Source of the DNA: a virus
Length of the DNA stretch: 64,000 nt
IMG/VR virus record: IMGVR_UViG_3300012953_006207
Span: 1-64,000 of that record
Reading direction: 5' to 3' (one strand)
Shown here: piece by piece, positions 1-64,000 of the stretch
Numbering within the stretch: position 1 is the stretch's first letter
Layout of the letters: each line of letters starts with the position of its first letter
Translations under genes and position numbers: made by a program
The notes under the pieces: generated by a model
What the model was told of the DNA's origin: nothing
Databases searched by the model: none
What the model saw: the letters and a program-made list of their open reading frames with translations, nothing else

Positions 1-75
1 AAAAGATGACGGCGAGACTCTTGAGAAACTTTGGAACGGAAGTTATAACTATAATATCGAAGAATAGGCGTTATT

Positions 76-591
76 ATGATTTATGTTTTATATGGACAAC
101 CTGCTTCAGGTAAAACCACGTTAGGACAAATGCTCGCGGAACATCTTCGAACACCATTCGTTATTGATGGCGATGAGTTTAGGGAGATGTTCACTAACGA
201 AAACTACGGGAGAATCGGGCGTGAAGAGAACATTAAAAACGCTAACGCTGTCGCTACTTATCTGAATAAAAAAGGCGAAAGAGACGAGTGGTCGGCTATT
301 TATTACAAAGGGCAAGACGGCAACTCCATTCAAGGTAGACCAGTCGAGAAAAGTACTGATGTTGTAATGTGTCTTGTTAATCCCTATAAGCATTTAAGAG
401 AAGAGCTTGCTAATAATAATCAAGATAAAGTGATTGAAGTTTTTTTGCAGTGTCGCAGAGACTTAAGGAAAGAATATCACGTAGAAGATTTTGAAATAGG
501 CGAACCACAGCACACTCTCCGCACTGATAAATCTCCTGAGGATTCTTGGAAAAATTTAAAAGAGCTTTTAAAAATCCCAGAATATAGATAA
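76..591 (+). CDS. cysC: Adenylyl-sulfate (APS) kinase-like P-loop kinase
   Basis: Walker A GQPASGKTT, IDGDEFR motif, 'GREENIKNA' segment and V..VNPY..R typical of the APS kinase family. Confidence 0.7.
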   Translation: MIYVLYGQPASGKTTLGQMLAEHLRTPFVIDGDEFREMFTNENYGRIGREENIKNANAVATYLNKKGERDEWSAIYYKGQDGNSIQGRPVEKSTDVVMCLVNPYKHLREELANNNQDKVIEVFLQCRRDLRKEYHVEDFEIGEPQHTLRTDKSPEDSWKNLKELLKIPEYR

Positions 592-598
592 GGTCATC

Positions 599-916
599 AT
601 GATGAGGTTGTTTATCTTTAAATTACTTTTTAAGCTGACTTGGTGGGTAGCACCTAATCGGCGTCGTGTTAATAAGATTTTTGAGATTTACGAAGAGTAT
701 ATTAAAGCAGAAGAAGATTATATAAAGTGCCAAGAAAGACAGGCTCAGATGGACTCTTGCGTTCAACCTCGGACAGAAACCTACGAACACCTTACTTGTA
801 AAAAACAAAGAGCCACGTTTACGAAAAACATGCCTCCTCGTATATCTGATAAAGATCAGCCTAGAAATCATTACTCAGACTACGAAGAAGCTAAAAAATA
901 TCACGAAGCATCATGA
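599..916 (+). CDS. Hypothetical protein
   Basis: ORF tightly packed in operon; ATGA overlap with next gene. Confidence 0.55.
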   Translation: MMRLFIFKLLFKLTWWVAPNRRRVNKIFEIYEEYIKAEEDYIKCQERQAQMDSCVQPRTETYEHLTCKKQRATFTKNMPPRISDKDQPRNHYSDYEEAKKYHEAS

Positions 917-1251
917 ACTACAAAGAACTAACTGAATCAATAACTCAACAAACCTTTGTCCACCCAGATGATTCCTCGATTATATTGCTAGGAGGCGAAG
1001 GTGTGGGCATTGATTATTCAGACGCTTTCGTCGGCATTGTTGACGGACCTCATTCTTCTCAAAGGGCCTTGTATGATTACGAAAAATGCATTGAGATTTC
1101 TTGCCGAGAATTAAGCGACGATGATGGCCCAGCCAGCTACCTAGAAGGCTTAGAGTGGTTTGAGTATAATACTCTTAGGGCAATTTCTTATCAAAGCCCT
1201 GAAAATTCTCCCCTCTTCTTAAATAAAATCGATTCCGACGATGAAATTTAA
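913..1251 (+). CDS. Conserved phage hypothetical protein
   Basis: DAFVGI...ALYDYEKCIE...EWFEYNTLRA...PLFL pattern resembles a common phage family; overlaps neighbours. Confidence 0.6.
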   Translation: MNYKELTESITQQTFVHPDDSSIILLGGEGVGIDYSDAFVGIVDGPHSSQRALYDYEKCIEISCRELSDDDGPASYLEGLEWFEYNTLRAISYQSPENSPLFLNKIDSDDEI

Positions 1252-1480
1252 TTCGCCAGAAGGAATATCTTACGACTTTAACAATAGAGTTAGCTACGAC
1301 GAAGAGTCTGACTCTATGTATATTTATGTAGCCCCCCCGCAAGGGCAAGTTGGAACCGTTTTGGTTTACAATGATGGCCGTAACATGGTAACAATAGACA
1401 CAGACGAGGTTAATACTCAGGTAGGAATTGAAATAGTTGGCTTAACTAATTTAATGCGAAAATTTAATTTAAATAAATAA
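1241..1480 (+). CDS. DUF2283-like protein
   Basis: YDEESDSMYI...IDTDE...VGIEI signature. Confidence 0.65.
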   Translation: MKFNSPEGISYDFNNRVSYDEESDSMYIYVAPPQGQVGTVLVYNDGRNMVTIDTDEVNTQVGIEIVGLTNLMRKFNLNK

Positions 1481-1487
1481 AAAAAAA

Positions 1488-1928
1488 ATGAATCGACGAG
1501 ACTTTATTAAATCGACAAGCGCAAGCGCAGCAGCAATTACCGCAGTACCCGCAGTTATTGCAAGTGAAGTAGAAGACTTTGCGCCAAAACCAGAACGTGT
1601 TTATTTCATAAACTGTTACATTCAAAACCAAAAATACTGGCCCCTAGAAGAGTACAAGGGCGGTAGTTTTAAAAATGGCAAATTATACTTTGGAAGCTTT
1701 CAAGAGGCCGTTGATTTTATTGATATGCATAGTCTTGTAACTCCATTTTATAGTGAGGTCTTATATGAAGTTTTTCACGAAATTTCTAAAGATGTGACTA
1801 TTGCTCCAAAACATATATTTACATACTGGGCCAAAATAAAAGAGGGCGAGTCCCCCGAAACGATTAGATGGATTCGCCCAGACTATATCGATCACGCAGA
1901 AGATGGAGCATTGATAGAACGCGCTTAA
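1488..1928 (+). CDS. Protein with twin-arginine (Tat) signal peptide
   Basis: N-terminus MNRRDFIKSTSASAAAITAVPAVIA matches RRxFxK followed by an Ala-rich h-region. Confidence 0.65.
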   Translation: MNRRDFIKSTSASAAAITAVPAVIASEVEDFAPKPERVYFINCYIQNQKYWPLEEYKGGSFKNGKLYFGSFQEAVDFIDMHSLVTPFYSEVLYEVFHEISKDVTIAPKHIFTYWAKIKEGESPETIRWIRPDYIDHAEDGALIERA

Positions 1929-1972
1929 ATAATATCTTGTACATATTCCAGAAACATGTTTGAATCTAAAGC

Positions 1973-4900
1973 ATGTCTCAGCAGAAGATTGACCACAGAC
2001 TTTTAAATCATTTTCTTAAACTGAAAATTTTTGACGGCTTAGGGCGTAAGCAAAAAAGTCTTGAGGATGTTGAGGATTTATTAAACAATTTCAAAGAGGA
2101 ACATCTCCTACTCAAAACTCAACAACACCTGAGAAAGGTTTGTGCTGAAAAAGGTGCAGACGAATACCAGAAATCCTTAGAAGGTGCTTTAGTTCAATTA
2201 AGAGGGGCAGCAGCCGAAATTATTTGTAACGCTGATACAATATTAAGAGGCGACACGAATATAAAGCGCGGTGAACGTATATCTCGCCAGAAAAGAGAAG
2301 AGTACAATATGGCCCTCAAAAAGCCTGAGGCGGGGGTTGATTATGAATGCGTAGACGCTCACCAACACGTAGATAAAGCTATACAAACTAAGTGGTACTC
2401 TAACGCATCCTCTAAAACCATTTTCACAAATGATATTTCTACCACTTTAATTGATGGCTTACATTGGCCTATTCTCGAAATATGGACTAACGCCTCAAAA
2501 GTGGACTCAGATGTTATTAAAGATAACGTAGTAGTATCTTGCCGTAATTCTTTAAGCAACCGTCTTACTCCACAGTACTTATCTAATATTAAGAACCTAA
2601 TTAAAGGTTCCGCAGTTAAACCACAAAAACCTTTAACTCCTCTTTGGTATCAGAGGATTGCGGTAAAAGCTTGCTTAAAAGCTTTCAAAAAATCTGACAG
2701 AGGCCAACTCAATGTGCCTTGTGGATGGGGCAAAACCCTAGCGGGACTCTGGATTGGAGAAGGTTTGGGGTCTAAAAAGACCTTAGCTTTGTGTCCTAGT
2801 AAAGACTTGTGTCGTCAAATCTTTTCAGCTTGGACGCAAAACGGAAGCAAAAAAAACATAAAACGACTCGTAGTATGCAGCGACGAGACCGTTTCTGATG
2901 ACGCTATAGCTGCTTACGAAGACGAATTAGATTTTGCAGTAGTTAAAGATTCGGGCAAGTTAAAAGAACTAACTCAAGACTGCGTTGAATACGAAATCAT
3001 TTGCACCTACCAATCAATCTCTAAGTTAATTGAGGCTGAATTAGACTTTGACTACGGCTTCTTCGACGAGGCTCATCGAACAACTCAACCAGACGACCAC
3101 CTATTTGCGCTTGGTTTGTTTGATAGAAATATAAAAATTGAAAAACGCTTGTTCGCAACAGCTACCCGAAGGTTTATTCATAGCAGAAACTCTCGCTGCA
3201 ACACTATGGAAGATGAATCCGTTTACGGCCCCGTCTTTTATCAAATGTCTTTCTCGGAAGCGGTCAGAACAGGACGCTCCCGCAAAAATGACAACGTTAA
3301 AATAATTTCTCCCGTTAAAATCGTAACGAATAAAATTACTAACGAAGAGTTAGATAGAGAATTAATCAAGCATGGTGTAACCAGAGTCGGCTGGGACTTA
3401 GCTCAGACAAGAATGGTTGCTTGTATTATAGGCTTCCTGAAGGCTGTTGATACTTTGAATCTTAAGAAAAGTTTTATTTACACGAATCGAGTAAATTCAG
3501 CAGAGAGGCTTGCCAATGACCCTGCGAACGGAATCTCCCAATTTACCGACAAAATAAAAAGCTTTCATGTAAATGGAGGCATGAGAAGCTCTGAAAGACA
3601 AAGGGAATTTACTTCTTTTTTAGAACAAGAATATTCGGTGGTAACTAACGCAAGGTGTCTCAACGAGGGAGTTGATTGTCCGCTGGTTGATTGCGTTGCG
3701 TTTTTTAATCCCCGCAAAAGCGTGATTGATATTGTCCAATCTGTTGGTAGGGCAATGAGGGTTGACAAAGATAATCCAGATAAAGTTGGATATATATATG
3801 TGCCTATCTTTGAGGATGTAGGAGAAAACATTAACGAAGCTTTATATGATTCCCCTTACGAAGTTTTAGTTGATGTTGTCCGCGCAATGGCCTCGCACGA
3901 TGATTCCTTGCAGGATTTACTAAATAAATGGCTCGAAGATATTGGGGGCGGTGGCGACGGAGATTTTCCTGAAATATTTGAAGTAATAGATGGAGACAAT
4001 GTTGACCTTGACGAACTGCGGAACAGCATCACCAGTCAAGTCATGACTATTTTTAGAAATAGAAAATGGTCCCTGTGGCAACAGCGAATTGGCTTAGCTA
4101 AAAAAATCAAAGAAAAATATGGTAATCCTAATTTTCACAATTTTTTGAGTGGACCGGACCCACATCCTACGGATAGCAAGTTCGCTAATGACTCTATGAT
4201 AACGAATGAATATATAACTTGGAGTCAAAACATAGTAAACAGACCCGAACAGCTTTCTGAATCAAAGCGCAATGAACTAATCGACTTAAACTTTGAATTT
4301 GAACCACTTCAACAACAGTGGAAAATTTTTACTAAATTAATATCAAACATCATAAAAGGTTACGTTCAACTCGGCAAACCAAGCCCAATCAATTGGGGTC
4401 TAGCCGAACTTGAGATTGATAAATGGTCAGAGGGCCACATCAAATCCAAAGAGAGTTTTGATTTTTTCAAACGCACATTTAACTATAATATGCTTGAAGT
4501 TGTAAAAAGATACAATGCAACTATTGACGATGACTCAAGGCTTAAAATAACCAAAAACGCGAAAACTCCTCCGACACATTTAAACCAGTGGCAGATGGAC
4601 TACTTGAAAGATATTAACTGGACTCCGATTACTGCATCCGAAGCTGCGGAGGATAGATTAGTATCCCTTGTTGAAAAAGTTTTGCGCGAAGGTAAAAACA
4701 AAAAACAAAGAGGAGGAAATAGATGGAACCTTAAAAGCTCAAAATCACTTCTTTATATTAGGGCCGAAGAAAAAACAGGTAAAATTATTTTCCCAGCGGA
4801 TTTTAAATATGACGGTGTGAACTTGGGGACTCTTTTACGCAACAGAAGAAAACCTACCAAAAGCAACAGAACAACTAATCTTCAAGCGGAAAAATTAAGG

Positions 4901-6136
4901 CTGAGAACAGTCAAGCTCCTTGAAGACCTTGGGCTTTGGATGGGCGAAGAAGACCAAGACTTTTGGGTCTGGATGCAGTGTCTCGAAAACTGGAAGCAAG
5001 TGAACGCTGGACTTACCGACGATGAAGAAGATAAAAAATCCTCAGAATCTTTCTCCATCCTATGCCAAGCTAACTTGTCTCAGCTACCTAAAGAGAAGAA
5101 AAAACTCCTTAAAGAAGCTAACTGGAAAACCCACCGAGAAATTCGAGACGATGATAAACGTAAAAAATCAGATTTAAAAGCACTTGTTGAAATGGGGAAA
5201 GCTGTTGGACACACCCGACTTAACGGCGTTGAAAAAATAAAGTGGACGAAAACCAAGCCAAGAAAAAAAATCTCGAAGTTAATAGACGGGGTTACTAGAG
5301 AAATGTATCGCGCTGTAAAAAACCATCGTTCTAGAAAAACTAATGGGAAACTCACCGCTGACGAAATTGCTTGGACCGAAAACAACTTGCCGTACTGGCT
5401 CTGGGATGAAGGCATCAAACAAAAGGTATTTGAAGAAAAAGTATCCCTATGCAAACAATGGTTTGAAGAAAATCCAGAAGCGGAATTCATGCATAAAGAT
5501 GTAAAGGTCGACAACCCATTTCCGTTTACGTTCTCTACTAACGCAGGACTTGAAGTTGCTCATTTAGGCCAATTTTTAAACTCCCATAGACAGAATCTTA
5601 AATACGGCAAGGAAAATGGTAAGCGTGATATTGAAGACTGGGAAGCAGAAATCCTCGACAGAGAACTTGGAGAAAAATGGAAAAGCACGAAAGCAGAAAA
5701 ACCGCGTGTCTTGAAAATAAATTACTTACCACCAAATCCAACTTCAGGAAATAAAGAAAGGCATTGCATCCATCTTGGTATGGTTAAAGCCCCAAAAGGA
5801 CACTGTAAGTCCAGACGCGCAATAGTCGCTAGATTTTCCTCTAAATCTGAAGCAGAAAAGGCTATGGCACTCATGCAGGAAGAGGTCAATAAAAACCCAA
5901 ATTATAATCCAGAAAAATTAAGAGATGATTTTGCTCCATTGAAGACCTTTTGTAAAAAATGGGATAAGAAAAGCGTCGATTTTTTGAAGAAAAACTACAA
6001 ATACAAATCTGATTCTGAAATGGCCAAACATTTGGGTCGCAGTATATCCTCCGTGAGTTCTCAAAGAAATAAACTTGGTCTTGGACTTGCTGTTGATGGT
6101 CGAGTTAATAACGGCGCACATAACCACAAGAAATGA
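1973..6136 (+). CDS. Large SF2 (ResIII / type ISP-like) helicase with Trp-rich helicase-associated repeats and C-terminal HTH
   Basis: PCGWGKT (motif I), DEAH (II), TAT (III), EGVDCP (V), QSVGRAMR (VI); C-terminal W....DFLKKNY...EMAKHLGRS..SV...RNKLGL Myb/HTH-like unit. Confidence 0.85.
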   Translation: MSQQKIDHRLLNHFLKLKIFDGLGRKQKSLEDVEDLLNNFKEEHLLLKTQQHLRKVCAEKGADEYQKSLEGALVQLRGAAAEIICNADTILRGDTNIKRGERISRQKREEYNMALKKPEAGVDYECVDAHQHVDKAIQTKWYSNASSKTIFTNDISTTLIDGLHWPILEIWTNASKVDSDVIKDNVVVSCRNSLSNRLTPQYLSNIKNLIKGSAVKPQKPLTPLWYQRIAVKACLKAFKKSDRGQLNVPCGWGKTLAGLWIGEGLGSKKTLALCPSKDLCRQIFSAWTQNGSKKNIKRLVVCSDETVSDDAIAAYEDELDFAVVKDSGKLKELTQDCVEYEIICTYQSISKLIEAELDFDYGFFDEAHRTTQPDDHLFALGLFDRNIKIEKRLFATATRRFIHSRNSRCNTMEDESVYGPVFYQMSFSEAVRTGRSRKNDNVKIISPVKIVTNKITNEELDRELIKHGVTRVGWDLAQTRMVACIIGFLKAVDTLNLKKSFIYTNRVNSAERLANDPANGISQFTDKIKSFHVNGGMRSSERQREFTSFLEQEYSVVTNARCLNEGVDCPLVDCVAFFNPRKSVIDIVQSVGRAMRVDKDNPDKVGYIYVPIFEDVGENINEALYDSPYEVLVDVVRAMASHDDSLQDLLNKWLEDIGGGGDGDFPEIFEVIDGDNVDLDELRNSITSQVMTIFRNRKWSLWQQRIGLAKKIKEKYGNPNFHNFLSGPDPHPTDSKFANDSMITNEYITWSQNIVNRPEQLSESKRNELIDLNFEFEPLQQQWKIFTKLISNIIKGYVQLGKPSPINWGLAELEIDKWSEGHIKSKESFDFFKRTFNYNMLEVVKRYNATIDDDSRLKITKNAKTPPTHLNQWQMDYLKDINWTPITASEAAEDRLVSLVEKVLREGKNKKQRGGNRWNLKSSKSLLYIRAEEKTGKIIFPADFKYDGVNLGTLLRNRRKPTKSNRTTNLQAEKLRLRTVKLLEDLGLWMGEEDQDFWVWMQCLENWKQVNAGLTDDEEDKKSSESFSILCQANLSQLPKEKKKLLKEANWKTHREIRDDDKRKKSDLKALVEMGKAVGHTRLNGVEKIKWTKTKPRKKISKLIDGVTREMYRAVKNHRSRKTNGKLTADEIAWTENNLPYWLWDEGIKQKVFEEKVSLCKQWFEENPEAEFMHKDVKVDNPFPFTFSTNAGLEVAHLGQFLNSHRQNLKYGKENGKRDIEDWEAEILDRELGEKWKSTKAEKPRVLKINYLPPNPTSGNKERHCIHLGMVKAPKGHCKSRRAIVARFSSKSEAEKAMALMQEEVNKNPNYNPEKLRDDFAPLKTFCKKWDKKSVDFLKKNYKYKSDSEMAKHLGRSISSVSSQRNKLGLGLAVDGRVNNGAHNHKK

Positions 6137-6708
6137 GAAAAGAAATAATAGTAATAGACGGGTTCTACAAAGACCCAAATCAAATAAGAAGGCAAGCCTT
6201 AGAGATGACTTACAGCGTAAGCGGTAATTATCCCGGCATTAGAACCAAAGCACTGCCCGGTGGTGACGTTAGAGAGTTCTTGGAGGGCGTCATGGGCATA
6301 AAAATAGATAAAACGAAGTGGAATGCGGGTGAATACACTGGCACATATCAGTATGTTGTAGAGGGAGCAAATACATGGATACATTCAGACCGTCATAATG
6401 ATTGGTCGTGCATTGTTTATTTGTCTCCAGACCCTATTGATGACTCTGGAACGTCCTTTTACAAACACAAAGAAACTGGCTCTATATCATATCACGATAC
6501 CGAATTGGGCAAGGAGATAGAAAAAGATGGAAACAATACTGATGCATGGGTTAAAACTGACGTAGTGGCTAACAGATTTAACAGAGCGGTATTATTCAGA
6601 GGAGATTTATGGCACAAGGCTGATAATTATTTCGGTAATGATTTAAAAAGCGGGAGATTGTTTCAAACATTCTTTTTCAGCGAGGAAAATCCTAATAAAA
6701 CGAAATGA
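6133..6708 (+). CDS. 2OG-Fe(II) oxygenase (DUF6445-like)
   Basis: IIVIDGFYKDP, YPGIRT, HxD (WIHSD), FNRAVLF...H, R.FQTFF. Confidence 0.8.
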   Translation: MRKEIIVIDGFYKDPNQIRRQALEMTYSVSGNYPGIRTKALPGGDVREFLEGVMGIKIDKTKWNAGEYTGTYQYVVEGANTWIHSDRHNDWSCIVYLSPDPIDDSGTSFYKHKETGSISYHDTELGKEIEKDGNNTDAWVKTDVVANRFNRAVLFRGDLWHKADNYFGNDLKSGRLFQTFFFSEENPNKTK

Positions 6709-6778
6709 GATATCCATTTATTTTAATGGTTTATATGGCCCATTTTGGTAAAATAGAATTTAAGTACGAAAAGAAAAA

Positions 6779-7135
6779 ATGATTAAAGAATATTGTGATA
6801 AATGTGACTGTGAAGTCACCACTCAAAACTGCTCTATCACCATGCATTGCATTGCATGGGACGAGCCTTACTTTGGGTTACTGTCTCACCGAAGGTGCAT
6901 TAGATGCTCACCTTCAAGAGCGCAACACATTGTTCACCCTGACTTTGAGCCAGTAGTGGACGATAGGCCACAATTCGACAAGCGACTCTTTAGCAGCGAA
7001 GAAAAGCTGAAGGAGTGGGAGAAGCGTTGGACTGCTGCTTGGCTGATATGCCAGCAACCCGAAATAGCTGACGCCGTTATGGAGAAGCTAGCCAACAGAG
7101 CTTGGAGTAAAAAGCATTTCGGAGACGACGGATGA
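6779..7135 (+). CDS. Hypothetical Cys-rich protein
   Basis: Two CxxC pairs; ATGA overlap with next gene. Confidence 0.55.
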   Translation: MIKEYCDKCDCEVTTQNCSITMHCIAWDEPYFGLLSHRRCIRCSPSRAQHIVHPDFEPVVDDRPQFDKRLFSSEEKLKEWEKRWTAAWLICQQPEIADAVMEKLANRAWSKKHFGDDG

Positions 7136-7959
7136 AAATATTCTTCACTCATTTTTACGGAAGAATGTCTGACGTTTTAGGCATTATAAATTGCGGAGCT
7201 TACGCCGAAGCTGTAACCAAGGAAGAGGAACAATACGCTCTTGAGAACGGGTGGATGAAAGTAGAAAGTCTCAAGTACGGGGAGATTTGGGCGCAAGGTC
7301 GACAGGTAAGATTAAAAGTTTCGGATTTAAAATATAATAAAAAAATAAGGAAGATGACTGACCCCTGCAAAGGGATAACTTCTCTTCATAAAGATTTAAA
7401 TGACTGTGATGTAAACGAGCTTAAAGGCGTATACGAAAAGTATATAAAGTTCAAAAGCGATCAGTACAAAAAATCTGGAGAACTATTCTCAGACTTCTAT
7501 ACAACAGAAGATTTCTTCAAGGAGCTTTTTATAGACCCAGAGAACAAAAAGATAATTGAGCATAGAGAAGATGGGGAGCTTCACGGCTTTGTAATTTGTA
7601 GGACTTATGACAACGCAAACTGCATGACTTCAATACAATTCTGCTGGGACTACCATAAACCGAACATATTCTTGGGTAAGTATAGCTGCGTAAAAGAGCT
7701 AGAGTCAGCCAAAGAGATGGGTTTAGAGTATTTGTATCTGGGATTCGGATATGAAAATATGTGCATATATAAGTCCATGTATCAAGGCTTTGAGTGGTGG
7801 ACTGGCAGTGAATGGTCTAAAGACAAGCTAGCTTACAAAACTCTTTGCGAAAGCGATACAAAAACAAAAACGATTTACGAGCTTGGCCAGTTAGAAGAGG
7901 AGTATACTGGTAAATTCTTTTTTTCTCCCAGTGAAATATTAAAGAGAGATGATAGATGA
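7132..7959 (+). CDS. Aminoacyl-tRNA-protein transferase-like (ATE/Bpt family)
   Basis: ALENGW N-terminal motif; C-terminal WDY...LGKYS...E...AK.MGLEYLYLGF....C.YK..Y..FEW. Confidence 0.7.
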   Translation: MKIFFTHFYGRMSDVLGIINCGAYAEAVTKEEEQYALENGWMKVESLKYGEIWAQGRQVRLKVSDLKYNKKIRKMTDPCKGITSLHKDLNDCDVNELKGVYEKYIKFKSDQYKKSGELFSDFYTTEDFFKELFIDPENKKIIEHREDGELHGFVICRTYDNANCMTSIQFCWDYHKPNIFLGKYSCVKELESAKEMGLEYLYLGFGYENMCIYKSMYQGFEWWTGSEWSKDKLAYKTLCESDTKTKTIYELGQLEEEYTGKFFFSPSEILKRDDR

Positions 7960-8404
7960 TTATATAAAGTATATTACTTTAAAAAGAAAAGAGCTTGGGG
8001 GCCATGCAATATGTCCGTTTGCTAAAAAATTTCTGGATAAAACTGAGATCATTAAGTCAGACGACTTGGAGTCTGATGCTCTAAATTGCATAGAATCAAA
8101 AGAAAGGCCGATGCTTTGGCTAATCTATGGATGCCCCAAAAAATTCACCAAAGAATGGCTGTCCTCTTTCTGCGATAAACATAAAGATAAAGCTAAATCA
8201 AAGGATTTGTGGCTAATCTGGGATCACCCCGACCAAATAAATAAAATTGGAGATATTGAAACAAACAATAAAGAATATGGTGTAATACTAATACAGCCCT
8301 TAAAGGAGCTAAACAAATACTCAGATAAACTCAAAAAGAGTAATTATTATGACTATTGGGATGAGGACTATTATAACGCTATAGTAAAAAGCAGGAGCGA
8401 GTAA
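7949..8404 (+). CDS. DUF1415-like hypothetical protein
   Basis: LGGHAICPFA and DHPD motifs. Confidence 0.5.
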   Translation: MIDDYIKYITLKRKELGGHAICPFAKKFLDKTEIIKSDDLESDALNCIESKERPMLWLIYGCPKKFTKEWLSSFCDKHKDKAKSKDLWLIWDHPDQINKIGDIETNNKEYGVILIQPLKELNKYSDKLKKSNYYDYWDEDYYNAIVKSRSE

Positions 8405-8415
8405 TAAGGCATTAT

Positions 8416-9117
8416 ATGAAAGAAGAATTTGAACTAGATTTCACCAATCAAATAAAAGCAAGGAAGCTTGACGAATTGAAATATACAGGCACTCCAGAAG
8501 TTTTTCTAAAAACTTCAAGGAGCGATTTCGAGTATATGGATATCGACATAAAGCCTCTCTTAGACATGCCTCCGCCAGCTAATTCAAGTGAGGATACCAA
8601 AAGAGAGTTATTGGAAGTAAAAGCGTTCATGGAACAGCAGCACTCTGAAGAATTTTCGGCAAACCTTAAGAAAATGGACAAAGACCCAGCTAAATTTATA
8701 ATTGATTCCTACAAAGAGCTAAGCGGGAAAACTGTCCCTAAAAAAGCGTTAGATTTCATAACTGGCGGTGATGTCGAAGTTTTAGCAATGAAGCTAAAGA
8801 TGCATTACGGTAGACCAAGACCTTACCAAATAGCGGACTATTATGGAGTTGAACTAGATTACAACAAGACTATTCAACACGGAAAAGCAAACGCTCCGTC
8901 TTACCCAAGTGGCCACACTCTAGCAGCTTACTTTGCAGCAAGGGTTATCGGCTACATAGACTCAAAATATCAAGACGACCTAATTGAAAAAGCGAAGATG
9001 GTTGCAGATTCTAGAATAGCAGAAGGAGTTCATTTTAAAAGCGATAACAACTTTTCATTTGCATTAGTGGACAATACGATGATGAAAGCATTTGTGGATG
9101 CTTATGAAAAAGTCTGA
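8416..9117 (+). CDS. PAP2-family phosphatase / haloperoxidase-fold protein
   Basis: KxxxxRPRP, PSYPSGH and SRxxxGVHxxSD: all three PAP2 motifs. Confidence 0.9.
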   Translation: MKEEFELDFTNQIKARKLDELKYTGTPEVFLKTSRSDFEYMDIDIKPLLDMPPPANSSEDTKRELLEVKAFMEQQHSEEFSANLKKMDKDPAKFIIDSYKELSGKTVPKKALDFITGGDVEVLAMKLKMHYGRPRPYQIADYYGVELDYNKTIQHGKANAPSYPSGHTLAAYFAARVIGYIDSKYQDDLIEKAKMVADSRIAEGVHFKSDNNFSFALVDNTMMKAFVDAYEKV

Positions 9118-9526
9118 AATAATTAATTTCTTATCTTGTACTTATTGCAGGATAAAAAAATCCGATATACATGGAATCGGAGTCTGTGCGATTATAGATA
9201 TCAGCAAAGACACAAACCTTTTTCCAGACTGCTCATGTGATTTAAAAAACATGAAGGCGATCAGCAAAGAAGAAGTTCATCACCTAAATGCACCCACGAT
9301 TAAAATGATGAGCGATTTTTTCATAGAGACGAAGACTCATTACTTCACTACCACTTCTTTAAATAAAATTAATATATCCTACTTCTTAAATCATTCAGAT
9401 AACCCCAATTGCGAATGGAGAGAAGACGATGACTCTTTTAGACCTTTAACAGACATAAAAGAAGGAGAAGAGTTAACTTTAAATTATCATAACTACCTCA
9501 AAAGCGAGCTTATAAAAAATGTATAA
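9104..9526 (+). CDS. SET-domain methyltransferase
   Basis: SDIHGIGVCA, FLNHSDNPN, DIKEGEELTLNY. Confidence 0.9.
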   Translation: MKKSEIINFLSCTYCRIKKSDIHGIGVCAIIDISKDTNLFPDCSCDLKNMKAISKEEVHHLNAPTIKMMSDFFIETKTHYFTTTSLNKINISYFLNHSDNPNCEWREDDDSFRPLTDIKEGEELTLNYHNYLKSELIKNV

Positions 9527-9869
9527 AGACTTAGCCCCAGATATAACTAGACAAAGAATTGTTATAGAAGGAACACTTCATAACCCTTTCCTGCCCGAAC
9601 AGATGGATAGATATTGCCGTGAGATGACCAGCGTTTTGAATATGACGGTGGTTACTGCTCCGTTTTGCAACTACGACCCTGCGTATGGCTGGTGTTCGTA
9701 TGTGCATTGGAAAGAGAGCGGGATGCATGTTTATGCATGGGACGATAGAAGTCCTTGCTTCTTTTCTGTGGATGTCTACACTTGCAGAGCGTTCGAACCA
9801 GAAACTGCCGTTAAATACACCCAAGAGTTTTTTGGCGATAACTTAATAGAATTAGCATGGAAAGAGTAA
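9519..9869 (+). CDS. S-adenosylmethionine decarboxylase-like pyruvoyl proenzyme
   Basis: KES autocleavage-type motif followed by HVYAW and SVDVYTC. Confidence 0.7.
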   Translation: MYKDLAPDITRQRIVIEGTLHNPFLPEQMDRYCREMTSVLNMTVVTAPFCNYDPAYGWCSYVHWKESGMHVYAWDDRSPCFFSVDVYTCRAFEPETAVKYTQEFFGDNLIELAWKE

Positions 9870-10396
9870 GTAAGCGAAAAGCATGTTTCCTTCAGATGAT
9901 TGAAAGGAAAAAGTGGAAAAGTTGGGAGATAAAAATTATTAAAAATAATTATAAAAAATTGACCGACATAGAAATAAATGAAAAGTATCTACCGCACAGA
10001 ACCGAAAGTGCGATACGAACAAGAAGGCACTTATTAAAGTTAAGAAAAGATATGCAGAAACATCAACTCTGGAATAAAGAGGAAATAAAAACCCTGAAAG
10101 AAAACTATCTAGATTACGACCAAAGAGAGTTGCGAGATAAGTTTTTCCCAGATAAAACTGTTGAACAAGTTAGGTCTGCCAAGATGAGTAGAGGGCTAAA
10201 AAAGCCTAGAGTTTGGACTGAAGAGGAAGTAGACTTATTGGTGCTACATGGTGCTAATCACACCCATACAGAAATGCATAAGAAGTTTTTACCCAACAAA
10301 ACTCCTGAAAAGATTAGCTCTATGAGAAGGTATTATAACATTAGGAGAACCCCAAATGTCGCGAAAAAAACTCATAAAGACCCTTCGTTCAATTGA
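9857..10396 (+). CDS. Protein with three Myb/SANT-like repeats (putative DNA binding)
   Basis: Three W..EE...L...Y/H......EI...(F)P.(R/K)T...IR units; true start may be ~9896. Confidence 0.7.
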   Translation: MERVSKRKACFLQMIERKKWKSWEIKIIKNNYKKLTDIEINEKYLPHRTESAIRTRRHLLKLRKDMQKHQLWNKEEIKTLKENYLDYDQRELRDKFFPDKTVEQVRSAKMSRGLKKPRVWTEEEVDLLVLHGANHTHTEMHKKFLPNKTPEKISSMRRYYNIRRTPNVAKKTHKDPSFN

Positions 10397-10559
10397 GGAG
10401 CTTGAGCATTATCTTTCTGAATCTCAGGTGTATGGCCTTAATATGGTTTCCATAACCACAACTACAGAACTTTTATCAAAGATAAAAAATAATTTACTAG
10501 ACGAAGGCTCCAATCTCGTGGACGTAGATGAAGAGCAGAATAAAGACGTTGAACCCTAA
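10356..10559 (+). CDS. Hypothetical protein
   Basis: Short ORF filling the gap before the sigma gene. Confidence 0.45.
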   Translation: MSRKKLIKTLRSIEELEHYLSESQVYGLNMVSITTTTELLSKIKNNLLDEGSNLVDVDEEQNKDVEP

Positions 10560-10564
10560 ACTGC

Positions 10565-11224
10565 ATGGCTGCTGCTTCCTTAGAAGAGAAACAAGAGCGA
10601 CGACTCTTACGCCTAGCCCGAAGGGGAAACTGCGAGGCTTATGAGGAGTTAATAGGTCATTACGGCCCTGCGCTAAAAGGATGGATAAGAAAGTATTGCA
10701 GGGGCAACGATGACTTAGCGGAAGAAATATACTCTATCACCATAATAAAGTGTTGGAGTAAGATAAAAAAGTTCAAAGGCAATTCTAAGTTTTCTACTTG
10801 GGCAAACGCCATAGCAAGAAATGCATTCCTAGATGAATTTCGCAAAAAGAAAAAATGCAAACTCATAGATATTGAAAACGTAGCTTTTCTGGCGTCTTCT
10901 TCTCAAGAATCAGAAGACCTCAAGAAATCTCCAGCGAAGCCAATTCCTGAATATGATTCAGTAGATGATGATCTACCTTCTGCCCGCATAGAGAATCAAG
11001 AAAAGAGGGATCAAGCTAAAAAAATATCCACCAAGGTCTTAAATAAACTCTCAAAAGATCACAGAGAAATATTAGAACTTCGAGATATGCATGGATTAGA
11101 GTACAGTGAAATTGCTTCTACACTTAAAATTCGTTTGGGTACTGTTATGTCTAGGCTTTACTATGCCAGAAGAAATGCGAAGAAGATTCTTCTTAGAATT
11201 GAAAAGCGTCAGCCAATATGCTAG
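10565..11224 (+). CDS. ECF (RpoE-type) sigma factor
   Basis: A.RG...AYEELI..Y, AEEI, FKGNSKFSTW...IARN..LD..R; region 4 REILELRD..GLEYSEIA..L....GTVMSRL..AR. Confidence 0.9.
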   Translation: MAAASLEEKQERRLLRLARRGNCEAYEELIGHYGPALKGWIRKYCRGNDDLAEEIYSITIIKCWSKIKKFKGNSKFSTWANAIARNAFLDEFRKKKKCKLIDIENVAFLASSSQESEDLKKSPAKPIPEYDSVDDDLPSARIENQEKRDQAKKISTKVLNKLSKDHREILELRDMHGLEYSEIASTLKIRLGTVMSRLYYARRNAKKILLRIEKRQPIC

Positions 11225-11236
11225 CATTTCTCCGAA

Positions 11237-11602
11237 ATGGAATTTCATACTTCTAAAAAACTTATGGCCGACGACGTAAAAGTCGCCTTGGTGGATGTAG
11301 ATGAGACTGTTTGCTTTTACCCTAATGAAAGAAAATACGATCAAGCCGAGCCTAATCTAGAAAATATCGCCAAGATAAACAAGCTTTATAACGAAGGGTG
11401 GAGAATACTTTACTGGACAGCAAGGGGAGGTTCAGACAGGTCTAAAGCAGAAGGGAGATGTTATTATGATTTCACTTGGAATCAATTAGAATCTTGGGGA
11501 TGCAAGTTTCATGATCTCTCTACTGGTTCCAAAGGAGATTACCAGAAACCACCTAACGATCTTATCATAGACGATAAGGCTAAAAGGATAGAGGAAATTT
11601 AA
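11237..11602 (+). CDS. Minimal HAD-family phosphatase (capsule-biosynthesis phosphatase-like)
   Basis: DVDET, WTARG, KP..D..IDDKA. Confidence 0.8.
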   Translation: MEFHTSKKLMADDVKVALVDVDETVCFYPNERKYDQAEPNLENIAKINKLYNEGWRILYWTARGGSDRSKAEGRCYYDFTWNQLESWGCKFHDLSTGSKGDYQKPPNDLIIDDKAKRIEEI

Positions 11603-11603
11603 C

Positions 11604-11834
11604 ATGGGAAAACAGGAGCAATCTTACAGCGTCGACCTTTTGTACAGGGCTAAAATGACGATAGAGGTTGATGCTTCGGACTATTCAGAAGCTCACAAAA
11701 AAGCCTACAATATTTTCATGGACTCTTCTCCCGACGATATCTTTAGTCAATCTAGCGTAAAATATTCCTTAGTAGAAACTTCGATAAAGCCTGACGCAAA
11801 TAATAAAGACGGCACAGACGTTCTTCATGATTGA
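11604..11834 (+). CDS. Small hypothetical protein (DpnD/PcfM-like pattern)
   Basis: YSV......IEVDA....EA..KA pattern shared with ORFs at 45652 and 45991. Confidence 0.5.
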   Translation: MGKQEQSYSVDLLYRAKMTIEVDASDYSEAHKKAYNIFMDSSPDDIFSQSSVKYSLVETSIKPDANNKDGTDVLHD

Positions 11835-12516
11835 TAAGATTCTAGTTTTAGTTCCTAGCAGAAAAAGACCTTCAAGTATAGAAAAGTTAAGGAGGTCTTT
11901 CTTGCAAACCCACGCTAACAAAAGTGAAATATTAGTTATACTAGATAAAGACGACGAGCAAAATTACTATAGGCATCATGATTTAAATTACGAAGTCTAC
12001 GAAGGCGAAGCTGGTTATTGCCAAGAAAAAATGAACGGTTATGCCTTTAAATATCGTAAACAATATAAGTATATTGGCTTTATAGGTGACGATAATGAGT
12101 TCATAACCAAGGATTGGGATTTAAAAGTTTTCTCGGCTTTGGATAATATTGGAGACAATGCGATTGCCTATATAAACGATCAACTTCAAAACTACTGCAA
12201 CGCCAATAAAGATTGCTGTAGAAATGTGTTCTTAGATTCAAATATTATTAATAAAATAGGATATTTTGCACCCCCAAACTTAAGACATTTTTATCAAGAT
12301 AATTTCTGGTTTGCTACTGGTACTAAATTAGGGACTTTGGTATATTTAGAAGAAGTTAAAGTTAATCATGCTCATTTTTTAGCCAACCTTTCTGATCGAG
12401 ACGAGATATACCAGTCGGCTTATGATGGAAATAAGCTAAATGAAGACTGTAAAAATTATAACGAGTATTTAAATAAACAGTGGGCGGACGACATTAAAAA
12501 GCTTTTAAATAAATGA
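11827..12516 (+). CDS. GT-A fold glycosyltransferase (GT2-like)
   Basis: VLVPSRKRP, LDKDD, FIGDD, HFYQDN. Confidence 0.75.
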   Translation: MIDKILVLVPSRKRPSSIEKLRRSFLQTHANKSEILVILDKDDEQNYYRHHDLNYEVYEGEAGYCQEKMNGYAFKYRKQYKYIGFIGDDNEFITKDWDLKVFSALDNIGDNAIAYINDQLQNYCNANKDCCRNVFLDSNIINKIGYFAPPNLRHFYQDNFWFATGTKLGTLVYLEEVKVNHAHFLANLSDRDEIYQSAYDGNKLNEDCKNYNEYLNKQWADDIKKLLNK

Positions 12517-12839
12517 TACAGATAAAGTCAGTTAATCCTTTTAGCAGAAAGAGCAAAATAAAATGCGGTTTCTGCGGGCTGACCTATTCTGCTAGAGATT
12601 ATAGGATTTTATGGGAAGAAAGAAAGGTTTTGTACTTTAAAATTCAATTACCTTCCCAGAAAAGGTGGAGGATCGTCTGTCACGGGTGTTTATTACAAGT
12701 TCTCAAAAAGTACTACCCTAATTACGACAAGATAGAATTAATGATTATAGATGATCTTGATAATATAGAAAAAACCTGTGAGGTAGTGCTTGATCGAATA
12801 AAGTCGGAAGAAATATTAAGTTTAGATTTTTGGCCTTGA
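12513..12839 (+). CDS. Hypothetical zinc-finger protein
   Basis: CGFC and CHGC pairs. Confidence 0.55.
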   Translation: MIQIKSVNPFSRKSKIKCGFCGLTYSARDYRILWEERKVLYFKIQLPSQKRWRIVCHGCLLQVLKKYYPNYDKIELMIIDDLDNIEKTCEVVLDRIKSEEILSLDFWP

Positions 12840-12871
12840 TTTTTTTCAAAAAAAAGTATAAAAAGTCATGA

Positions 12872-13798
12872 ATGCCCAGAAAAAAGAAGCAAGGTAAACC
12901 TGAAGATAGGATTATTTCCCCAGATGACGTTCTGACCACTTACTTTAATGAGGCAGGAGCTTTTCCCCTTTTAAGCAGAAAAGAAGAAACCGCTTTAGCT
13001 GAGAAGTATATAAAATATAGAACCAATAAATCTAATTGCGGTAGTAGAGTTAGAAATGAAGGAAAGAAGGCTAGAGAGAAGCTTATAAATAGCAACCTAA
13101 GGCTAGTAATAAGAATAGCTAAGGATTACAGAGATTTAGGGTTAGATTTTTCAGATTTAGTTTCAGAAGGCAACGCTGGCCTAGTAAGAGCGGTTGACAG
13201 ATTCGAACTGAATCATGGAGCCAAACTTTCTACTTATGCTTCTTATTGGATTAGGAAAGCTATTACTAGGTCTCTATCTAATAGCTCTAGAACTATAAGG
13301 CTTCCCGTGCATGTTTCTCAGTTAAAGTGCCAGATAATGCGTTACATAGAGGACTATAAAATCCTCAATGAAGGGACTCGCCCTGAGAACTGTGATATAG
13401 CGAAAAAATTTAGCATAACTGAAGATAAAGTCCAAAAGACTCTAGCTTCTCACGTTTCTTATGTTTCAATAGACAAGCCAGTGGGTGAAGAATCTGAAGC
13501 CGAAACTATGGCTAACTTTTTGCCAGATGAAAGCATTTTAAACCCTTTAGATTCCGCGCTTTACGCTAACGACATAACTATGCTTGAAGATTTCCTAAAC
13601 AAGCTAAATGATCGAGAAAGAAAAATTATAGAGCTAAGATTTGGGCTACGTAATTACGATAGAGAAACTCTTGAAATAGTAGGGGAAAAATTCAACCTTA
13701 CTCGAGAGCGAATTAGACAAATAGAAAGCGCAGCGATGAGAAAGCTAAGAAACTGGGCGAGCAAACTTAAAAAAAGAGACGCCAGAGAGGAGCAGTAA
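12872..13798 (+). CDS. RpoD/RpoS-family sigma70 factor
   Basis: PLLSRKEE, NLRLVIRIAK, DLVSEGNAGL, STYASYWIR, RTIRLPVH, TLE.VG..FNLTRERIRQIE..A. Confidence 0.95.
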   Translation: MPRKKKQGKPEDRIISPDDVLTTYFNEAGAFPLLSRKEETALAEKYIKYRTNKSNCGSRVRNEGKKAREKLINSNLRLVIRIAKDYRDLGLDFSDLVSEGNAGLVRAVDRFELNHGAKLSTYASYWIRKAITRSLSNSSRTIRLPVHVSQLKCQIMRYIEDYKILNEGTRPENCDIAKKFSITEDKVQKTLASHVSYVSIDKPVGEESEAETMANFLPDESILNPLDSALYANDITMLEDFLNKLNDRERKIIELRFGLRNYDRETLEIVGEKFNLTRERIRQIESAAMRKLRNWASKLKKRDAREEQ

Positions 13799-13802
13799 CA
13801 AG

Positions 13803-14411
13803 ATGGTCACCGAAAATCAAATAATAAAACATCGCCTTAACAAAGCTTATTGCGGAGAAGCTCAAAAGGCTTCAGATATGTTTACTAAAGAAAATCTTCC
13901 AAGCAATATAAGAGGCAAAGGAGAAAGAAAACACACGGCAAATGACGATTCATTGATGGGACAGTGCGCTATGCTTGCTTGTTGCCGTCATTTATTTGGT
14001 ATGCAAGGTAGGGAAAAGTTTTGGCAAGCTGCTCACCAAGCAGAAATGATACCTCTTCAGAGAAAAGTTTATGGAAATGACTATATTAGTGACGGAGGGA
14101 TGGATATACCTTTTTTAATGACGGACGTTAAGTCTTCTCAAAGAAACAAAAAAGAACTATCAGACCATTACGCTATAGTTAACCGTAGAGAGTATCACGA
14201 AGGTGTAACTTATATATTCTGCATCGTGGAAGACCCAGACGAAAACGGCGGAAGAATCGTTAATATATGTGGATGGAGCACCTCTGAGGAAGTAAAAGCC
14301 TTGGGGCCATTTGACCCACCTCACGAAGCACTTAGCTCTTTTAAAGGTGAGTATGCAACGCAAATTAAGAATATTAACCCGATGACGCCTATGAATTGGA
14401 CTAAAGTCTAA
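13803..14411 (+). CDS. Hypothetical protein, possible PD-(D/E)xK fold
   Basis: DGGMD......DVKS motif and V.I.GW. Confidence 0.45.
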   Translation: MVTENQIIKHRLNKAYCGEAQKASDMFTKENLPSNIRGKGERKHTANDDSLMGQCAMLACCRHLFGMQGREKFWQAAHQAEMIPLQRKVYGNDYISDGGMDIPFLMTDVKSSQRNKKELSDHYAIVNRREYHEGVTYIFCIVEDPDENGGRIVNICGWSTSEEVKALGPFDPPHEALSSFKGEYATQIKNINPMTPMNWTKV

Positions 14412-14523
14412 TGTTTAAACGTCCACCACTTAGTTGGATTTATATAGCAGTCTTGACTATATTTTATCTCCTAAGTAGTCTATGCATACTGATTTACCAT
14501 TCTCTAAAGGGATTATTTAAGAA

Positions 14524-14709
14524 ATGAAATACGCAGGAAAAGATAAAGTTTTTAAATACAAAAAAGGTTCACCCACATCTGGCTTAAAATTAAACCAAGG
14601 AAAGGGTGACGAAGTAAGACCTCACGACCCCAAGAAGTATCGTGATAATTACGACCAAATAGATTGGTCTAGCAAAAAGAAAAAAGATGACAAAAAAACA
14701 AAAGGCTAA
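14524..14709 (+). CDS. Small basic hypothetical protein
   Basis: GKGD..R......Y..NYD.IDW pattern common in phages. Confidence 0.5.
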   Translation: MKYAGKDKVFKYKKGSPTSGLKLNQGKGDEVRPHDPKKYRDNYDQIDWSSKKKKDDKKTKG

Positions 14710-14908
14710 ACAGTACCTAGACAATAGCCTTAGCAATAACTTGCAAGGTACTCTTGATAGAACAGCTAACTACTATCAATCGAAGGGCTACGAGAAACAA
14801 GCTAAGGCAATCAGAAACTTTAAGAAGGAAGTTAGATTGCTGGTTGGAAGTCTGTAAGAAAATTTAATAATTTCTTTTTGCCAAAAGAAATTTTTGTAAA
14901 TTATTAAA

Positions 14909-15721
14909 ATGAAAAGCTGCAACATAGAAAATTTAAATGCTTTAGCTGAGAAAAACTCAGAAAAATATAAAAACAGGAAACCTTTTCCGTATATCTCGTT
15001 TGAGAATTTCCTAAACTTTGGCGCAGCCCAAAACATGATGGATGCATTTCCATCAATTGATGAAAATTTCTACAAATACGACAATCCTCTTGAGAGGAAA
15101 TACGCTTTCGACAAAGTGTCAGAATTACCTGCTCCCATCAGAGATACTCTGATCGAGTTAAACTCCCCTCCATTTCTAAACTTCCTTGAGAAACTTACGG
15201 GTATCAATGGATTGATTCCCGACCCGTATTACAGAGGTGGCGGTATACACCAAAGCAAAAGAGGCGGTAAACTCGATATGCATGTAGACTTCAATGTTCA
15301 TCCCAAGCTAGAACTCCATCGCAGATTAAATATTTTGATTTATTTAAATAAAGATTGGAAAGAGGAATACGCAGGTGACTTCCAGATATGGAAAGGTCAT
15401 AAAAATGAAAAAGGTAAACACGTTCTAGAAGAGCTAGAAGCGCGTATCTATCCAAACTTTAACACATTCGCTTGCTTCTCTACATCAGAGAAATCTTATC
15501 ATGGATTTCCAGACGAAATAAAATGCCCTGAAGGCATGACTAGGAAGTCTATAGCGTTGTATTACTACACCGCGCAACCAGCTTTTGAATCCCTTGATGA
15601 AGAGCAACACTCTACTACGTTCATCAAGAGACCACATGAATCTAACGAACTGGAAGAACTCAGAGAAAAAAGAAACAAAGGTAGAATAAACTCAAACATT
15701 AAAGATTCATCCCTATCTTAA
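14909..15721 (+). CDS. 2OG-Fe(II) oxygenase (prolyl-hydroxylase-like)
   Basis: PFPY...ENF, GGGIH, HVD, RRLN.LIYLN..W...Y.G, SYHG, RKSIA.YYY. Confidence 0.9.
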   Translation: MKSCNIENLNALAEKNSEKYKNRKPFPYISFENFLNFGAAQNMMDAFPSIDENFYKYDNPLERKYAFDKVSELPAPIRDTLIELNSPPFLNFLEKLTGINGLIPDPYYRGGGIHQSKRGGKLDMHVDFNVHPKLELHRRLNILIYLNKDWKEEYAGDFQIWKGHKNEKGKHVLEELEARIYPNFNTFACFSTSEKSYHGFPDEIKCPEGMTRKSIALYYYTAQPAFESLDEEQHSTTFIKRPHESNELEELREKRNKGRINSNIKDSSLS

Positions 15722-15723
15722 TT

Positions 15724-15936
15724 ATGAAAAAAGAAATGTATAGAGCACTTGAACTCAAGTATTTGGCGCAAATGCAGGAAGCTTTCGCTACGCTAGAGGT
15801 TTACTTTACCAACCCCACTGGCATTGGCGAGCATCCCCAATTAATCGAAGAGATGGACAAACAAGTTGCTATCGCTGCCGAAGCTGAAGACAAATTAAAT
15901 TACCTCAAATCTCATTTTTTAGAATACAATAAATGA
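15724..15936 (+). CDS. Conserved phage hypothetical protein
   Basis: NPTGIGEHP..IEE.DK motif. Confidence 0.65.
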   Translation: MKKEMYRALELKYLAQMQEAFATLEVYFTNPTGIGEHPQLIEEMDKQVAIAAEAEDKLNYLKSHFLEYNK

Positions 15937-16229
15937 AAAAATATTGGGATCATAGCACCTCGCCTTCAACGTATGTAGTTTCACGCTTGAAAGGCAAAGG
16001 AAAATACGCCGAATATACTGAAGCGTTCAGGGGTAGCTATACGGATGGAATGATGTACATTAAGTCGTTAGAAAATGACGGGATGATAGACTTTGAAAAT
16101 GACTATCTACCCGCAATGAGTAAAATAAAGGCCATAACATACCGAGCCTTGATGGTGGAAAAAGAATTGAGGAGAGACATAATCAGACTCAAGAAAGAAT
16201 TAAAAGCCATTAATGAAAACAAAAAATAA
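15933..16229 (+). CDS. Hypothetical protein
   Basis: Operon-packed ORF. Confidence 0.5.
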   Translation: MKKYWDHSTSPSTYVVSRLKGKGKYAEYTEAFRGSYTDGMMYIKSLENDGMIDFENDYLPAMSKIKAITYRALMVEKELRRDIIRLKKELKAINENKK

Positions 16230-16360
16230 CCTAGAAGAACTAATACAAAAGTATCAAAAACAAAAAAATGAAATCATAATAATGGACGACTATGATGCGG
16301 GGCGAGTAAATGAAATGTCGCACGTTATAAAAGAGTTAGAAGAAATGCTTCAAAAAAGAA

Positions 16361-16654
16361 ATGGAACTGAACGATGTAATAAATAGCGGGTTTGTATTTG
16401 TAGCGGGGTTTTTTTATATTTTAAACCTATACAAGCTTTATGTAGACAAAGATGTAAAGGGTATAAGCAAACTAAGCATAGTATTCTTTTCGTGTTGGAA
16501 CTTCTGGACTTTGTATTTCTTTCTTTCCAGCACAGACTTCTTCTGGACTCAGGTATCTTACGGGTTTGTAACCATTGTTAACTCTGCCTACTTGGTTATG
16601 TTAGCTAAATATACATTTAGCAAAAAAAAAGTTGATCCACCTCCCACCTCTTAA
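16361..16654 (+). CDS. Three-helix membrane protein, PQ-loop/SemiSWEET-like
   Basis: Three hydrophobic segments with KDVKGIS loop motif. Confidence 0.55.
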   Translation: MELNDVINSGFVFVAGFFYILNLYKLYVDKDVKGISKLSIVFFSCWNFWTLYFFLSSTDFFWTQVSYGFVTIVNSAYLVMLAKYTFSKKKVDPPPTS

Positions 16655-16695
16655 TCGATTGACTTCCAATCAAAAAAGAAATAAAATCTTGTTAT

Positions 16696-17088
16696 ATGAA
16701 AGAAGTACGCGAATTCTCCTTTTGGACATTGCTTCGTGCAAGTTGGAGAGGTCATGATGTAATCTTTGGGGTAACCAAAAGTAAAAGTGCAAAGGCTATG
16801 CTCCAGCTAACGAACGAAATTAATAAAGACGTTAAAATTATCTTAATGCCAGAAGATTCAAACGCGCAAATAGAACCACCATCAAAGGAAGACTTTGAAT
16901 GCATGGAAAAATATTTCTACGAGGAAGGCTACTTTGAATTTATAGAAGAAATTTACAACCTACTAAACAACGAACCAAATAAAATAAACGAGACATGGTT
17001 CAACTCAAATCTAGCAAAAGTGCAAGCTCAAGCTGCAACCGCATGGTCTGAGAGAACCGAAGCTGAATACGGCAACAATGAGACCTAG
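16696..17088 (+). CDS. Hypothetical protein
   Basis: Preceded by TTGACT-17-TAAAAT promoter (16659-16687). Confidence 0.55.
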   Translation: MKEVREFSFWTLLRASWRGHDVIFGVTKSKSAKAMLQLTNEINKDVKIILMPEDSNAQIEPPSKEDFECMEKYFYEEGYFEFIEEIYNLLNNEPNKINETWFNSNLAKVQAQAATAWSERTEAEYGNNET

Positions 17089-17341
17089 AAAAGCTACCAA
17101 AGAAATTCATGGTATCACCATACCCAATCCACCCAAAAAAGCTACGCATGTGGAATTGCTTGTTGAAGGAGGGAGGAAAGCAGTGGTAGGAATAAAAGAT
17201 TTTGATACGCTTTTAGGAACAGAGGGAATATTTCAATACATACAACGGAATAATTCTGGGAAAGTTGTAGAAAAATGGGAAAAGACATGGAAATGGTCTG
17301 GAAAGGAAGTAGTCTGGGACATTTTGAAAAAATCATCTTGA
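17078..17341 (+). CDS. Hypothetical protein
   Basis: Overlaps upstream ORF. Confidence 0.5.
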   Translation: MRPRKATKEIHGITIPNPPKKATHVELLVEGGRKAVVGIKDFDTLLGTEGIFQYIQRNNSGKVVEKWEKTWKWSGKEVVWDILKKSS

Positions 17342-17370
17342 TTTTTTATTTAAATTAAACAATATTATTA

Positions 17371-17468
17371 CGCTCTCTAGGGAATAGAGTTACGAGAGAT
17401 TCGTAGACGAAGGATTAATTTCTGTAGTTTCGTCCTTTCATTGAACACCCTAGAGAGTGTTTTTCTTA
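17371..17468 (+). ncRNA. Candidate small structured RNA or structured leader
   Basis: 12-bp closing stem CGCTCTCTAGGG / CCCTAGAGAGTG enclosing two hairpins, followed by a T-tract; upstream TTGATT-17-AATATT. Confidence 0.45.
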
Positions 17469-17807
17469 ATGGCTAAACTAGAAAAACCTTTTGACTTCGA
17501 CATAATGTCCTCTTACGAGGAGTTTGCTGAGCTAGAGCCAACTTCCTTGTATCAATGGGGTTCAGACAAATGGACTGGAGAAACTAAAGACGGTCACCTA
17601 ATAGCGGTAAGTACTTCAAATGGTGCTCTTCAGCTTGCGAAGAGTGAAACTTACGACGGCCTTAAATACGCTAAGTTTTATCTAGTAGGAATTCTAAAAG
17701 ACAAAAAATCAGTTATATCGGCTTCTTCCGCTCTATCAACTAAAGAAATATGCGAATTCATGTCTTGGAAAATTGACTACGATTACGTAATGGATTTCCT
17801 CAAGTAA
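17469..17807 (+). CDS. Hypothetical protein
   Basis: ORF from ATG 17469 (MAKLEKPF). Confidence 0.5.
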   Translation: MAKLEKPFDFDIMSSYEEFAELEPTSLYQWGSDKWTGETKDGHLIAVSTSNGALQLAKSETYDGLKYAKFYLVGILKDKKSVISASSALSTKEICEFMSWKIDYDYVMDFLK

Positions 17808-18765
17808 ACACAGTTTTAATAACTTTATTACTAGCGAATTGCCAAGGCTGCTTCCGAAGTTTGTGATTCGCAGGAACAACTGAGTTAGGAACAGGAAAGA
17901 CTATAGTGGGAGTATATTTATAAACTCCTACAGAATGAAATCGAAAATGATGATGACCTTTTGGCCCCTCTCCTTTTTCTACATAACTTCCTTCGACTTG
18001 ATTCATGTCGATGCACCTCCATCCACTTCTTTCGTAATATCTTTCTCTCGTTTCTGGATCAGTTTTGCTTAAGTTGTGAACTAATTGAACATGAGCATCA
18101 GTTATAATTTCTTTACACCAATAGTTAAACGGGTAGTTTTCGCAATGAATTTCATGATCTCCGAAGGTAGTTCTGTCAGTCAAAGGAATGCATTTTGGAA
18201 GCCTTTCGAAAGGTAAGTTCCTAGCTTGATCCCACTTCAGCTTTGTTTCATACTCAGCGGATACACCAGATACAGAAAGGTCTACGTATTTGCATTTTCC
18301 TATGTCGGGTCTTTCGAACCATTTCTGATAAGTAATTCCATGATAATTTAATCTCCCATAGAATTCCATGTCTTGAAACATTGCGCCCCACCCCATAAAG
18401 ACATTATTTCCCCCAGAATCATAAAATGACCTTGGTATAATTTTATATCCACCATACATAAGAAAGCATATTTCATTTTGTCCCGTCCAAGAATAATCTA
18501 TGTTCTCTATGGGTATATTGTCTATGCCAACTAAAATCACGTAGTCACAACCTAGTTTTTCAAACGCAGTCCTAATTCCTACGTTTGAAGCTAGATTAAA
18601 ATTAAATGTAGTTTCGTGGTCTACTTGTTCAGCTAAAATAATTTCATAACTAGAAAACTTGGGAGACTTTGGGTGGGCTTCTAGATATTTCTTTGTTTTC
18701 TCTAAGAAGATAGGGAGATATCTTTCTCTCCTCTTACTAAAGGGTGCAACTATTCCCGCTTTCAC
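17800..18765 (-). CDS. GT7 (beta-1,4-galactosyltransferase)-like glycosyltransferase
   Basis: IVAPF..R, I.LAEQ....FN.....NVG, GG.N.F.GWG...D.EFY.RL; GTG start 6 nt after TTGAAA-17-TATTGT. Confidence 0.7.
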   Translation of the reverse strand: MKAGIVAPFSKRRERYLPIFLEKTKKYLEAHPKSPKFSSYEIILAEQVDHETTFNFNLASNVGIRTAFEKLGCDYVILVGIDNIPIENIDYSWTGQNEICFLMYGGYKIIPRSFYDSGGNNVFMGWGAMFQDMEFYGRLNYHGITYQKWFERPDIGKCKYVDLSVSGVSAEYETKLKWDQARNLPFERLPKCIPLTDRTTFGDHEIHCENYPFNYWCKEIITDAHVQLVHNLSKTDPETRERYYERSGWRCIDMNQVEGSYVEKGEGPKGHHHFRFHSVGVYKYTPTIVFPVPNSVVPANHKLRKQPWQFASNKVIKTVFT

Positions 18766-18819
18766 GCTTGAACAATATCAAAAACCCTGTATGATTTCAA
18801 CTAAATAACAAGAACTGAC

Positions 18820-19560
18820 ATGTCGAGAATTAACCCCAATTTAGACTTACAGCACATTAAGAATGAGTACATCAAAAACGATAAATTCGTAATAGTTAGA
18901 GACTTTTTAAAACCAGAATACATAGAAAAATTAAGAAACTTTTACAATAACGTTCACGATGAAAGCTGGTGGTCTTGGATGTTTTTCCCTGAGCCGAGCG
19001 TAATATCTGAAAATAAATGGCAATCAACTGTCCTTAAAAACACCCCAGAGAACAAAGAAAAGGTTGAAGCTAAACGTAAAGAGTTAGCTAAGATAAGAGA
19101 TGCGGGAGGATGTTTTTCTTACATATACCAAAGAGTTTTTTATGGTGACCACTGGGAACACTGCGATTGTCCTGAATGTGATAACTGGAAAGGTTTTTTA
19201 ATTCAACCTGAGATGCTTAATTTTTTAGAGTTTGTCTCTGACTTTAAAGAGCTTAGGGCTGGAGAACTTTTTACTAGCAGACTTCAAAAAGGTGACTGGA
19301 ACGGCCCCCACCATGATTTCCAAAAAGGAAGAGTCACTATTGTTTTAAATCTATCAGAGGGCTTTAAACCTGAGGACGGCGGAGCATTCTACTCAATGGA
19401 AGAAGATTACTGCACGATAAAAGGCTTCGAGCCACCAACGTTCAACTCTTTAGTTTTATTTGACGTATCCGAGAGACCTAATGGAAAAGGCTTGCCTCAT
19501 GTCGTTACCCCATTAAAGGCGAATAAAAAACGGGTAGCTATAACAGGCTGGTATCTTTAA
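18820..19560 (+). CDS. 2OG-Fe(II) oxygenase
   Basis: PHHD, DGG, PTFNSLVLFDV, PHVV, RVAITGW. Confidence 0.85.
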   Translation: MSRINPNLDLQHIKNEYIKNDKFVIVRDFLKPEYIEKLRNFYNNVHDESWWSWMFFPEPSVISENKWQSTVLKNTPENKEKVEAKRKELAKIRDAGGCFSYIYQRVFYGDHWEHCDCPECDNWKGFLIQPEMLNFLEFVSDFKELRAGELFTSRLQKGDWNGPHHDFQKGRVTIVLNLSEGFKPEDGGAFYSMEEDYCTIKGFEPPTFNSLVLFDVSERPNGKGLPHVVTPLKANKKRVAITGWYL

Positions 19561-19566
19561 CTTAGC

Positions 19567-20286
19567 ATGAAAACAATATGCTTAACTTTCGATGATGGAG
19601 TGCAATCTCACTATGATGTTGCTCTACCATTATTAAAGAAGCATAAATTAAAAGGCACTTTTTTTATCACCGGAGACCCTAATGTTTGGCATTGGCATTT
19701 CGACTCTATTAAAAAAGGTATGGAGGAATCTGCTATGGATTTTAGTAAACTTCATGAATTTGTAGAAGCTGGACTTGAATTAGGCAACCACAGCTTTAGC
19801 CATCCCAACTTCACGAAGCTAAATAAAGATCAAATAATAAACGAACTAAAAGATGTAGACAGAATCTTTCTCATGAATGGAGTTCACCCTGCTACTACTT
19901 TCTGCTACCCAGCTTACGATACAAATGATTTTGTCGCAGAAGTCCTTAGTTCTTGCGGTATAACTCACGCCAGAACAGGTTATATTTATAAAGAAGATAT
20001 TTGGGCTGACTGGAGACTTAATCACCCACCTGTCATGGAGCCAAAACCTAAGCCGAATTATTACGACCCGAAAACACCTTTACTTACTCGCTGCACAGGC
20101 ATACTGAATTGTCTGTACGGCTATGAGTATTTTGTCGAAGATATCGAGCGGATGCCAGAGGATGCTAAGGCTATTTTTGCTTTTCATGGTTTAAAGAAGA
20201 AGAATCTTCTAGAGGATTTTGAAAATATAATCAAATATATCGTTGATAACAATTTAAATACAATTAACTTTAGAGACTTAAAATGA
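19567..20286 (+). CDS. Polysaccharide deacetylase (CE4/NodB)
   Basis: LTFDDG, GTFFI, ELGNHSFSHP, FCYP, FH. Confidence 0.9.
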   Translation: MKTICLTFDDGVQSHYDVALPLLKKHKLKGTFFITGDPNVWHWHFDSIKKGMEESAMDFSKLHEFVEAGLELGNHSFSHPNFTKLNKDQIINELKDVDRIFLMNGVHPATTFCYPAYDTNDFVAEVLSSCGITHARTGYIYKEDIWADWRLNHPPVMEPKPKPNYYDPKTPLLTRCTGILNCLYGYEYFVEDIERMPEDAKAIFAFHGLKKKNLLEDFENIIKYIVDNNLNTINFRDLK

Positions 20287-20825
20287 ACGAAATAAATATA
20301 GAACTATATGTACCCTCCAGAGAAGTGCCTGACCGCACACCAAAAGCTGTAATTGATGGTATGTCAGAATTCATACAAGGCAAAGTAGTTTGCGATCTCG
20401 GCTGCGCCGAAGGAGACACTATGGTATTTATGAGCAAATACGCCAAAGAGGTTATTGGCTTCGAATTTGATAAAGCTCGCGGTTCAGTAGCGGAAGAAAA
20501 AGGGTTAAACGTTGTCTACGGGGATTATTTTAAAGACGACCTACCAGAAGCCGAAGTGTATTATTTTTGGCCAGACGAAGGAGCTAAAGTTAACGAATTT
20601 TTAATTAACAAAATTCATTCAAACGAGAACTGGAACGGGACAATAATCGTAGGGGGAGATAAGAGTTTTTACCCAGAGCCAGAAATTCTAGAAGAACAAG
20701 TTAGAAAATGGAAGGGAGACATAAAGGATATTAGCTGGGAGGAGAAAAAAACAGACCATCATCGTAGTGGCAGCGGAGTATTTTCGCTTTGCATCATAAT
20801 AAAACCTAACCCCGGTTTAACTTAA
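20283..20825 (+). CDS. Class I SAM-dependent methyltransferase
   Basis: VCDLGCAEG, VIGFE, GDYF. Confidence 0.8.
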   Translation: MNEINIELYVPSREVPDRTPKAVIDGMSEFIQGKVVCDLGCAEGDTMVFMSKYAKEVIGFEFDKARGSVAEEKGLNVVYGDYFKDDLPEAEVYYFWPDEGAKVNEFLINKIHSNENWNGTIIVGGDKSFYPEPEILEEQVRKWKGDIKDISWEEKKTDHHRSGSGVFSLCIIIKPNPGLT

Positions 20826-21541
20826 TGTCTGAAAAAAATATATGTATCTTCATATTAAGTAACCATAGGTCTGGCACTTCTGCCACTGGTGGATGTCTAA
20901 ATATTTGCGGGATAGACTACGGAAAGAGCAAGCATCCTTTCAAAGGCGAAGGTACTCAATGGAACTCAAAGGGTTACTTTGAAAACACCGCTTTCTCAAG
21001 TAAGCATAACGAAATACTAGAATCCTTTGGCCAAAGCTGGAAAAGTCCTTGGCAGATTACAGAAGAACAAGACCAATCCTTATTTCTTAACGATAAATAC
21101 GCTTCACAAATAATAGACTTAATAAATAAAGAATTTGATTCAAATGTTTTCTACATAAAAGACCCAAGGATACTTTTTTTATATCCTGTATATGTAAACG
21201 TCTTAAAGAAAGCCAATATAATCCCTTACTTTCTATGGATAGAAAGAGATGTAGAATCAATTTTAAAGTCGCTATGGCGGAGAGGTCATACTGGCTGGCA
21301 TAACGACAGAGAGCTAGGTCTTATGCACCACTACAAACATGTAAGTAGATTCAACAAGCTCTTAGGAAGCTGCGCTTCTGAGCGCATACCTTTTAAATTT
21401 ACCACGCTTAACTATCAATCTTTAGTAGCAAACCCAGTGCTTGAACTAAATAAAATAGATGAAATTTTTAATTTAAATCTTGTGAGCGGTAACGAAAAAG
21501 AAATAACTTCATTTATAGATGGAAAATTGAAACATTTCTAA
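20825..21541 (+). CDS. Sulfotransferase
   Basis: HRSGTS PAPS-binding loop, N.KGYFE, KDPR, R......SL.RR. Confidence 0.85.
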   Translation: MSEKNICIFILSNHRSGTSATGGCLNICGIDYGKSKHPFKGEGTQWNSKGYFENTAFSSKHNEILESFGQSWKSPWQITEEQDQSLFLNDKYASQIIDLINKEFDSNVFYIKDPRILFLYPVYVNVLKKANIIPYFLWIERDVESILKSLWRRGHTGWHNDRELGLMHHYKHVSRFNKLLGSCASERIPFKFTTLNYQSLVANPVLELNKIDEIFNLNLVSGNEKEITSFIDGKLKHF

Positions 21542-22560
21542 TGAAAAAAACTCCCCAAAAAGAAACAAGCACTCCAGTGGGGTTTCACTGGCTTGAATAC
21601 TTGTCTCTAAACCCTGATATCCAGCACCTCGACAGGTTTCAGGCTGTAAAGCATTGGATAGAAAAAGGGCAATTCGAGAATAGAATTTATCACATGAAAA
21701 ATAAAATTCGTGTGAGCGATGCATCTACGAATAAACATCATAGCACTCTCGTATATTCAGCTATAATAGGTAATTACGAGGAGCCTAAACGACCAAATAT
21801 AAAGCTAAACAATAACACCCCCTTTGTTTTGCTCAACGATACATATGGCGATGGAATACCTGCTCATGACAATCGCCACAAAGCTAGACACGTTAAAATT
21901 TTAGGCTACAAAAATTTCCTACAAAAGAACACAATATGGATAGATGGCAGTTTTATACTGAACTGTAACCCAAATCATCTCCTGAAAGAAATTGATTTTG
22001 AAGATTACGATATAGCCGTACCGAAGCATAGAATAAGAAATAACGCTCTTGAAGAAGCTGAACAAATTCTAAGGAACGAGACTGACTATGTGACCCGAGG
22101 CAAAATTGAACGTCAAATAGACATTTACAAAAAAAGAGGATATAAGTTTGATAACGGCCTAGCAGAAACAGGAATTCTAGTCCGAAAGAACACTAATCCA
22201 GTAAACGAATTTTGCGACTTATGGTGGAAACAAATTTGCGACCACAGCTTAAGAGATCAACTTAGTTTTAATTATTGTTTGTGGGTGATGGAAAAGCAGG
22301 GGAAACCATTAAAAGTTAAATACATAGATAAATCTTACTGGAGACGACCCATTGTTAGCGTAATTGAAGAAGAATGCCCCAAAGAATTACCCAAGGACTT
22401 TCATTATTTAGAGTACGAAAAGCTAAACGCGGACATTGCGAGAGACAATCTCTCAAGAGAAGAAATCGAAAAACATTGGATAAAATGGGGGCAAAGGGAA
22501 GGCAGAGAGTACAGTCTGGAAGATGCTAAAAATAGACATTTCATATACATACCTCACTAG
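21541..22560 (+). CDS. DUF616-type glycosyltransferase flanked by two small repeats
   Basis: VYSAIIGNYE, IWIDGS, H..RN, E.G.L.R, RDQLSFNY; N- and C-terminal FH.LEY..LN.DI....HWI..GQ.E.R.Y repeats. Confidence 0.8.
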   Translation: MKKTPQKETSTPVGFHWLEYLSLNPDIQHLDRFQAVKHWIEKGQFENRIYHMKNKIRVSDASTNKHHSTLVYSAIIGNYEEPKRPNIKLNNNTPFVLLNDTYGDGIPAHDNRHKARHVKILGYKNFLQKNTIWIDGSFILNCNPNHLLKEIDFEDYDIAVPKHRIRNNALEEAEQILRNETDYVTRGKIERQIDIYKKRGYKFDNGLAETGILVRKNTNPVNEFCDLWWKQICDHSLRDQLSFNYCLWVMEKQGKPLKVKYIDKSYWRRPIVSVIEEECPKELPKDFHYLEYEKLNADIARDNLSREEIEKHWIKWGQREGREYSLEDAKNRHFIYIPH

Positions 22561-22607
22561 ACTTTTGCCAGATGTCATTTTTCGGCCAAATAAGTGTATT
22601 CATATAT

Positions 22608-22802
22608 ATGAACAAGCTTTCCAAGGGCGACCAGAAACTATTGCTCCAACTTTTAGCCAATCAAATAAAAGAATCTCATTTCAACTCTTTGCGCTATCAT
22701 TCAGAGTCATATTACGAAAGAACCGTTAGCTTACAGAGAATATTTAATATATTAAGTCATGAAGCTTCGGACATAGGAAGGATTAAATTTGATTTATTTT
22801 AA
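22608..22802 (+). CDS. Hypothetical protein
   Basis: ATG 8 nt after the AAGTGTAT motif. Confidence 0.45.
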   Translation: MNKLSKGDQKLLLQLLANQIKESHFNSLRYHSESYYERTVSLQRIFNILSHEASDIGRIKFDLF

Positions 22803-23472
22803 TATACCTTGGGCAGAAGATCAAAACATAGTGGAGGCTTACAATAAGTTTATGGAGGTCATACCTAACGACAGTGACTTTGCTTGTTTTGTAGACGGAG
22901 ACGCAATGTTTGCGAATGCATTCTTCGGAGCAATGCTTTATGAAATTATAGAAAAGCACTCAGACAAAAACTTTTTTTCTTCTTATGTTAGCAGGTGCGC
23001 TTATGATGGCGCGGGAGCTTGGATGATTCCAGATGATCAAGAATGCCGTTCAATAAAGGTATCCCGAAAAGATATAGTAGAAAGTAATGATATGAAATTT
23101 CATAGAGATGTCGGTAAATCTTTATGGAAAAAAAATAAAACTAGTTTAATTAAAATAGATGAGCCTTTCCTGAAAGAACGAAAAACTTCTAGCGGAGACC
23201 TAAGCTATTTTTCAGGCACTTGTTTTTTAATAAGGAAATCTCTTTGGAAAAAAATAAACAAATTTAAATCTTTTTGGAGACAAGGAAGCGATCTAAACAC
23301 TCGCTTCTTCGGGGTAGACAATAGGATTCATAAAGACGTGTTAGAATACGGCGAGTCTCTTTATTTAATGAGAGGAGTATACTCTTACCACTGGTACAGA
23401 AACATTCATACAAAGCAAGAGTTTTACGATTATTCACGCGCTTCGCACGAACACAAAGTAATTAGTTTATAA
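22789..23472 (+). CDS. Glycosyltransferase-like (GT-A)
   Basis: AYN.FM, CFVDGDAMF (DxD), SG.CFLI.K..W, GVDN, Y.YHWYR. Confidence 0.7.
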   Translation: MIYFNIPWAEDQNIVEAYNKFMEVIPNDSDFACFVDGDAMFANAFFGAMLYEIIEKHSDKNFFSSYVSRCAYDGAGAWMIPDDQECRSIKVSRKDIVESNDMKFHRDVGKSLWKKNKTSLIKIDEPFLKERKTSSGDLSYFSGTCFLIRKSLWKKINKFKSFWRQGSDLNTRFFGVDNRIHKDVLEYGESLYLMRGVYSYHWYRNIHTKQEFYDYSRASHEHKVISL

Positions 23473-23487
23473 ATTTTATTTTTCATA

Positions 23488-24138
23488 TCAACCTTCAAAT
23501 TTGTACCCGAAATACTCAATGTCTCGCGCATATTTTTTCGTAACGATTTGTTTTGTTTCATTATCGTAATATTCGGTATAGTGTTTGCGCTTTGATTTGT
23601 TTAAGTGCGGAAGTTGCTTTTGTAAAATTCCAGCTTTATCGCAAACAACATTAAAGTCTTCTTGGAAGTTTTCGAATCTGCCTATAAAATCTATATTGTC
23701 TAAGCTAATTACTTGTCTCTCAAATTTATCAATTTGTGATTCCCAGTGGTCGTCAAAGTTTTTTTGAGTAAAATTTACAAAATCTTTAAAATTAAATTTA
23801 TTTATATCGGGATTCTTTTCGTTAAAAAAGTCACGGATATTTTGATCTTGTGGAATGTTCCTGTAACAGGCTCCATTGTTTAATTCTAAAATTCTTCTGC
23901 ATAAGTGGGTGTATCTTGAAACTAACCTTGAATAAGGGTTTCTAACAAAAGTAAAAATATAATTTAAATCAGAAAGATCGACTTCAATTAACTCTCTATT
24001 TGTATACCCATGTTTTTGCAATTTTTTTCCAATAGAAGTATTTCCTGCTTTATGATTTACAATGTATAGTACTTTTGTATTTTCGTTTAGTGATCCATAT
24101 ACTTCACGTTTCATATTTATATTAAAACTAAACCTCAC
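23488..24138 (-). CDS. Sulfotransferase family 2
   Basis: HKAGNTSI, FVRNPYSRLVS.Y, DHW..Q, DFIGRFENFQEDF, Y..DIE.FGY. Confidence 0.9.
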   Translation of the reverse strand: MRFSFNINMKREVYGSLNENTKVLYIVNHKAGNTSIGKKLQKHGYTNRELIEVDLSDLNYIFTFVRNPYSRLVSRYTHLCRRILELNNGACYRNIPQDQNIRDFFNEKNPDINKFNFKDFVNFTQKNFDDHWESQIDKFERQVISLDNIDFIGRFENFQEDFNVVCDKAGILQKQLPHLNKSKRKHYTEYYDNETKQIVTKKYARDIEYFGYKFEG

Positions 24139-24740
24139 TACTCTCCAAATTTGTAGCCAAAATACTCAATATCCTTTGCGTATTTCTCTGCAATAATCTG
24201 CTTTGTTTCTTCGTCGTAGTATTCGGTGTAGTGCTTGTGCTCCGTTCTGTTATGATGCGGGAGTTGTTGTCTTGGGATTCCTATCTTATCACAAACAACA
24301 TTAAAGCCTTCTTGGAGTTTTTCAAATTTTATAACTACATCAGCGATAAATTTTCCAGATTTATCAATTAGTATATCAACTTGATTACGTGTTATATGTC
24401 TGTAATCATGACCCGCAGGGCCAGTTTGATATTGTGGCAAATTCAAAGCTGTTTCTTTCAATGATAGACCTTTAATCAAAGTACTTTCGATAACTTTAGG
24501 AAGGGGTTTTTGTAAATATTTCCACGCGCTTACAAATTTGTCCCACGGATTTCTTGATACTACGAATATTAAATAATCAGAATATTTAATTAAATCTTCA
24601 TCTTTGAATTCTGGGCTATCGACTCCATCGATAAAAGCAGTATTGGGAATATCATGCATAGACAATGCGTTAAGTATGGAAGTTTGCCCACACTTTCTTT
24701 GATGAATAAAGATAAATTTGTGTTTATGGCTGATCATCAC
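24138..24740 (-). CDS. Sulfotransferase family 2 (paralog)
   Basis: KFIFIHQRKCGQTSI, RNPWDKFVS.W, KFEKLQE.F, HYTEYYD, YAKDIEYFGY. Confidence 0.9.
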   Translation of the reverse strand: MMISHKHKFIFIHQRKCGQTSILNALSMHDIPNTAFIDGVDSPEFKDEDLIKYSDYLIFVVSRNPWDKFVSAWKYLQKPLPKVIESTLIKGLSLKETALNLPQYQTGPAGHDYRHITRNQVDILIDKSGKFIADVVIKFEKLQEGFNVVCDKIGIPRQQLPHHNRTEHKHYTEYYDEETKQIIAEKYAKDIEYFGYKFGE

Positions 24741-25536
24741 CTTCGTAACGTTCTTTAACTATTTGTATTATATCTTCTTTAGATTTTTTCCTAATACTTT
24801 TACGTAGGTCATGATTAGTTTCTATTTCAGGGTCTGAAAAGCTTATGTGATAAATGTCTCCTATCGTCTTACATAAGTTACCGCTCGTATTAGGATCATA
24901 AATAAGATTTATCATTTTATCTTTGTTAAAACCTAGTCTCCAACATAGATCATTTTTATCGTTTTGTCCGAAAGGTATACTCTCATCAAATTTTTCCTTT
25001 GATGCCTTTGTGAATGCCAACATTGGCTCAGAATCTATGAGTTTATCAAAATCTGGTTTCCCGTTTTCCACAGGAACTCTTTTGGCCATTAATGCATAGT
25101 AATTAAAATCACCTTCGTCAGAGGTTAAGCCTTTGCATATATCGTCAAATAATTTTGATGTAAAAAAACAATCTCCGTCTAAACAAAATAAATATTTACC
25201 TCTCGACAAGCCCTCTTTTATAGCCACGTTTCTTGCGTTGTTTATATTTGTTAAGTAATGAAATTTGTGCTCGAAAGTTCCCAAAGGCTTATACTCATTA
25301 TAAAGGAAAGGAATTTCTATATGGTCATGCCTGAACTTCTCCAATAATAATTTTATGTCATTTAGGTAATCTGTATCAAAAATACGATTTAAAACCCAAA
25401 TTCTTTTAAAATTTATCTCCTTTTCCTTTTCGAGTATGTAACTCAATTCAGTTAATCGAGAGATGCGAGAAGATTTCGGCGGGGTATAATTACCAAGCAC
25501 TCTAGCAACTACTATATCGTGATTGTTAGTGTTCAT
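24724..25536 (-). CDS. Glycosyltransferase-like protein
   Basis: NNARN.AI..G, LDGDCFF (DxD). Confidence 0.6.
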   Translation of the reverse strand: MNTNNHDIVVARVLGNYTPPKSSRISRLTELSYILEKEKEINFKRIWVLNRIFDTDYLNDIKLLLEKFRHDHIEIPFLYNEYKPLGTFEHKFHYLTNINNARNVAIKEGLSRGKYLFCLDGDCFFTSKLFDDICKGLTSDEGDFNYYALMAKRVPVENGKPDFDKLIDSEPMLAFTKASKEKFDESIPFGQNDKNDLCWRLGFNKDKMINLIYDPNTSGNLCKTIGDIYHISFSDPEIETNHDLRKSIRKKSKEDIIQIVKERYEGDDQP

Positions 25537-26338
25537 CGGCTCCCGATTTAATGCTGTTGTTTTGTGAGTCTAAGTCTCCAACAAGGTATGCATCAGTAAG
25601 CAATTGTTTGTGCGTCTCTGACTTGGAGAACTTTCTCAGTTTCTCTAATGATTTGTCCCACTTTGCAAATTTAGCGTAAGATGGAAATAACATTCCGTAA
25701 GCTACCCGCCTCATGGGAGCACCAGCTTTCATTTTAGATTGACCGTGGCAAAGGTTCTCTGGAAATATTATTACATCTCCTGCATTTAATTTTGGTATAG
25801 TTACCTTATCGAAGAAGTTGGAATCTTCCTTTAAAAAAGACTGTAGTACATCTTGACCTCTCGCAAAATAAGAGCTTTTATGCGACCCTCTTATGTAGCC
25901 AAGTCCGCCCGTAGAAGGTTCTTGGCCTTTCAATATTATTCCAACTGATAGCTGTCCCGTTCTCGTCCAGCACGGAGAATCTAAACTTTCAGTTCCTTGC
26001 GTTAAATAATAATGTATAGCGTCTTTGCCAAATGATTTTCCATGCAAATGATTGAACGGGTCTGTTGAAGCTTCCTGCTCTACTATAAATCCATGATCTA
26101 ATCTAAAGTTTTTGCCTAAACATTCTCGCGCTATACTTGTTATTTTTTCATCAACGAAGAAGTCTATGAATACTTCATGACTTTCAAACACGTCTAATAT
26201 TTTATATCCACCATCTTTTCTTTTCTCTTTGGCGTTATCTATAACGGAATTAGCTAAATCAATTCTTTCTTTAGAAAATGCATTTCTTTTTATAAGCATT
26301 CCAAAGCAATCGAAAAAATATAAATCTTGTGAAATCAT
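25526..26338 (-). CDS. Phytanoyl-CoA dioxygenase (PhyH)-family protein
   Basis: F...G.L....AFS, LH, GGLGYIRGSHK, AGDVIIF.E.L.HG, RR. Confidence 0.8.
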   Translation of the reverse strand: MISQDLYFFDCFGMLIKRNAFSKERIDLANSVIDNAKEKRKDGGYKILDVFESHEVFIDFFVDEKITSIARECLGKNFRLDHGFIVEQEASTDPFNHLHGKSFGKDAIHYYLTQGTESLDSPCWTRTGQLSVGIILKGQEPSTGGLGYIRGSHKSSYFARGQDVLQSFLKEDSNFFDKVTIPKLNAGDVIIFPENLCHGQSKMKAGAPMRRVAYGMLFPSYAKFAKWDKSLEKLRKFSKSETHKQLLTDAYLVGDLDSQNNSIKSGADEH

Positions 26339-26340
26339 AA

Positions 26341-27462
26341 CTACCAACCCTTCTTAATACAGTCGGTAATGTATTCTCTTTGCTCTTTCGTGACCCACCA
26401 ACCTACTGGAATAGAAATAAGTTCGGGTGTTATTTTGTCTAGAGTTGGAAGGTGACTATTAAATTGATTTACGCAAGAGTGAATATCATTCCTCTCATGA
26501 ACTTGACTCACCATGATTTCGCACTCTTTCATATAAGCCATGAAGTCGTCTTTTCTTTCTACAAATAAACTGTAAATCCAAAAGCTTGAATCCATTCTTT
26601 CATCTCTTTCGGTCAACCTCACGCCTTCAACACCTTCCAGTTCTTGATCGTAATAATGCGCGTTGCTTTTATGAGTAGCAAGATTGGCGTCAAGGTGTTT
26701 TAAATTTTCTATACCTATAGCAGCAGCGATATCGTTCATATGAAACTTGAATCCCCATTCGGGTATATCTGCTTCACACCTAAAATCTTTTTTATTTGTA
26801 TCTCTATCTATTCCGTACCACCTCAACAACTTGGCGCGTCTATGAAATTCGTTAGTCGGACATACAAGTAATCCGCCATCGCCAGTAGTTAAATGTTTGA
26901 TGGCTTGGAAGCTAAACGTACAAAAATTTCCACTATTACCTATCCTTCGGCCATTAAAGGTACTTCCAATCGCGTGGGCGCAATCTTCAATAACCAAAGG
27001 TCTAAAGCCGTACATTTGCTCTGTTTTATCTACTATGTTTTTAATTCTATCTAAATCTACGGGGTATCCTCCCCAGTGGACTATAAATATAACCTTAGTC
27101 GAAGGAGAGATTTTTCTCTCTAAGTCGTCTAAATCCATATTTAAATTAAAGTAATCGACATCTACCCATTTTATATTTAAACCATTAGCAAGTATAGGCC
27201 AGTTTGTGGCTGTACAAGTCAACGGAGTAGTTAGAACTTCATCACCCTCACTTATGAAATCTTTTTTCATCAAGTGAAGTGCGAGATGTTCAGCCGAAGT
27301 AGCAGCATTAGTAGTGCAAATGTAATCGTTGCTAAGATAAGATTTAAGTTCAGTTTCGAATTCTTCTACTTTCGGCCCCTGACCGATGAATCCGCTTTCT
27401 AAAACTTTGCCAACTTCTTGTTGGGCTGTACTTGACATAAATACTTTAAATAAAGGAATCAT
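26341..27462 (-). CDS. DegT/DnrJ/EryC1/StrS sugar aminotransferase
   Basis: GPKVEEFE, GDEV.T, VH.GG.P.D, IEDCAHA.G, FSF.AIKHLTTGDGG. Confidence 0.95.
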   Translation of the reverse strand: MIPLFKVFMSSTAQQEVGKVLESGFIGQGPKVEEFETELKSYLSNDYICTTNAATSAEHLALHLMKKDFISEGDEVLTTPLTCTATNWPILANGLNIKWVDVDYFNLNMDLDDLERKISPSTKVIFIVHWGGYPVDLDRIKNIVDKTEQMYGFRPLVIEDCAHAIGSTFNGRRIGNSGNFCTFSFQAIKHLTTGDGGLLVCPTNEFHRRAKLLRWYGIDRDTNKKDFRCEADIPEWGFKFHMNDIAAAIGIENLKHLDANLATHKSNAHYYDQELEGVEGVRLTERDERMDSSFWIYSLFVERKDDFMAYMKECEIMVSQVHERNDIHSCVNQFNSHLPTLDKITPELISIPVGWWVTKEQREYITDCIKKGW

Positions 27463-28745
27463 ATATTTTTAACTTTCCATACTGTGTCTGGGTTAATTTC
27501 TATTCCAAATCCCGCTCTATTTCCCAGTTGATCATCAAACCAAGCTTTGTACTGTCCTACCATATGATTATGCATACATCCTCCCCATGCGTTCTTCATA
27601 TCTTCATAAAGGTAAGCATCTAATGATTTAGTTAGAGGCCATTTAAACTGAATTTTAGATTGCGTGAAATTAAATGTCCTCCAAGATACTTGAGAAGAGT
27701 CTAAATTATTGAACCCGTTATTGACTATGCCTTTTTTATTGAGTCGATTAGCGTGTTCTTCGTCGCTAGAAGATTTTATATCCTCAAGCCTCTCCGTCTG
27801 ACTTGGATCGTATGTTATCAGATGACAATATGAATATATGCAGTTTCTGTGTTCTTTGTAGAACTTATTTAATTTAAATAAATAATCAAAAAGAATCGCA
27901 TCATCGTCACAAAGCATAAACGTTATATCTGAATCAGTTTGATTAACGGCTTCAGTGGCGAACTTTCCAAATATAGAATTACCCCTTTTTCTTTTTTCTT
28001 CTTCGGAGTCATTTGTTTTTATAATCTTTACTTGAGATTCCATTTGCCGATGTTCGGGGTAAGATTCGAAATAATCAGACAGAACATTTTCTACGTCTTG
28101 ATTCGTGCTATCATCTACAATGCATAACTCCCAATTTTTATAAGTCGAAGTGAAAACGCTTTTCAGTGCAAATTTTTGAGACATTTGCGGTCTATCATAA
28201 TAGAAAAATAATATCTGTATTTTTAAATCTGGATTACCATCTCTGTGCTTTACTTCAGGAACTTCAGGTACGTTTATTAAACTTAAATCTAAGGACATTC
28301 CCAAGTCTGTTTCAGTTTCGTCATCTACGTTGAACCCAAGTTCGTAGTAGCACTTTAAAGCCACCATGTTTTTCCTCAATACTCTTAAAGTAGCAGTGGA
28401 ATAACCATCTTTTTTCAAATATTTAAATAGTTCAAGGTACGCAGCTTTCGCGTAGCCGTATCCCCTGTGGGTTGGATGTATATCCATACCTACTTCTATG
28501 GAAGTTCCGGTGTCTTTGTCTGTGCGAATATAACCTACAGGTATTCCGCGAACTGAAGGAGCACCAGTTTCTACTACAATTTTAAACCAAGAAGGTCTAT
28601 CTTTCCGATACCACTTTTCGTACTCATCTATGGTAAAGGTTTTGTCGTTATGAAGAAAAGATCGCGTACTCGGATCGTTTCTTATATTTAGTACAAACTC
28701 AGCATCTGTGACTTCTAGATGTTTAAGGTGTATTTTCAACACCAA
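27459..28745 (-). CDS. GNAT acetyltransferase-GT2 glycosyltransferase fusion
   Basis: N-terminal RimL/PseH-like GNAT (IRND, HPTHRGYGYA, N..A...Y..LGF); C-terminal GT2 (YDRP, SV..STY.NWEL.IVDD, LCDDD). Confidence 0.8.
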   Translation of the reverse strand: MVLKIHLKHLEVTDAEFVLNIRNDPSTRSFLHNDKTFTIDEYEKWYRKDRPSWFKIVVETGAPSVRGIPVGYIRTDKDTGTSIEVGMDIHPTHRGYGYAKAAYLELFKYLKKDGYSTATLRVLRKNMVALKCYYELGFNVDDETETDLGMSLDLSLINVPEVPEVKHRDGNPDLKIQILFFYYDRPQMSQKFALKSVFTSTYKNWELCIVDDSTNQDVENVLSDYFESYPEHRQMESQVKIIKTNDSEEEKRKRGNSIFGKFATEAVNQTDSDITFMLCDDDAILFDYLFKLNKFYKEHRNCIYSYCHLITYDPSQTERLEDIKSSSDEEHANRLNKKGIVNNGFNNLDSSQVSWRTFNFTQSKIQFKWPLTKSLDAYLYEDMKNAWGGCMHNHMVGQYKAWFDDQLGNRAGFGIEINPDTVWKVKNI

Positions 28746-28776
28746 ATTTTATTCTAAACTAAATTGTTTAGCAAGC

Positions 28777-29409
28777 TTATACCCGTAGTTCTCCCATCTT
28801 GAGGTACTTCATATTATCTTCTACAGAGTCTAGGCAGTATTTTACCCAACTTTCAACCGAGTCCTTGCCCACTTCTTTCCCGCCTACGTTTACCCAGTAA
28901 GGAGGAGGAAGTTTGTCTACTATTTCGCCAGATTCAATACTGAGTTCTGCCATGTCCATATAATAATCCATCCAGCATTGAAACCATGAGTTTGTACTTA
29001 AATAAAAATTTAATTCAGCAACCCCTACTGGGATAGCACGATTCTCCTCTTTCTCTTCTTTTACCATTTTTTTCACTTCGAAATCATCCAGATAATAAAC
29101 GCTTTCCCAATCCCCATCCATATCACCTTGCATTACTTCGACCCAAAAGTTATTACCTTTTCTTCCGTAGTTAATCGCGTCAAAAGCATAGACGTAAGCA
29201 GAACCATTTGCTGCTACTTTTACAGGATAAGGGTCTCCTCCTTCATTCTGCTGGAACTCAAAGTCTCCGGTTTCGTTTCGAGCAGTTTCTTTCTTAAGTT
29301 TGTAGAAGGTATCCGTTACCGATTCCGCTTCTTTAGATGATACAAAATCACGACTGTATTGATTGATTACCTCTTGTAACTCATCCAGCCTCTTTTTCAT
29401 TTCTTGCAT
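28777..29409 (-). CDS. Hypothetical protein
   Basis: Minus-strand TTGACT-TATTCCA..(17)-TACATT-6 nt-ATG promoter at 29444-29416. Confidence 0.65.
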   Translation of the reverse strand: MQEMKKRLDELQEVINQYSRDFVSSKEAESVTDTFYKLKKETARNETGDFEFQQNEGGDPYPVKVAANGSAYVYAFDAINYGRKGNNFWVEVMQGDMDGDWESVYYLDDFEVKKMVKEEKEENRAIPVGVAELNFYLSTNSWFQCWMDYYMDMAELSIESGEIVDKLPPPYWVNVGGKEVGKDSVESWVKYCLDSVEDNMKYLKMGELRV

Positions 29410-29492
29410 TCGTTAAATGTATTTTATTTTTTGGAATAAGTCAACTGGAAAAAGTATTGACCCAAAATCAGAATTCTGGAAATATACAATGT

Positions 29493-31079
29493 ATGAAGCA
29501 GACCGATAATTTTTCTTTTGATTTTCCACAAGGCCAGCCTCGACCATCCAATAAAGAAATTGGTGATATTTTGAGGGAAGCCTTGGAAGATGCAGGTAAG
29601 AATCCAGATAAGGCTGCGGATAAAATGATGTCAAAGCTTCCGAAAGGAACAAAGATAGTAAGGTCAGGCGCAAGCGGTCAATTAAGTCCGCAGGATTTGC
29701 TGGGTGCGGAAAGCTTTCGCGCCGTTGGCAACGAATGTACATCATCTCTTAACAGTGGTGTTGACGCTCCTTGGGGAAAAATGGATATCAGAATGAAAGT
29801 TCCTAACCATTCCTCGCCCAAAAATGAAGATGAATTTGGCGTAGATGAATTAACGCCTTTGAATGAGTTTAACTTTTGGTGGGATAACAGAATTTGTTAT
29901 AGAGAAAAGTTAGGTTCAAAAAAGCATATTAATAGTTACTATAATCACGTTTGCACTTCGGCTGATAATCCTTGGTGGGATGTCCCCGAAATGCCTGACT
30001 GGGATGAGGCGTCAAATCTTCTTCCTAGCGTTTTTGATAAAGTCCCTCAAACACCTTTTGCGATTATCTCTCAAAATCAATACGCGCAGATGGGTTGGAA
30101 ATATATAATCCCCAAGGAGGTGGATGATTGGTTGCGTGACAAGCAAATAGAGAAGCAAGAAGAACTTGAATCTCCAGAAGATGACACTCCTAAAGATTTT
30201 AACTTCAGGCCAATCTCGGAAATATTTAAATACACTAAGAGTAAAAGCATACTCATTGACAGAACTAGCGTAGACGACCCTCCTATTTTGATTAACTATT
30301 TTGATACAGAAATAGCTAGAAAGCTTGTGAAAGGTGGACGCTCGTCAGTTGTAGACAAAGACGGTATCCCCGTGGATTTCTTTAAAAGGGTAAAGCAACT
30401 TGCAGGGGCAAATGGATACTACCCACTTGATTACATACTAACTATATCATGTCCGGTAAGTTTTAAACCTAAATCTGGCAAAGGAAGCGTAATCTATTCG
30501 ACTCAGTGCTTTGTGATAACGTGTGACCAAATGCTCAAAGATTTGAGTTACCTTCAGGTTGAATGCAACAAGGAATCTATTTCTGACGATATGAATTTAA
30601 ATATTGGTTGCGTTCTAGGTTATGAAGAATCTGCTGGGCATCTTCATGCGCGTCAGTGGGCGATGCCTTGGACTATGAGTGGAATCGCAAGAACCATCAT
30701 GAACTCTTTAAACTACGTTCACTACTCGACGTTGAGAGAGGTTAGGGAAAGCTCAACCATAAGCTCTATCGCTCAGGTCAAAAGTTCAGAGGACTTAATT
30801 GGCTTGGGTACTCGCAAGGTTGTTCGGCCAGAAGTAAATGTTTCGATATTACCTGCTATTACTTACCTGAATAAACCCAAGGTGGTTCGCTCTGACAATA
30901 AGACAGGAAGGGAAGTCTCAGGTCATGAACGCACAGGGCATTGGCGCACAAATTGGCGTACTGGTAAAAAAGACATATGGATTGAAGCTCATAAAGTCAA
31001 AGGTGGTACACCAGAGGGTCAGCGCAAAGTAGCTAAACTTGTAACAAGAAAAGGCAAGTTAGTAGAACCCACTAAATAA
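29493..31079 (+). CDS. Large hypothetical phage protein with C-terminal HxRxGHWR motif
   Basis: VSGHERTGHWR...IWIEAHKVKG; start re-placed to ATG 29493 after TTGACC-17-AAATAT. Confidence 0.65.
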   Translation: MKQTDNFSFDFPQGQPRPSNKEIGDILREALEDAGKNPDKAADKMMSKLPKGTKIVRSGASGQLSPQDLLGAESFRAVGNECTSSLNSGVDAPWGKMDIRMKVPNHSSPKNEDEFGVDELTPLNEFNFWWDNRICYREKLGSKKHINSYYNHVCTSADNPWWDVPEMPDWDEASNLLPSVFDKVPQTPFAIISQNQYAQMGWKYIIPKEVDDWLRDKQIEKQEELESPEDDTPKDFNFRPISEIFKYTKSKSILIDRTSVDDPPILINYFDTEIARKLVKGGRSSVVDKDGIPVDFFKRVKQLAGANGYYPLDYILTISCPVSFKPKSGKGSVIYSTQCFVITCDQMLKDLSYLQVECNKESISDDMNLNIGCVLGYEESAGHLHARQWAMPWTMSGIARTIMNSLNYVHYSTLREVRESSTISSIAQVKSSEDLIGLGTRKVVRPEVNVSILPAITYLNKPKVVRSDNKTGREVSGHERTGHWRTNWRTGKKDIWIEAHKVKGGTPEGQRKVAKLVTRKGKLVEPTK

Positions 31080-31305
31080 ATATGTATAACCCCGTGAAAT
31101 CAAACGATGGTGACTGGTGGGAGGAGATGTGCAAGAAATACGGCGAAAAGCCATCTAAACAATTGCCTCCCAAGAAAGTAAGTAAAGCTAGTAAGAAGAA
31201 AAAGAAGAGTGGAGGTAAGTAACCATTTATTTTAATGGTTTTTCGGTTTCGTTTTTTTAGAAAAAAGTCCTTGCACTTATTCCAGAAATTATGCATTGTT
31301 GAGTT

Positions 31306-31584
31306 ATGTCAACAAGCTTCGAAAACTTTAAGTACCAACGCAAGGAATGCAAGGACGGCGGATACCCGCCTTCTCCTGCAAAGCGTATTAGCAGCGATAT
31401 CAACCAAGCATTCCGAGAGTTGGGTGCATTAGATAGAGGTTTATCAATCGCGCTCAAAAACGATAAGCAGCCTGAGTTTGTTTATAGTCTTATTAGATAC
31501 CACGAATGGAATAAGACTTGGGATGTAAAAGAGTGCGTCGAAGCTGCTTTAATGGATTGGGACATCAACCCAGAGGATAAATAA
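31306..31584 (+). CDS. Hypothetical early protein (paralog of 34672)
   Basis: Leaderless-type promoter; GL..A.....EF..SL...V..AL.DWD. Confidence 0.65.
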   Translation: MSTSFENFKYQRKECKDGGYPPSPAKRISSDINQAFRELGALDRGLSIALKNDKQPEFVYSLIRYHEWNKTWDVKECVEAALMDWDINPEDK

Positions 31585-31586
31585 TC

Positions 31587-31817
31587 ATGGAAAACCAATA
31601 TTACGATAACAATATCTACAGCCGACTGCTTCTTGCAGAAACTGTTGCAAAATCTATGACTCAGGATGAGTTATTCAATTTCGTCAAAACAACCATGTAT
31701 AGCCACTTTGGTAAAATAACTGACGAAGAGTTCAAACAATGTTGGAATGATTACGGCATGGGCGATACTTTGAGTCGTGCCGAATCTGAAGAAGTCTCCA
31801 TAAAAAACGAGGACTAA
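31587..31817 (+). CDS. Hypothetical early protein (paralog of 46165)
   Basis: LA...V.S....L..F.......EEFK..WN.Y. Confidence 0.6.
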   Translation: MENQYYDNNIYSRLLLAETVAKSMTQDELFNFVKTTMYSHFGKITDEEFKQCWNDYGMGDTLSRAESEEVSIKNED

Positions 31818-31863
31818 AAAATTTTCCTTGTACTTAATCCAGAAATTATTAATACTCTAAATC

Positions 31864-32550
31864 ATGATAGCTGACACAGAGAAAACCCGAAAATATATCT
31901 CCAACTCGAATCACTTTCGTATAGATGAATCCGAGTTGCTCTGCATGAGGCTAGGTGAGTTAGTTGTATCCTTTGAGGGATACGTCTATCACGATGGTCT
32001 TGATATTACTTGGAATCGTCTTGGCCCATCACGAAACAAAGAAGAGTGGTACGGCGCATACCTTGGCCTTACCGAGGATTGTGATTTTAATTCTAACGAC
32101 TGGTTCAGTCCACGTTATGATTTCGACGGAAACGGTTACTACTTTGACGACAGTAGAGGCGATTATGCATTTAACCCTTTTAGGAATTATGAAGATAAAT
32201 ACATGCTCTGGGAGGCTAACGCATGGAAGCAGCAGGGTTTTGGTACAGCCGACAACTGGTGGAGTGCCAAGGGAATCATGGAGGAGAGTGTGTGGAAGCG
32301 ACTCACCGACCCATCCAACCAACTGCCATACGCTTTCCAAGGTCACAAGTCTGATTACACTAGTCCTTTAGAGATTATCAAGGCTAAAGGTCTCACTCAA
32401 TCCGACTTGCGTCTGGAAACGATTTACCTTTATAAAGAATTTGATAGTAAAGCAGAACTGAACGAGGCACACAAAGCCTTTCAGATTAAAGAGTACGAAA
32501 ATAAAATCGAAGCACTTAAAGAACTACCTTACGGCAGCTTCAAGGAGTAA
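31864..32550 (+). CDS. Hypothetical early protein
   Basis: Own promoter at 31828; aromatic- and acid-rich. Confidence 0.65.
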   Translation: MIADTEKTRKYISNSNHFRIDESELLCMRLGELVVSFEGYVYHDGLDITWNRLGPSRNKEEWYGAYLGLTEDCDFNSNDWFSPRYDFDGNGYYFDDSRGDYAFNPFRNYEDKYMLWEANAWKQQGFGTADNWWSAKGIMEESVWKRLTDPSNQLPYAFQGHKSDYTSPLEIIKAKGLTQSDLRLETIYLYKEFDSKAELNEAHKAFQIKEYENKIEALKELPYGSFKE

Positions 32551-32553
32551 ATT

Positions 32554-32727
32554 ATGAGTAACAAACAAGCATTTAGTATTGTATTAAAAATGGCAAAAGA
32601 CCGTGATATGATGGGATATGAATGGCCCGAAGCGGAAGTCAAACGTGAACGAGAGGCGATTGAAACTGTTGAACGCTTCCTTTTCTTAGCCTATCTCGAC
32701 TATGACGAAAACATTAGGGAGGACTAA
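32554..32727 (+). CDS. 57-aa hypothetical protein (MSNKQAFSIVLKMA...)
   Basis: AGGAG SD; translated by hand; paralog of next ORF. Confidence 0.55.
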   Translation: MSNKQAFSIVLKMAKDRDMMGYEWPEAEVKREREAIETVERFLFLAYLDYDENIRED

Positions 32728-32877
32728 ATGAGTAACAAAGAAGCACTGGATATTGTGTTGAAGGTTGCGAATCGTCACGCACATGACCGTCACGCACATG
32801 ATTACGGCCAAGATGAAGAAACCCTAGCTGCTTTATCTCAGATGGAAGATTATTACAACAATGTAATGGAGAATTAA
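32728..32877 (+). CDS. 49-aa hypothetical protein (MSNKEALDIVLKVA...)
   Basis: GGAGGACTAAATG junction; internal RHAHD duplication. Confidence 0.55.
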   Translation: MSNKEALDIVLKVANRHAHDRHAHDYGQDEETLAALSQMEDYYNNVMEN

Positions 32878-32878
32878 A

Positions 32879-33061
32879 ATGACTAAAGAAAAAGAAATCA
32901 TAATGATGGTATTACAATCTCACGCATTAAAGAAAACAGATTTACTTTCTGATTTTGCGAGAGAGGAGATTGCCGATGAAATCATGGAAGCTCAAAAGCT
33001 AATTTGGAATGAAGTACTGCTCGACATGGGTATCGAGTTAGTAAAAAAGGAGGAGGATTAA
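32879..33061 (+). CDS. Hypothetical early protein
   Basis: GGAG SD upstream. Confidence 0.55.
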   Translation: MTKEKEIIMMVLQSHALKKTDLLSDFAREEIADEIMEAQKLIWNEVLLDMGIELVKKEED

Positions 33062-33226
33062 TAATGTTTGAAATAATAAATGCAACGGCAATCATAGCAG
33101 CGTTAATAATTTTATGTTGGACGCTAGACCTAGACGATGAACAAGAAGATGAGAACCATTTAAATTAATTAAAATAAATCTTTTCTACTTGCAGTTATTC
33201 CAGAATTTTTTAATACTCTTAATCAC

Positions 33227-34129
33227 ATGAGTTACAGTCTTTGTTGCATATCGAATTCCCTCGCGAAGGAAGGTCACAAATTTCAGACCATGACTTGGCA
33301 TCGCTTTTCTCAGCTTGACCGCGAAGAAGCAGTCGCTACAGTCTCGGCGCGAACGCTCAATAATATTCGTGTTACTTATAAAATTCTACAGCGGTGCGCT
33401 GCAAAACGCTGGGGCTATCGTGTTAGCTCTAACCTTTTCCCGCTACTCACATATGACGTAGCAGAACTTAAAATAGAAGAATACCCAGATTGGATTGACA
33501 TACAGGCTGCGCTTGCAGATTGCGCTTCTATCATCAAGTACAATAGCATTCGTGTTTCTTGTCATCCTGACCAGTTCAATGTTCTTGCAAGTGAGGGTAA
33601 ACACAATGTCGCTAAAACCATAAAAGAATTAAATCATCACGGTTGGTTCATGGATATGCTCGGCGCGTATAGTGATTACCGTTCCCCCATCAATATTCAT
33701 GTCAACAATACCAAAGGCGAACCACAAGAAATCGCTGACCGTTTTATGCTTAATCTCCGCGAGTGCAATCAATCTGTTCGCTCTCGCCTTGTTGTAGAAA
33801 ACGAGGACAAGGGCATTTGGACTCCAGCATTACTTGCCGAGTGTTTCCTCAAATTGCCCATTACTTACGACAACCTACACCACAAATGCTTACCCGATGG
33901 CCTCACAGAGGATGAAGCCTATCGCTTATGCTATAATACATGGCAGGAGAACGGTTACTTCAAACCACTATTCCACTACTCAGAATCTCATCCAGACAAA
34001 AATAACCCTCGCAGTCATGCTGATATGCCTACTGGGTTACCAAAAGACGGAGGATACTCTTTCGCTGTCGATTACGACATCGAACTCAAGTCCAAGGATG
34101 ATGCCATTGAAGCTTTCGCAGCGTTGTAA
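33227..34129 (+). CDS. uvsE: UV-damage endonuclease UvsE/UvdE
   Basis: LCCIS, YRVSSNLFP, RVSCHPDQFNVLAS, NIHV, RLVVENED, YDNLHH, FHYSE, HAD, DIELKSKD.A. Confidence 0.95.
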   Translation: MSYSLCCISNSLAKEGHKFQTMTWHRFSQLDREEAVATVSARTLNNIRVTYKILQRCAAKRWGYRVSSNLFPLLTYDVAELKIEEYPDWIDIQAALADCASIIKYNSIRVSCHPDQFNVLASEGKHNVAKTIKELNHHGWFMDMLGAYSDYRSPINIHVNNTKGEPQEIADRFMLNLRECNQSVRSRLVVENEDKGIWTPALLAECFLKLPITYDNLHHKCLPDGLTEDEAYRLCYNTWQENGYFKPLFHYSESHPDKNNPRSHADMPTGLPKDGGYSFAVDYDIELKSKDDAIEAFAAL

Positions 34130-34171
34130 AAAGTGCTTGCACTTATTCCAGAAAATAACTAATCTTTAATC

Positions 34172-34648
34172 ATGCCTTTCAAACATAAATGGAGTAGAGT
34201 AAATGTTCTGCCTAGCAAAGAGTGGAATATTTTAATTGATTACGCTGATGCTTGCATTGAGGAGGAGAAAAAAAATGGTGCAGAGTTTGCATGGACTTGG
34301 GGGCATAAAGGAGACGACTTGACCGCGCCGTATTTGCGTAAAGATTATACTGACCCCTCTAGCTGCATGGCTCCATCTGGTTTCATAAGATTTAATGCTC
34401 TTGGCCCAGATGGATATTGCGGATGTGATTTTACTTTTAATCAAAATCGCTCGCATCCTTGGGGCGACATTAAGATTGAGGAGGGACAATACCCAAATGA
34501 CATTGAAGTTCACGAAGAGGTATCAGTAGCTCGGTCAAATTCTCTCAAAGAAAAGCCTTACGAAAGAGTAATTAGAAAAATCTTAATCAAAGCAAAGATT
34601 CTTTTTGGAGAACGCTTTAATGTAAAAGCTCTCAACGAAAAAGATTAA
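34172..34648 (+). CDS. Hypothetical early protein
   Basis: ATG 6 nt after the -10 of promoter 34137. Confidence 0.65.
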   Translation: MPFKHKWSRVNVLPSKEWNILIDYADACIEEEKKNGAEFAWTWGHKGDDLTAPYLRKDYTDPSSCMAPSGFIRFNALGPDGYCGCDFTFNQNRSHPWGDIKIEEGQYPNDIEVHEEVSVARSNSLKEKPYERVIRKILIKAKILFGERFNVKALNEKD

Positions 34649-34671
34649 AATTAATTAAAATAAATACAACG

Positions 34672-34866
34672 ATGAAAACTGACCCGAATAACCCACGACC
34701 ACACGACATTCAACTCATTGCTCAAGGGCTTGAGAAAGCGAAGCCTTGGGGATTAGAAGCAGAGTTTGCATGGAGTTTAGCAACGCATATCAGAACCTAC
34801 CCAACAGACCCAATGGATATGGCCGTTCAAGTTGCGCTAGATGATTGGGATTTAGACAAACATTAA
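34672..34866 (+). CDS. Hypothetical early protein (paralog of 31306)
   Basis: GLEKAKPWGLEAEFAWSL...VQVALDDWDL. Confidence 0.6.
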   Translation: MKTDPNNPRPHDIQLIAQGLEKAKPWGLEAEFAWSLATHIRTYPTDPMDMAVQVALDDWDLDKH

Positions 34867-35054
34867 AGGATTAAATTATGAAGAACAATTCAAAATCAAA
34901 AATTCCGACCGAGATTACACATTTCACATGGATGAACAAAGAACAGTATCGCAAGGGTCTTACCAAACTAGAAAAGAAAGTTGGTCAGTCCAAACCGCAG
35001 ATTAAAATTGTTGTCCTCTCCTAAACCCAGAAGTAAGTATTGGAGAATTAAATT

Positions 35055-35276
35055 ATGACTGACCGCGAAATATTAGACCATGTATACCGTGAATTGCTTG
35101 CGGGTAGAGTCCACCAAGAAATGATTGACTTTATACAAACAGAATGGCAAAGACGAGATGAGTTACTAGACGCACAAGAAATAGAACACATACAAGGATT
35201 ACAAATCGGGAAAGACGGAACCGTAGACGACCAATACAACGAAGGAGATGCTGGAGATAATGATTACCAAGGATAA
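35055..35276 (+). CDS. Acidic hypothetical protein
   Basis: GGAG SD; acidic C-terminus. Confidence 0.55.
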   Translation: MTDREILDHVYRELLAGRVHQEMIDFIQTEWQRRDELLDAQEIEHIQGLQIGKDGTVDDQYNEGDAGDNDYQG

Positions 35277-35281
35277 TCTTA

Positions 35282-35494
35282 ATGAGTAAAAAGAACTTTA
35301 AACTATCTGCTCGGATTGACGAATCAAACCCCAATCATCATATGTGGAACAATAACGGCACTTGGTACATTCACTTTATTATCCATAAAGAGGACAAGAC
35401 TGCTGAGAGATTCAGGAAAAGCCTGAAAACTCGCGATGTTGAAGAAGCTAGAAATAAACGAGATAAGATACTAGAGAGATTAATGAAAGACTAA
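35282..35494 (+). CDS. Small DNA-binding-like protein (integrase arm-binding / AP2-like pattern)
   Basis: NPNHHMWNNNGTWYIH...R.RKSLKT.D.EEAR..RD. Confidence 0.6.
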   Translation: MSKKNFKLSARIDESNPNHHMWNNNGTWYIHFIIHKEDKTAERFRKSLKTRDVEEARNKRDKILERLMKD

Positions 35495-35909
35495 TCCATT
35501 TAAATAAATAAAAAAAAAATGAGAAACTACGAAATCATAAAGGCGATATACGAACGCTGTCCCAGCCAAGAAAGCTTTACCAACGGAGGGGAAAAGGAAC
35601 TCACCAAAGAACAGATTTTCGACAGATGTTTAGACATCATAGAATTAATCGAACGAGAAAGACCACAACTAACAAAATGAAAACAATATTACTATCTTTA
35701 CTTGTTATGAGTACTGGCTGCATGACTTACGAATACCAAGTTCACTTAACGTCAGACGATAACGGAACTCATCATCTGATAAATGCGCGTACAGAAAAAG
35801 AAGCTCAAGACTTCATTAAATCTTACGAAACAGACCACGGGCCAATGAAAATTATTAAAAACCCAAAATAGTTCTTGTACTTATTCCAGAAATTATCAAT
35901 ACTAGAGAC

Positions 35910-36158
35910 ATGGTATACGAGATACAGAAACGCAAGTTCCAAGCTGGAACTCACCCCGAAGAAGAGTTGTTCTTTATCTATGGTCAAACGCCCGATGGCG
36001 AATGGTTCCCAATGCAAGGGCCATACGAGTCTCAGGCAGAAGCCATTAAAGACAGTTATGATTCTAGGTACGAAGAATGCTCTTGGGATGGCAAGAAAGT
36101 AGACGTTCAACTTGGTCTCGATATGATTATTGATGGCGACAAAATGCCTTGGCAATAA
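35910..36158 (+). CDS. Hypothetical early protein
   Basis: ATG 6 nt after the -10 of promoter 35875. Confidence 0.6.
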   Translation: MVYEIQKRKFQAGTHPEEELFFIYGQTPDGEWFPMQGPYESQAEAIKDSYDSRYEECSWDGKKVDVQLGLDMIIDGDKMPWQ

Positions 36159-36266
36159 GGAGGGTTAAATGAAAACGGCAGTAGAAATGTTATTAATTAG
36201 TGTTGATTGGTTTGTTATAGTCAACGTAGCAAAAGAAATGAGAGTATTAATATACGGAGGATAATT

Positions 36267-36500
36267 ATGTTGAAGCAAGTAAAACCTAACGGAGAATACA
36301 AAGAAATGGAAGAGGATAAAACAATTACATTAAGCAAACACGAAGTGGTTCTCGACAGAGATTTTGTTGAGGAGGTATGGGAACTAGCTTTTGGTGCAGA
36401 CGCATGGGACAAAGGCTTTAACGACCAAGAAGTGCTAGATAAACTAAAACAATACGAAGCACACGCTTTGAAATGGGAAGAACAGGAAGGGCTAGTATAA
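36267..36500 (+). CDS. Hypothetical early protein
   Basis: GGAGG SD before MLKQVK. Confidence 0.55.
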   Translation: MLKQVKPNGEYKEMEEDKTITLSKHEVVLDRDFVEEVWELAFGADAWDKGFNDQEVLDKLKQYEAHALKWEEQEGLV

Positions 36501-36706
36501 TGATGTTAGATAAACAATATTACGGTGCAGTCCGGTGGACTACCTCAGACCTGCAAATGCTTTTCGACCTAACGGACGACGAAGCTCACGAATGGCTCCA
36601 CAACAACGAAAAGCACATCCAGAACCGATTGGTTGAACTTGGATGGGAAGTTCTTGAAGATTTAGGTAAGATGGACGACTTACCTCCGCTGAAAGAATGC
36701 GACTAG
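36500..36706 (+). CDS. Hypothetical early protein
   Basis: TAATG coupling with upstream gene. Confidence 0.55.
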   Translation: MMLDKQYYGAVRWTTSDLQMLFDLTDDEAHEWLHNNEKHIQNRLVELGWEVLEDLGKMDDLPPLKECD

Positions 36707-36904
36707 AGAAAACCATTTAAATTAATTAAAATAAATGAAATTCTGGGTAGTACAACAAAGGGCTGGGTCTGGCCATTGGAGGCATATCGCATACTGCAAA
36801 ACCTTGAATGACGCTCACAAAGTATTGAAAGAATACAACACCAAGGTTGAAGTAAACGCAATGCGTGTCGAACAGAGAGATTTCTGGAAAAAGGGAGGCA
36901 AGTA

Positions 36905-37210
36905 ATGCAAAACGGCTACAAGTTTAATGAAGATACTGGAAAATATGAGTGGGGAGAACATTCCTATCAACCAGACCAGTACGAACTCAACAAGATTGCG
37001 GGTACGCTTAAAACTCCAGTAAAGGCTTTATTTGATGAGAAAAAAGAGTTAGAAGAATTACTTCGCATCGACGTAGAACAATTTACAGACTGGTGCATAG
37101 AAAAAGATGAAGAAATAGAACTATTATACAAGATAGATGGAACTAAAATTCCGATAGAAGATTTTGCCCGTACCTTATACAATAAAAACAAAGAATTGAA
37201 GTTTATTTAA
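36905..37210 (+). CDS. Hypothetical early protein
   Basis: GGAGG SD. Confidence 0.55.
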   Translation: MQNGYKFNEDTGKYEWGEHSYQPDQYELNKIAGTLKTPVKALFDEKKELEELLRIDVEQFTDWCIEKDEEIELLYKIDGTKIPIEDFARTLYNKNKELKFI

Positions 37211-37363
37211 TATGAGAAAACTGATGCTAATGATGTTCGTTTTAGGTGGCTGTACCTCAGAACCAGAGTCCCCTACGGAACAGGACGATAATGCCCCCAG
37301 AAACGATTCTAAGGACGTTTCAGACGAAACTACCCCTACGATATACCTCAACGATTACAGGGC

Positions 37364-37699
37364 ATGAAAAAGGAATCTTACAGCTTTGAAGATTTGGGAG
37401 ATTATATTGATTGTGGAAATAATCTAGCCTTTGGAGATGACATTCAGCTTTTTGCCCAAGAACACGGTTGGGATGGCCGATTAATAACTCACAACGAATT
37501 CTGGTCTCAGAGAATGGGTGCTGGCCCCGATGCTCTTACATGGCAGGACTATCACCATGCATACCAAGAAGCAACGGCGTATATGAACGAGAACTTCTTG
37601 CCACGTCACGGGGAACCAATCGGCAGTATTGCATGGCGTTTTAATGGAGATATGAGTAAATGGGGACTTTATTCCATAAATAATAAGGAACAACAATAA
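37364..37699 (+). CDS. Hypothetical early protein
   Basis: ORF with protein-like composition. Confidence 0.55.
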   Translation: MKKESYSFEDLGDYIDCGNNLAFGDDIQLFAQEHGWDGRLITHNEFWSQRMGAGPDALTWQDYHHAYQEATAYMNENFLPRHGEPIGSIAWRFNGDMSKWGLYSINNKEQQ

Positions 37700-38154
37700 C
37701 TATCCTATTTCATATATAAATAGAACTAAAAACAAACCTAATAATATATAACATGAGTGATATTCCTTTTATAATTTTCGCAGCAGTTGTTTGGTACTGG
37801 GTCTACTCTGGGCTTTGCTCCGTGAAAGACCACCTCAAATAGGAAACCCCTGTTTTTACGATACGAAACGTACTACCGCGTTCCGTTCGGAACACAAAGC
37901 TATATAAGCCATATACATATAAATAAACAAAGGATAATAGGGTTTAGAATTAAGTGTTGGGTAGTGCCTTTCTTTTATTTATGCAAATAATAATGTAAAT
38001 AAATTCTTTTACATTTAAATAAAACAAAATATATTAAAAAACCCTAACCAAGGAACCTTAACTGAGAAACCAAGACCACAAACTACAACCGGAACCACAG
38101 TCTATGTTCGGGTTCACAAACCAGTTCAGTACAAACCAGTTCAAGTGTATAGAT

Positions 38155-38376
38155 ATGAAAGCTAATAAGCTAAATAAAGAAATTCCTCTGCCGAATCACA
38201 CGGCAACAACCGAGGAACTCAGCCAAATGCTGGGGGAGGACTTAATAAAAAAGAAAAATAAAAATTATATCAAAAAATCAATATGTTCGGTCAAGCTTTA
38301 CAGATTTTTAAACCGTTATGGCAAAGGCGACTGGTCTACAGACGCAACAAAATACTTTGCCAAACAAACGAAATAA
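38155..38376 (+). CDS. Hypothetical protein
   Basis: ATG after AAGTGTAT motif; followed by terminator. Confidence 0.45.
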   Translation: MKANKLNKEIPLPNHTATTEELSQMLGEDLIKKKNKNYIKKSICSVKLYRFLNRYGKGDWSTDATKYFAKQTK

Positions 38377-38400
38377 AGCCAAATAAACACAGAAGAAAGC

Positions 38401-38426
38401 GGGCGTTTTATGCGCCCATTTTTTTT
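38401..38426 (+). terminator. Rho-independent terminator
   Basis: GGGCGT-TTTAT-GCGCCC followed by a T8 run. Confidence 0.65.
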
Positions 38427-38575
38427 AATTATTTTAAATCATTTTTAATTAATTTAAATGCTTTTAAAACAATAAACGGCCCTTTCATTAATTTAAATCA
38501 ATTTTCATTTTTTTATATTTTAATAAATAAAAGTTATGGCTTGACCTTATTCCAAAAATTAAATACAAAAGGAGT

Positions 38576-38839
38576 ATGCAAATGACTACAGAAAAGAAAT
38601 CTAAATCAGACAATAAGAAGTCAATCGAGTTGATGACCGCGCTTTACAAAAAACATTACGACGAACTTTGGTCTAAGCTGCCCCCGACTTCTCAGCAGTT
38701 AATCATAGAAGACCCTCTTGGGCGACGTGCAAAAAGCTTTGCTCATGAGGTTGCAAAGAAAGCAGAGTCCGAGGCGTATGACTTGGAGAAGATCAAAGCC
38801 AAAGTAAAAGAGAATCTAAAAAAGTATTTAGAGAAATAG
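38576..38839 (+). CDS. Hypothetical protein
   Basis: ATG 6 nt after the -10 of promoter 38541. Confidence 0.6.
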   Translation: MQMTTEKKSKSDNKKSIELMTALYKKHYDELWSKLPPTSQQLIIEDPLGRRAKSFAHEVAKKAESEAYDLEKIKAKVKENLKKYLEK

Positions 38840-38865
38840 TGTCTCACCTACTTGTGACACATAGT

Positions 38866-38958
38866 TTTGCCAAATGTCGTTTTTCGGCCAAATAATTTAG
38901 CCAAACGTCTGAAAATTCCCAAATAATTTAGCCAAATGTAGATTTTGGCCCAAATAAG
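38866..38958 (+). repeat. Three imperfect 31-bp tandem repeats
   Basis: TTTGCCAAATGTCGTTTTTCGGCCAAATAAT / TTAGCCAAACGTCTGAAAATTCCCAAATAAT / TTAGCCAAATGTAGATTTTGGCCCAAATAAG; a lone copy at 22564-22594. Confidence 0.85.
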
Positions 38959-38961
38959 CTA

Positions 38962-38977
38962 TGGCATACCATCTGCT
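38962..38977 (+). promoter_or_regulatory. Sigma54-type -24/-12 promoter of hsp20
   Basis: TGGCATACCATCTGCT (GG-N10-GC); predicted +1 = 38988 is the A of an in-frame ATG. Confidence 0.65.
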
Positions 38978-38987
38978 CGTAGTACTT

Positions 38988-39317
38988 ATGCATATGACTA
39001 ATTATATCAATAACAGAATTAAAAATTTTATGGATGATGAATATACTCATTCTTTATTTCATTATGAAATTGATGATAACCCCAACGAAGTGAAGTTGAA
39101 TCTCGCGGGCATTAAAAAAAATGAAATACGAATCCAAATACACGGGAATCTATTAAAGATAAAAGCCGAGTCGGAACTTGATAAGAGTTTAAAGTACAAC
39201 CACACAGTTCGCCTCCGCAGTAACGTGGATACAGATTCTATTAAAGCTAAATACGAAGATGGTTTACTTACTATAAATATAGAAAACAAAAAATCTAAAA
39301 CCATTGACATAGAATAA
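38988..39317 (+). CDS. Small heat-shock protein (Hsp20/alpha-crystallin)
   Basis: L.LAGIKK.EI.I.....LL.I, VD...IKAKYEDGLLTI.I. Confidence 0.9.
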   Translation: MHMTNYINNRIKNFMDDEYTHSLFHYEIDDNPNEVKLNLAGIKKNEIRIQIHGNLLKIKAESELDKSLKYNHTVRLRSNVDTDSIKAKYEDGLLTINIENKKSKTIDIE

Positions 39318-39393
39318 AAAATAATGTAGTACTGTATCAGTACTAAGTTCGAAAAGTCGTTCATCTGTCTTCTTGTTCTTTGTATGTCTCGAG

Positions 39394-39440
39394 ACCCCGC
39401 TGGCTAGTTGCTCATACAAGCTGGTGGGGTTTTTCTTTTT
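39394..39440 (+). terminator. Rho-independent terminator
   Basis: ACCCCGCTGGCT...AGCTGGTGGGGT followed by a T-tract. Confidence 0.65.
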
Positions 39441-39496
39441 CAATTAATTCCATTTTTTTATTTGACCTTATTCCAAAAATAATGCCTAATAGATTT

Positions 39497-39742
39497 ATGG
39501 CAGGAAACAAGAATTCAGGAAAGAAGAAGGGTGCTACGAGTTTTATTGCTATCCCTTTATGTAAGGTGGCAGAAGTGGTTATGCCTAACGCAGAGATTAT
39601 TGTATCGCGCAAGTGGGCAGAAGCTTTGGGTCTCGCTGACGCTGGCACAGCACGTAAGCTATCGATGAAACAAGGCACGGCAGAAAGCATGTCGAAGCCC
39701 ATTAATATTAATGAAAAAGAAATGGATGCAATCGACTTTTAG
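39497..39742 (+). CDS. Hypothetical protein (MAGNKNSGKKKG...)
   Basis: ATG 6 nt after the -10 of promoter 39462. Confidence 0.6.
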   Translation: MAGNKNSGKKKGATSFIAIPLCKVAEVVMPNAEIIVSRKWAEALGLADAGTARKLSMKQGTAESMSKPININEKEMDAIDF

Positions 39743-39780
39743 TCGTTGACCTTATTCCAGAAAAAGATAATACTCAGAAC

Positions 39781-40761
39781 ATGGACACAAACAAGTTATT
39801 CCCGAATGTTGTTGGCCAAAGCAAAGTGAAGCGCAAGCTCGCTTTTTACGCCAAAAATTACAAAGCGAACAGTCGCATTCCTCATCTGTTCTTTTCTGCG
39901 CCCAAGGGTGCAGGTAAGACTCATGTCGCTACGGCGATGAGTCGCTTGCTCGCCTCTCGCGAGAACGAGGGCAAGGCCAAGGTTTTGCGTACTGTCAACT
40001 GCTCTGAGTTCAAGGGCTTGGCAAAGTTCGTCAACGAGTTCCTTATTCCCAAGGTGGTTGACCAAGAGGTGACCGTGTTCTTTGACGAGTGTCACATGAT
40101 GCCCAAGCAAATCGCTAATGCATTGCTGACTATCCTCAACCCCAACAAGGATAGGCGTACTCAGTATTCCTACGAGGATTTCGACATGGACTTCGATTTC
40201 ACTCGTCAGTCTTTCATGATGGCGACCACCGAATACGACAAGGTATTCGAACCTTTGAAGTCTCGGTTCACTGAGATTACTCTCCAAGAGTACTCGTTGG
40301 AGGAGTTGGGCAAGATTGTCTCCTATAACCTTGATGGTTATGATTTCGAGGATGGCGTGTTGGAGGACATCGCCAGCGTTACCCGTGGCAATGCTCGCAC
40401 GGCAACCACTCTGGCCGACGACATCAAAGACAATTTGGATATGCTCGGCACTACTGAGTTGACCAATGACATCTGGGATTACTTCAAGTACGCCCACAAC
40501 TTGAATCCGCTCGGCTTGTTCGAACGCGAGATTGGCGTACTCAACGTCCTTAACGAGAATCATCCGTCTCCGGTCAGCGTGTCTTTTGTTTGCGCTAATG
40601 TTGGAGATACCCTCGGCACTGTTCAGAATTACGAGAGGATGCTTATGAAGAATGGCCTCATGGAACGTGAGAATAACTGCCAGCGGTTAATTACCGCCAA
40701 AGGTCGCGATTACCTCACCAACCTAGAGGAGATAACCCAAAAGAATAAAGCATATGCATAA
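39781..40761 (+). CDS. ruvB: RuvB-like Holliday-junction AAA+ ATPase
   Basis: VGQ..VK..L, HLFFSAPKGAGKT, FFDECH, ATTE, PLKSRF, YS.EEL..IV, RG.AR.A, and C-terminal winged helix (YE..L...GL.ER....R..T.KG). Confidence 0.85.
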   Translation: MDTNKLFPNVVGQSKVKRKLAFYAKNYKANSRIPHLFFSAPKGAGKTHVATAMSRLLASRENEGKAKVLRTVNCSEFKGLAKFVNEFLIPKVVDQEVTVFFDECHMMPKQIANALLTILNPNKDRRTQYSYEDFDMDFDFTRQSFMMATTEYDKVFEPLKSRFTEITLQEYSLEELGKIVSYNLDGYDFEDGVLEDIASVTRGNARTATTLADDIKDNLDMLGTTELTNDIWDYFKYAHNLNPLGLFEREIGVLNVLNENHPSPVSVSFVCANVGDTLGTVQNYERMLMKNGLMERENNCQRLITAKGRDYLTNLEEITQKNKAYA

Positions 40762-40820
40762 AGACTGTACTGCATAGCAAGCGCGTTATAATTCGGGTTG
40801 TGCGCGTTTGTGTCCTAAGG

Positions 40821-40856
40821 CCCCACTTGAGATTGTCTGCTCAGGTGGGGTTTTTT
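40821..40856 (+). terminator. Rho-independent terminator
   Basis: CCCCACTTGAG...CTCAGGTGGGG-TTTTTT. Confidence 0.8.
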
Positions 40857-40895
40857 AATTTGACGTTTGCCGTGCGTGGTATTAAATTTTTTGAA

Positions 40896-41141
40896 ATGGA
40901 AACGATCATCACAAAGAGGAAGAAGAATCGATCAGATCACATTCATTCCAAAGTTAAAAACGTTTACAAAGTAATTATTGTTGAGCACGAGGGAGAGATG
41001 TGGGAAGTAGAGGAATGCCATAAGCTGAAAACAAATTTAGAAGATTTCAAAATCTCTCGCCAAGGGAAGTGGAGAAAAGTGGATAAGAGGAAGTTTACCG
41101 CTAATACTATTAATGATATAGATTGTTATCGAACTCGTTAA
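40896..41141 (+). CDS. Hypothetical protein
   Basis: TTGACG-17-TAAATT-7 nt-ATG. Confidence 0.55.
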   Translation: METIITKRKKNRSDHIHSKVKNVYKVIIVEHEGEMWEVEECHKLKTNLEDFKISRQGKWRKVDKRKFTANTINDIDCYRTR

Positions 41142-41170
41142 TTTCTCACAGCGTCACCTCACCCACCACA

Positions 41171-41204
41171 AAGTAGGGACCTTAATTGGTCCCTGCTTTC
41201 TTTT
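41171..41204 (+). terminator. Rho-independent terminator
   Basis: AAGTAGGGACC-TTAATT-GGTCCCTGCTT followed by a T-tract. Confidence 0.7.
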
Positions 41205-41355
41205 GTAGGTGTATATATACTCGATGGTAAGAGTACACTTTGACAGGTTATGTCTCGCTTAATTGCCAACCAACTAGACCATCAATAAGATCAAAATAAT
41301 CCATTTTTCCCAAATAAAGCAAATAAGGCAAATAAGTATTTTTTAGTGTTGACTT

Positions 41356-41425
41356 CCCCCCCCAGACCCCCGTGTCATCAGCCAAGGCTTGGCCAATGAC
41401 GTGGGGTCCCCAATTTTGCGTCAAG
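41356..41425 (+). repeat. GC-rich hairpin element copy 1 (arm A left, arm B right)
   Basis: C8-AGACCCCCG-TGTCAT-CAGCCAAGGCT-TGGCCAATGACG-TGGGGTCCCCAATTTTGCGTCAAG. Confidence 0.9.
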
Positions 41426-41561
41426 TATAAAAGCGGTATTTCATGCAGAAAAAAAAGTACTTATAACGCAAAAAAAACCTTGGCCTAAATCCAGAAATTG
41501 ATTAATCTAAGTACAGAGTTAAGAGACACAACAAAGAAACAAGAAAGCGAGAATACATATT

Positions 41562-42488
41562 ATGCCTATCCTAAAACAAACCACTTCCGACTTCGACTAC
41601 AACGTGGCTACCGTGCCGACTTACGTCAAAGACCCTCACACGGGCGAGTTCATTCGCACCGGAGTCCACGCCAACCAGCGACAAGATGACGGGCGCGTGG
41701 TCGGCCCTATCGTTTCGCATCGTTACGGGCTTGCCCAGAATAGCGATGTCATCAACATTGGCGAAGCTGCCATGCGTAACGCTGGCTTGCCGATGGATTC
41801 GGTGGAACGTAACGTGTCCGTGTACGGTGACGGCGAACGTATGCGCGTCACTTGGGATTTCCGCGACCAAACCAAGGCCGTGCGCGTTGAAGACCGCAAG
41901 GTCGGTGATGAGTTGGGCTTGCGCTTGTCACTGCAAAACTCCTTCAACCGCGAGACGAAGCTCTCGCTTAACCTTGGCTTGCTTCGCCTTGTTTGCTCCA
42001 ATGGCATGACAGCCTTGGACAACGAGTTCGGGCTTTCCCAGAAGCATAACTCCAAGTTGAACCTCGGCGCGATGTCCAGCGCATTGTCTCGCGCTTTGGA
42101 GTCGTTCAACTCCGGTGCTGCTACCGAGGTTTTCCACTTGCTCGCCTCCAAAGAGGTCGAACAGGAACAGGGACTCATTGCCCTGCAAAACATGGTCAAC
42201 GACAAGTTGTTCAGCGAACGCACTCGCAAGGGCATTGCCGAAATTTGGAATGCTCCAACCTTCGACGAAGACGGTGACCGCAACCTGTACAACCTGTACA
42301 ACGCGGGTACTCAGTACCTCACGCACTCCATCGCGGACAATCGCCGTGAACTTGCGGAGAAGACTTCGCGCCGACTGCTCACCACGCTGAACACGGCGGT
42401 GCGTTCCGAGGCAAACCTGACAACCCTCATCACTCCGCGCAAGACGCTGCAAGTGGTCGAGACTGTCGAGGACTCCCTCGCCATCTAA
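41562..42488 (+). CDS. DUF932 (DUF945)-family protein
   Basis: VS.RY...QN, L.NSFN, LGLLRLVCSNGM, KH, NLYNLYNA.T.Y.TH; GC-rich, C-ending codons. Confidence 0.85.
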   Translation: MPILKQTTSDFDYNVATVPTYVKDPHTGEFIRTGVHANQRQDDGRVVGPIVSHRYGLAQNSDVINIGEAAMRNAGLPMDSVERNVSVYGDGERMRVTWDFRDQTKAVRVEDRKVGDELGLRLSLQNSFNRETKLSLNLGLLRLVCSNGMTALDNEFGLSQKHNSKLNLGAMSSALSRALESFNSGAATEVFHLLASKEVEQEQGLIALQNMVNDKLFSERTRKGIAEIWNAPTFDEDGDRNLYNLYNAGTQYLTHSIADNRRELAEKTSRRLLTTLNTAVRSEANLTTLITPRKTLQVVETVEDSLAI

Positions 42489-42507
42489 GGGTAGGCTACC
42501 CAACCCA

Positions 42508-42557
42508 CAAATCCCTCGCCCTCTCCCCCATCCACGGGGGCGGGGGATTTTTTTTGT
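42508..42557 (+). terminator. Rho-independent terminator
   Basis: AAATCCCTCGCCCTC...GGGGGCGGGGGATTT followed by a T-tract. Confidence 0.75.
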
Positions 42558-42720
42558 ATTAATTAAATGCTTTTATTAGCGCGTCATTTCTGAGCGACAA
42601 ATCAATTTGCCAACCAAAAAACGCAGAAAGTGATCGGCAAGTTTTCGTGAAAAGGGGGGTTTTCTCGTGTGCGAAATTCGCCCGAAATACGAAATCTTCA
42701 CGGGCTGTTGACAAGAAAAG

Positions 42721-42789
42721 CTTGACGGCAAATTGGGGACCCCATGTCATTAGCCAAGATTTGGCCAATGACGCGGGGGTCTGGGGGGG
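42721..42789 (+). repeat. Hairpin element copy 2 (arm B left, arm A right)
   Basis: CTTGACGGCAAATTGGGGACCCCA-TGTCAT-TAGCCAAGATT-TGGCCAATGACG-CGGGGGTCTGGGGGGG. Confidence 0.9.
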
Positions 42790-42862
42790 CATGGAACTTG
42801 CTCATTAAAAAAAATGCTTTTCCTGTATTGACTTATTCCAAGAATTAAACGATATTTAGGTT

Positions 42863-43072
42863 ATGGACGCTTTCAGAATCGCATTGGACACCAAAAGAAG
42901 GCATGGGTACAACTATCAAAATGGACGGTGGATTCGTGGCTTTCAACACAACGGAACTGCGGATGATGAAATTCGTTGGATGAAATGGCAAAGACTAGAA
43001 AAAGCATTGCGAACGATAGATGAAAACACTTCTTACGAGGACATAATTAAAAAAGTGATGGGAGGCGAGTAA
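42863..43072 (+). CDS. Hypothetical early protein
   Basis: ATG 6 nt after the -10 of promoter 42828. Confidence 0.6.
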   Translation: MDAFRIALDTKRRHGYNYQNGRWIRGFQHNGTADDEIRWMKWQRLEKALRTIDENTSYEDIIKKVMGGE

Positions 43073-43623
43073 TGAGTTTTAATGATGATAAAAAAGAAAT
43101 TCAAGAACGAGTCATAGACTTAATTGATAAAACGAATGATAAGTTTGGCTTGGGCATGGCGTACCCGACTATCACCTACGACCTAAAAGGTACGGTGGCG
43201 GGTCAGGCATTCTATTATGAGAATAAGTTGAGACTTAATTCTATAGCACTTAAAAAGTACCGCGAACATTTTATTGAACAAACTGTTGGGCATGAAGTTG
43301 CTCACCTCACTGCGTTCAAACGACACGGCGGTGGGATTTCTCCTCATGGAACCGAATGGAAGAACTTCATGAGATTCTTCCGTCTCCCACCAGACCGTTG
43401 CCATACTTATGATTTGCCATCCGCTCGCGGTGGGGGCAGGAAGCGATACGTTTGCCAGAGTTGCCCCAAAGAGTTTAGCCTCAGCACAATCAAACACAAC
43501 AGGTGGCTGCGCGGTGAAAGCAAGCTCAGTTGCCAACGGTGTGGTGGTAAAGTTGTGTGGGAAAACACAGTGCCACAAAAGAAAAAGCCCTCGGAAGTAG
43601 GAATGGACTTGATTGAATTCTAG
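43072..43623 (+). CDS. SprT-like zinc metalloprotease
   Basis: G.VAGQA, HEVAH (HExxH), PHG.EWK..M, C-terminal CxxC..CxxC zinc ribbon. Confidence 0.9.
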   Translation: MSFNDDKKEIQERVIDLIDKTNDKFGLGMAYPTITYDLKGTVAGQAFYYENKLRLNSIALKKYREHFIEQTVGHEVAHLTAFKRHGGGISPHGTEWKNFMRFFRLPPDRCHTYDLPSARGGGRKRYVCQSCPKEFSLSTIKHNRWLRGESKLSCQRCGGKVVWENTVPQKKKPSEVGMDLIEF

Positions 43624-43643
43624 AAATGGAATAGTATAAGATT

Positions 43644-43895
43644 ATGAGAATGAAAGAAGCAATTAACGGCAGACTAGTTTACAACCAGAAGCGCAACCAA
43701 GTGGAACGGATTCGCTCTACCAACCTCAACGGCTCGAGTCTGATGGTGTCTCGGCACGGCGATGACTTGATGGCAGCTAAGCTCTCAGACCTTAGGTATG
43801 CCACTCAGAACGAGGTTGATGTTTATAAGGCTGAGACTGCCGTCAACCAATCGATGCAAAACGGAATTGTCACACGCAACGGAGTGACAGTCTAA
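43644..43895 (+). CDS. Hypothetical protein
   Basis: TTGATT-17-TAGTAT-6 nt-ATG. Confidence 0.6.
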   Translation: MRMKEAINGRLVYNQKRNQVERIRSTNLNGSSLMVSRHGDDLMAAKLSDLRYATQNEVDVYKAETAVNQSMQNGIVTRNGVTV

Positions 43896-43908
43896 CTTTA
43901 CTCGCTCG

Positions 43909-43953
43909 GCGGGTGGAGGGTTTTTCCGCTGGCCCTCCGCCCGCTTTCTTTTT
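43909..43953 (+). terminator. Rho-independent terminator
   Basis: GCGGGTGGAGGG...CCCTCCGCCCGC-TTTCTTTTT. Confidence 0.75.
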
Positions 43954-44120
43954 CTGGACTTATTCTAAGAATTAGTGTAGATTGGAGTATGAAGAATGAA
44001 ACTATCTCACCAACGCAACAAGTACGGCTTCACCTAGGCTGTATATTTATACAACTTAAAAACAATCGGATGTCTAAGATTTGGTGGCATCTGAAAGGAA
44101 TAGTTCGCTCTTTAATCTAA

Positions 44121-44576
44121 ATGAAAAAAAATGCTATTTATATCACTCTTTTGTTTCTTAGTTTTGCTCTCAATGCTGGGAAGAAGGACCTGACAGACCA
44201 ACAAGTTGTAGCTCTCACGATTCTCGGGGAGGCGCGTGGAGAAGGGGCGGGGGGTATGTATGGCGTCGCCTGTGTTATAGCCGAACGCTCTATCAACTGG
44301 AAAAGGAACGGGCGCAAACAAACTCCCCGACAGGTATGTTTAGTAGACAAACAATTCGAATGTTGGAACAACGGAAAGATACCCAGCGAAAGATTACTTG
44401 ATACCCCACAAGGAAAGTATGCTCTTTATTTGGCTATGAATATAAAAAGAGTAGACCGTAGCTATGTAAACTTTGCTGACCATTTTTGTCATATCAAAAA
44501 AAATCCATATTGGGCGAGTGGACGCAAGCCAGTAGCTATCATAAAAAAACATAAGTTCTTCAAACTCAGGGGTTGA
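44121..44576 (+). CDS. SleB/CwlJ-like cell-wall hydrolase (Hydrolase_2) with signal peptide
   Basis: Signal peptide; ALTILGEARGE...G..GVA.VI..R, QF.CWN, PYWA, I..H.FF. Confidence 0.85.
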   Translation: MKKNAIYITLLFLSFALNAGKKDLTDQQVVALTILGEARGEGAGGMYGVACVIAERSINWKRNGRKQTPRQVCLVDKQFECWNNGKIPSERLLDTPQGKYALYLAMNIKRVDRSYVNFADHFCHIKKNPYWASGRKPVAIIKKHKFFKLRG

Positions 44577-44607
44577 CTTATTCCAAGAATTAACCGATAC
44601 TGAATAC

Positions 44608-44898
44608 ATGGTAAGCGGATTGGTTAAACTACAGGCTAAAGAGGACGCACGTTCTTCCACCAAAAAAAGCATCGAAAAGCACGGGCCGTGGTTCGTGGTT
44701 GCTCGCGATTTCGTGCGAGACACAAAAGGACGCTTGGGGTATTACGTTTACCCCGCCAACGATGTAACGAATCTGCTCATGCAAAGCATGGCCGACAAAC
44801 GCGCAGGGTGTGAGTCTGCGTTGCCCCATCTATGGTCGGGCGTTCTGCGTCACGACGAGTGCGAACTCCTCAAGGGTTCAGCGAATATGTACCCTTAA
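44608..44898 (+). CDS. Hypothetical early protein (paralog of 51753)
   Basis: VK..A...A...TK.....HGP.F. Confidence 0.6.
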   Translation: MVSGLVKLQAKEDARSSTKKSIEKHGPWFVVARDFVRDTKGRLGYYVYPANDVTNLLMQSMADKRAGCESALPHLWSGVLRHDECELLKGSANMYP

Positions 44899-44942
44899 TT
44901 GCGTTGACTTATTCCAACAATTAACCCATAATTAGAAATCTT

Positions 44943-45296
44943 ATGAAAGCGGAACCATTAAAATCAAATCACTACAACCAAGCTCAAGAACTTGGTATAA
45001 CTAAAATCGTTCTCGAATGGTCGGGAGGAAGCGACGAGGGGCATCTCCATGTTTCTACTCAAGTAGCCGACAGGTTGGACGAAATCTCTGACGAGAAGCG
45101 TAAAACGATATATAGACTTGAAAGCGACATTGAGGAGTGGGGTTATGACGTTTACGAATATAGTGGCGCGGGTGACGGCAATCCCTACGGAGACACAATT
45201 AAGTACGACCTTGTAAAAGGTACAGTCTCAACTGTGGAATGGTATACCAAAGAAGTCTACGACGAACCAGAAACTTTCACCTTGTCCGTTGATTAG
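44943..45296 (+). CDS. DUF6878-like protein
   Basis: GIT.I..EWSGGSDEG...GAGDG..YG.TI..D. Confidence 0.6.
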   Translation: MKAEPLKSNHYNQAQELGITKIVLEWSGGSDEGHLHVSTQVADRLDEISDEKRKTIYRLESDIEEWGYDVYEYSGAGDGNPYGDTIKYDLVKGTVSTVEWYTKEVYDEPETFTLSVD

Positions 45297-45298
45297 AC

Positions 45299-45655
45299 AT
45301 GACGCCTTGGAAACACGCTGAATCCTCTGTTGCCCGATGGGGTGGAGAACCTACTGACTACGTTGCTCTGCATGATTGGTTTGATGAGACAAAGCAATTC
45401 ACTGGTGATTGGACTCATCGCGCATTGCGTCACCACTCTGCGGGTATTCAATGGGCCGTTGAAAGGTTTGGACACGCCATAAGAAACTCAAAGGGTAAAC
45501 TTATACCAACTAAAGCACTTGCGGAACAGCACGTTACAGAGGACTGCGGATTCATTCCGACACCACAAGATTGGCTCATGCAAGTTAAAGTGAATCCAGA
45601 CCCTTGGATGTTAAAAGTTAAAACTAAAAGCGTAACAAAATTGGAAGTAAAATGA
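45299..45655 (+). CDS. DUF6915-like His-rich protein
   Basis: P..HA.SS..RWGG...DY..LH.WFD.TK, HRALRHH..GI, AEQHV.ED.G.IP...DWL. Confidence 0.75.
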   Translation: MTPWKHAESSVARWGGEPTDYVALHDWFDETKQFTGDWTHRALRHHSAGIQWAVERFGHAIRNSKGKLIPTKALAEQHVTEDCGFIPTPQDWLMQVKVNPDPWMLKVKTKSVTKLEVK

Positions 45656-45825
45656 AAAGATACTCAGTAAAAATTAGAGAGGTACACGAACAGCAGATAT
45701 TTGTATCAGCTAAAGATGCAGATGACGCCAAAGAAAAAGCTGCCGAAGGAGTAGGGGATTTAGCTAATGGTACAGAGTTTTTGTATGCGCTGGATTCAGA
45801 CACTTGGGAAGTAGAGGAGGACTAA
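45652..45825 (+). CDS. 57-aa hypothetical protein (DpnD/PcfM-like pattern)
   Basis: MKRYSVKIREVHEQQIFVSAKDADDAKEKA...EED; hand-translated. Confidence 0.6.
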   Translation: MKRYSVKIREVHEQQIFVSAKDADDAKEKAAEGVGDLANGTEFLYALDSDTWEVEED

Positions 45826-45987
45826 ATGACCAAAGAAGAAGTCAGAGAACAAATCCAAGAGGACATAATTACCTATCTTGAAGGCTTGCCATCTGGGTGG
45901 CTGATGGGGTTTGAGAAAATGCCTCAAGAGGAAATTGATGCACTTTGCCAAATCGTAGTAGACAACTTTAAGAAATTGGAGGACTAA
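45826..45987 (+). CDS. 53-aa acidic hypothetical protein
   Basis: GGAGGACTAAATG junction; MTKEEVREQIQEDI...LED. Confidence 0.6.
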   Translation: MTKEEVREQIQEDIITYLEGLPSGWLMGFEKMPQEEIDALCQIVVDNFKKLED

Positions 45988-45990
45988 ATT

Positions 45991-46164
45991 ATGAAATACA
46001 AAGTACCAGTTAGTTGGCAGATGTACGGTCACGTTACCGTAGAAGCAGATACGCTTGAACACGCAGCAAAAATTGCTGAATCAGACATGGGTATTGGCTT
46101 GCCTGACAATGGTGAGTATGTAGAATCATCATGGGAAGTGGATTGGGCGGTATTGGAGGACTAA
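45991..46164 (+). CDS. 57-aa hypothetical protein (DpnD/PcfM-like pattern)
   Basis: MKYKVPVSWQMYGHVTVEADTLEHA...LED. Confidence 0.6.
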   Translation: MKYKVPVSWQMYGHVTVEADTLEHAAKIAESDMGIGLPDNGEYVESSWEVDWAVLED

Positions 46165-46332
46165 ATGAAAACATCAGAAAGAACAGAACAACTTGCCCGT
46201 GACATGGTTGATTCATGGGATGACAAAGACTTGTATAGTTTTGCGGTAGACATGGTAACAGAGAACCTTGAGAAGTGCGACGAGGAAGAATTTAAGTCTG
46301 AATGGAATAACTATTACGGAGAGGATGCATAA
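46165..46332 (+). CDS. 55-aa acidic protein (paralog of 31587)
   Basis: GGAGGACTAAATG junction; LARDMVDSW...EEFKSEWNNY. Confidence 0.6.
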   Translation: MKTSERTEQLARDMVDSWDDKDLYSFAVDMVTENLEKCDEEEFKSEWNNYYGEDA

Positions 46333-46532
46333 TGGAACATAATCACAAACAAGACCAACACGATAGAATAATGATTAACCGAATCAAGGACGACCTTGAG
46401 GATTGGTTGACTACTCATGGAGAAATCACAATGGGCAGCGAGATGGTTAAAGATGTTCACCGACTCATTGACGAATCGGTGCATCGCACCAAACTCATGC
46501 GAAAGGATTGGATGAAGCCAGACAGAAGTTAA
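46332..46532 (+). CDS. Hypothetical early protein
   Basis: TAATG coupling. Confidence 0.55.
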   Translation: MEHNHKQDQHDRIMINRIKDDLEDWLTTHGEITMGSEMVKDVHRLIDESVHRTKLMRKDWMKPDRS

Positions 46533-46592
46533 AGTCATAGCCAAATAAATTTGCCCATTTAAATAAATATAAATAAATAATAATCCCCTTCA

Positions 46593-46658
46593 CCCCCCCA
46601 GACCCCCGTGTCATCATCCAGATGGCCAATGACGTGGGGTCCCCATTTTTGAGTCAAG
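46593..46658 (+). repeat. Hairpin element copy 3 (A left, B right)
   Basis: C7-AGACCCCCG-TGTCAT-CATCCAGA-TGGCCAATGACG-TGGGGTCCCCATTTTTGAGTCAAG. Confidence 0.9.
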
Positions 46659-46852
46659 CCTAAAGTGAGGAATTTTTTTAGAAAAAGTGCCTCTGAGGCA
46701 TTGACTTTTTCTAGTAATTGAATTAGATTGGTTGAAGATGAACGACGCGGAAAGAGTAGCACAGGACAAACGGATTTTAGAATGGTGGAGGCTCACAAAG
46801 AATTTATCAAGTAGGACAGCGGATGTCCCACCTCCCGTGGTAGGGTATGCAT

Positions 46853-46987
46853 ATGAAAAAAAACAAGAAACAACCGAAGGCGCGAGTGAATCCCGAAGGC
46901 TACATGGGCAGCGCATCGCGTGAGCATAAAGTGAAGAAGGGCAAAGGCTCTTACAAGCGGAACAAAAAAATTAACCCAGAGGACTAA
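46853..46987 (+). CDS. ArfA-like 44-aa ribosome-rescue peptide
   Basis: MKKNKKQPKARVNPEGYMGSASREHKVKKGKGSYKRNKKINPED contains the ArfA KKGKGSYxR motif; has its own promoter. Confidence 0.6.
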   Translation: MKKNKKQPKARVNPEGYMGSASREHKVKKGKGSYKRNKKINPED

Positions 46988-46994
46988 AAAGATT

Positions 46995-47411
46995 ATGAGT
47001 AAAACAAGTGTTCAAAAATGCGGAACCAACTGGCGCGTGATTCTCACAGGAGACGCCCAAGCAATCGAAACCAAACATTGGTCAATGTTCAATCATGGCG
47101 CGACAAGCTCCGACCTCGAATGGGAAACGGCAAATTGCGCGTGGTTCTGGTCTACTCCTGAAAAGATTTTGAAAGCGTTTACCAACGCGCATCTTTTCTC
47201 ATACTTGAATCAATTTGATTTGATAGGAGACGAACCAGAAGTGGCAGGGCATGAAGCAAAAGCTCACAATGACGCAAAGCAGGAATTTTTTGCGATGGGG
47301 AATATGCCTAGCTTCAAGCCGTTTCGCTCTGTTTCAATCCTGAATTTGGATTGCTTCGCGATGGGTACGGGTTCGGCTCGTGCTGAAAAAATGGCAGTAG
47401 AAACCAAGTAA
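46995..47411 (+). CDS. Hypothetical early protein
   Basis: GAGG SD; protein-like ORF. Confidence 0.6.
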   Translation: MSKTSVQKCGTNWRVILTGDAQAIETKHWSMFNHGATSSDLEWETANCAWFWSTPEKILKAFTNAHLFSYLNQFDLIGDEPEVAGHEAKAHNDAKQEFFAMGNMPSFKPFRSVSILNLDCFAMGTGSARAEKMAVETK

Positions 47412-47430
47412 AGAAAAAGGTTTATTTGAT

Positions 47431-48183
47431 ATGAAAATTCTCTCTATCGATGCAGACGCAAAAACCGTTAAAGGTCTCAAGAAAGGCTATCGCACTGCGA
47501 TTAGCTACCTTGCGCCCAGTAACGCCAGCGGTGTAATGAATACTTGCCCAAGTGCAAGCAAAGGGTGTCGGGCTGCTTGTCTTTACGGGGCAGGTCGTGC
47601 CAAGTTCACGCCATCAATTCCAAAGGCGCGAATCAACAAAACAAAGTTTTTTCATTCCGACCCTGTAGGCTACGGCCAGCAGCTTTACAAGGAATTAAAA
47701 GCTCACCAGAAAAGCTCTGCGCGTAAAGGCTTAACACCTACCGTGCGCCTCAACGGAACAAGCGATATTGCTTGGGAGGATTTCATTCTAGAGGAAACGG
47801 GGAAAAACGTTTTTGAATCTTTCCCCGATTTACAATTTTATGACTATACCAAGCGGACAAACCGCGTTGCGGATTATGCAGACGGCAAGCTTCCGAAAAA
47901 TTACCACCTCACGTTTTCAAAGAGTGAAAACACCAGCGACGAACAAGTTGCAAAGATTCTGGGTTGGGGTGTCAACGTTGCGGTAGTCTACGCAAACGAA
48001 TTGCCCGAAGCTGACTTTGACGGTTGGCAGGTTATCAATGGCGACGAAAACGATTTACGCTTCCTCGACCCCATCGGCGTTGTTGTTGGTCTAAAGTATA
48101 AAAAGACTTCAGCAACTGAGGAGGACAAAAACGGATTTGTTCGCGAGTTGAAATTTGCAAACGCAGTTCTTGAGACTGCATAA
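47431..48183 (+). CDS. GP88-like phage protein
   Basis: CP.AS.GC.AACL...GR, VRLNGTSDI, QFYDYTK, NYHLTFS, GD..DLRFLDP..VVVGLK.K. Confidence 0.8.
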   Translation: MKILSIDADAKTVKGLKKGYRTAISYLAPSNASGVMNTCPSASKGCRAACLYGAGRAKFTPSIPKARINKTKFFHSDPVGYGQQLYKELKAHQKSSARKGLTPTVRLNGTSDIAWEDFILEETGKNVFESFPDLQFYDYTKRTNRVADYADGKLPKNYHLTFSKSENTSDEQVAKILGWGVNVAVVYANELPEADFDGWQVINGDENDLRFLDPIGVVVGLKYKKTSATEEDKNGFVRELKFANAVLETA

Positions 48184-48290
48184 CAAAAAACCGAAAGGAA
48201 AAAAAATGCTATGGATAACGTTATCTATCATATCAGCCGTAGTACTTTGTAAATTGGTATCAAAATAAAAAAATAAAATAATAGCTCCCC

Positions 48291-48364
48291 CTTGACAGGG
48301 GGGGCAAATTGGGGACCCCATGTCATTAGCCGAACACGGCCAATGACGCGGGGGTGTGGGGGGG
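48291..48364 (+). repeat. Hairpin element copy 4 (B left, A right)
   Basis: CTTGAC...AAATTGGGGACCCCA-TGTCAT-TAGCCGAACA-CGGCCAATGACG-CGGGGGTGTGGGGGGG. Confidence 0.9.
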
Positions 48365-48455
48365 TACAGAACTTGCTTCGGAACCATTTAAAAAAAAGAA
48401 AAAAAATGACCGTTAGGGGGTTGACTTATTCCAAGAAAGAGAGTAGATTAAGAGA

Positions 48456-48845
48456 GTGGACAGGGGTAAGACCCAGTACGAGCCCAAGGGCAGGATTACA
48501 AAATCTAGGCAGACAGTATGCGACGAGGGCAAGAAGCTGTAAGACCCTCGGCCTGAAACTGCCGTTTAAATTTCTCGCAACAACGCGAGGAAGCATAGGT
48601 GAAGAACATTAAACGTCCGTGAGAGGCAACGGCCTATGCAACAATTTACTGGGAGGCAGAATACAGTCTAGGCAAGCCTAACGTAGCGAACGGGGTACGC
48701 GCCCTGTTAGGGACGAGGAAGCACCAGTAGACGTTTTCGCAATAACGCGGGAATGAAACTAACTAGAAAGGTAACATAGTGCAGGAGGTTGGCCAGAGAA
48801 GGCGGTTACCGCTGGGCCGTAAAGCACTTGAAAAATGCCTCTTAA
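48456..48845 (+). ncRNA. Candidate large structured ncRNA (~390 nt), family unknown
   Basis: Starts right after the TTGACT-17-TAGATT promoter; no credible ORF; many nested stems (see findings). Confidence 0.65.
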
Positions 48846-48855
48846 TTTTTGATAA

Positions 48856-49062
48856 ATGAAAAACTACAAAACATACCAAGCCCGTAACGCTGTCAAAGCA
48901 GCGCAAGTCACCAACCACATCAAATCCCGCAAGGCTCAAGGCGTTGAACACAACGAAGCTAAAGCTGAAGCGTATTATATATATAATATAAAACAGGGTA
49001 AGAAAATTATTCTAAACACCCTAAACTACGCAACGCCTACCAAATCTCTGGTATGTAAATAA
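48856..49062 (+). CDS. Basic hypothetical protein
   Basis: ORF directly downstream of the ncRNA candidate. Confidence 0.5.
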   Translation: MKNYKTYQARNAVKAAQVTNHIKSRKAQGVEHNEAKAEAYYIYNIKQGKKIILNTLNYATPTKSLVCK

Positions 49063-49089
49063 ATAATAAAAATAACAAGTCTGGGTTCA

Positions 49090-49150
49090 CCCCCAGACCC
49101 CCGTGTCATTGTCCTTGGCCCATGACGTGGGGTCCCCAAAAACGGTCAAG
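49090..49150 (+). repeat. Hairpin element copy 5 (A left, B right)
   Basis: CCCCCAGACCCCCG-TGTCAT-TGTCCT-TGGCCCATGACG-TGGGGTCCCCAAAAACGGTCAAG. Confidence 0.9.
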
Positions 49151-49218
49151 CTTTATTTTTTTTATTTATTTAAATGGTGGGACAGCCAATGTCCTACCCC
49201 CCATGGTAATCTATACGC

Positions 49219-49425
49219 ATGAAGTTTGAGACAGGAACACAAGTACAGCACCGCGACAACCCCATGTGGAAGGCCGTTGTGGTGCGCGACCTCAACCCCC
49301 GCAAGCCAGTGAATAGCTGTGTGATGGTGAATCACAACGGGCGGGAAGTGCCAATGGGCAAGAGTCTTTTGCGGGTATCCTTCCACGCAGACGCCAAAAA
49401 AGAATTTGGCGAAGTTGTAAGCTAG
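49219..49425 (+). CDS. Small SH3/KOW-like protein (paralog of 54002)
   Basis: V.H.......VV.DLNP..PV...V.V. Confidence 0.55.
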   Translation: MKFETGTQVQHRDNPMWKAVVVRDLNPRKPVNSCVMVNHNGREVPMGKSLLRVSFHADAKKEFGEVVS

Positions 49426-49462
49426 GACAGCGGATGTCCTACCTCCTATGCTAGATTTAGAT

Positions 49463-49663
49463 ATGAATATGAAGCAAGTAAAGATAGTGATAAACGAAAA
49501 TGATACACTTTGCCGTATCAGCATCAACGGATTCGCAAGCGAACACAAATGCGAGGTGCATGAGTCCGACCACGAAGGTAAAGACGCCACCACAATCAAC
49601 ATCGACGGCGTGGGAGATTTTATTTCTTACAACGATTGCAAAAGCTGGGAAGTGATGGACTAA
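49463..49663 (+). CDS. Hypothetical early protein
   Basis: ATG after palindrome-type promoter 49422. Confidence 0.55.
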   Translation: MNMKQVKIVINENDTLCRISINGFASEHKCEVHESDHEGKDATTINIDGVGDFISYNDCKSWEVMD

Positions 49664-49667
49664 AATT

Positions 49668-49859
49668 ATGAGTATGAGTAACAACAAAAAGACGGAGCTA
49701 GAAGCTCGAAAAGTATACGCACACGGCGTGAACAAAGACACACACTTCAACACCCCACAAGGGCCGAAGCCATATCCAAAAGTCAATTACGACAAGATGT
49801 GGAACGTTGAAGGTTATTATAGCGACGATAACGGAAACGACATCAGAGACAGAGACTAG
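49668..49859 (+). CDS. Hypothetical early protein
   Basis: Operon-packed ORF. Confidence 0.5.
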   Translation: MSMSNNKKTELEARKVYAHGVNKDTHFNTPQGPKPYPKVNYDKMWNVEGYYSDDNGNDIRDRD

Positions 49860-49868
49860 GAAACGATT

Positions 49869-50171
49869 ATGGAAAAAAAGAATTACATTATCAATCTACA
49901 CGCAGTAGGTGAGAAGAAGATTACCAGCGGTTACGCTGGCCCCCGTGAAGTATGCGGTCACTTTAGCACACCCGCAAAGGTTGGCACTATCGCCTTTGAA
50001 GAGGCTAAGATGAATGCAGTAGACTACTACTGGAATCAAAACAAGCGTTACTGGCACGGCTACCGCATTGGCAAGTTAGAAGTAGAAGTTGGGCGCGAGT
50101 CTGTCAGCGTAATGACTCCCGCTTGGGACTATCACAAGGGACGCACGTTCCCCGTATGGGAGGAGGTATAG
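49869..50171 (+). CDS. Hypothetical early protein
   Basis: Operon-packed ORF. Confidence 0.55.
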   Translation: MEKKNYIINLHAVGEKKITSGYAGPREVCGHFSTPAKVGTIAFEEAKMNAVDYYWNQNKRYWHGYRIGKLEVEVGRESVSVMTPAWDYHKGRTFPVWEEV

Positions 50172-50344
50172 AATCAAAAGCAGAAGATACAACGCAGACA
50201 AAGAAACGAGTAAACAGTTTTACGCTAGAAGAAAAAAGGAGATGGAAGATTATTTTAATCACCCTTATTATAAAACTTACTCTGAAAAAATTTGGGCCGA
50301 ATATAAAAAAGCTAACAAATAGTATTGTCTTTGTCGAAAAAGTT

Positions 50345-50410
50345 AAAATTGGGGACCCCATGTCATCGTCCATTGTGGCCAATGACACGGGGACCCCATT
50401 TTGCGTCAAG
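50345..50410 (+). repeat. Hairpin element copy 6 (B-type arms on both sides)
   Basis: AAAATTGGGGACCCCA-TGTCAT-CGTCCATTG-TGGCCAATGACA-CGGGGACCCCATTTTGCGTCAAG. Confidence 0.9.
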
Positions 50411-50479
50411 GAAAAAGTTTATTGATAATTCTTTTAGGTAGGACGGCGGATGTCCTACCCCCTATGGTAGATTAGACAC

Positions 50480-50647
50480 ATGATGATGAACGACAACAAC
50501 AAGATGAACAAAGAACAATTCAAAAACGAAGTGCTGGCCCTAGTGTCAGAGGATGCGTTGCCAATGGTGGACGCACTAACTGACCAAGGATTTGCCGAAG
50601 GCTGGACACCAGCCGAAGTAGCTGGACAATGCGAAGCTGATGCATAA
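50480..50647 (+). CDS. 55-aa hypothetical protein (MMMNDNNK...)
   Basis: ATG 6 nt after -10; hand-translated. Confidence 0.55.
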   Translation: MMMNDNNKMNKEQFKNEVLALVSEDALPMVDALTDQGFAEGWTPAEVAGQCEADA

Positions 50648-50702
50648 AAGAAATTAAAGGGTAGGACGGCGGATGTCCGACCCCCTGTGTTATATTTACT
50701 AC

Positions 50703-50846
50703 ATGATTATGAGCATATACGAAGTTCAAACCCACGACGGAGACGCTACCCTTGGATGGATACAAGGACATGATGACGACCACGCCCAGCGCGTAGCCGA
50801 GAGGCTTTACTGCAAAGGCGTACTGGTTGTTCTTTGCGATGACTAA
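50703..50846 (+). CDS. 47-aa hypothetical protein
   Basis: ATG 6 nt after the -10 TATATT; hand-translated. Confidence 0.55.
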   Translation: MIMSIYEVQTHDGDATLGWIQGHDDDHAQRVAERLYCKGVLVVLCDD

Positions 50847-50899
50847 AAAACTATGGGCCAGCGTGATGGCCTTGGAGATCACGCCCTTATTAAATCATT

Positions 50900-51097
50900 A
50901 TGATTGAACTCGGAATGCAAGTGGAGGATATGCGCGGTTACCTTGGTGTGGTCGCTGCCTCCCCACGCGGTGGCAAGTGGTTCATCCTCAAAAAGGATGG
51001 ACGCATGGTTCGCCGTGCTGACCATGAGATTCGTGAATACGACGAGTCTTATTGCCCAGCCTTCGAAAAGTGGCTGGAGAAGCGTTCGCTTCGTTAG
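50900..51097 (+). CDS. Small SH3-like hypothetical protein
   Basis: IELGMQV....G.LGVV pattern; followed by terminator. Confidence 0.5.
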   Translation: MIELGMQVEDMRGYLGVVAASPRGGKWFILKKDGRMVRRADHEIREYDESYCPAFEKWLEKRSLR

Positions 51098-51103
51098 TAT
51101 CAA

Positions 51104-51130
51104 CCCCCCCTAGTGGGGGGCTTTAATTTA
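51104..51130 (+). terminator. Probable terminator hairpin
   Basis: CCCCCCC-TAGT-GGGGGG followed by a T-rich tract. Confidence 0.55.
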
Positions 51131-51155
51131 TTTTTATTTATATATTTATATCGTT

Positions 51156-51548
51156 ATGGAAAAAGTACAAGTTTATCGCAACCTGCATCGGACAGAAGAA
51201 GACGGAACGCACGTTTATAGCGTTCGCAATGACAAGGGCATTGTCGTAGACCACGTTGCAGAAATTACATTGAGTCGTCCTATCTTGAGAGTCGGCCCCA
51301 AAGGTAATCAGCGAGTGCGTGATGAGAAACGTAAAAACGTTCATGCTTATATCCAAGGCATGAAGATGAAAGAGTCAGTGATTGATGACCCCCGCTCAGG
51401 CGAAAAAAAGTGCGAGTGGCAAAAGATTACTTATAACCCTTATAAACATAAGAGTTTTGTTTTAGTAAAGGACGAGTCCGTTGCAGTGCGTGAAGCGTGG
51501 TTTGTTGAGATTCGTCGAGATGGTGTTTGGGCGTGGCTCCCGGAGTAA
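51156..51548 (+). CDS. Conserved phage hypothetical protein
   Basis: KV.VYRNLH...YSVR...G..RVR.EKRKNVHA...ITYNPYK...FV. Confidence 0.7.
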   Translation: MEKVQVYRNLHRTEEDGTHVYSVRNDKGIVVDHVAEITLSRPILRVGPKGNQRVRDEKRKNVHAYIQGMKMKESVIDDPRSGEKKCEWQKITYNPYKHKSFVLVKDESVAVREAWFVEIRRDGVWAWLPE

Positions 51549-51601
51549 GAACCCCAGTTCCCTGAACGCTAATAAATACCAAACAATTAATATCAATATT
51601 G

Positions 51602-51657
51602 AAAATTGGGGACCCCATGTCATTAGCCTTGGCCAATGACGCGGGGGTCTGGGGGGG
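51602..51657 (+). repeat. Hairpin element copy 7 (B left, A right)
   Basis: AAAATTGGGGACCCCA-TGTCAT-TAGCCT-TGGCCAATGACG-CGGGGGTCTGGGGGGG. Confidence 0.9.
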
Positions 51658-51752
51658 TACGATTCTTGCTAAGTCCATGCCCAGTAAAGTTGTGAATAAC
51701 TTTCGAGGAACTCCCCTTGACTTATTCCAGTAATTAAGGTAGGTTTATCTCG

Positions 51753-52004
51753 ATGATTAAAACGACTACAGTCAAAGTAACCGCCAGACCCAACGCCAAG
51801 GCCCGCACCAAAAACCGCCTTCGGGATCATGGTCCCATGTTCAAGGACGTGACCGAATTAAACACTGGCCACAGTGTGCGCCACGATGAAAAACTTGGCG
51901 ACTGTGTGCTGCTGCGTTCTTTGAAGAAGCCACAGCTAGGCTGGGCGCAGCCTTGGAATGGCTGGTTGTCTCTTGATGAAATTGTTGTGAATAAGTTTGA
52001 GTAG
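51753..52004 (+). CDS. Hypothetical early protein (paralog of 44608)
   Basis: Promoter 51717; HGPMF motif. Confidence 0.6.
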   Translation: MIKTTTVKVTARPNAKARTKNRLRDHGPMFKDVTELNTGHSVRHDEKLGDCVLLRSLKKPQLGWAQPWNGWLSLDEIVVNKFE

Positions 52005-52047
52005 AAACCCCCTTGACTTATTCCAGTAAATCCCTTATTGTATTCCC

Positions 52048-52362
52048 ATGATGAACGACGACCTACGAGACCTAATGCCCACCAGTGAAGAGTTCTACGC
52101 CAGCATGGCCCCCGCGCCAGTTGACGAGAACGGAATGACGCCTGACGAGCGTGACGAGTACGAGTCCGAGTATAATGCTTATCTCGATTCCATTGGCACT
52201 TCCTTTGCCGAAGTGCAGGAGAAATCCCGTCAGTTCGCTGACGACCTTGAGAACGCTTACAAGTGCGACGACGACGAAGACGACCATGACAGCATGAATG
52301 ACGGCCACGGAACGCTGGCGGATGATGCATGGCACGATGCCAACGAATACCCTGAGTGGTAG
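52048..52362 (+). CDS. Highly acidic 104-aa protein (possible DNA mimic)
   Basis: Hand count 32 D/E versus 5 K/R; own leaderless-type promoter. Confidence 0.65.
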   Translation: MMNDDLRDLMPTSEEFYASMAPAPVDENGMTPDERDEYESEYNAYLDSIGTSFAEVQEKSRQFADDLENAYKCDDDEDDHDSMNDGHGTLADDAWHDANEYPEW

Positions 52363-52368
52363 GGCCAG

Positions 52369-52447
52369 AGCAACGCCCGTGCCAACATGGGCCATTGTGA
52401 ATAACTTGGCCAATGACGCGGGGGTCTGGGGGGGCATGATTCCTGCT
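52369..52447 (+). repeat. Hairpin half-element copy 8 with sigma54-like sites and DnaA-box-like 9-mer
   Basis: AGCAACGCCCGTGCCA...TGTGAATAAC-TTGGCCAATGACGCGGGGGTCTGGGGGGG-CATGATTCCTGCT. Confidence 0.85.
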
Positions 52448-52559
52448 GTGGTTCCTGAGAATTTTTTTTAGAAAAAGTGCCTTTGGGGGGTTGACTTTTT
52501 CCAACAATTGAACGATATTTAAGAAGTCAGCAGGACAACAAACAGAAAGAGAAAACAAG

Positions 52560-52679
52560 ATGAGCATACAGAGAGAAGACATCGAATGGGATTCAGCGCA
52601 AGCCGAATCAGAGTACGACATCAGCGAAGAGAAAATGGCCAAGTTGGAAAACATGGCGTGGGACAACGACAACGACTAG
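52560..52679 (+). CDS. 39-aa acidic peptide
   Basis: MSIQREDIEWDSAQAESEYDISEEKMAKLENMAWDNDND; promoter 52491 with A-rich leader. Confidence 0.55.
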   Translation: MSIQREDIEWDSAQAESEYDISEEKMAKLENMAWDNDND

Positions 52680-52693
52680 ACGAAAGGAATCAG

Positions 52694-53059
52694 ATGAACG
52701 ATAACAAGTTGTATAACAAGCGGGCCTTCGGACTTCCGAAGATGGAACTCCCCAACGGAACTATGAGCCTGACCTACTCCGGTCACGCTCGGACTGCTGC
52801 TGCACGTCCCGAACGTTTCGGGTACGCCGAGAACATCGACCTGCCTCGCGCAATCAACCTGAACGATTGCGAAGTGGTCGAAGCTGAAATGGCAAAGGGT
52901 AACCCTGTACCGGAAAAGATTGTTGTGCGTTACCCGTACAGCGACAACATGGACTTGGTTATGCCTATGTATATGGACGGATTCGTTAAGACCGTATGGC
53001 TTAATGACCGTTACGACCAGCACCGCACCCTCGACAAGCGTCGCTATGCACGGCCTTAA
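52694..53059 (+). CDS. Conserved phage hypothetical protein
   Basis: AAGGA SD; L.YS.HA...K.VVR...VKTVWLN...D.H.TLD...Y. Confidence 0.65.
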   Translation: MNDNKLYNKRAFGLPKMELPNGTMSLTYSGHARTAAARPERFGYAENIDLPRAINLNDCEVVEAEMAKGNPVPEKIVVRYPYSDNMDLVMPMYMDGFVKTVWLNDRYDQHRTLDKRRYARP

Positions 53060-53222
53060 CGACAAGCAACAGTTCGGAGAATGGCTCGACAAGTTTGACG
53101 GGCCTCTCCGTTCTCTTTATGAAGACTATAAAGAAAAGAACTATAAACCGTTGTCATACTTTGCGTGGTGCTTGGGCGTGTACCAAGAAACCAAGTATGC
53201 CGACACGTTGAGGAATAATTGA
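53046..53222 (+). CDS. Hypothetical protein
   Basis: Overlaps upstream stop. Confidence 0.45.
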   Translation: MHGLNDKQQFGEWLDKFDGPLRSLYEDYKEKNYKPLSYFAWCLGVYQETKYADTLRNN

Positions 53223-53292
53223 TATGGAATTGATTGTATTTATTACAAGCTCAAGCATAGTCGCCTTCTGGTACGCCGAGGCGTTCCACTAA

Positions 53293-53367
53293 AGCAAGGC
53301 CCGTGCCAGCACAGGCCATTGTGAATAACTTGGCCAATGACGCGGGGGTCCCCCAATTTGCGTCAAG
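53293..53367 (+). repeat. Hairpin half-element copy 9 (chimeric A/B arm) with sigma54-like site and DnaA-box-like 9-mer
   Basis: AGCAAGGCCCGTGCCA...TGTGAATAAC-TTGGCCAATGACGCGGGGGTC-CCCCAATTTGCGTCAAG. Confidence 0.85.
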
Positions 53368-53457
53368 GTTATTTTCAAGAAAGTTATCCACGGTTTGCGA
53401 ATAACTTTTTCCAGAAAGTCCCTTGACTTTTTCCAGCAATGTGTTATCTTATTACAG

Positions 53458-53694
53458 ATGAACGACAACGGAACATTCATAGGGCTAGTCAAGGCTGGCA
53501 AAGCTCAAAACGTAGTACCCACTTCCCGCAAGATGAACATGGCAGCAGCATTGGCGGGGGCGGTCAGCTTACGCGACGCAGAACAGTACTTCCGTAGGCT
53601 ACAACACGCAAACAACATGGGAACCACTGAGGCGGACTATGCAGAACTAGAACGCAAGTTTTATGCGGAACACGGCTACCCTCATGGGTATTAA
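53458..53694 (+). CDS. Hypothetical early protein (MND start)
   Basis: ATG after promoter 53423. Confidence 0.6.
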   Translation: MNDNGTFIGLVKAGKAQNVVPTSRKMNMAAALAGAVSLRDAEQYFRRLQHANNMGTTEADYAELERKFYAEHGYPHGY

Positions 53695-53760
53695 AAAAAA
53701 TCAAAAAAAATTAGAAAAACCCCTTGACTTTTTCCAGCAATTAGACTATATTTAAACAAG

Positions 53761-53955
53761 ATGAACGACATAAAAAAGACCAAAACCACTAACTGGACAA
53801 GCTACAAACGCGAACGTTTCAACAAGGCGGAATTCAACGCTGAAATGGCTCGCATTGAAAAGCAGACTTTTGTACTGCAACACATTACATCTTTCTGCAT
53901 CGGGGCAAGCATTGCGCTCGGATTCGTATTGATTCACATGATTGTAACTGGATAA
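53761..53955 (+). CDS. Small membrane protein (MND start)
   Basis: C-terminal hydrophobic helix; promoter 53724. Confidence 0.6.
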   Translation: MNDIKKTKTTNWTSYKRERFNKAEFNAEMARIEKQTFVLQHITSFCIGASIALGFVLIHMIVTG

Positions 53956-54001
53956 AAAAACCGCTTGACTTTTTCCAGAATATCCCTTACATTATAAACA
54001 G

Positions 54002-54199
54002 ATGAACGACATAACAGTAACAGCACGAGTCAAGCACCACCGCAACCACGCCAAGACTGGCACGGTGGTCGCAGACCTTAACCCCAAGGCTCCGGTGTAC
54101 GGAGTCGTAAGAGTAAAGTGGGACGATAACGAACACGAAAGCCGTCACCACAAGTTCACCCTTCGGCGTTTGCAGTACGCATGGCCGACCAACAACTAA
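54002..54199 (+). CDS. Small SH3/KOW-like protein (MND start; paralog of 49219)
   Basis: RVKH......GTVV.DLNP..PV...VRVKWD. Confidence 0.6.
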   Translation: MNDITVTARVKHHRNHAKTGTVVADLNPKAPVYGVVRVKWDDNEHESRHHKFTLRRLQYAWPTNN

Positions 54200-54214
54200 A
54201 AAATTTAAAGAGAC

Positions 54215-54415
54215 ATGGATAAAGAATTAAAACAGTTCACTATCACAATGGAAAGCGGTACGCGCTTCGGAGGCAAGTATCGTGACGAGGCTCACGTCCG
54301 CGATGCTAACAAATGGTTTAGCGGTAAAATTGTTAAGATTGAACAACGCCCACTCTGGACACCTGAAGAGGAGGCAGAGATGGACGCAGACAAGGCATGG
54401 CATCGCGCCTACTAA
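54215..54415 (+). CDS. Hypothetical early protein
   Basis: ORF before the final terminator. Confidence 0.55.
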   Translation: MDKELKQFTITMESGTRFGGKYRDEAHVRDANKWFSGKIVKIEQRPLWTPEEEAEMDADKAWHRAY

Positions 54416-54489
54416 AATCGGAGGTTATAGTCATGTTGTGTTTAGCAATCATCACCTTACTAGTCATCGTTTACTAGTCGTTCGTCATC

Positions 54490-54522
54490 ACCCGCCCCCT
54501 TCTTCGGAGGGGGGTGGTTTTT
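54490..54522 (+). terminator. Terminator closing the early region
   Basis: CCGCCCCCTTC-TTCG-GAGGGGGGTGG-TTTTT (UUCG tetraloop). Confidence 0.8.
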
Positions 54523-54672
54523 GAAAAATTTTTTGTCGCAATAACTACGAAAGGGCGTGAGGGGGTTGTTTTACAACTTTACAAGAAAAGAAGTCCTACT
54601 CTTTTACGACCTCGAAAAAATCCCCGGAGGGGATTGCTTTTCAGAGTCCTTTTGATATACTGGCGTTGCCTT

Positions 54673-55380
54673 ATGAAGACTTTACTATTCTGCACATCAC
54701 ATTTCAAAGAAAGAGAAGAATATTTAAAAAGATATGAAAAATGGGCGGGATACTACCTTGATTTAGATTGGGAGGACAAAACCCTCTTTATGATCGACGA
54801 CTGTTCCGACGCTTCGCTCGTAAACACAAACTTATTTAACATAATTAAAAGCAGTGAGTTGCCAGAAGAATCGGCGTTATCCACAAACAAAGTCAATTTC
54901 GTACATTTTGAAGAAAAAGCTCCATGTCACAAAGACGGACAGGCAGCAAATTCAGCAGGATGGTGGAGAGGTTACTTGTCTATAGTCGATATAGCTAAAA
55001 AGTACGACTTCGAGAGAATCATACATGTAGAATCAGATTTATATCTAATCTCAAAAAATATAAGAGATTTTATTGAAGGTAGAATGACTGACGGGTGGCA
55101 TTCCTTTTTGTGCAGAAAGTACAACTGGCCAGAATCATCTTTGCAGGTAATTAACAAAGATAAGTATGAAGCATTCGAAGAATTGCGGTCAGACCTAGAA
55201 GAGCTTGGTTTAGAGAATATTGATGCAAGCCGTGGACCCGCAGAGCTTTTGCTTCCATTCACAAGAATAACAAAGGGCTTTAATGGAAGTAGGTACGGAG
55301 AGGATTCCCCAAGTCAAACTGCTGGAATGGACTACTTTGCCCAGTGCAGAGACAACACTTTAATTATAGCAGAAAAATAG
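54673..55380 (+). CDS. Glycosyltransferase-like protein
   Basis: MIDD.S, GWWR, IIHVESD; start re-placed after TTGCTT..TATACT. Confidence 0.55.
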   Translation: MKTLLFCTSHFKEREEYLKRYEKWAGYYLDLDWEDKTLFMIDDCSDASLVNTNLFNIIKSSELPEESALSTNKVNFVHFEEKAPCHKDGQAANSAGWWRGYLSIVDIAKKYDFERIIHVESDLYLISKNIRDFIEGRMTDGWHSFLCRKYNWPESSLQVINKDKYEAFEELRSDLEELGLENIDASRGPAELLLPFTRITKGFNGSRYGEDSPSQTAGMDYFAQCRDNTLIIAEK

Positions 55381-56241
55381 ATGATAAAAAAAGGTATCAT
55401 ACTAGCAGGAGGAGCAGGGTCTAGACTCTATCCGCTAACAAACAATCATCCCAAAAGCTTGTTGCCCGTATACGACAAGCCGATGATATACTATCCTCTT
55501 ACTACTCTTATAGAAAATGGAGTAAAAGAAGTATGCGTTATATCTTCAGTGGAACACACTCCCAAGTTTAAAGAGATAATTGGTGATGGAAGTAGATTCG
55601 GCGTAAAAATACAATACAGGACCCAAGAAAGCCCAATAGGAATTCCTCAAGCATTTACGATCTCAGAGGACTTTATCCAGAATGATAGTGTGGCACTGAT
55701 TCTTGGAGATAACGTCTCAAACGGCTCCACAGCGTTCAAAAAGGCATTCAGAGAGTTTAAGGACGGAGGTTCTATATTTGCCTATGAAGTACAAGACCCA
55801 GAGAGATACGGAGTGGTTGAGTTCGACGAAGAAGGAAAAGCTATCTCAGTAGAAGAAAAGCCAAAAAAACCTAAAACCAATTTTGCAATTCCGGGTTTAT
55901 ACATTTTTGACAATAAAGTGGTAAAAGTAGCTAAATCTCTTAGACCTTCAGCCAGAGGAGAGCTAGAAATAGTAGATGTCATTAAATTTTATTTAAATAA
56001 AAGAAAATTAATGGTTTATCAAATCAATCGTGGCTGCGCTTGGCTCGACTCTGGCACATCAAGCAGCCTAAATGAAGCATCGGAGTATATAGCAGTAATA
56101 GAAAAGAGACAGGGCGTAAAAATCGGATGCCCAGAAGAAGCAGCATTAAGGAAAAAGCTAATAACAAAAGAAAAATTAGAAGAAATTATTGAAAACACTC
56201 CTAAATGCGAATATAGAGAATATTTAGAAAGATTAACATAA
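55381..56241 (+). CDS. rmlA: Glucose-1-phosphate thymidylyltransferase
   Basis: KGIILAGG.GSRLYP.T, LLPVYDKPMIYYPL, LILGDN, DPERYGVVEF, PSARGELEI, WLD.G. Confidence 0.95.
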   Translation: MIKKGIILAGGAGSRLYPLTNNHPKSLLPVYDKPMIYYPLTTLIENGVKEVCVISSVEHTPKFKEIIGDGSRFGVKIQYRTQESPIGIPQAFTISEDFIQNDSVALILGDNVSNGSTAFKKAFREFKDGGSIFAYEVQDPERYGVVEFDEEGKAISVEEKPKKPKTNFAIPGLYIFDNKVVKVAKSLRPSARGELEIVDVIKFYLNKRKLMVYQINRGCAWLDSGTSSSLNEASEYIAVIEKRQGVKIGCPEEAALRKKLITKEKLEEIIENTPKCEYREYLERLT

Positions 56242-57030
56242 ATGCAATATCCATTACCTCCCCTCGACTTAAGAATAGAAGTAGGTCAACCCAAAGACGC
56301 AGGAGAAAAGCATTGGAAAGTAGTATGCGATCATGCAGAGCGGTGTTTTCGGTTTCTAGCAGGTCGCCCTCAAAAACACTGGAATGTCCTCGACGTAGGA
56401 TGCGGTTGTGGAAGATTGGCCGTAAACCTCGTAGATGAAGTAGAACAATACACTGGCATAGAAGTGCAAAAACGCTTTGTTGATTGGTGCAGAGAAAATA
56501 TCGATAAAGGGCATTTCTATTATTATGATTTCCATAATCATATGTACAATAAAGAGGGATCAGTTAATAACATAGAATGGGCTAATATTGAAGACTCTTC
56601 ACAAGACGTAGTATATATGTCTTCTGTGATTACTCATATGAGAACAAAAGACTTCTTATCTATAATGGATGAATCTTATAGAGTTTTGAAGAACGGCGGT
56701 AAATTAGTTTTTTCATGTTTTGTGCAATCAAGTGCCAGCAAAGGAAAAGAAACTGTTCCACACGGTAAAGACGGAATACTTCCTATAGATAAAACAATTG
56801 ATGAGGTGTCTTGGACTGATGATTTGAATGATTGTAGATATATTGTCTATAAAGATGAGTGGATCGAAGAACAATTTAAAATACGCGGATTTAACCCGAA
56901 CGCCTTCCTTCCCGGTTTCTGGGGAGGCAGAGAAGTAACTAAAGGGGAAAGAAGCTGGACTTTTGAGGATAGATATCAAGATTGGTTTTGTTGGCAAAAA
57001 CCCTCAATACAGAAATCACCTTTACTCTAA
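56242..57030 (+). CDS. Class I SAM-dependent methyltransferase
   Basis: VLDVGCGCGR, YTGIE, SV.THM, RVLKNGG. Confidence 0.9.
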   Translation: MQYPLPPLDLRIEVGQPKDAGEKHWKVVCDHAERCFRFLAGRPQKHWNVLDVGCGCGRLAVNLVDEVEQYTGIEVQKRFVDWCRENIDKGHFYYYDFHNHMYNKEGSVNNIEWANIEDSSQDVVYMSSVITHMRTKDFLSIMDESYRVLKNGGKLVFSCFVQSSASKGKETVPHGKDGILPIDKTIDEVSWTDDLNDCRYIVYKDEWIEEQFKIRGFNPNAFLPGFWGGREVTKGERSWTFEDRYQDWFCWQKPSIQKSPLL

Positions 57031-57055
57031 GCCAGAATTTAATTATTATCTGAAT

Positions 57056-57949
57056 ATGATTGCGTTGATAGGAGCAACAGGATACGTAGGCCAAGCTTTC
57101 GTAAAAGAATTAGTAAATAGGAAATTAACTTTTTTTGAAATTCATAGGAAGAATACTGATTATTATGATATTCAGAAGTTAGTTGAAATACTGTCCATCA
57201 TTAACGCCGATTTTGTTATCAACTGCGCTGGCTACACGGGCAAGCCTAATGTGGATGCTTGTGAAACTAATAAGGGGGAATGCAGAAAAGGTAACATCGA
57301 GTTACCTAAAGTCATTTCTAACGCTTGTGCGTTAGTAGGCATTCCTTGGGGTCACGTTTCTTCTGGGTGCATTTACACTGGCAATAGATTAGATGGTGCG
57401 GGGTTTACGGAAGAAGACCCTCCTAATTTTCATCATTTTTCTGAAGTTAAGGGTAGTTACTACAGCGGAACCAAAGCTGAGGCTGAAGATTTAATCAAGG
57501 TTATATCTGAAGATTATTATATATGGCGTCTGCGTATTCCTTTCAACAACGAAGATGGCCCAAGAAACTATTTGTCTAAGGTTATGAACTATGACCGTCT
57601 GCTTGAAGCAGAGAACTCAGTCACTCACTTGGGGGACTTTGTTAGTTCCTGCATCGACCTTTATCAAAATAAAGCTAGTTATGGAATTTATAACGTAGTT
57701 AATTCTGAGCCTATTACTACATCTTTTGTAGTTTCAAAAATCAAAGAGATTTTAAATTTAGATAAATCTTTTGAGTTTTTCTCTGACGAAAAGGAGTTTT
57801 ATCAAGTTGGGGCATCTGCCCCAAGGTCTAACTGTGTTTTGGATAATTCTAAATTAATCAGGGCTGGGGTTAATATCAGGTCGTCCTCAGAAGCTATAGA
57901 AGACAGTCTAAGGAACTGGGCTTACCAAGATGAATTGCTACATAATTAA
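57056..57949 (+). CDS. RmlD / NRS-ER-like nucleotide-sugar reductase
   Basis: GATGYVG, NCAGYTGKPNVDACE, HVSSGCIY, Y...K, RLRIP, GIYNVVN, APRSNC.LD. Confidence 0.85.
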   Translation: MIALIGATGYVGQAFVKELVNRKLTFFEIHRKNTDYYDIQKLVEILSIINADFVINCAGYTGKPNVDACETNKGECRKGNIELPKVISNACALVGIPWGHVSSGCIYTGNRLDGAGFTEEDPPNFHHFSEVKGSYYSGTKAEAEDLIKVISEDYYIWRLRIPFNNEDGPRNYLSKVMNYDRLLEAENSVTHLGDFVSSCIDLYQNKASYGIYNVVNSEPITTSFVVSKIKEILNLDKSFEFFSDEKEFYQVGASAPRSNCVLDNSKLIRAGVNIRSSSEAIEDSLRNWAYQDELLHN

Positions 57950-58835
57950 TTTCAACAGACTAAAGTGGACTAAGCAATTAGCTATAGACCTAGCCGACAG
58001 AGGCTTCACTCCTATTATACTTGATAATAATTCTTCGTACCCACCTTTACTGGATTGGTATAACTCTTCGGATTTTAAATTTAAATTAGTGAAGTTTGAT
58101 CAGAATCATGGCCATAGAGCTTTCTATCATAGCGGATTTTATAAAGAGGTAAAAAGCGAATACTTTGCTATGACCGACCCTGATCTTGATATAACCTGCG
58201 CTCCAGAGGATTTCAAAGAAGTTCTAATGGAAGGTTTCAGCGCAAAACATGAATTCATAGGAAATAATGATGATATAATCAAAGTGGGGTTAAACCTAAA
58301 AATAGATGACCTACCAGAAAAGAGTGAAGATTTAATTTTTGATCCCGACATTGTAATCAATCACGAAAAAGGTTATGGAGGAGGAGAAACCAAAAAGGGT
58401 TTATACATAGCTGCTCAACTAGACACAACATTCGCTATATACAAAAACCACGGATCAGAATTTAGTCAACGAAGAGAATACAGCTTATGGCCTTCGATTA
58501 GAACCGCACCCCCATACGAAGCTAGACATTTGCCTTGGTACTCAACTTACAGCGGAGTAGACGAAGAAGATAAATACTATATGGATAGTATACAAAGAAA
58601 AGATGTTGATTGGAGTTGGAGAATGAAATGTAATATTGACGAAGAACTTTACGGCATTAAGCACGATAATAACACGCCAATAGAAGTTGAAGTCGAAATA
58701 GGTCAAGGCGGAGTACTGGAATCCAAACAGCAAGAAAATATTTACAAAAACAAAGACTTAGATAACCTATCCGCATTTGCTCACCTCTCAAACCCGCCTC
58801 AGCGCGTATATTTTAATCCAAAGCATGACTCTTGA
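57930..58835 (+). CDS. GT2-like glycosyltransferase
   Basis: IINFNRL, LDNNSSYPPLL, TDPD, DTTFA.Y, ARHLPWY. Confidence 0.8.
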   Translation: MNCYIINFNRLKWTKQLAIDLADRGFTPIILDNNSSYPPLLDWYNSSDFKFKLVKFDQNHGHRAFYHSGFYKEVKSEYFAMTDPDLDITCAPEDFKEVLMEGFSAKHEFIGNNDDIIKVGLNLKIDDLPEKSEDLIFDPDIVINHEKGYGGGETKKGLYIAAQLDTTFAIYKNHGSEFSQRREYSLWPSIRTAPPYEARHLPWYSTYSGVDEEDKYYMDSIQRKDVDWSWRMKCNIDEELYGIKHDNNTPIEVEVEIGQGGVLESKQQENIYKNKDLDNLSAFAHLSNPPQRVYFNPKHDS

Positions 58836-59457
58836 TATCATAGTTTGTACATATCATCAGGATGCATTGCTAAAATGCTTTATAAACTGTGTTAAATCCC
58901 AGACCAATCGTAATTGGAGGCTGATAATAGTTCACGATGGCTATGATTCGTTTTATGAAAATCTTGAGAAAGATTTAGAAAGCAATGGTTATTTAGGGGA
59001 GAATATAATACTTACTCACACAGGGCAAAGAGTTGGCGATTATGGGCATAGCGTTTTAAGATTTGCTGTAAACAAATATGTGGAAGATGAAAACTACGTA
59101 ATTCTTACTAACGCAGATAATTACTATGTTCCCGTTTTAGTTCAAGAAGTCCTCGGAACTGCGAAGCAGTTTAAAGAGCCTGAATTTATATATTTTGATT
59201 GTGTTCACGATTACGCAAGGCCATACTTCAATCCGCCATTCGGCTATGGGCATTTAAGCTCAAGGTTAGAAATGAACCTTATAGACAGGGGATGCGTGGC
59301 ATCCAAAGGTTGGTTATGTAAAAAAACTGAGCCAGATCATATAGGCGGAAGGTGTGCTGATTGGACTCATTTGGATAAAATGATCAAGCACAAAAAAGAA
59401 GATGGATCGGCAGTTAGATGCCAAAAAATAAGTAAGATTTTATTTACGCATAATTAA
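58825..59457 (+). CDS. GT2-like glycosyltransferase
   Basis: IIVCTY, SQT..NW.LIIVHDG, GDYGH, TNADNYY.P, ADW. Confidence 0.8.
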   Translation: MTLDIIVCTYHQDALLKCFINCVKSQTNRNWRLIIVHDGYDSFYENLEKDLESNGYLGENIILTHTGQRVGDYGHSVLRFAVNKYVEDENYVILTNADNYYVPVLVQEVLGTAKQFKEPEFIYFDCVHDYARPYFNPPFGYGHLSSRLEMNLIDRGCVASKGWLCKKTEPDHIGGRCADWTHLDKMIKHKKEDGSAVRCQKISKILFTHN

Positions 59458-60408
59458 ATGAAAATATTAGTTACAGGTGGTTCAGGTTTTATAGGTTCAA
59501 ATTTTATTAGATGCATAATAAATAAGCCTGAAGTAGACGTTGTTATTAACCTTGATAACTTATCCTACGCTGCTGATGAATCTAACACCAAGCAGTTCGA
59601 GGATTGCGAAAAATATCAATTTGAAAAAATATGCCTCTCTGAATACTCTAAAGTTTTAAAAGCTGTAGAAAAGCACGAGCCCACACATGTAGTTCATCTC
59701 GCTGCTGAATCTCACGTTGATAATTCAATAGCTAGTTCAAAAGAATTTATAAACTCTAACATAGTAGGTACTCACTCCCTACTTGAAGCTTGCAGGGGGA
59801 AAGACATAAGATTTCATCATGTGTCAACTGATGAAGTATACGGCGAAGTAATTGATGATTGTAAGTTCACCGAGCAAACACAATATAATCCTAGGAATCC
59901 ATATTCCGCCACTAAAGCAGCTTCAGATATGCTTGCTCTTGCATACACGAATACATACGGAATGAAAATTACGCTTTCTAATTGCTGTAATAATTATGGA
60001 CCCAATCAGCATGACGAAAAATTCATCCCCACAGTAATCAGATCGCTAACCAAGGGCTCCAAAATTCCAGTTTACGGTAAAGGTGAAAATATAAGAGATT
60101 GGATTTATGTAGACGACCATTGTTATGCCCTATGGGAAATATTAATTAATGGAAAAATAGGGGAAAACTATTTAGTAGGAGCAGACTGCGAAAAAACTAA
60201 TTTAGAAACTATTAGCTGTATTTGTAGCGAGCTTAATCTAGAAAGTGACGATTATATAGAGTTTGTTGAAGATAGGCTTGGTCACGATATGAGATACGCA
60301 ATAGACAATAGTAAAATTTTAAATGAATTAAAATGGAAGCCTACGTTTAGCTTTTCTGAAGGTATAAAGCAGACTATATCTTTTTACGAAAAAAAATATT
60401 CCAAGTGA
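59458..60408 (+). CDS. rmlB: dTDP-glucose 4,6-dehydratase
   Basis: ILVTGGSGFIGSNF, HLAAESHVDNSI, HVSTDEVYG, PYSATKA, NNYGP.Q..EK.IP, RDWIYV.DH, DR.GHD.RYAID. Confidence 0.95.
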   Translation: MKILVTGGSGFIGSNFIRCIINKPEVDVVINLDNLSYAADESNTKQFEDCEKYQFEKICLSEYSKVLKAVEKHEPTHVVHLAAESHVDNSIASSKEFINSNIVGTHSLLEACRGKDIRFHHVSTDEVYGEVIDDCKFTEQTQYNPRNPYSATKAASDMLALAYTNTYGMKITLSNCCNNYGPNQHDEKFIPTVIRSLTKGSKIPVYGKGENIRDWIYVDDHCYALWEILINGKIGENYLVGADCEKTNLETISCICSELNLESDDYIEFVEDRLGHDMRYAIDNSKILNELKWKPTFSFSEGIKQTISFYEKKYSK

Positions 60409-60438
60409 GTCTTCGCCAAGTGTATTTCTTGATACAAT

Positions 60439-61236
60439 ATGGAGAACAAGAAAACTACTTCTAAAAAAACCTCCGACAGAAAGCTTAAAGTCAGAGGCGG
60501 TAAAAAGTTAGCTGAAGAGATAGTTGACGCAACAAACATTCATGAACGAAAACGAGTTGAAAACCCCCTTAAAAGAGCTATTAAATTAAATCAGCTTCCT
60601 TGGACGGAAAAACAAAAAGAGTTTTTTAAGATAGCACTTCACCCTTCTACAAAGATAGTGTTTGTTAATGGACCTGCTGGAACAGCAAAGACCCTGCTTT
60701 CCACTTATTGTTCGTTGCAGTTGCTCAATATGAAAGTAGCTGACAGTATCATGTATCTAAGGTCTGCCGTGGAAAGCTCAGATAAAAGCCTAGGCTTTCT
60801 TCCCGGAACAGCAGAAGAAAAATTAAGATTCTATAACTTACCATTTTTGGATAAGTTGGATGAACTACTATTAGAGACCAAGGCCGAAAAGCTTGAGGAG
60901 CAAAACAGAATATCTATGTTTCCTGTTAACTTCGCTAGAGGTATGAACTGGAAAGACAAGTGCATAATCTTGGATGAAGCTCAAAACTCAACCATAAAAG
61001 AAATCGTAACTGTTTTAACTAGGATGGGCGAGGGTTCTCGCTGTTTTATTTTAGCTGATCCGATGCAAACAGATTTAAAGCAAGAGGATAAAGCTCATGG
61101 CTTTGAGAAAATTTGCAAAGCTCTTTCGGACGAAGAAAGTGTCCAGAATGGAATTTATACTTTCAACTTCGACGAAGAGGATGTTATGAGGTCTGAGTTA
61201 GTTAAATTTATAGTTTCAAAGCTCAAGGGGATATAG
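60439..61236 (+). CDS. phoH: PhoH-family ATPase
   Basis: GPAGTAKT, R.AVE....LGFLPG...EK, RG, IILDEAQN, LTRMGE, D..Q.DL, DV.RS.LV. Confidence 0.95.
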   Translation: MENKKTTSKKTSDRKLKVRGGKKLAEEIVDATNIHERKRVENPLKRAIKLNQLPWTEKQKEFFKIALHPSTKIVFVNGPAGTAKTLLSTYCSLQLLNMKVADSIMYLRSAVESSDKSLGFLPGTAEEKLRFYNLPFLDKLDELLLETKAEKLEEQNRISMFPVNFARGMNWKDKCIILDEAQNSTIKEIVTVLTRMGEGSRCFILADPMQTDLKQEDKAHGFEKICKALSDEESVQNGIYTFNFDEEDVMRSELVKFIVSKLKGI

Positions 61237-62353
61237 CGTCCTCTGCAAACTTCAAATTACCCTTCACCCTCTCTCTTTCTCCTTCTGAGAGAAAGGGGGA
61301 GGCTAAAACTTTTTGGCATAACTCAAGGGAGTGATTGTAGTGACCAGCCCAGTAAGCGCATATAGAAACTTCGTCGTCGAATCTCCATTGGTATACATCA
61401 GGACTTAAAAACAAAGAATCCTCTGGTACGGGAAAGTTTAAATAGTTTTTTCCTATTTCGTATCCTAATCTATAAGATTCTGATAGACGACAAAGGTTAA
61501 CGATTTCATAAATTGGTTCTAATCTATTCTCGGTTGACCGAAAAGCTAACAAGCAGCTATCTATAACTTCATGCATGGGAGCACCCATAGAACGCTTGAT
61601 TTTAGCTATACTGTAATAAGACTCAAAGATTTCTTGAGACCAATACCCTAGCTCTCCCCTTTTAAAATAATACTCAATAGCTTTTTTGTTATTGCCACAG
61701 TCTTTATATGATTGCGCGGTATAAAAGGTATACCGAGCTTTCATAAATGGGTCCTGCTCCTTCTTTAAAGCTTCGCTAAGAATTTTTGCATCTTTTTTGT
61801 ATTTATCTCTATCTTTGCTTCTGTTTCCGTCCGTAAAGACTTTCACTTTTATATCTCTATTGTCTCCTATTGAGGCTACCTTGCTTTCGCATTCTAAAAA
61901 TTCATGAACTACTCCTTTGTATATCCAATCAGTGTTATTTCTAAAAATTAGATACCTGAAGTATTCCGTGCTTCCAAACTCACACGGAACCCTGTAGGCG
62001 TCATGTTTGAGATTTTTTAAGAATTGTTTTTTATTAAAATTCTCTGGGACTTCGAAAATTTCATCCGCATCTAAAGTTATTCCGTATTTTACGTCTTTTC
62101 TTTTTCTTAAATGTCTTAGAGCAGATGTTCTGTTATGAGCAAAATCTTTCCAAGGCTCTTCGATTACCTCAAACTCAATTGAGTGTTTCTCCAAGAATTT
62201 CGAAATTATTTTTTGTGTTCCATCTGTAGAGCCAGTGTCGACAATTAAAGCGTAGTCTATGATTGGTAGGGCAGACTTTAGTGCTCTTTCTATTACCTTG
62301 GATTCGTTTTTAACTATGCAACATAATCCTATTTTTTGAGAAGTTCTAGCCAT
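61223..62353 (-). CDS. GT2 glycosyltransferase with TPR region
   Basis: LC.IVKNE, IVDTGSTDGT, W.DFA..R, LDADE, G.VHE, R..FY.AQSY.D. Confidence 0.9.
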   Translation of the reverse strand: MARTSQKIGLCCIVKNESKVIERALKSALPIIDYALIVDTGSTDGTQKIISKFLEKHSIEFEVIEEPWKDFAHNRTSALRHLRKRKDVKYGITLDADEIFEVPENFNKKQFLKNLKHDAYRVPCEFGSTEYFRYLIFRNNTDWIYKGVVHEFLECESKVASIGDNRDIKVKVFTDGNRSKDRDKYKKDAKILSEALKKEQDPFMKARYTFYTAQSYKDCGNNKKAIEYYFKRGELGYWSQEIFESYYSIAKIKRSMGAPMHEVIDSCLLAFRSTENRLEPIYEIVNLCRLSESYRLGYEIGKNYLNFPVPEDSLFLSPDVYQWRFDDEVSICAYWAGHYNHSLELCQKVLASPFLSEGERERVKGNLKFAEDAISP

Positions 62354-62393
62354 ACGGGAAGATATGTACCAGAATTAACGCCCACAGTCAAAA

Positions 62394-62585
62394 CTACTTT
62401 TTTCGATTATCTGGAGAAAGTTTAACGTCTATATTCTTAATAGCTTTAAAAGCCAAAGTGTTTATTTTGGAGCATTTGGATGATATGAGGGGGTCTTGGT
62501 TTTTGCAGAGTGGGTAGGATATCTCCAGTATTTCCCTCATCATTTCTAATGTTTCGGCAAGTGGAGAATGATCTGTAGTCTTCAT
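62394..62585 (-). CDS. Hypothetical protein
   Basis: ATG 8 nt after minus-strand AAGTGTAT. Confidence 0.45.
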   Translation of the reverse strand: MKTTDHSPLAETLEMMREILEISYPLCKNQDPLISSKCSKINTLAFKAIKNIDVKLSPDNRKK

Positions 62586-62682
62586 ATAAATAAATACACT
62601 TTAATGAAAAAAAAAGCTTTTTGTATTTGGCTTATTTAAGGTGTATGGTGAAACGCCAATTAATAATTGAATAAAACGAAAA

Positions 62683-63066
62683 ATGCTTAAAGAATTTTGT
62701 AGTAAATGTGGTCACCCTAATTTGTATTCATACGATAAGCCTTTGTTCTGCGCTAAGTGCGGAGAGCCTTTTGGGGGAGCAGCTAAAGCTAAGTTGGCAA
62801 CTAAAAGCAAACCAACTCAGACCCCTAAGGTAGAGACTCCGTTTGAGATTGAAGAAGAGACTGAAAGCATACCAAGTATAAACAAGTTAGACTTTAGCGT
62901 TGAAACGTTTGAGCCCAAGCCTCCCACGATAGGAGCTATAGCTTCGCAAGGCCCTCCTTCAAAATCTAAAAACCTAGAACAGCAAAGACCACAAACTTCT
63001 ATACCTTTTGATAAAGACAAGTTTATAAAAGAATTCGAGAAAGAAGCTGGTTCTATAAGAAGGTAA
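62683..63066 (+). CDS. Zinc-ribbon protein
   Basis: FCSKCG...FCAKCG. Confidence 0.65.
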   Translation: MLKEFCSKCGHPNLYSYDKPLFCAKCGEPFGGAAKAKLATKSKPTQTPKVETPFEIEEETESIPSINKLDFSVETFEPKPPTIGAIASQGPPSKSKNLEQQRPQTSIPFDKDKFIKEFEKEAGSIRR

Positions 63067-63074
63067 TCTCTTAA

Positions 63075-63776
63075 ATGCCGAAAAAAAAAGAGTCAGCCCC
63101 ACAAAAGCCTTACGAGGATTTCGTGGAGATAATTGACGAAGAGATTCTTAAAAGAAAAAATAAATGGAACCTCAAATCTTTATCGTGGATTGACTATGAT
63201 GATGTAGCTCAAATAATAAGAATACACATCCATAAAAAGTGGCATTTATACAATCAGGAAAAACCCATAGGGCCTTGGCTAAATACCCTGATTTCTAATC
63301 AGATAAAAAACTTAATAAGAAATAACTACGCCAATTTATCTAAACCATGCTATAGGTGTGACGCAGCGGAGGGAGAGGATTTATGCGTTATTTATGAAAA
63401 ACAATCATCAGCTTGCCCTATATACGCTAAATGGGAAGGCACTAAGAAAAGTGCTTTCTATCTAAAAATAGCGACCTCTTTAGAATTCCATGCTCACGAA
63501 CTTAACAGCAGTGAGTTGCAAGAAAGCATGAAAATGGAATCAAACATTTCAAAACTTCACGAAGTTATGCAGACCATACTTAAGCCCAATGAATGGAAAA
63601 TATACAAGCTGCTATACATAGAAAATAAAAGTGAAGTTGAAGTAGGCGAGATAATGAAATATGTTTCTTCGGAAGAAGGTAGATTTCCGGGCTATAAGCA
63701 TATAAGAAACATTAAAAAATCTATTGTTAAAAAGGCTAAGAAAGCTTTCGACGATGGAAAAATAGACATCTTTTAA
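63075..63776 (+). CDS. Divergent sigma70-like factor with Cys4 insertion
   Basis: Region-2-like DYDDVAQ.I.....KKW..Y......PW....I.NQI.N..R; C..C...C......C insert; region-4-like L.P.E..IY.L.Y.E..S..EV..IM. Confidence 0.6.
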   Translation: MPKKKESAPQKPYEDFVEIIDEEILKRKNKWNLKSLSWIDYDDVAQIIRIHIHKKWHLYNQEKPIGPWLNTLISNQIKNLIRNNYANLSKPCYRCDAAEGEDLCVIYEKQSSACPIYAKWEGTKKSAFYLKIATSLEFHAHELNSSELQESMKMESNISKLHEVMQTILKPNEWKIYKLLYIENKSEVEVGEIMKYVSSEEGRFPGYKHIRNIKKSIVKKAKKAFDDGKIDIF

Positions 63777-63779
63777 ATC

Positions 63780-64000
63780 ATGAGTAATGAACTAAGCAGC
63801 GAACAAGGAAGCCTTGTTCTCGAAGAGTGGAACCGTGACCCTGAGAATCCTCCGTCGTTATATGATTTAACAAAAATTATTTTCCCAGAATTAGAAAAGG
63901 TGGATGGCAGATGCAAAGAGGGGAGAATGATAAAAGAGTTTTTAGCAAAGCATGGCTTAAAAGCTAGACCTTCAAACGAATACAAGCCTAAAGACAAAAT
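63780..64000 (+). CDS. Hypothetical protein, truncated by window edge
   Basis: ATG 63780 opens MSNELSSEQG... and the frame stays open to the end. Confidence 0.5.
   Translation, partial: MSNELSSEQGSLVLEEWNRDPENPPSLYDLTKIIFPELEKVDGRCKEGRMIKEFLAKHGLKARPSNEYKPKDK

Follow-up and report, generated by a model that had tools for sequence, protein, structure and literature searches.

T4-type phages shuffle genes through linkers that combine a promoter with a stem-loop. These PeSLs are intergenic stem-loops located beside sigma-70-like promoters, their stems are often polyG/polyC, and one of them terminated transcription in a reporter assay; in one RB49 mini-circle, the crossover mapped inside the loop, the product being a chimeric PeSL (PMC2839356). 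In nt-1, a second promoter class can form its own version, PmSL (PMC2839356, PMC4122927). Here we analyze nine related elements of an uncultured marine phage that resemble these linkers; of the systems known, PeSLs are the closest to them.

The window, that is, the whole stretch of 64,000 nucleotides analyzed (positions 1 to 64,000 of IMG/VR record IMGVR_UViG_3300012953_006207), contains seven full GC-rich hairpins and two diverged ones within positions 41356-53367. All nine elements reported in the preliminary description are present, and most of its start positions hold, those of c5 and c7 moving to about 49079 and 51598:

41356..41425, + strand: hairpin c1, arms A-B, core 41373-41401; covariance model 60.8 bits on the + strand, 37.8 on the - strand
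41562, start: DUF932 gene, downstream of c1
42721..42790, + strand: hairpin c2, arms B-A, core 42745-42773; 60.9 bits
46593..46658, + strand: hairpin c3, arms A-B, core 46609-46634; 60.5 bits
48291..48366, + strand: hairpin c4, arms B-A, core 48321-48348; 56.8 bits
49079..49151, + strand: hairpin c5, arms A-B, core 49104-49127; 53.7 bits
50345..50410, + strand: hairpin c6, arms B-B, core 50361-50387; 58.5 bits
51598..51660, + strand: hairpin c7, arms B-A, core 51618-51641; 58.2 bits
52364..52434, + strand: hairpin c8, diverged left half, standard A right arm; 19.3 bits, E 0.16
53293..53367, + strand: hairpin c9, diverged left half, chimeric A/B right arm; 16.2 bits, E 0.97

The full hairpins score 54-61 bits on the + strand vs 33-42 bits on the - strand. 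The fixed polarity initially ascribed to the core is borne out: the pattern TGTCAT-N6-14-GGCCMATGAC has seven matches on the + strand of the window and none on the - strand, with a mean of 0.00 in 100 dinucleotide shuffles of the window, and the entire 80,696-base record likewise yields seven forward and no reverse matches. The variable stretch within the core spans 6-11 nt, as first written, and the GGGGACCCC and GGGGTCCCC motifs occur at nine sites in total, all within elements and none outside. The family is restricted to 41356-53367 and absent elsewhere in the 80.7-kb record; its island has a GC content of 0.435-0.480 vs 0.342-0.415 in the remaining sequence, in line with the original picture of GC-rich elements in an AT-rich genome. 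A covariance model search found no further copy, either in 44 distant loci or in the remainder of the genome. A scan of 185,579 species genomes gave just two matches, both without the right arm, which we read as chance rather than as true elements. These observations support a single family of folded hairpins, polar and intergenic, to which all nine elements belong and which marks cassette boundaries.

Individual copies carry their own marks. Elements c8 and c9, previously taken for half copies, prove to be full hairpins whose left half has diverged and whose loop is long, as indicated by their folds and by weak model matches over the full length. The left half of c8 is weakly A-like, with CCCGTG in common, and the chimeric arm of c9 is joined at the common GGGGTC; the loops of both contain the TGTGAATAAC motif, which is also found upstream of promoters, here and in the related phage L010. 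A separate C5/G7 mini-hairpin precedes c4, the right arm of which bears a copy-specific GTG retained in three relatives. The arms of c6 include an A.A mispair in the window, whereas in five relatives its GGGGACCCC / GGGGTCCCC arm blocks are complementary, and the one mispair left beside the core is G.T in L086 and A/C in the other four.

The reported arm order, A-B, B-A, A-B, B-A, A-B, B-B, B-A, x-A, x-A/B from c1 to c9, stands. So do the two arm types, but their sides are unequal, the right-hand A arm having a conserved 13-nt extension that the left-hand A arm lacks. At all six strictly typed junctions, the right arm of one element is of the same type as the left arm of the next, a match of modest statistical weight (P 0.016 for independent arms; P 0.05 if the seven elements are randomly ordered). 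What had been described as arm swapping is therefore better stated as a rule, namely, that the ends of each segment between hairpins bear the same arm type, inverted; these matched arms per cassette fit better than inversion. The rule fits a past in which two hairpin alleles, each self-complementary, crossed over within the core they share. In our own reading of the hairpin array of the related phage L009, the flanks do not follow it.

All nine elements lie 1-232 nt 3' of a + strand ORF, and in eight of them a conserved promoter follows 29-57 nt downstream, six belonging to the TTGACT family and two to a second class. This layout of stop codon, stem-loop, promoter and ATG is that of T4-type PeSLs. 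The family promoter (TTGACT-17-GATATT) has 11 near-identical members, all on the + strand, starting at 42828, 44573, 44904, 46701, 48421, 51717, 52013, 52491, 53423, 53724 and 53965. The promoters that follow hairpins are:

42828..42856, + strand: family promoter, TTGACT-17-GATATT, 38 nt past c2
46701..46729, + strand: family promoter, 43 nt past c3
48421..48449, + strand: family promoter, 55 nt past c4
49176..49218, + strand: second-class promoter-like motif, 29 nt past c5, immediately 5' of the ATG at 49219
50437..50479, + strand: second-class promoter-like motif, 31 nt past c6, repeated at about 50660
51717..51745, + strand: family promoter, 57 nt past c7
52491..52519, + strand: family promoter, 57 nt past c8
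53423..53450, + strand: family promoter, 56 nt past c9

A family promoter is absent downstream of c1; a TTGACT box directly adjoins its left arm. Downstream of each of the four A right arms comes a family promoter, at +38 to +57, as well as a conserved stretch spaced GG-N10-GC, into which the right arm of c2 continues (end at about 42803). Of the four B right arms, two have the second-class motif downstream, at +29 and +31; at 49176..49218, this motif consists of a small palindrome, then a C-run and TGGTA. Many of the promoters show near-leaderless spacing.

On balance, with a probability that we put a little above even, the nine elements represent, in a non-T4 phage, the stem-loop portion of a PeSL-like linker that runs from a stop codon through a GC-rich hairpin and a promoter to an ATG. 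In the 13-kb accessory island, richer in GC than the remaining sequence, this linker stands between small cassettes that share one orientation and each have their own promoter. In + strand transcripts, the hairpin would insulate adjacent units by attenuating or terminating transcription or by forming a protective 3' end. Hairpins and promoters together would provide conserved DNA linkers where ordinary homologous recombination, with co-infecting relatives or excised circles as partners, could insert, delete and replace cassettes. The arm types may be two self-complementary outer-stem alleles (A'/A and B'/B) around a common core, in which case the mixed A-B and B-A hairpins, as well as the same-type inverted arms at both segment ends, would record old crossovers within the core, which we infer from the arm pattern alone. 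Element c6, B-B with fully paired GGGGACCCC / GGGGTCCCC blocks in relatives, looks as a parental allele would. We propose that the single core polarity is kept because exchanges join only directly oriented copies.

Twelve near-identical metagenomic relatives (L008 and 11 of a set of 53 loci) contain 36 orthologous hairpins, co-oriented in each contig and with arm types identical to those in the window. Every orthologous hairpin is kept, and the differences are cassette insertions, deletions and replacements. Bins with a hairpin are mostly 94-100% identical (lowest at c6, 84-90%), and adjacent ORF bins drop to 63-74%, a pattern that would be expected of linkers between exchangeable modules. The data show a hairpin family that is polar relative to the genes, confined to the island and nearly unchanged in strains with differing cassettes. 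The 23 breakpoints among relatives include 9 in promoter zones, against an expectation of 2.2 (P 0.0003), and 3 at hairpin outer edges, against 0.33 (P 0.004). The uniform null used is a lenient one, viable breakpoints being intergenic in any case. None of the 23 falls within a core, and none of the contig joints listed is located in one. The earlier proposal of cassette shuffling holds insofar as cassettes are demonstrably gained, lost and exchanged in the island between close relatives, but its link between breakpoints and the elements is weakened, since breakpoints lie mostly at promoters, with three at outer edges and none in cores.

Both outer edges of c5 are homology breakpoints in other strains (homology with L105 begins at 49152), and the same edges, 49079 and 49151, are loose ends in another sample. 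The left edge of c8 is a breakpoint in six relatives, and that of c9 is the insertion site of an additional cassette in L091 and L098, the extra cassette of L091 having no hairpin of its own. In L105, 50489-50660 is deleted between the two second-class motif repeats (50437..50479 and about 50660), and in L086, 51733-51984 is deleted between two family promoters; the cassette concerned, bounded by the promoters at 51717 and 52013, is replaced in four relatives. Among the 12 relatives, no hairpin-only presence/absence polymorphism was seen save at c5. Copy-specific features are stable among relatives, and recombination at the hairpins is therefore not frequent on this time scale.

The T.G mispair at the stem base, reported for six of the seven full copies, is there in 6/7 in the window and in 9/10 distinct variants with relatives counted, and internal loops and mispairs are conserved across all copies; the common T.G and A.C mispairs may be plain inheritance from one ancestral copy. 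The compensatory loop change noted before reduces to one clean A-T to G-C switch. The covariation among homologues that had been suggested as a check is not significant, with a score of 0.057 vs 0.048 shuffled and 118 of 500 shuffles reaching the observed value. In 7/7 copies, the - strand gives the more stable fold of the core, with RNA and DNA parameters alike, and in 4/7 the core is an uninterrupted helix there, so that the sequence does not favor a + strand RNA role. With covariation at shuffle level, the proposed selection on a strand-specific fold is not supported. In a simple intrinsic-terminator scan, 0/9 whole hairpins pass, and a G-run instead of a T-run lies 3' of the B-A copies.

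Like T4-type PeSLs (PMC2839356, PMC4122927), the elements are intergenic stem-loops with G/C-run stems beside a conserved sigma-70-like early promoter and start codon, cluster in a hyperplastic region where the accessory ORFs are small, occur where close relatives differ by insertions, deletions and replacements, and have, as with PmSL, a second promoter class with its own version. Unlike PeSLs, they belong to a phage that, by its sequence, is not recognizably T4-like: the best terminase match is Microcystis phage MaeS (25% identity), and a Gp23 search gave zero matches, its control being likewise blank. The hairpin here is also composite and much longer (60-75 nt): its polar core is constant and has conserved mispairs, its tip varies, and its outer arms come in two alternative alleles. 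Neighboring arms are matched across each cassette, and promoter spacing is often near-leaderless.

In the dif modules of Acinetobacter plasmids (pdif, XerC/XerD), sites are likewise asymmetric with two different arms, two module kinds defined by the inward-facing arm alternate along the array (here, c1-c5), and accessory genes are shuffled as modules; however, pdif sites measure 28 bp, have a 6-bp spacer and are inverted whole, including the spacer, whereas here a 23-29-nt center holds polarity (PMC13141974). Unlike pdif, a B-B site exists here, and a Xer-type recombinase is absent from the 80.7-kb record. We know of no sequence likeness between the dif consensus and the elements. The other likeness raised in the preliminary description besides PeSLs, integron attC, holds less well: both are imperfect palindromes that vary in length and lie at cassette boundaries, with a variable tip, all sites co-oriented and mispairs that could give strand choice, but the R''/R' signature motifs are missing in 9/9 elements, IntI was not found in the 80.7-kb record, the cassettes bear their own promoters, and the inferred crossover would be central, not at one end. 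T7 early genes are separated by RNase III hairpins with internal loops, about two helical turns long, whose processing leaves a protective 3' stem. The present elements are similarly roughly two-turn hairpins with internal loops between early genes and, if processed, would leave such a stem too, but each cassette has its own promoter, and alternative arms, as they occur here, are not known from the T7 sites.

The coupling of right arms to promoters, A to the sigma-70-like family and the GG-N10-GC stretch (4/4, +38 to +57) and B to the second class (2/4, +29 and +31), could mean that the right arm is part of the downstream promoter region and the element purely regulatory, that is, an RNA processing or stability site like the RNase III hairpins of T7, or a binding site, in DNA or RNA, for a phage regulator, with the arm pattern incidental. 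The internal loops and mispairs conserved in all copies, the better conservation of hairpins than of adjacent ORFs, the two phage-encoded sigma factors and the presence of TGTGAATAAC both in the c8 and c9 loops and upstream of promoters here and in L010 agree with such a role. We nevertheless consider it rather unlikely: the inverted match of each left arm to the previous right arm would be left unexplained, and the right arm lies outside the cassette's own transcript, barring read-through, because family promoters start downstream of it. That same match, at 6/6 junctions, would suit dedicated structure-dependent site-specific recombination, with the folded hairpin, perhaps of the - strand, as the crossover site, inverted-arm cassettes as with attC and dif modules, and a recombinase from the host or the missing half of the genome. 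The order A-B, B-A, A-B, B-A, A-B formally resembles the way C/D and D/C alternate in dif modules (PMC13141974), and the fixed core polarity, the stabler - strand core (7/7; uninterrupted in 4/7), the conserved mispairs and the tip loop, the most variable portion of the otherwise identical c2, c4 and c7, point the same way.

The record is just ~51% complete, so that about half of the genome is missing; in its 80.7 kb, tyrosine recombinase, serine recombinase and Y1 transposase domains are all absent, which extends to the entire record the earlier remark that no integrase or recombinase is visible in the window. Together with the missing attC motifs (9/9), promoters on every cassette, two features that do not suit Xer-type sites (the B-B arms of c6 and a "spacer" of 23-29 nt), the hairpin-free arrival of the L091 cassette, and 0/23 breakpoints in cores, most being at promoters and including two clean promoter-to-promoter deletions, this makes site-specific recombination improbable. 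A dispersed GC-rich imperfect palindrome found in intergenic DNA only, with lineage-specific sequence (0 in 44 distant loci; 2 chance-like matches in 185,579 species genomes) and different hairpin families in related phages, might also be a selfish REP/BIME- or MITE-like miniature element spread through the intergenic spaces of the island, with no role for the phage. We regard this as very improbable: Y1 transposase is absent, no target-site duplications or terminal inverted repeats surround any single element (its two arms differing in type), position relative to stop codons and promoters and polarity relative to genes are fixed, and hairpin-only polymorphism is lacking in the 12 relatives except at c5. 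The PeSL-like linker thus remains our preferred reading.

Among the genes named in the preliminary description, DUF932 and GP88 were confirmed, and the "ArfA-like" one (46995-47411) has no Pfam match at E<=0.01. The related phages L009 and L010 carry distinct hairpin families of their own, also arrayed, with similar promoters.

The nine GC-rich hairpins reported in the preliminary description (c1 to c9, left to right, at 41356-53367) were all recovered at their original positions, and the polarity claimed for the inner core that they share is indeed fixed: TGTCAT-N6-14-GGCCMATGAC occurs seven times on the plus strand and never on the minus strand, in the window as well as in the whole record of 80,696 b, with 0 occurrences expected (100 dinucleotide shuffles). 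The arm motifs GGGGACCCC and GGGGTCCCC are found at nine sites in the record, every one within the elements. The GC content of the island that carries them (40-54 kb) is 0.435-0.480, versus 0.342-0.415 in the rest of the genome. An Rfam search of 40500-54500 (E<=1) matched none of the elements and returned only a sub-threshold P9 hit at 51045-51124.

As folded, a full copy (c1 to c7) consists of an outermost 6-bp stem, GACCCC / GGGGTC, an internal loop, small and asymmetric, that sets CG against T or A against CG, a stem of 6-7 bp, TGTCAT / ATGACG, closed by a T.G pair, and, innermost, one or two mispairs followed by a tip stem of variable length (3-6 bp). Outside the 6-bp stem, the arms diverge into two types: A, with a C-run on the left and a G-run on the right, and B, with AATTGG on the left and CCAATT on the right, often with a terminal CTTGAC or GTCAAG. 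The left and right A arms pair perfectly, as do the left and right B arms, and pairing between A and B is limited to the shared 6 bp. The presumed half copies at 52406 and 53330 are actually complete hairpins (c8, 52364-52434, and c9, 53293-53367) with a diverged left half; both match the covariance model of the full copies over its full length, weakly (E 0.16 and 0.97).

The order of the arms, previously described as arm swapping, stands: A-B, B-A, A-B, B-A, A-B, B-B, B-A, and then the two copies with a different left half. The swap itself gives way to a simpler rule, namely, that neighbouring hairpins face each other with arms of one type, inverted (right arm of the first, left arm of the second). 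This holds for 6 of 6 strictly typed junctions, a count that leaves out the weakly A-like left halves of c8 and c9; typing these halves as A was rejected given alignment scores of just 5 vs 3-4. The statistical weight of the rule is modest (P 0.016-0.018 with independent arms; 7 of 140 orderings, or 0.05, with the seven elements placed at random). The rule accounts for the B-B copy, c6, for which plain alternation has no explanation. By reading of the hairpin flanks, the more distant phage L009 does not obey it.

We infer that mixed arms arise by crossover in the core. Two self-complementary alleles, A'-core-A and B'-core-B, would recombine inside the shared core, such that one B cassette in an A site would yield A-B ... 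B-A (c1-c2, c3-c4) and two B cassettes would yield A-B, B-B, B-A (c5-c6-c7). Core polarity would be kept while the arms seem flipped because such a crossover joins directly oriented cores only. The right arm of c9 is chimeric, A as far as the shared GGGGTC and B beyond. For an RB49 mini-circle, one study reports a sequenced crossover within the loop of a promoter-early stem-loop (PeSL) that produced a chimeric PeSL (PMC2839356). Three other routes to the observed arms were considered and rejected: inversion of the whole element followed by core repair takes more steps than a crossover between two alleles; inversion between near-palindromic cores would flip genes and make the cores symmetric, neither of which is observed; and cassette-specific arm pairs are at odds with the left B arms being alike, and the right B arms being alike, beyond the likeness within one cassette. 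Under the crossover model, a strain that loses a B cassette should be left with an A-A hairpin, and newly inserted cassettes should carry matched arms. Since the two arm alleles around the single core can be told apart, every junction would be a readable record of the cassettes joined, which would make modular shuffling testable in metagenomes.

The island genes lie on the plus strand and encode DUF932, SprT-like, Hydrolase_2 cell-wall hydrolase, DUF6915, GP88 and L5 gp82-like proteins, along with many small ORFs without family assignment. Two classes of promoter or promoter-like motif occur here.

Promoters and promoter-like motifs of the island
42828, 44573, 44904, 46701, 48421, 51717, 52013, 52491, 53423, 53724, 53965; plus strand; near-identical family promoters of the TTGACT class (n=11)
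46814, 49180, 50441, 50664; second promoter-like motif, also on the other strand in L009 and in an insertion in the near-identical relative contig L091 at about 3415

A family promoter is built of a C-run, TTGACT, a T-rich spacer of 16 or 17 nt and a TAnnnT-like box, closely followed by an ATG; for most of them this start codon is just 6-8 nt past the second box, and this short distance suggests leaderless mRNAs. The same ATGAACGAC opens several of the ORFs behind family promoters. In the second-class motif, a C-run and TGGTA come after a short palindrome, GGTAGGAC..GTCCTACC, directly before the ATG of other ORFs; the motif might be read by one of the two phage sigma factors, the ECF-like one (10565-11224) or the second one (12872-13798). 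The promoter at 48421 reads into about 400 nt (48456-48845) without a convincing ORF, where relatives have insertions (48640-48647) and contigs from other samples end (at about 48643 and 48729-48731). The motif TGTGAATAAC is present in the loops of c8 and c9 (52393-52405, 53318-53330), upstream of several promoters (about 51690, 51990 and 53395) and in the more distant related contig L010 (about 4455, 11760, 12440 and 13175), at times as an inverted pair; a regulator of the phage might use it as an operator.

All nine hairpins lie 1-232 nt from the preceding plus-strand ORF, and eight are followed by a promoter 29-57 nt downstream (six family, two second class), c1 being the exception. This arrangement of stop codon, stem-loop, promoter and ATG is the one in which PeSLs occur in T4-type phages (PMC4122927, PMC2839356). 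Shared with PeSLs are the combination of a stem-loop between genes, a sigma-70-like promoter and a start codon (here at 8 of 9 hairpins) and the clustering in a hyperplastic region with insertions, deletions and replacements (here 23 breakpoints within 13.6 kb). The phage may not be T4-like: its terminase has only 25% identity to non-T4 phages. Gp23 has no match in the record, which is ~51% complete, nor in the control genomes.

Within the hairpins, 82.8% of cells pair, vs 18-45% with the partners slid. The earlier proposal of selection on a strand-specific fold gains no support from covariation, which is at shuffle level (0.057 vs 0.048, reached by 118 of 500 shuffles); the ten distinct variants differ too little. 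Common descent may account for the mispairs found in nearly all copies. In all seven full copies, the minus-strand core is the more stable one under both RNA and DNA parameters, the DNA difference being small (0.5-3.7 kcal/mol), and the A.C mispairs of the plus strand are G.T on the minus strand. Selection for a stable plus-strand RNA was rejected given the better minus-strand fold in 7/7 copies; the folded minus strand may still have a function.

A scan with a simple intrinsic-terminator consensus flagged none of the whole elements and only one sub-hairpin, in c3 (46634-46646). A T-run lies 0-6 nt from the stem in the A-B and B-B copies, with ATTTTG directly after the full stem in c6 and a distance of 5-6 nt in the A-B copies; in the B-A copies, the stem is followed by a G-run, not a T-run, and then by a conserved GG-N10-GC stretch. 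The hairpins may act as terminators or stabilisers. All four A right arms lead into such a GG-N10-GC-spaced stretch (42787-42803, 48362-48378, 51655-51671, 52432-52448), which we take to resemble the sigma-54 -24/-12 consensus, the c2 version being GGCAT-N5-TTGCT. The hairpin itself as a promoter (TTGAC-N17/18-TGTCAT in c1 and c2) was rejected: the spacing in c4 is 23 nt, c6 and c7 have no TTGAC, and the second hexamer is without A at its second position.

Twelve relatives were available, one IMG/VR contig and 11 of the 53 metagenome contigs matching the right-arm pattern. Flanks were inspected in 13 of these 53 loci, that is, the 11 relatives and two loci that are not relatives (L065, L088); the other 40 were judged by a single match and a GC content of 0.50-0.75. 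The 12 relatives are strains of the same phage, with roughly 89-99% identity over aligned blocks, and evolutionary statistics are weak because all of them are so close. Their 36 orthologous hairpins are co-oriented within each contig, with arm types always as in the window, and copy-specific details are stable, for example, the GTG of c4. In the window, the c6 arms have one A.A mispair and one T-A pair; the two arm blocks are complementary in four relatives, which also have the T.G, and in L086 one stretch is similar to the A-B copies. Bins holding hairpins are mostly 94-100% identical (lowest 84-90%, c6), and nearby ORF bins go down to 63-74%. Judged by these identities, the linkers appear conserved and the modules between them exchanged for distant alleles.

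Farther away, L009 and L010, found via the GP88 gene, have similar promoters, but the hairpins at their cassette boundaries belong to separate, unrelated families. L009 carries a dispersed G7-loop-C7 hairpin between CTTGAC and GTCAAG (5600-16100), and L010 a TACGYACACGTA core, 12/12 on one strand, with C-rich or G-rich side arms (3100-13200). Across 44 distant loci encoding GP88 relatives, neither the core-like pattern (0/44) nor the covariance model (0) was found. The 185,579 bacterial and archaeal species genomes yielded two matches only, without a right arm and in GC-rich coding-like DNA, which we read as chance. Megablast of 41000-54000 against 50,697 phage records and tblastn with a 663-aa protein of the structural region returned nothing.

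Comparison of the window with the 12 relatives revealed 23 breakpoint positions within 41-54.6 kb, of which nine lie in promoter zones (2.2 expected, P 0.0003) and three within 5 nt of the outer edge of a hairpin (49152, 52364, 53293; 0.33 expected, P 0.004), under a uniform null that is lenient because viable breakpoints are mostly intergenic; none of the 23 is inside a core. This goes part of the way to answering whether breakpoints between relatives fall at the elements: cassettes are shuffled in the region, but the part played by the promoters is no smaller than that of the hairpins. In L105, a cassette is lost between two repeats of the second-class motif, and a different hydrolase gene adjoins the unit right of c5 directly, with c5 absent. 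L086 has lost a cassette between two family promoters, the same cassette that is replaced in four other contigs, and L091 and L098 have an extra promoter and ORF cassette whose insertion point is precisely the gap from a stop codon to c9. In contigs from four further marine runs, loose ends occur at each edge of c5 (49079, 49151) and in large number at promoters, with none listed inside a core. Joints in the core and circle-type joints at hairpins were not seen in the contigs of sequencing runs X2, X4, X5 and X9, contigs being a form of the data that drops rare forms; the many short-sided joints (20-60 nt) at repeated promoters were not counted as rearrangements. Among the sequencing runs listed for this stretch, none is of RNA. 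The exchanges resemble homologous recombination wherever a linker is shared. In X4 and X5, 42183-42643, 46332-47253 and 48176-50019 reach 10-25x the contig depth seen elsewhere in the island and are joined in other order, for example, 48568 to 42591; a far more abundant relative in the same samples seems to carry these modules as well.

We lean slightly towards the view that the hairpins are the stem-loop half of PeSL-like linkers in a non-T4 phage, where they would insulate early units and, together with the promoters, serve as homology patches for exchange, with the arms as scars of old core crossovers. If the elements were purely regulatory, the arms would belong to the neighbouring promoters; a family promoter follows 4 of 4 A right arms, and the second-class motif follows 2 of 4 B right arms. 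This reading offers no reason for the inverted match between facing arms of neighbouring hairpins, and we regard it as unlikely. Improbable to a greater degree is a dedicated, hairpin-dependent site-specific system with a putative recombinase, a new kind of phage-borne cassette platform. The long folded hairpin with its polar mispaired core would then be the crossover site and the mixed A-B/B-A junctions the recombination scars; a mobile cassette would bring its own promoter and an inverted arm pair, A or B, and the recombinase, from the missing half of the genome or from the host, would act on the folded strand. The observation that no integrase or recombinase is visible extends from the window to the whole ~51% complete record, in which no tyrosine or serine recombinase, Y1 transposase, RecA or RecT domain was found: PF00589 (tyrosine recombinase/IntI), positive in 14/14 control genomes, has no match in the 80,696 b, and PF00239, PF01797, PF00154 and PF03837 are absent. 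A selfish palindromic repeat seems very improbable; REP/BIME elements with RAYT have a cognate Y1 (HUH) transposase, unlike this record as far as its ~51% goes.

The elements were compared with sigma-54 sites, attC, dif, T7 RNase III hairpins and REP. The palindrome ends of attC are the boxes R'' (RYYYAAC) and R' (GTTRRRY), and the elements are unlike attC in sequence, as already remarked, with these motifs in 0 of 9 (element plus 10 nt on each side). Integron cassettes are promoterless and share one common promoter, in contrast to the 11 family promoters and the second-class motifs inside this array. A pdif site is a 28-bp unit of XerC arm, 6-bp spacer and XerD arm, whereas the arms here are 23-29 nt apart with the core hairpin between them. 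In Acinetobacter plasmids, the C and D modules between pdif sites alternate, the whole 28-bp site inverts and there is no D/D site (PMC13141974). The array has a formal likeness to these modules in that the arms of c1-c5 alternate, but c6 is B-B and the centre never inverts (7/7 cores on the plus strand). A cassette platform, if real, would be a third solution beside integrons and dif modules, for early accessory genes, possibly with anti-defence functions, and a dedicated recombinase, if found, would define a new cassette system.

PeSL-type linkers are described solely in T4-like phages (PMC2839356, PMC4122927). The literature searched yielded no PeSL-type linkers in other phage lineages and no hairpin arms that record exchange; the supplements of the PeSL papers may hold chimeric or two-allele cases. 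The PeSL-like linkers favoured here would place the same logic in an unrelated uncultured marine phage, with L009 and L010 having hairpin families of their own, which suggests that regulatory linkers are a general means by which large phages keep exchangeable early accessory genes. In the present phage, this exchangeable early store includes DUF932, SprT-like, GP88, L5 gp82-like and many ORFan genes. Elsewhere in the window, 14909-34129 is a block of genes with a probable role in modifying sugars or the cell envelope, encoding two 2OG-Fe(II) oxygenases and one each of polysaccharide deacetylase, glycosyltransferase, aminotransferase and acetyltransferase. The gene for a UvdE-type UV endonuclease occupies 33227-34129, and genes for nucleotide-sugar epimerases occupy 56963-57949 and 59458-60408.

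Follow-up and report, generated by a model that had tools for sequence, protein, structure and literature searches.

Sigma-54-like strings at hairpin elements of an uncultured marine phage: possible partly decayed members of a lineage-wide promoter cassette

Six sigma-54-like strings are located at palindromic elements in a 64,000-nt stretch of DNA (positions 1 to 64,000 of the uncultured marine phage record IMGVR_UViG_3300012953_006207, hereafter referred to as the window). The comparison with related contigs suggests that they may well be partly decayed members of a −24/−12 hairpin-promoter cassette shared by a whole lineage of uncultured marine phages, a reading that we hold with moderate confidence; in the window itself, where ordinary promoters lie next to them, the strings look for the most part like relics. 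We infer from sequence that sigma-54 probably reads the lineage motif, and not some different factor of equal geometry. Sigma-54 (RpoN) promoters of the −24/−12 type, such as glnAp2, nifH, and pspA, have the consensus TGGCACG-N4-TTGCW and start transcription about 11–12 nt downstream of the GC.

Hairpin elements and sigma-54-like strings in the window

The window contains nine palindromic elements (E1 to E9, Table 1), all of them within 41357–53375. E1 and E2 form a 69-nt inverted pair (87% complementary) flanking a DUF932 gene. The fold of E2 reaches −34.9 kcal/mol (z −2.9), and the fold z values of E2, E3, and E6 range from −2.5 to −2.9. On the plus strand, a T-run follows the B-type arms only (E1, E3, and E6); a G-run terminates E2, E4, E7, and E8, no clear T-run is present at E5 or E9, and a terminator scan listed only the tip of E3.

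Table 1. Palindromic elements, sigma-54-like strings, and sigma-70-type promoters in the window, in order of position.
Feature	Position	Strand	Remark
E1	41357–41425		A' arm left, B arm right; without sigma-54-like tail
E2	42720–42790		B' arm left, long A arm right
String GGCATGGAACTTGCT	42788–42802	+	A-arm tail of E2
Promoter TTGACT-N17-GATATT	42828–42856	+	27 nt 3' of E2 string; heads gene starting at 42863
E3	46592–46660		A' left, B right; without tail
E4	48300–48365		B' left, long A right
String GGTACAGAACTTGCT	48363–48377	+	A-arm tail of E4
Promoter TTGACT-N17-TAGATT	48421–48449	+	3' of E4 string; promoter scan
E5	49088–49150		A' left, B right; without tail
E6	50345–50410		Symmetric, B'/B
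E7	51602–51660		B' left, long A right
String GGTACGATTCTTGCT	51656–51670	+	A-arm tail of E7
Convergent partner GGCATGGACTTAGCA	51667–51681	−	Central GC in common with E7 plus site
Perfect site TGGCACGGGCGTTGCT	52369–52384	−	Left edge of E8, right behind stop of 104-aa gene; 0 mismatches
E8	52385–52434		Left part bears GTGAATAAC; long A arm right
String GGCATGATTCCTGCT	52433–52447	+	A-arm tail of E8
Promoter TTGACT-N17-GATATT	52491–52519	+	3' of E8 string; promoter scan
Perfect site TGGCACGGGCCTTGCT	53293–53308	−	Left edge of E9; 0 mismatches
E9	53309–53375		Left part bears GTGAATAAC; B arm right

The four plus-strand strings listed in the original prediction are all in place, and all the right-hand A arms (4/4, plus-oriented) end in such a tail, as had been claimed; at the three left-hand A arms (41357, 46592, and 49088), the corresponding 20 nt of flank are devoid of GC dinucleotides. 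The two minus-strand sites, previously called near-perfect, are exact matches (TGGCACG-N4-TTGCT), and the head-to-head arrangement GG-N10-GC-N10-CC proposed at 51656–51681 does exist, its convergent partner being present at E7 only, with one mismatch to the pattern GGYAYRNNNNYTGCW.

The gap between GG and GC is exactly 10 nt at 6/6 window sites. As to TGGCACG-N4-TTGCW, two of the six sites fit it exactly, two with two mismatches, and two with three, the class with up to two mismatches being at chance level (15 matches vs. 9.1 expected). The six sites are not independent of each other, as they belong to just two paralogous families. One of these, a 43-nt repeat family, comprises the four plus sites (D4, 84–93% identity), whose homology between the four copies ends at TGCT; in all of them the TGG of the motif is replaced by GGG, GG, A, TGC, and T are kept, and variation is found only where the consensus tolerates it (Y/R). 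The minus site of E9 is a paralog of that of E8 within a 79-nt repeat (D10, 82%); the two 16-mers differ at one position, located in the N4 spacer, and 3 of the 8 nt next to the perfect 16-mer differ between the D10 copies. On the plus strand, a small stem, GCCCGUG-CCAA-CAUGGGC, overlaps the minus site of E8.

The genes downstream of the plus sites had been said to possess sigma-70 promoters already. This is the case at 42828, 48421, and 52491, which a promoter scan found, and less so at 51718, where the fourth TTGACT has a weaker −10 box and is absent from the scan list. The TTGACT −35 boxes lie 27–48 nt downstream of the plus sites. On the whole, at least seven TTGACT promoters and the nine hairpin elements are packed into 12 kb of small ORFs, and the small genes with orthologs in the sister contigs described below have either sigma-70-type promoters (TTGACT-N17-TATATT) or palindrome-plus-extended-minus-10 ones. 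ORFs that begin within 30 nt of the four rightward sites have 18 codons at most, those at leaderless distance being one of 5 codons after E2 and one of 18 codons after E7.

The motif in related phage contigs

Two sister contigs, G004 and G001, harbor 12 copies each of the motif TTGGCAC(G)GAACCTGCT(GTGTATAGG), all on the gene strand, and many of these copies sit after a GC-rich hairpin, directly or past a short T-run. An ATG follows within 19 nt in 23 of the 24 copies (mode 11–13 nt), the remaining one preceding a tRNA; it falls 11–13 nt after the GC in 8/12 cassettes of G004 and 5/11 of G001 (13/24 cassettes). In G004, the distance from the C of the GC to the first ATG is 11 nt (five sites), 12 nt (two), 13 nt (one), 17 nt (two), 19 nt (one), or 1 nt (one, with the ATG overlapping the motif), and the ORFs that follow encode 24–93 aa. 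Eleven of the 12 plus-strand copies of G001 (L107) are followed by an ATG at 11–19 nt, heading ORFs of 38–77 aa, and the twelfth lies 19 nt 5' of a tRNA-Arg gene (8393–8469); stop codons occur as close as 3–4 nt before the motif in this contig. With about 26 nt, the block conserved in G001 and G004 exceeds the requirements of a sigma-54 promoter, since TGTGTAWAGG, located 3' of the GC, is also part of it. The position of the motif looks like that of a cassette promoter giving leaderless or near-leaderless mRNAs.

The 12/12 N10 spacing of the plus-strand copies in each of the two contigs concerns copies that were picked by pattern, and localisation was tested separately. In the first 5 kb of G004, TGGCAYN7GC has 12 forward and 0 reverse matches, and the reversed control pattern has 0. 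Within the small-gene blocks, plus-strand TGGCAY is followed by GC at N7 in 12/16 cases in G001 and 12/14 in G004, vs. 4/59 elsewhere in G001. The −24/−12 resemblance is borne out, and the motif is shared across the lineage. A spacing not conserved at N10 in homologous elements had been named as grounds for rejecting the original prediction; since the spacing is kept across the lineage, this test does not refute it.

The relation to the window extends to both sequence and gene content. The E2 string GGGCATGGAACTTGCT is identical to the cassette motif TGGCATGGAACCTGCT of G004 at 14/16 positions, and both abut a hairpin. Furthermore, the ORFs MKARVN...REHKVKKGKG, MKIKVDDKVKHRDNP, and M..ATTRTKNRIR of G001/G004 match the window genes at 46847, 49219, and 51753, whose promoters are of class 2 or of the sigma-70 type.

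Besides G001 and G004, the motif is found in the palindrome arms of three contigs. The intergenic palindromes of G002 and G003 (seven and four, respectively) are made of two convergent motif copies, keeping TGGCAY and GC-N-GC, and the 7-nt spacers of G002 are complementary at only 0–3/7 positions. In L100 (6165) and L101 (6148), a TTGGCAY double-site palindrome lies right behind the stop of the orthologous 104-aa gene, and TTGGCAY palindromes take the position of the E8/E9 minus site. On this comparison, the most plausible view of the antisense perfect sites of the window is that a single arm survives of the double-site palindrome that the relatives have at the 3' end of the same gene.

Among the contigs with orthologous elements, L088 (82% identical) carries an E2 ortholog reading ...GTCAAGTAAAACTTACT, in which both GG and GC are gone; it has a B arm with the flank AACTTACT, and the TTGACT promoter and the gene are kept. 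The E2 and E4 sites of L087 (95.8% nucleotide identity) and the E7 to E9 sites of L004 are identical to those of the window, but the closeness of these relatives makes the identity uninformative. Two conserved modules of L004 enclose a divergent allele, and cassette-sized joints are also present in metagenome contigs.

Possible origin and reading of the strings

According to the favoured scheme, the lineage would attach a −24/−12-type motif to intergenic hairpin modules, and two kinds of remnant might be recognised in the window, namely the four rightward copies, as 3' tails of long A arms, and the two perfect leftward ones, as one arm of an ancestral double-site palindrome. The promoter class would have been swapped inside a system of terminator/hairpin-plus-promoter cassettes, and the old sites would have been retained because the repeat unit includes them. 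A host sigma-54 holoenzyme, should there be one, may still bind to them, and they would be dispensable for the expression of the cassette. A DegT aminotransferase was tried as a clue to the host, and its relatives are spread over many phyla.

The cassette system of the lineage resembles the promoter-early stem-loops (PeSLs) of T4-type phages, which are described as short composite hairpin/terminator-plus-promoter modules repeated between small variable early genes, the promoters being sigma-70 early promoters (PMC2839356, PMC4122927). In both systems, a stem-loop plus promoter is repeated between small variable genes, and relatives differ by whole-cassette swaps or indels at the modules (as in the L004 allele and the metagenome joints). 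Unlike the PeSLs, the promoter part occurs here in three exchangeable classes, one of which is of the −24/−12 type, several window hairpins lack a gene-strand U-tract, and hairpin families vary between the relatives of the phage. Moreover, no close cultured relative of the phage was found, its terminase sharing 27% identity at most with those of cultured phages.

Some observations do not sit easily with this scheme. Taken one by one, the plus sites match the strict consensus only as well as expected by chance; the invariance of the sites in L087 and L004, together with variation at tolerated positions only, fits ongoing selection as well as recent copying; and a pure relic need not have all four tails in the direction of the genes.

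It is possible, albeit unlikely, that the window sites are functional in this phage as sites for sigma-54 holoenzyme, as originally proposed. The four rightward sites would then serve as second, activator-gated promoters arranged in tandem with those of the sigma-70 type, and the two leftward ones would act through closed complexes that insulate cassette borders or form roadblocks there, or through antisense RNA. The two exact consensus matches, the confinement of their only difference to the free spacer (vs. 3 of the next 8 nt), the co-orientation of 4/4 tails with genes, and their variation limited to Y/R-tolerant positions are consistent with such a function, as is the fact that in sister phages the motif apparently works as a class of promoter. 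However, L088 has lost the E2 site and retained the cassette, the ORFs at leaderless distance are all of 18 codons or fewer, and the site is found at 0/3 left-hand A arms. As for the proteins involved, the related phage contigs searched (4–7 contigs, 14–83% complete) yielded no Sigma54_DBD domain (G000–G003 included) and no Sigma54_activat domain, although an activator might be supplied by the host; the AAA+ protein encoded near the elements (39781–40761) resembles RuvB throughout its length (E 1e-13), and the string GAFTGA is absent from its translation. Nothing shows the role of decoy, roadblock, or docking site for RNA polymerase that had been envisaged: in the relatives, the motif stands in the position of a productive promoter, 11–19 nt before an ATG, whereas the plus sites of the window are followed by ORFs of 18 codons at most, and one of these sites is lost in L088 with promoter and gene kept.

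Compared with known sigma-54 promoters, the strings share the exact 10-nt distance between GG and GC, with two full matches to the consensus in the window, and in sister phages the 11–13 nt to the ATG in 13/24 cases equal the distance to the transcription start. They differ in their phage setting, in that neither rpoN nor an enhancer-binding protein was found on the contigs and upstream activator sites are not evident here, in the extra downstream block conserved in the relatives, and in the plus copies of the window, which have GGG for TGG and head no gene. Some of these differences would suit a quite improbable alternative, in which a factor other than sigma-54 (a transcription factor or a hitherto unrecognised polymerase encoded by the phage, or a protein that binds RNA polymerase) mimics the −24/−12 layout and the window copies are sites or remnants for it. 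The block of about 26 nt with TGTGTAWAGG exceeds what sigma-54 needs; activator sites would have to lie within the preceding ORFs, because stops are located 3–4 nt before the motif; the palindromic double sites resemble those of dimeric proteins; and the phage encodes an RpoD-like sigma factor of its own (12872–13798). On the other hand, the consensus of sigma-54 is matched at 10/11 specified positions with exact spacing, the 13 nt from TGGCAC to the TATAGG-like part are too short for the −35/−10 of the sigma-70 family, and the T7-type RNA polymerase profile PF00940 has no match on four contigs (one 83% complete), the control genomes being blank as well.

Expectation by chance

GG-N10-GC is by itself uninformative, being trivially frequent, and a run of seven Gs offers six registers for it. 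With up to two mismatches, TGGCACGNNNNTTGC has 15 matches vs. 9.1 ± 3.1 expected (15 reached in 5/100 shuffles), and the plus sites are individually at chance level, since only 2/4 are among these matches. With up to one mismatch, there are 4 matches vs. 0.61 expected (4 reached in 1/100 shuffles). The pattern GGYAYRNNNNYTGCW, defined post hoc, has 7 matches vs. 0.65 expected (7 reached in 0/100 shuffles), and 6/7 touch hairpin elements. By a rough estimate from base composition, a single exact consensus match is expected about 0.01–0.02 times per genome. That a repeat flank and a G-run merely happened to satisfy GG-N10-GC is highly improbable: the frequency of this pattern, its six registers, the two-mismatch count, and the presence of only two independent families among six sites would all allow for an accident, but two sites match all 11 positions exactly, and the same 16-mer is a 12-copy, strand-specific motif before ATGs in two other phage contigs and is met again in three further contigs, where it forms part of palindrome arms. 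When a matrix of the relatives' motif is used, only the minus site of E8 (15.5) exceeds the average of the top scores reached in shuffled genomes (mean 12.8, maximum 16.6); the matrix penalises GGG heavily because it was built from pattern-selected sites.

Hairpin elements and sigma-54-like sites in the window

The window harbors nine palindromic hairpin elements (E1-E9), all located within 41357-53375 and built from two kinds of arm, A and B (see the table below). The right-hand A arm present in E2, E4, E7, and E8 continues in all four cases into GG(Y)A(Y)(R)-N4-(Y)TGCT; the equivalent flanks of the left-hand A arms of E1, E3, and E5 do not contain any GC dinucleotide. The four plus-strand tails form one 43-nt repeat family, whose copies stop resembling each other exactly at TGCT, and in the folds they lie outside the main hairpin. 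The minus strand carries two exact TGGCACG-N4-TTGCT sites, one at the left edge of E8 and one at that of E9; both are embedded in one 79-nt duplicate (82% identity), and the sole difference between the two 16-mers falls in the free spacer. The original prediction was that GG-N10-GC sites of the sigma-54 type are joined to the hairpin elements on both strands, and each of the strings on which it was based is indeed present where it had been placed.

The elements are arranged as inverted pairs bracketing gene cassettes, with the A arms outermost. The E1/E2 pair has 69-nt arms, 87% complementary and 1295 nt apart, the E5/E7 pair has 55-nt arms (84% complementary), and E3/E4 is a similar pair; this layout resembles that of cassettes flanked by inverted repeats. 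A search of region 40000-56000 against Rfam returned no match.

Coordinates and sequences of the features discussed in the text
Feature	Sequence	Position in the window	Also in
Arm A	ATGACGCGGGGGTCTGGGGGGG		
Arm B	ATGACGTGGGGTCCCCAATTTTGCGTCAA		
Plus-strand tails (E2, E4, E7, E8)		42788, 48363, 51656, 52433	
Exact minus-strand sites (E8, E9)		52384-52369, 53308-53293	
Inverted pairs		41357-42789, 46592-48365, 49085-51660	
Second promoter class	TAGGACnnCGGATGTCCTA, then TGGTAGATT	46810-46862, 49176-49228, 49421-49473, 50437-50489, 50660-50712	L008, L052, L101, L110
Putative operator	(T)GTGAATAAC(TT)	51689-51701, 51985-51997, 52395-52407, 53319-53331, 53395-53407	L009, L052, L100, L101, L110
ORF-free stretch		48456-48845	L108 6430-6720; L109 6430-6560 (partly)
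RpoD-like sigma factor		12872-13798	

The GG-N10-GC pattern is, by itself, meaningless as evidence. When up to two mismatches to the strict consensus were allowed, 15 matches were found in the window versus 9.1 expected, and 5 of 100 shuffles did as well; with at most one mismatch, the matches were 4 versus 0.61 expected, a number reached by 1 of 100 shuffles. A post-hoc pattern, written after the sites had been seen, gave 7 matches versus 0.65 expected, six of which touch the elements. The two exact minus-strand sites are unexpected; the four plus-strand sites are individually unremarkable and together represent one event. A position matrix obtained from the sites of the relatives did not separate the plus-strand sites from shuffled sequence, a failure put down here to the matrix itself, whose source sites had been selected by pattern.

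The motif and the promoter classes of sister phages

A degenerate pattern was scanned over 24 sources, whose outlier was L107, a 12.4-kb piece of the sister phage contig G001, with 13 matches versus 0.13 expected; it encodes a 130-aa protein 82% identical to that of the window. The whole G001 contig holds 12 plus-strand copies of the motif TTGGCAC(R)CA(W)C(Y)TGCTGTGTA(W)AGG, all within 7 kb. An ATG is located 11-19 nt past the GC in 11 copies (ORFs of 38-77 aa), and a tRNA-Arg starts 19 nt downstream of the remaining one. At 8359-8469 of L107, the tRNA-Arg(TCT) lying 19 nt after a sigma-54-like motif is followed, 19 nt past the tRNA, by a second copy of the motif. The first 5 kb of a further sister contig, G004, contain 12 forward and no reverse copies (the reversed control pattern also gave 0); a GC-rich hairpin directly precedes most of them, and an ATG is found 11-13 nt past the GC in 8 of the 12. 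Within the small-gene blocks, the plus-strand TGGCAY is followed by a GC at the sigma-54 spacing in 12 of 14 cases in G004 and 12 of 16 in G001, the corresponding figure for the rest of G001 being 4 of 59. Judged from these strings, the geometry is that of the sigma-54 promoter family; in our reading, spacing excludes a sigma-70-type -35/-10 pair, an extended -10, or a MotA-box promoter.

Double-site palindromes were found in two other sister contigs (seven in G002 and four in G003). Their outer TGGCAY and central GC-N-GC are kept, and complementarity of the 7-nt spacers is limited to 0-3 of 7 positions in G002 and 3-5 of 7 in G003, a pattern of conservation that suits sequence recognition better than a continuous hairpin. 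On the minus strand of the L106 locus, at 6100-6300 and 8330-8520, two TGGCACGG(A/T)AC(C/T)TGCT sites each precede some 70 nt that lack an ATG, after which come a GGGGGGGGACCCCCC hairpin and a TAGTACGTGTACGTACTA palindrome; these sites may be markers of small RNAs. L106 and the elements of the window use the same hairpin core, GGGGACCCC.

The genes headed by the motif in G001 and G004 include several orthologs of the window genes 46847, 49219, 50706, and 51753, which are headed either by TTGACT promoters or by a second promoter class, consisting of a palindrome and an extended -10-like box with the ATG 6-7 nt on. This class is shared with other relatives, and the sigma-54-like motif replaces it at the G001/G004 orthologs. 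Since a different promoter class is found at the same genes, the promoter class appears to have been exchanged. A TTGACT box is located 27-48 nt past each plus-strand site of the window, and a promoter scan lists three of the four as sigma-70-type.

About 20 nt upstream of TTGAC -35 boxes, and also within E8 and E9, a further motif occurs, which is common to relatives with differing hairpins and forms an inverted pair in L052; a conserved regulator probably uses it as operator. Past the TTGACT promoter at 48421 lies a stretch of some 390 nt with no credible ORF, which has long conserved parts in common with L108 and partly with L109 (e.g., ...GGCAAGCCTAACGTAGCGAAC.GGGTACGCG...). It matched no Rfam family at E<=0.1 and is a candidate structured RNA.

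Descent and probable status of the sites

In L087 (95.8% identical) and L004 (95-99% identical) the sites are unchanged, which is uninformative on their conservation because these are very close relatives. In L088, whose DUF932 protein is 82% identical, E1 is kept and the ortholog of E2 is a symmetric B/B element, in whose flank (...GTCAAGTAAAACTTACTCATTT...) neither the GG nor the GC is left; past the lost site, L088 retains the following 45 nt as well as the TTGACT promoter and the gene. The E2 site (GGGCATGGAACTTGCT) and one G004 copy (TGGCATGGAACCTGCT), both abutted by a hairpin, are identical at 14 of 16 positions. This favours common descent, with a strength that is only moderate because both strings were picked for the same seven fixed positions. 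As for the two perfect minus-strand sites, their putative link to the sister motif is a positional argument: in L100 and L101, a palindrome of two convergent TTGGCAY-N7-GC halves directly follows the stop of the orthologous 104-aa gene, at whose 3' end the window carries the right-hand half only.

None of the plus-strand sites heads a gene: the ATG 12 nt past the E2 site opens a 5-codon ORF, E7 is followed by an 18-codon ORF, E8 by no ORF, and E4 lies before a region without a credible ORF. Sigma54_DBD was absent from 4 related phage contigs and Sigma54_activat from 7; a neighbouring AAA+ protein, considered as a divergent sigma-54 activator, is RuvB-like instead. PF00940 was also absent from 4 contigs, in a search that gave no match in control genomes and so proves little. 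Given the lack of a headed gene, the TTGACT box behind each site, the position of the tails outside the hairpin, and the absence of sigma-54 domains from the contigs, the sites are read here as retained parts of the repeat unit. This unit would formerly have carried a cassette promoter, of a kind that the sister phages would carry still. Partly decayed remnants of a hairpin-promoter cassette are thus the most likely status of the sites, a reading held with about even confidence. The proposal that they act as decoys or roadblocks finds no support here, nor is it required.

It is known that the sigma-54 holoenzyme makes stable closed complexes without an activator, and the sites of the window may still bind it. 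That they are live sigma-54 sites is a possibility to which we give limited credence: the two exact minus-strand sites speak for it, the lack of headed genes against it. On the broader, equally tentative reading, a large uncultured marine phage lineage would drive small-gene cassettes from host sigma-54-type promoters placed at leaderless distance and welded to hairpins, the class being swapped for sigma-70-type or activator-type promoters at orthologous genes; the sites of the window would still dock the holoenzyme as closed complexes at cassette borders, the rightward ones working as back-up promoters gated by an activator and the leftward ones as insulators or antisense starts. It is rather unlikely that another factor reads the motif, a reading against which the sigma-54 spacing speaks. 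Chance is very improbable as the source of the likeness, even though the plus-strand sites resemble shuffled sequence when taken singly, since at the lineage level the resemblance exceeds coincidence. The original observation stands.

Descriptions of phage transcription programmes usually invoke sigma-70 promoters, phage sigma factors, or phage polymerases. Full-text literature searches, within the portions of text available, found no paper on sigma-54-type promoter classes in phage genomes. Should sigma-54 read the lineage motif, part of the phage programme would be coupled to a host factor that depends on enhancers, and to leaderless mRNAs; related phages would exchange a promoter class like a module at the same genes, and the window would be a snapshot of this exchange, with old sites beside new promoters. 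Should the sites be nothing more than leftovers, the window would mark the border of the repeat unit and supply natural down-variants of the motif for binding tests.

The phage lineage and its cassettes

The record is linear, 80,696 bp long, with 39.8% GC and an estimated completeness (CheckV) of 51%, the window being its first 64 kb. It encodes a large terminase, tail fibres, many sugar-modification genes, and a 308-aa RpoD-like sigma factor; among NCBIfam models this factor matches RpoD best, well under the curated cut-off. Identity of the terminase to that of any cultured phage does not exceed 27%, and a megablast of the phage DNA versus cultured phages revealed no close DNA relative; the related contigs come from marine metagenomes. 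Host assignment through the terminase, sigma factor, GP88-like protein, portal-sized ORF, helicase, and DegT aminotransferase yielded relatives that were only distant or spread over many taxa. G003 bears a 'provirus' label, which derives from genes of sugar and nucleotide metabolism with uniform GC and not from host flanks. A 17-mer scan for the hairpin arm disclosed one true relative (L004) and five chance matches, and the exact half-site was absent from 44 GP88-linked loci; the more distant L008, L009, and L052 carry comparable intergenic modules, in which the hairpins differ greatly in sequence.

In T4-type phages, PeSLs are composite modules of a stem-loop and an early promoter located between small variable genes, where they mediate cassette exchange (PMC4122927; PMC2839356). 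As far as the available text of these papers describes them, the architecture of the window works like PeSLs, from which this lineage differs in its non-T4 setting, in its several hairpin families, and in having three exchangeable promoter classes, one of the -24/-12 type. Exchange is visible in L004, the closest relative: at the place of the small gene 51753-52004 of the window, L004 (12510-12260) has a highly divergent allele, flanked on either side by a conserved hairpin/promoter module, whereas the two are otherwise 95-99% identical. This is a cassette swap. Metagenome contigs of four runs covering 41300-53500 break at the hairpin elements, and several joints of cassette size were seen in two runs (50834 to 52264, 44882 to 46155, and 52283 to 52364); these joints may reflect natural indel variation or assemblies that crossed over at repeats.

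Follow-up and report, generated by a model that had tools for sequence, protein, structure and literature searches.

To our knowledge, few phage ncRNAs beyond tRNAs have been described, and most of these are unexplained. Since 2010, the manA RNA has remained an orphan 'riboswitch candidate'. Chains of stable RNAs are established for rRNA and tRNA operons, which carry boxA antitermination leaders, and for the tRNA gene clusters of phages.

Four publications bear directly on structured phage RNAs. Weinberg et al. (2010; PMC2864571) described the manA motif (Rfam RF01745) and proposed manA, together with wcaG, as cis-regulators. According to a preprint of Ren et al. (2026; bioRxiv 10.64898/2026.07.01.735769), manA forms RNA cages of 8, 10, and 60 subunits in vitro, and multimerisation has also been reported for ornate phage RNAs by Kretsch et al. 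(2025; PMC12286853). Finally, Fremin, Bhatt and Kyrpides (2023; PMC10690425) presented 10,006 structured RNA candidates from IMG/VR.

The locus considered here lies in a window of 64,000 nt, i.e., positions 1 to 64,000 of the IMG/VR record IMGVR_UViG_3300012953_006207. Positions 48456–48851 on its + strand probably represent an ncRNA gene of an uncultured large marine phage, organized as a chain of separately folding modules. Like manA, it is of marine phage origin and comprises a structured, ORF-free RNA behind a promoter, and in relatives of the window RNA, manA belongs to the same transcript as modules A, B, and C. However, modules A, B, D, and E have no detectable similarity to manA, and manA itself, described as cis-regulatory, appears in the arrays of the relatives as one cargo module of a shuffled chain. 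GOLLD, ROOL, and OLE share with the window RNA the phage association, a length of hundreds of nucleotides, a rich structure, and the absence of ORFs, but the window RNA is a shuffled chain of small modules rather than one conserved large fold, and it has no adjacent tRNA genes (ARAGORN found none in the window; in 51 related loci, tRNAs are few and kilobases away). The resemblance to stable-RNA operons lies in a promoter followed by an untranslated chain of structured RNAs with short A/U-rich spacers, whereas the window array has no boxA, tRNA, or tmRNA, and separate RNAs are at most predicted for it. The candidates of PMC10690425 come from the same data source, the IMG/VR viral contigs, by the same comparative approach and may include modules A, B, D, or E. 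A literature search revealed no publication that describes arrays of shuffled modules around manA; related motifs may be listed in the supplements of PMC2864571, PMC9964418, and PMC10690425.

The features of the locus, all on the + strand, are as follows.

48421..48449, +, sigma-70-type early promoter (TTGACT, 17 nt, TAGATT), belonging to a family with 11 copies in the window
48460..48568, +, module D, the leader, 95–100% identical in L066, L093, L090, L102, L106, and L116
48571..48592, +, hairpin h, copy 1, UUUCUCGC-AACAAC-GCGAGGAA, z −5.45
48593..48639, +, module B, composed of P1 (7 bp), a conserved internal loop, and P2 (4 bp, AGAGG loop) (alignment A2, CM R2)
48645..48731, +, module A, the most widespread one, with P1, P2 hairpin, P4 hairpin, and invariant purine-rich junctions (alignment A1, metagenome matches)
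48732..48755, +, hairpin h, copy 2, CGUUUUCGC-AAUAAC-GCGGGAAUG, z −3.66
48770..48851, +, module E, the predicted 3′ terminal module, AGUGC/GCACU around GGCC/GGCC and GCGG/CCGC, 87–90% identical in L085, L066, L090, L102, and L106
48856..49062, +, conserved small protein gene of 68 aa directly behind the RNA, with ORF homologues in L127 and L004

A promoter-driven transcript without a conserved ORF

It had been claimed from a first reading of the sequence that a family promoter fires into this stretch, and this was borne out: TTGACT at 48421 is followed after 17 nt by TAGATT at 48444–48449 on the + strand. With one mismatch tolerated, the window has 11 instances of the extended pattern TTGACTTAT-N14-TANNNT versus 0.81 expected, a number reached in none of 100 shuffles. 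In ten of these family promoters an ATG situated 5–10 nt past the −10 box opens an ORF of 43–210 aa. The 48421 copy is the sole one without a nearby ATG (the first is at +68, with an ORF of 12 aa), just as the first-pass annotation had noticed. L090 and L128 retain the −35 box TTGACTTATT together with a −10 box; their spacer is unrelated, and ACAGGGG lies 10–11 nt further on. A same-strand sigma-70 match, found with a loose regex without shuffle control, is located upstream of 40 of 54 representative arrays. Moreover, the homology with the distant relative L090 extends from 48460 to 48849, which coincides exactly with the predicted transcript, and the flanks do not align.

About 395 nt past the promoter carry no conserved ORF. 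The three + frames of 48390–48860 contain 10, 9, and 12 stops, and the longest + strand ORFs starting within the stretch have 28 and 26 aa; the earlier view that some 400 nt are devoid of a credible ORF thus holds. The window RNA is in this sense a promoter-driven, ORF-free transcript. Its + strand folds with an MFE of −124.6 kcal/mol versus −107.1 ± 5.3 for shuffles (z −3.28; none of 100 shuffles as good), while on the − strand z is −0.97 and 18 of 100 shuffles fold at least as well.

Searches in catalogues of known RNAs and genomes

At the gathering score, Rfam 15 has no match in the whole 64-kb window, in agreement with the earlier impression that the RNA is not recognizable as GOLLD, ROOL, or OLE. 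A permissive search of 48250–48999 yielded merely five matches at chance level (E 3.5–7.6; 11–16 bits vs. gathering scores of 45–71), and GOLLD, ROOL, OLE, and raiA have no covariance-model match in Rfam 15, either in the window or in 48250–48999. ARAGORN detected no tRNA or tmRNA gene in the window, and Rfam likewise gave none. In blastn, 48400–48900 had no match among 50,697 phage records, a set from which close neighbours of the window may be missing. No copy was found in bacterial or archaeal genomes: the genome-contig scan gave three stretches, of which L122 and L124 were rejected as having no CM match, and L123, situated on the same contig as L120, as a chance match. When the stretch was compared by nhmmer with 44 loci that surround relatives of the GP88-family protein encoded nearby, L004 was the sole match, and CM R1 had no match in 43 loci around GP88-family relatives. 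A hand count of GGA (CsrA-type) motifs in the stretch revealed no excess over composition.

Modules A and B are backed by covariation

Homologues were collected for both modules, and compensatory pairs were found in each. Module A was analysed in alignment A1 of 39 distinct sequences, where six pairs in three helices show compensatory changes, with 37 cells changed on both sides, and 99.4% of cells are paired vs. 27.8–50.0% with the partner slid. For module B (alignment A2, 17 distinct sequences), compensatory changes affect four of the seven pairs of P1 (11 cells), and 98.9% of cells are paired vs. 24.6–39.6% with the partner slid. The covariation score was reached by none of 500 shuffles for A and by none of 500 for B, but these counts are not probabilities, since the alignments were gathered with patterns fixing 21–22 bases and the sequences are related, so that the covariation rests on few independent events.

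The covarying pairs of module A include UG in 20 and GU in 9 of the 39 sequences. Many of the kept pairs are G.U, which would be an A.C mismatch on the other strand, and the signal is therefore one of RNA and of the + strand. Among 60 metagenome matches to module A, 59 are true (57 complete and two cut by contig ends) and one is a chance match; five of nine IMG/VR matches are true. Module B is detected by CM R2 in 24 of 100 sources, and this search added no diverged copies.

All helices listed in the first-pass annotation were located where it had placed them, and comparison with relatives separates the firm from the doubtful. GCATAGG/CCTATGC, the P1 of module B, has compensatory changes in four of seven pairs with 100% of its cells paired, and TACTGG/CCAGTA and AACGGGG/CCCTGTT are backed by the covariation of module A. 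On the contrary, TAGGC/GCCTA finds no support, its second pair being broken in 22 of 39 sequences.

Hairpin h and modules D and E

The hairpin that had been reported to occur twice is real and conserved, with z values of −5.45 and −3.66. With its AAYAAC loop it recurs in many relatives, including one compensatory variant, CUCAC/GUGAG, and copy 2 occupies the same site behind module A in many of them.

Module D stands first after the promoter in every array having it, and a third variant exists in L128. A scan for it returned 14 stretches, 13 of them GC-rich chance matches and the other one the already known L128. Taken alone, it gives z −1.22, no better than shuffles. Two of its previously named helices did not survive in full: an A.A mismatch interrupts GGATT/AATCT in the variants of L090 and L128, and GCCC/GGGC stands as GCC/GGC with a 4-nt loop, the full helix being sterically impossible. 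This loop is variable in relatives (CAAG, GGAA, AAAG).

In module E, AGGAGG (48783–48788) can pair with CCUCUU (48838–48843), and a U-run follows at 48846–48850; the pairing together with the U-run may serve as a terminator or a pseudoknot. GCGG/CCGC becomes GCG/CGC via a paired deletion in relatives. The module alone has z +0.82, again no better than shuffles. Otherwise, the helices of D and E are invariant among three to four near-identical variants, and it is from this conservation that their predicted structures are drawn.

Module A is present in contigs of four metatranscriptome runs from three studies; these runs are available as contigs, and some DNA may have been carried over into the libraries. 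A 158-nt RNA-library contig covers 48651–48806 at 99+% identity, and one contig with module A, of depth 69, continues into a manA-like hairpin. Beyond 48637–48806, the region 47900–49400 has no or merely unrelated contig cover in X1 and X5, which is uninformative on expression levels. The shares of 0.07–0.17 in the RNA-library runs do not by themselves name a habitat.

The stretch lies amid repeated GC-rich intergenic hairpin elements, and, given also the folding of D and E, it might be asked whether it is a DNA-level element (an origin, a packaging or recombination site) or a decayed, GC-rich, self-complementary coding sequence. Such a reading is hardly credible: the folding signal is confined to the + strand, many kept G.U pairs would be mismatched on the other one, the unit is always co-oriented with an upstream promoter, and all + frames are closed. 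In addition, it is the individual modules that are conserved, with compensatory changes, and RNA-library contigs contain the stretch.

Modules are inserted, lost, and reordered among relatives

The order in the window is D-h-B-A-h-E, compared with D-h-B-F-A-h-E in L066 and D-X-B-C-A-h-E in L090. Other arrays read G-X-C-A-h-T (L091), A-B-C-manA (L050), A-manA-C (L110), and A-B-manA (L071). In L066 and L093, which are 98% identical to the window over 48032–48647, B and A are separated by an additional module of 73 nt. Between L050 and L130, the upstream flanks are 94.5% identical, yet modules A and C are present in L050 and cleanly missing, as whole units, from L130. Module B precedes A in the window and follows it in L050, and modules B and C also occur without A, CM R1 detecting no A in those loci. 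In L131, one copy of module B follows a stop codon and resembles a terminator hairpin. The window RNA thus consists of separately conserved and shuffled modules, A and B among them covarying.

The modules are bracketed by A/U-rich AAYAAUUU linkers. In 47 of 53 loci the motif is no more than 22 nt away from A on its 5′ side, and in 38 of 53 no more than 16 nt away on its 3′ side; the background density is 2.8 per kb. Since module F, inserted in L066, has the same linker at either end, recombination between linkers is a plausible route of module gain and loss.

These rearrangements bear on the first-pass suggestion of a single large RNA in the style of GOLLD, ROOL, or OLE, in which the whole 390 nt would adopt one ornate tertiary or quaternary fold and the modules would be domains of one particle. 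Taken as a whole, the stretch does have a better z (−3.28) than most modules taken singly, the sequences of junctions and loops do not vary, and there are self-complementary loop words, namely CGCG in the P4 loop of module A, which is invariant, and two GGCC words in module E; multimerisation of ornate phage RNAs (PMC12286853) and manA (bioRxiv 10.64898/2026.07.01.735769) points the same way. Nevertheless, the proposal did not hold up and is now very improbable. None of GOLLD, ROOL, OLE, and raiA gives an Rfam match, a strain with 98% identity accommodates a 73-nt module between B and A, the two stand in the opposite order in L050, and L130 lacks both A and C. Moreover, long-range pairs of the global MFE fold contradict the covariation-backed fold of module B. 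What remains of the original claim, a promoter-driven structured phage ncRNA on the + strand, is upheld by the agreement of promoter, absence of ORFs, folding z, and covariation.

Taking a covariance-model score at or above the gathering threshold of 55.2 bits as membership, manA is present in relatives at 59.2–70.7 bits: in L050 among three loci scanned (L048, L050, and L004), in four of 20 other A-bearing loci, and in L130 and L135 among 11 loci of the B/C scan. It has no match at gathering in the window, none at E up to 10 in 48250–48999, and none in the whole 80.7-kb record. The window array is a manA-less member of the group, with all its modules uncatalogued in Rfam.

Some relatives contain a tRNA-like module with a GGUUCGAAUCC T-loop. 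Furthermore, a boxB-like hairpin with GAUCUUU(G)AAACAAU opens 13 of 54 related arrays, a word that we take to be close to the E. coli rrn boxA. A regex for boxA-like GCUCUUUAACAA shortly after the promoter was positive in these 13 of 54 related arrays and negative in the window, which holds just the AACAAUUU part of the word, at 48640–48647.

The downstream gene and the possibility of cis-regulation

The 68-aa gene has neither its own family promoter nor a Shine–Dalgarno sequence in the window, and its ATG is 5 nt past the U-run. A promoter within module E was considered for it and rejected, as the −35-like TTGAAA is not kept in L066. The transcript in the window probably continues into this gene, and in the window, L066, and L085 alike the RNA abuts a real gene without a family promoter. 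The protein is 72% identical over 53 aa to an ORF of L127 and 68% identical over 56 aa to an ORF of L004.

Other genes of the neighbourhood encode a RuvB-like AAA protein, a DUF932 protein, an L5 gp82-like protein, GP88, and a cell-wall hydrolase. They give no hint of an RNA-binding partner. The helicase-like protein of the window has only remote matches (below 26% identity) in cultured phages.

The arrangement invites the reading that the stretch is a long cis-acting 5′ leader of the 68-aa gene (48856–49062), riboswitch-like or an attenuator, whose modules sense a ligand or a protein and set read-through past the U-run at 48846–48850. Aside from the missing promoter and Shine–Dalgarno sequence and the loss of TTGAAA in L066, it is favoured by L127, where the homologous gene is preceded by a promoter and module B alone, by AGGAGG/CCUCUU with the U-run, which could be a conditional terminator, and by the original cis-regulatory proposal for manA and wcaG (PMC2864571). 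However, the homologue in L004 has its own promoter, a plain 35-nt leader, and no RNA modules; the array of that locus is about 2 kb away, with its own promoter and a U-rich end, and stops before convergent genes. In the 54 representative arrays, the conserved ORF that comes next falls into at least eight different clusters or lies on the opposite strand. A fresh promoter appears behind the end module E or T in L090 and L116 (in L090, a family promoter about 140 nt past module E), and the modules move independently, down to the B copy behind a stop codon in L131. No single class of genes follows these RNAs, just the window-type copies and L127 abutting the 68-aa gene. On balance, such a leader is improbable for this locus, and a dedicated riboswitch-type leader is unlikely because the genes downstream of the arrays differ.

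A possible mode of action

For the chain of modules preferred here, the following scheme can be proposed. The host RNA polymerase would read the RNA gene early, via the sigma-70-type promoter, as the promoter family suggests. The frame of the chain is fixed: a leader module comes first (D in the window; G or an rRNA-style boxB–boxA leader in relatives), variable cargo modules come next (h, B, and A in the window; F, X, C, manA, and tRNA-like in relatives), and the small conserved hairpin h leads over to a last module at the 3′ end (E, or T in relatives), which finishes with a C/U-rich strand and a U-run. Being fixed in position, the leader modules may shield the untranslated transcript from premature (Rho-type) termination. 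The modules would act in trans as stable structured RNAs, perhaps after endonucleolytic cutting of the linkers, as in tRNA and rRNA operons, and by analogy with the manA cages they may be self-assembling or protein-binding particles of early infection. Both analogies, to the cages and to rRNA antitermination, come from the relatives and not from the window RNA. The roles suggested in the first-pass annotation, a protein sponge, a scaffold, or an anti-defence RNA, are at this stage guesses.

A more specific form of this scheme is a phage 'RNA operon', in which autonomous modules released at the linkers self-assemble, like the cage-forming manA, or decoy a host factor, D, G, and boxB–boxA are alternative anti-termination devices, and recombination between linkers exchanges the modules. 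In such self-assembly, the CGCG loop of module A and the two GGCC words of module E could make kissing contacts. It is offered tentatively, as a speculative idea that may well prove wrong.

Implications for the biology of large marine phages

As this window shows, the manA-type arrays belong to a broader system of uncultured large marine phages, where early promoters drive chains of small, highly conserved RNA folds that close relatives gain, lose, and reorder like cassettes. At least four of the modules (A, B, D, and E) are new to Rfam, two of them with covariation support, and module A alone is known from about 60 ocean contigs and from RNA-library contigs. The comparison of arrays argues against the cis-regulatory reading of such RNAs. 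The modules are short targets (50–110 nt) for work on structure, multimerisation, and host partners. If the leader modules are indeed anti-termination devices, they would be new members of a very small class, and if the RNA operon reading is true, it would mean domain shuffling at the RNA level.

Promoter and Coding Content

A sigma-70-type promoter on the + strand (TTGACT at 48421, a 17-nt spacer, TAGATT at 48444-48449) is separated by ~395 nt from the next credible gene, which begins with the ATG at 48856. It belongs to a family defined by the pattern TTGACTTAT-N14-TANNNT; allowing 1 mismatch, the window holds 11 copies, where 0.81 would be expected (0/100 shuffles reach 11). Ten of these promoters are followed, 5-10 nt past the -10 box, by an ATG that begins an ORF of 43-210 aa, and therefore they apparently produce leaderless mRNAs of small early genes. 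The sole exception is the promoter at 48421, where the first ATG comes at +68 and its ORF has 12 aa, and where the three + frames of 48390-48860 contain 10, 9, and 12 stop codons. The first-pass annotation had described a promoter directed into ~400 nt lacking a credible ORF, with sibling promoters directed onto an ATG, and both parts of this description hold. The 11 near-identical early promoters (TTGACTTATTCC...TANNNT) are spread over 29416-53993.

The RNA consists of six pieces, with borders obtained by mapping seed segments onto relatives, and is followed by a small gene; the folding z-score of each piece alone is in brackets.

48460-48568, + strand: module D (-1.22)
48571-48592, + strand: hairpin h, copy 1 (-5.45)
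48593-48639, + strand: module B (-2.09)
48645-48731, + strand: module A (-1.99)
48732-48755, + strand: hairpin h, copy 2 (-3.66)
48770-48851, + strand: module E (+0.82)
48856-49062, + strand: small protein gene downstream of the RNA

Folding and Known RNA Families

Comparison with 100 dinucleotide shuffles, a check proposed with the original claim, favored the + strand of 48456-48845, which folds at -124.6 kcal/mol vs. -107.1 +/- 5.3 for shuffled sequence (z -3.28; 0/100 as good), while the - strand gave z -0.97, with 18/100 shuffles as good. Given the z-scores of the single pieces, thermodynamics by itself is moderate support for a structured RNA, and the case rests on the comparison with relatives.

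The modules are absent from Rfam, in agreement with the earlier impression that the RNA fits no recognizable class: Rfam 15 gave no match at gathering score in the whole 64-kb window, and a permissive search of 48250-48999 returned five matches, all at chance level (E 3.5-7.6). ARAGORN found no tRNA or tmRNA, and blastn against 50,697 phage records gave no match to the stretch.

Relatives and Their Distribution

The IMG/VR record has 80,696 bases and an estimated completeness of 51%. Among 44 loci near relatives of the neighboring GP88-family protein, a similar stretch was present in one, L004, which supplied two invariant words for exact scans with both words, followed by a gapped pattern scan. 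These yielded five IMG/VR contigs with relatives, four of the nine gapped matches being due to chance. A metagenome scan returned 60 stretches, comprising 57 complete copies of module A, two clipped by contig ends, and one chance match (L120); many of the contig names come from ocean surveys. A scan of 185,579 species genomes yielded no copy, its three stretches being chance-like. In related loci, arrays are housed in a syntenic early region matching window positions 39781-48183, whose genes (RuvB-like AAA, DUF932, L5 gp82-like, GP88-family) occur in 14-37 of 61 loci.

Covariation

Homologue covariation, another check proposed at the outset, was found in modules A and B. For module A, 39 distinct sequences, related to each other and, like those of module B, gathered by patterns fixing 21-22 bases, keep 99.4% of cells paired over 28 predicted pairs, vs. 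27.8-50.0% with the 3' partner shifted along the alignment. Both sides changed at six pairs (37 cells), and 0/500 shuffles reached the covariation score; examples are a P1 pair (GC 21, AU 17, GU 1), a P2 pair (AU 33, GC 5, GU 1), and three pairs in P4. The long irregular helix of module A is invariant and so lies outside this test. In the 17 distinct sequences of module B, 98.9% of cells are paired vs. 24.6-39.6% when slid, with compensatory changes at 4/7 P1 pairs, one of which appears as GC, UA, CG, and UG. G.U is common among the kept pairs of both modules, which fits a + strand RNA only.

Certain helices of the first-pass annotation are not supported. The TAGGC/GCCTA hairpin has one pair broken in 22/39 sequences, and RNAalifold pairs this segment with the 3' junction instead, so that all variable positions fall in loops. 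D occurs in three variants, distinguished by one tetraloop (CAAG, GGAA, AAAG) and by a further position at which the GGATT/AATCT helix is broken. Among the four variants of E, GCGG/CCGC shows one paired deletion; the folds of both D and E are candidate structures. Hairpin h keeps its AAYAAC loop and has one compensatory variant.

Modular Organization

The distant relative L090 aligns with the window from 48460 to 48849, exactly the predicted transcript, with unrelated flanks. Module orders differ among the related loci (L-numbers).

Order of modules in the window and in relatives; C, F, G, X, T, and manA (Rfam RF01745) are pieces of relatives' arrays
Window: D-h-B-A-h-E
L066, L093: D-h-B-F-A-h-E
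L090: D-X-B-C-A-h-E
L116: D-X-B-C-A-T
L091, L048: G-X-..-C-A-h-T
L050: A-B-C-manA
L110: A-manA-C
L071: A-B-manA
L107: A-C-manA

Over 48032-48647, L066 and L093 share 98% identity with the window, yet they carry an additional 73-nt module F between B and A (L066:1051-1123(+), L093:150-222(-)). Since F is flanked on both sides by copies of the AACAA(A)UUU linker, modules may be gained and lost by recombination at linkers. L050 and L130 are 94.5% identical until the first base of A, after which L130 lacks A and C and keeps B and manA. B and C are also present in loci lacking A, and the covariance model for module A (R1) detected none there. Two copies of B lie outside arrays. The one in L127 (1577-1632(-)) is the sole element separating a promoter from a homologue of the 48856 gene, whereas the one in L131 (1222-1275(-)) directly follows a stop codon and, having a longer, GC-rich P1 and a U-run, resembles a terminator.

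Because orders differ, whole modules are gained or lost, and B and C occur without A, the modules are, to judge from these comparisons, autonomous units and not domains of one large fold. The shuffling is at odds with the long-range pairing of the global MFE fold, and the proposed likeness to a single large GOLLD-, ROOL- or OLE-style fold is not supported, as relatives insert, drop, and reorder whole modules.

The arrays share a common frame. D, where present, is always first and begins 10-11 nt past the -10 box (window, L066, L090, L116, L128). In L004, L048, and L091 the first position is taken by G, and in 13/54 representative arrays by a boxB-like hairpin followed by GAUCUUU(G)AAACAAU, a word resembling rrn boxA; the window array has no such leader. 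E or T is always last, mostly preceded by h. Loose sigma-70 regex matches lie upstream on the same strand in 40/54 arrays, a count made without a shuffle control. The linker word A[ACU]AA[ACU]UU, with an overall background of 2.8 per kb, lies <=22 nt before A in 47/53 loci and <=16 nt after it in 38/53, and its U's lengthen P1 of module A.

Some related arrays contain a tRNA-like module (L126:1185-1330(+), L128 ~2590-2720(-), L134 ~100-240(+)) in which a long insert is enclosed by an 8-bp acceptor-like stem and a T-loop of GGUUCGAAUCC or GGUUCGAGCCC. It received no ARAGORN call, and Rfam tmRNA matched its ends only (16.9 bits vs. a gathering score of 47).

manA in Related Arrays

At gathering score, manA was detected in L050 among three loci scanned, in 4/20 further A-bearing loci, and in 2/11 loci obtained by scanning for B and C, always inside the same noncoding array as the modules. 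In relatives, manA is an in-array neighbor of A, B, and C. The window array is manA-less, with no match in its RNA or in the whole record.

manA and wcaG have been described as riboswitch candidates of marine phages and cyanophages (Weinberg et al. 2010, PMC2864571). Cyanophage S-CREM1 carries wcaG (9745-9842), manA (10215-10429), and abiF (10531-10567) on one strand within ~820 nt (PMC9964418, Table 4), seemingly an array-like layout too, in a cultured T4-like phage. Cryo-EM is reported to reveal 8-, 10-, and 60-mer manA cages (Ren et al. 2026, bioRxiv 10.64898/2026.07.01.735769); genomic arrays are apparently not discussed in that preprint. A literature search found no paper on shuffled arrays, the 10,006 IMG/VR candidates in the supplements of PMC10690425 being outside its reach.

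Own Product or Leader

Five nt separate the U-run of E (48846-48850) from the ATG of the 48856 gene. Since this gene lacks a family promoter, the transcript probably runs on into it. Its product is a conserved, basic protein of 68 aa (MK.YKTYQARNAVKAA.VTNHIK...), 72% identical to the L127 homologue and 68% to that of L004, with differing C-termini. Such proximity to a gene lacking its own family promoter would suit a dedicated leader of the 48856 gene, but we consider this reading unlikely. The L004 homologue sits behind a separate promoter and a plain leader, and the L004 array, ~2 kb beyond, is preceded by another promoter and finishes in a U-rich stretch ahead of convergent genes. L090 and L116 have a new family promoter behind the array, and the conserved ORFs that come next after the 54 arrays fall in at least eight clusters or on the other strand. 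Because downstream genes vary, the L004 gene is separate, and promoters follow the L090 and L116 arrays, the RNA is instead taken as a product in its own right.

GC-rich hairpin elements bracket the RNA and ORF unit (48289-48366 and 49077-49140), with TGTCAT...ATGAC cores between CCCCC..GGGGG arms; the early region contains further copies.

RNA runs were compared as assembled contigs. One metatranscriptome contig of 158 nt spans 48651-48806 at 99+% identity, and three more, from two other studies, carry module A of relatives, one of them at depth 69 and running on into a manA-like hairpin. This shows that module A is present in RNA libraries as contigs, with DNA carry-over a possible source and with ends and levels beyond contig data.

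The Window RNA as a Modular Phage RNA

The central proposal of a promoter-driven structured phage ncRNA is upheld by the promoter, the + strand folding, and the covariation in A and B. The window RNA is a real, conserved, promoter-driven non-coding RNA and a manA-less member of modular phage RNA arrays. From its anatomy and by analogy, the transcript would most likely resemble a stable-RNA operon, whose modules would act autonomously in trans.
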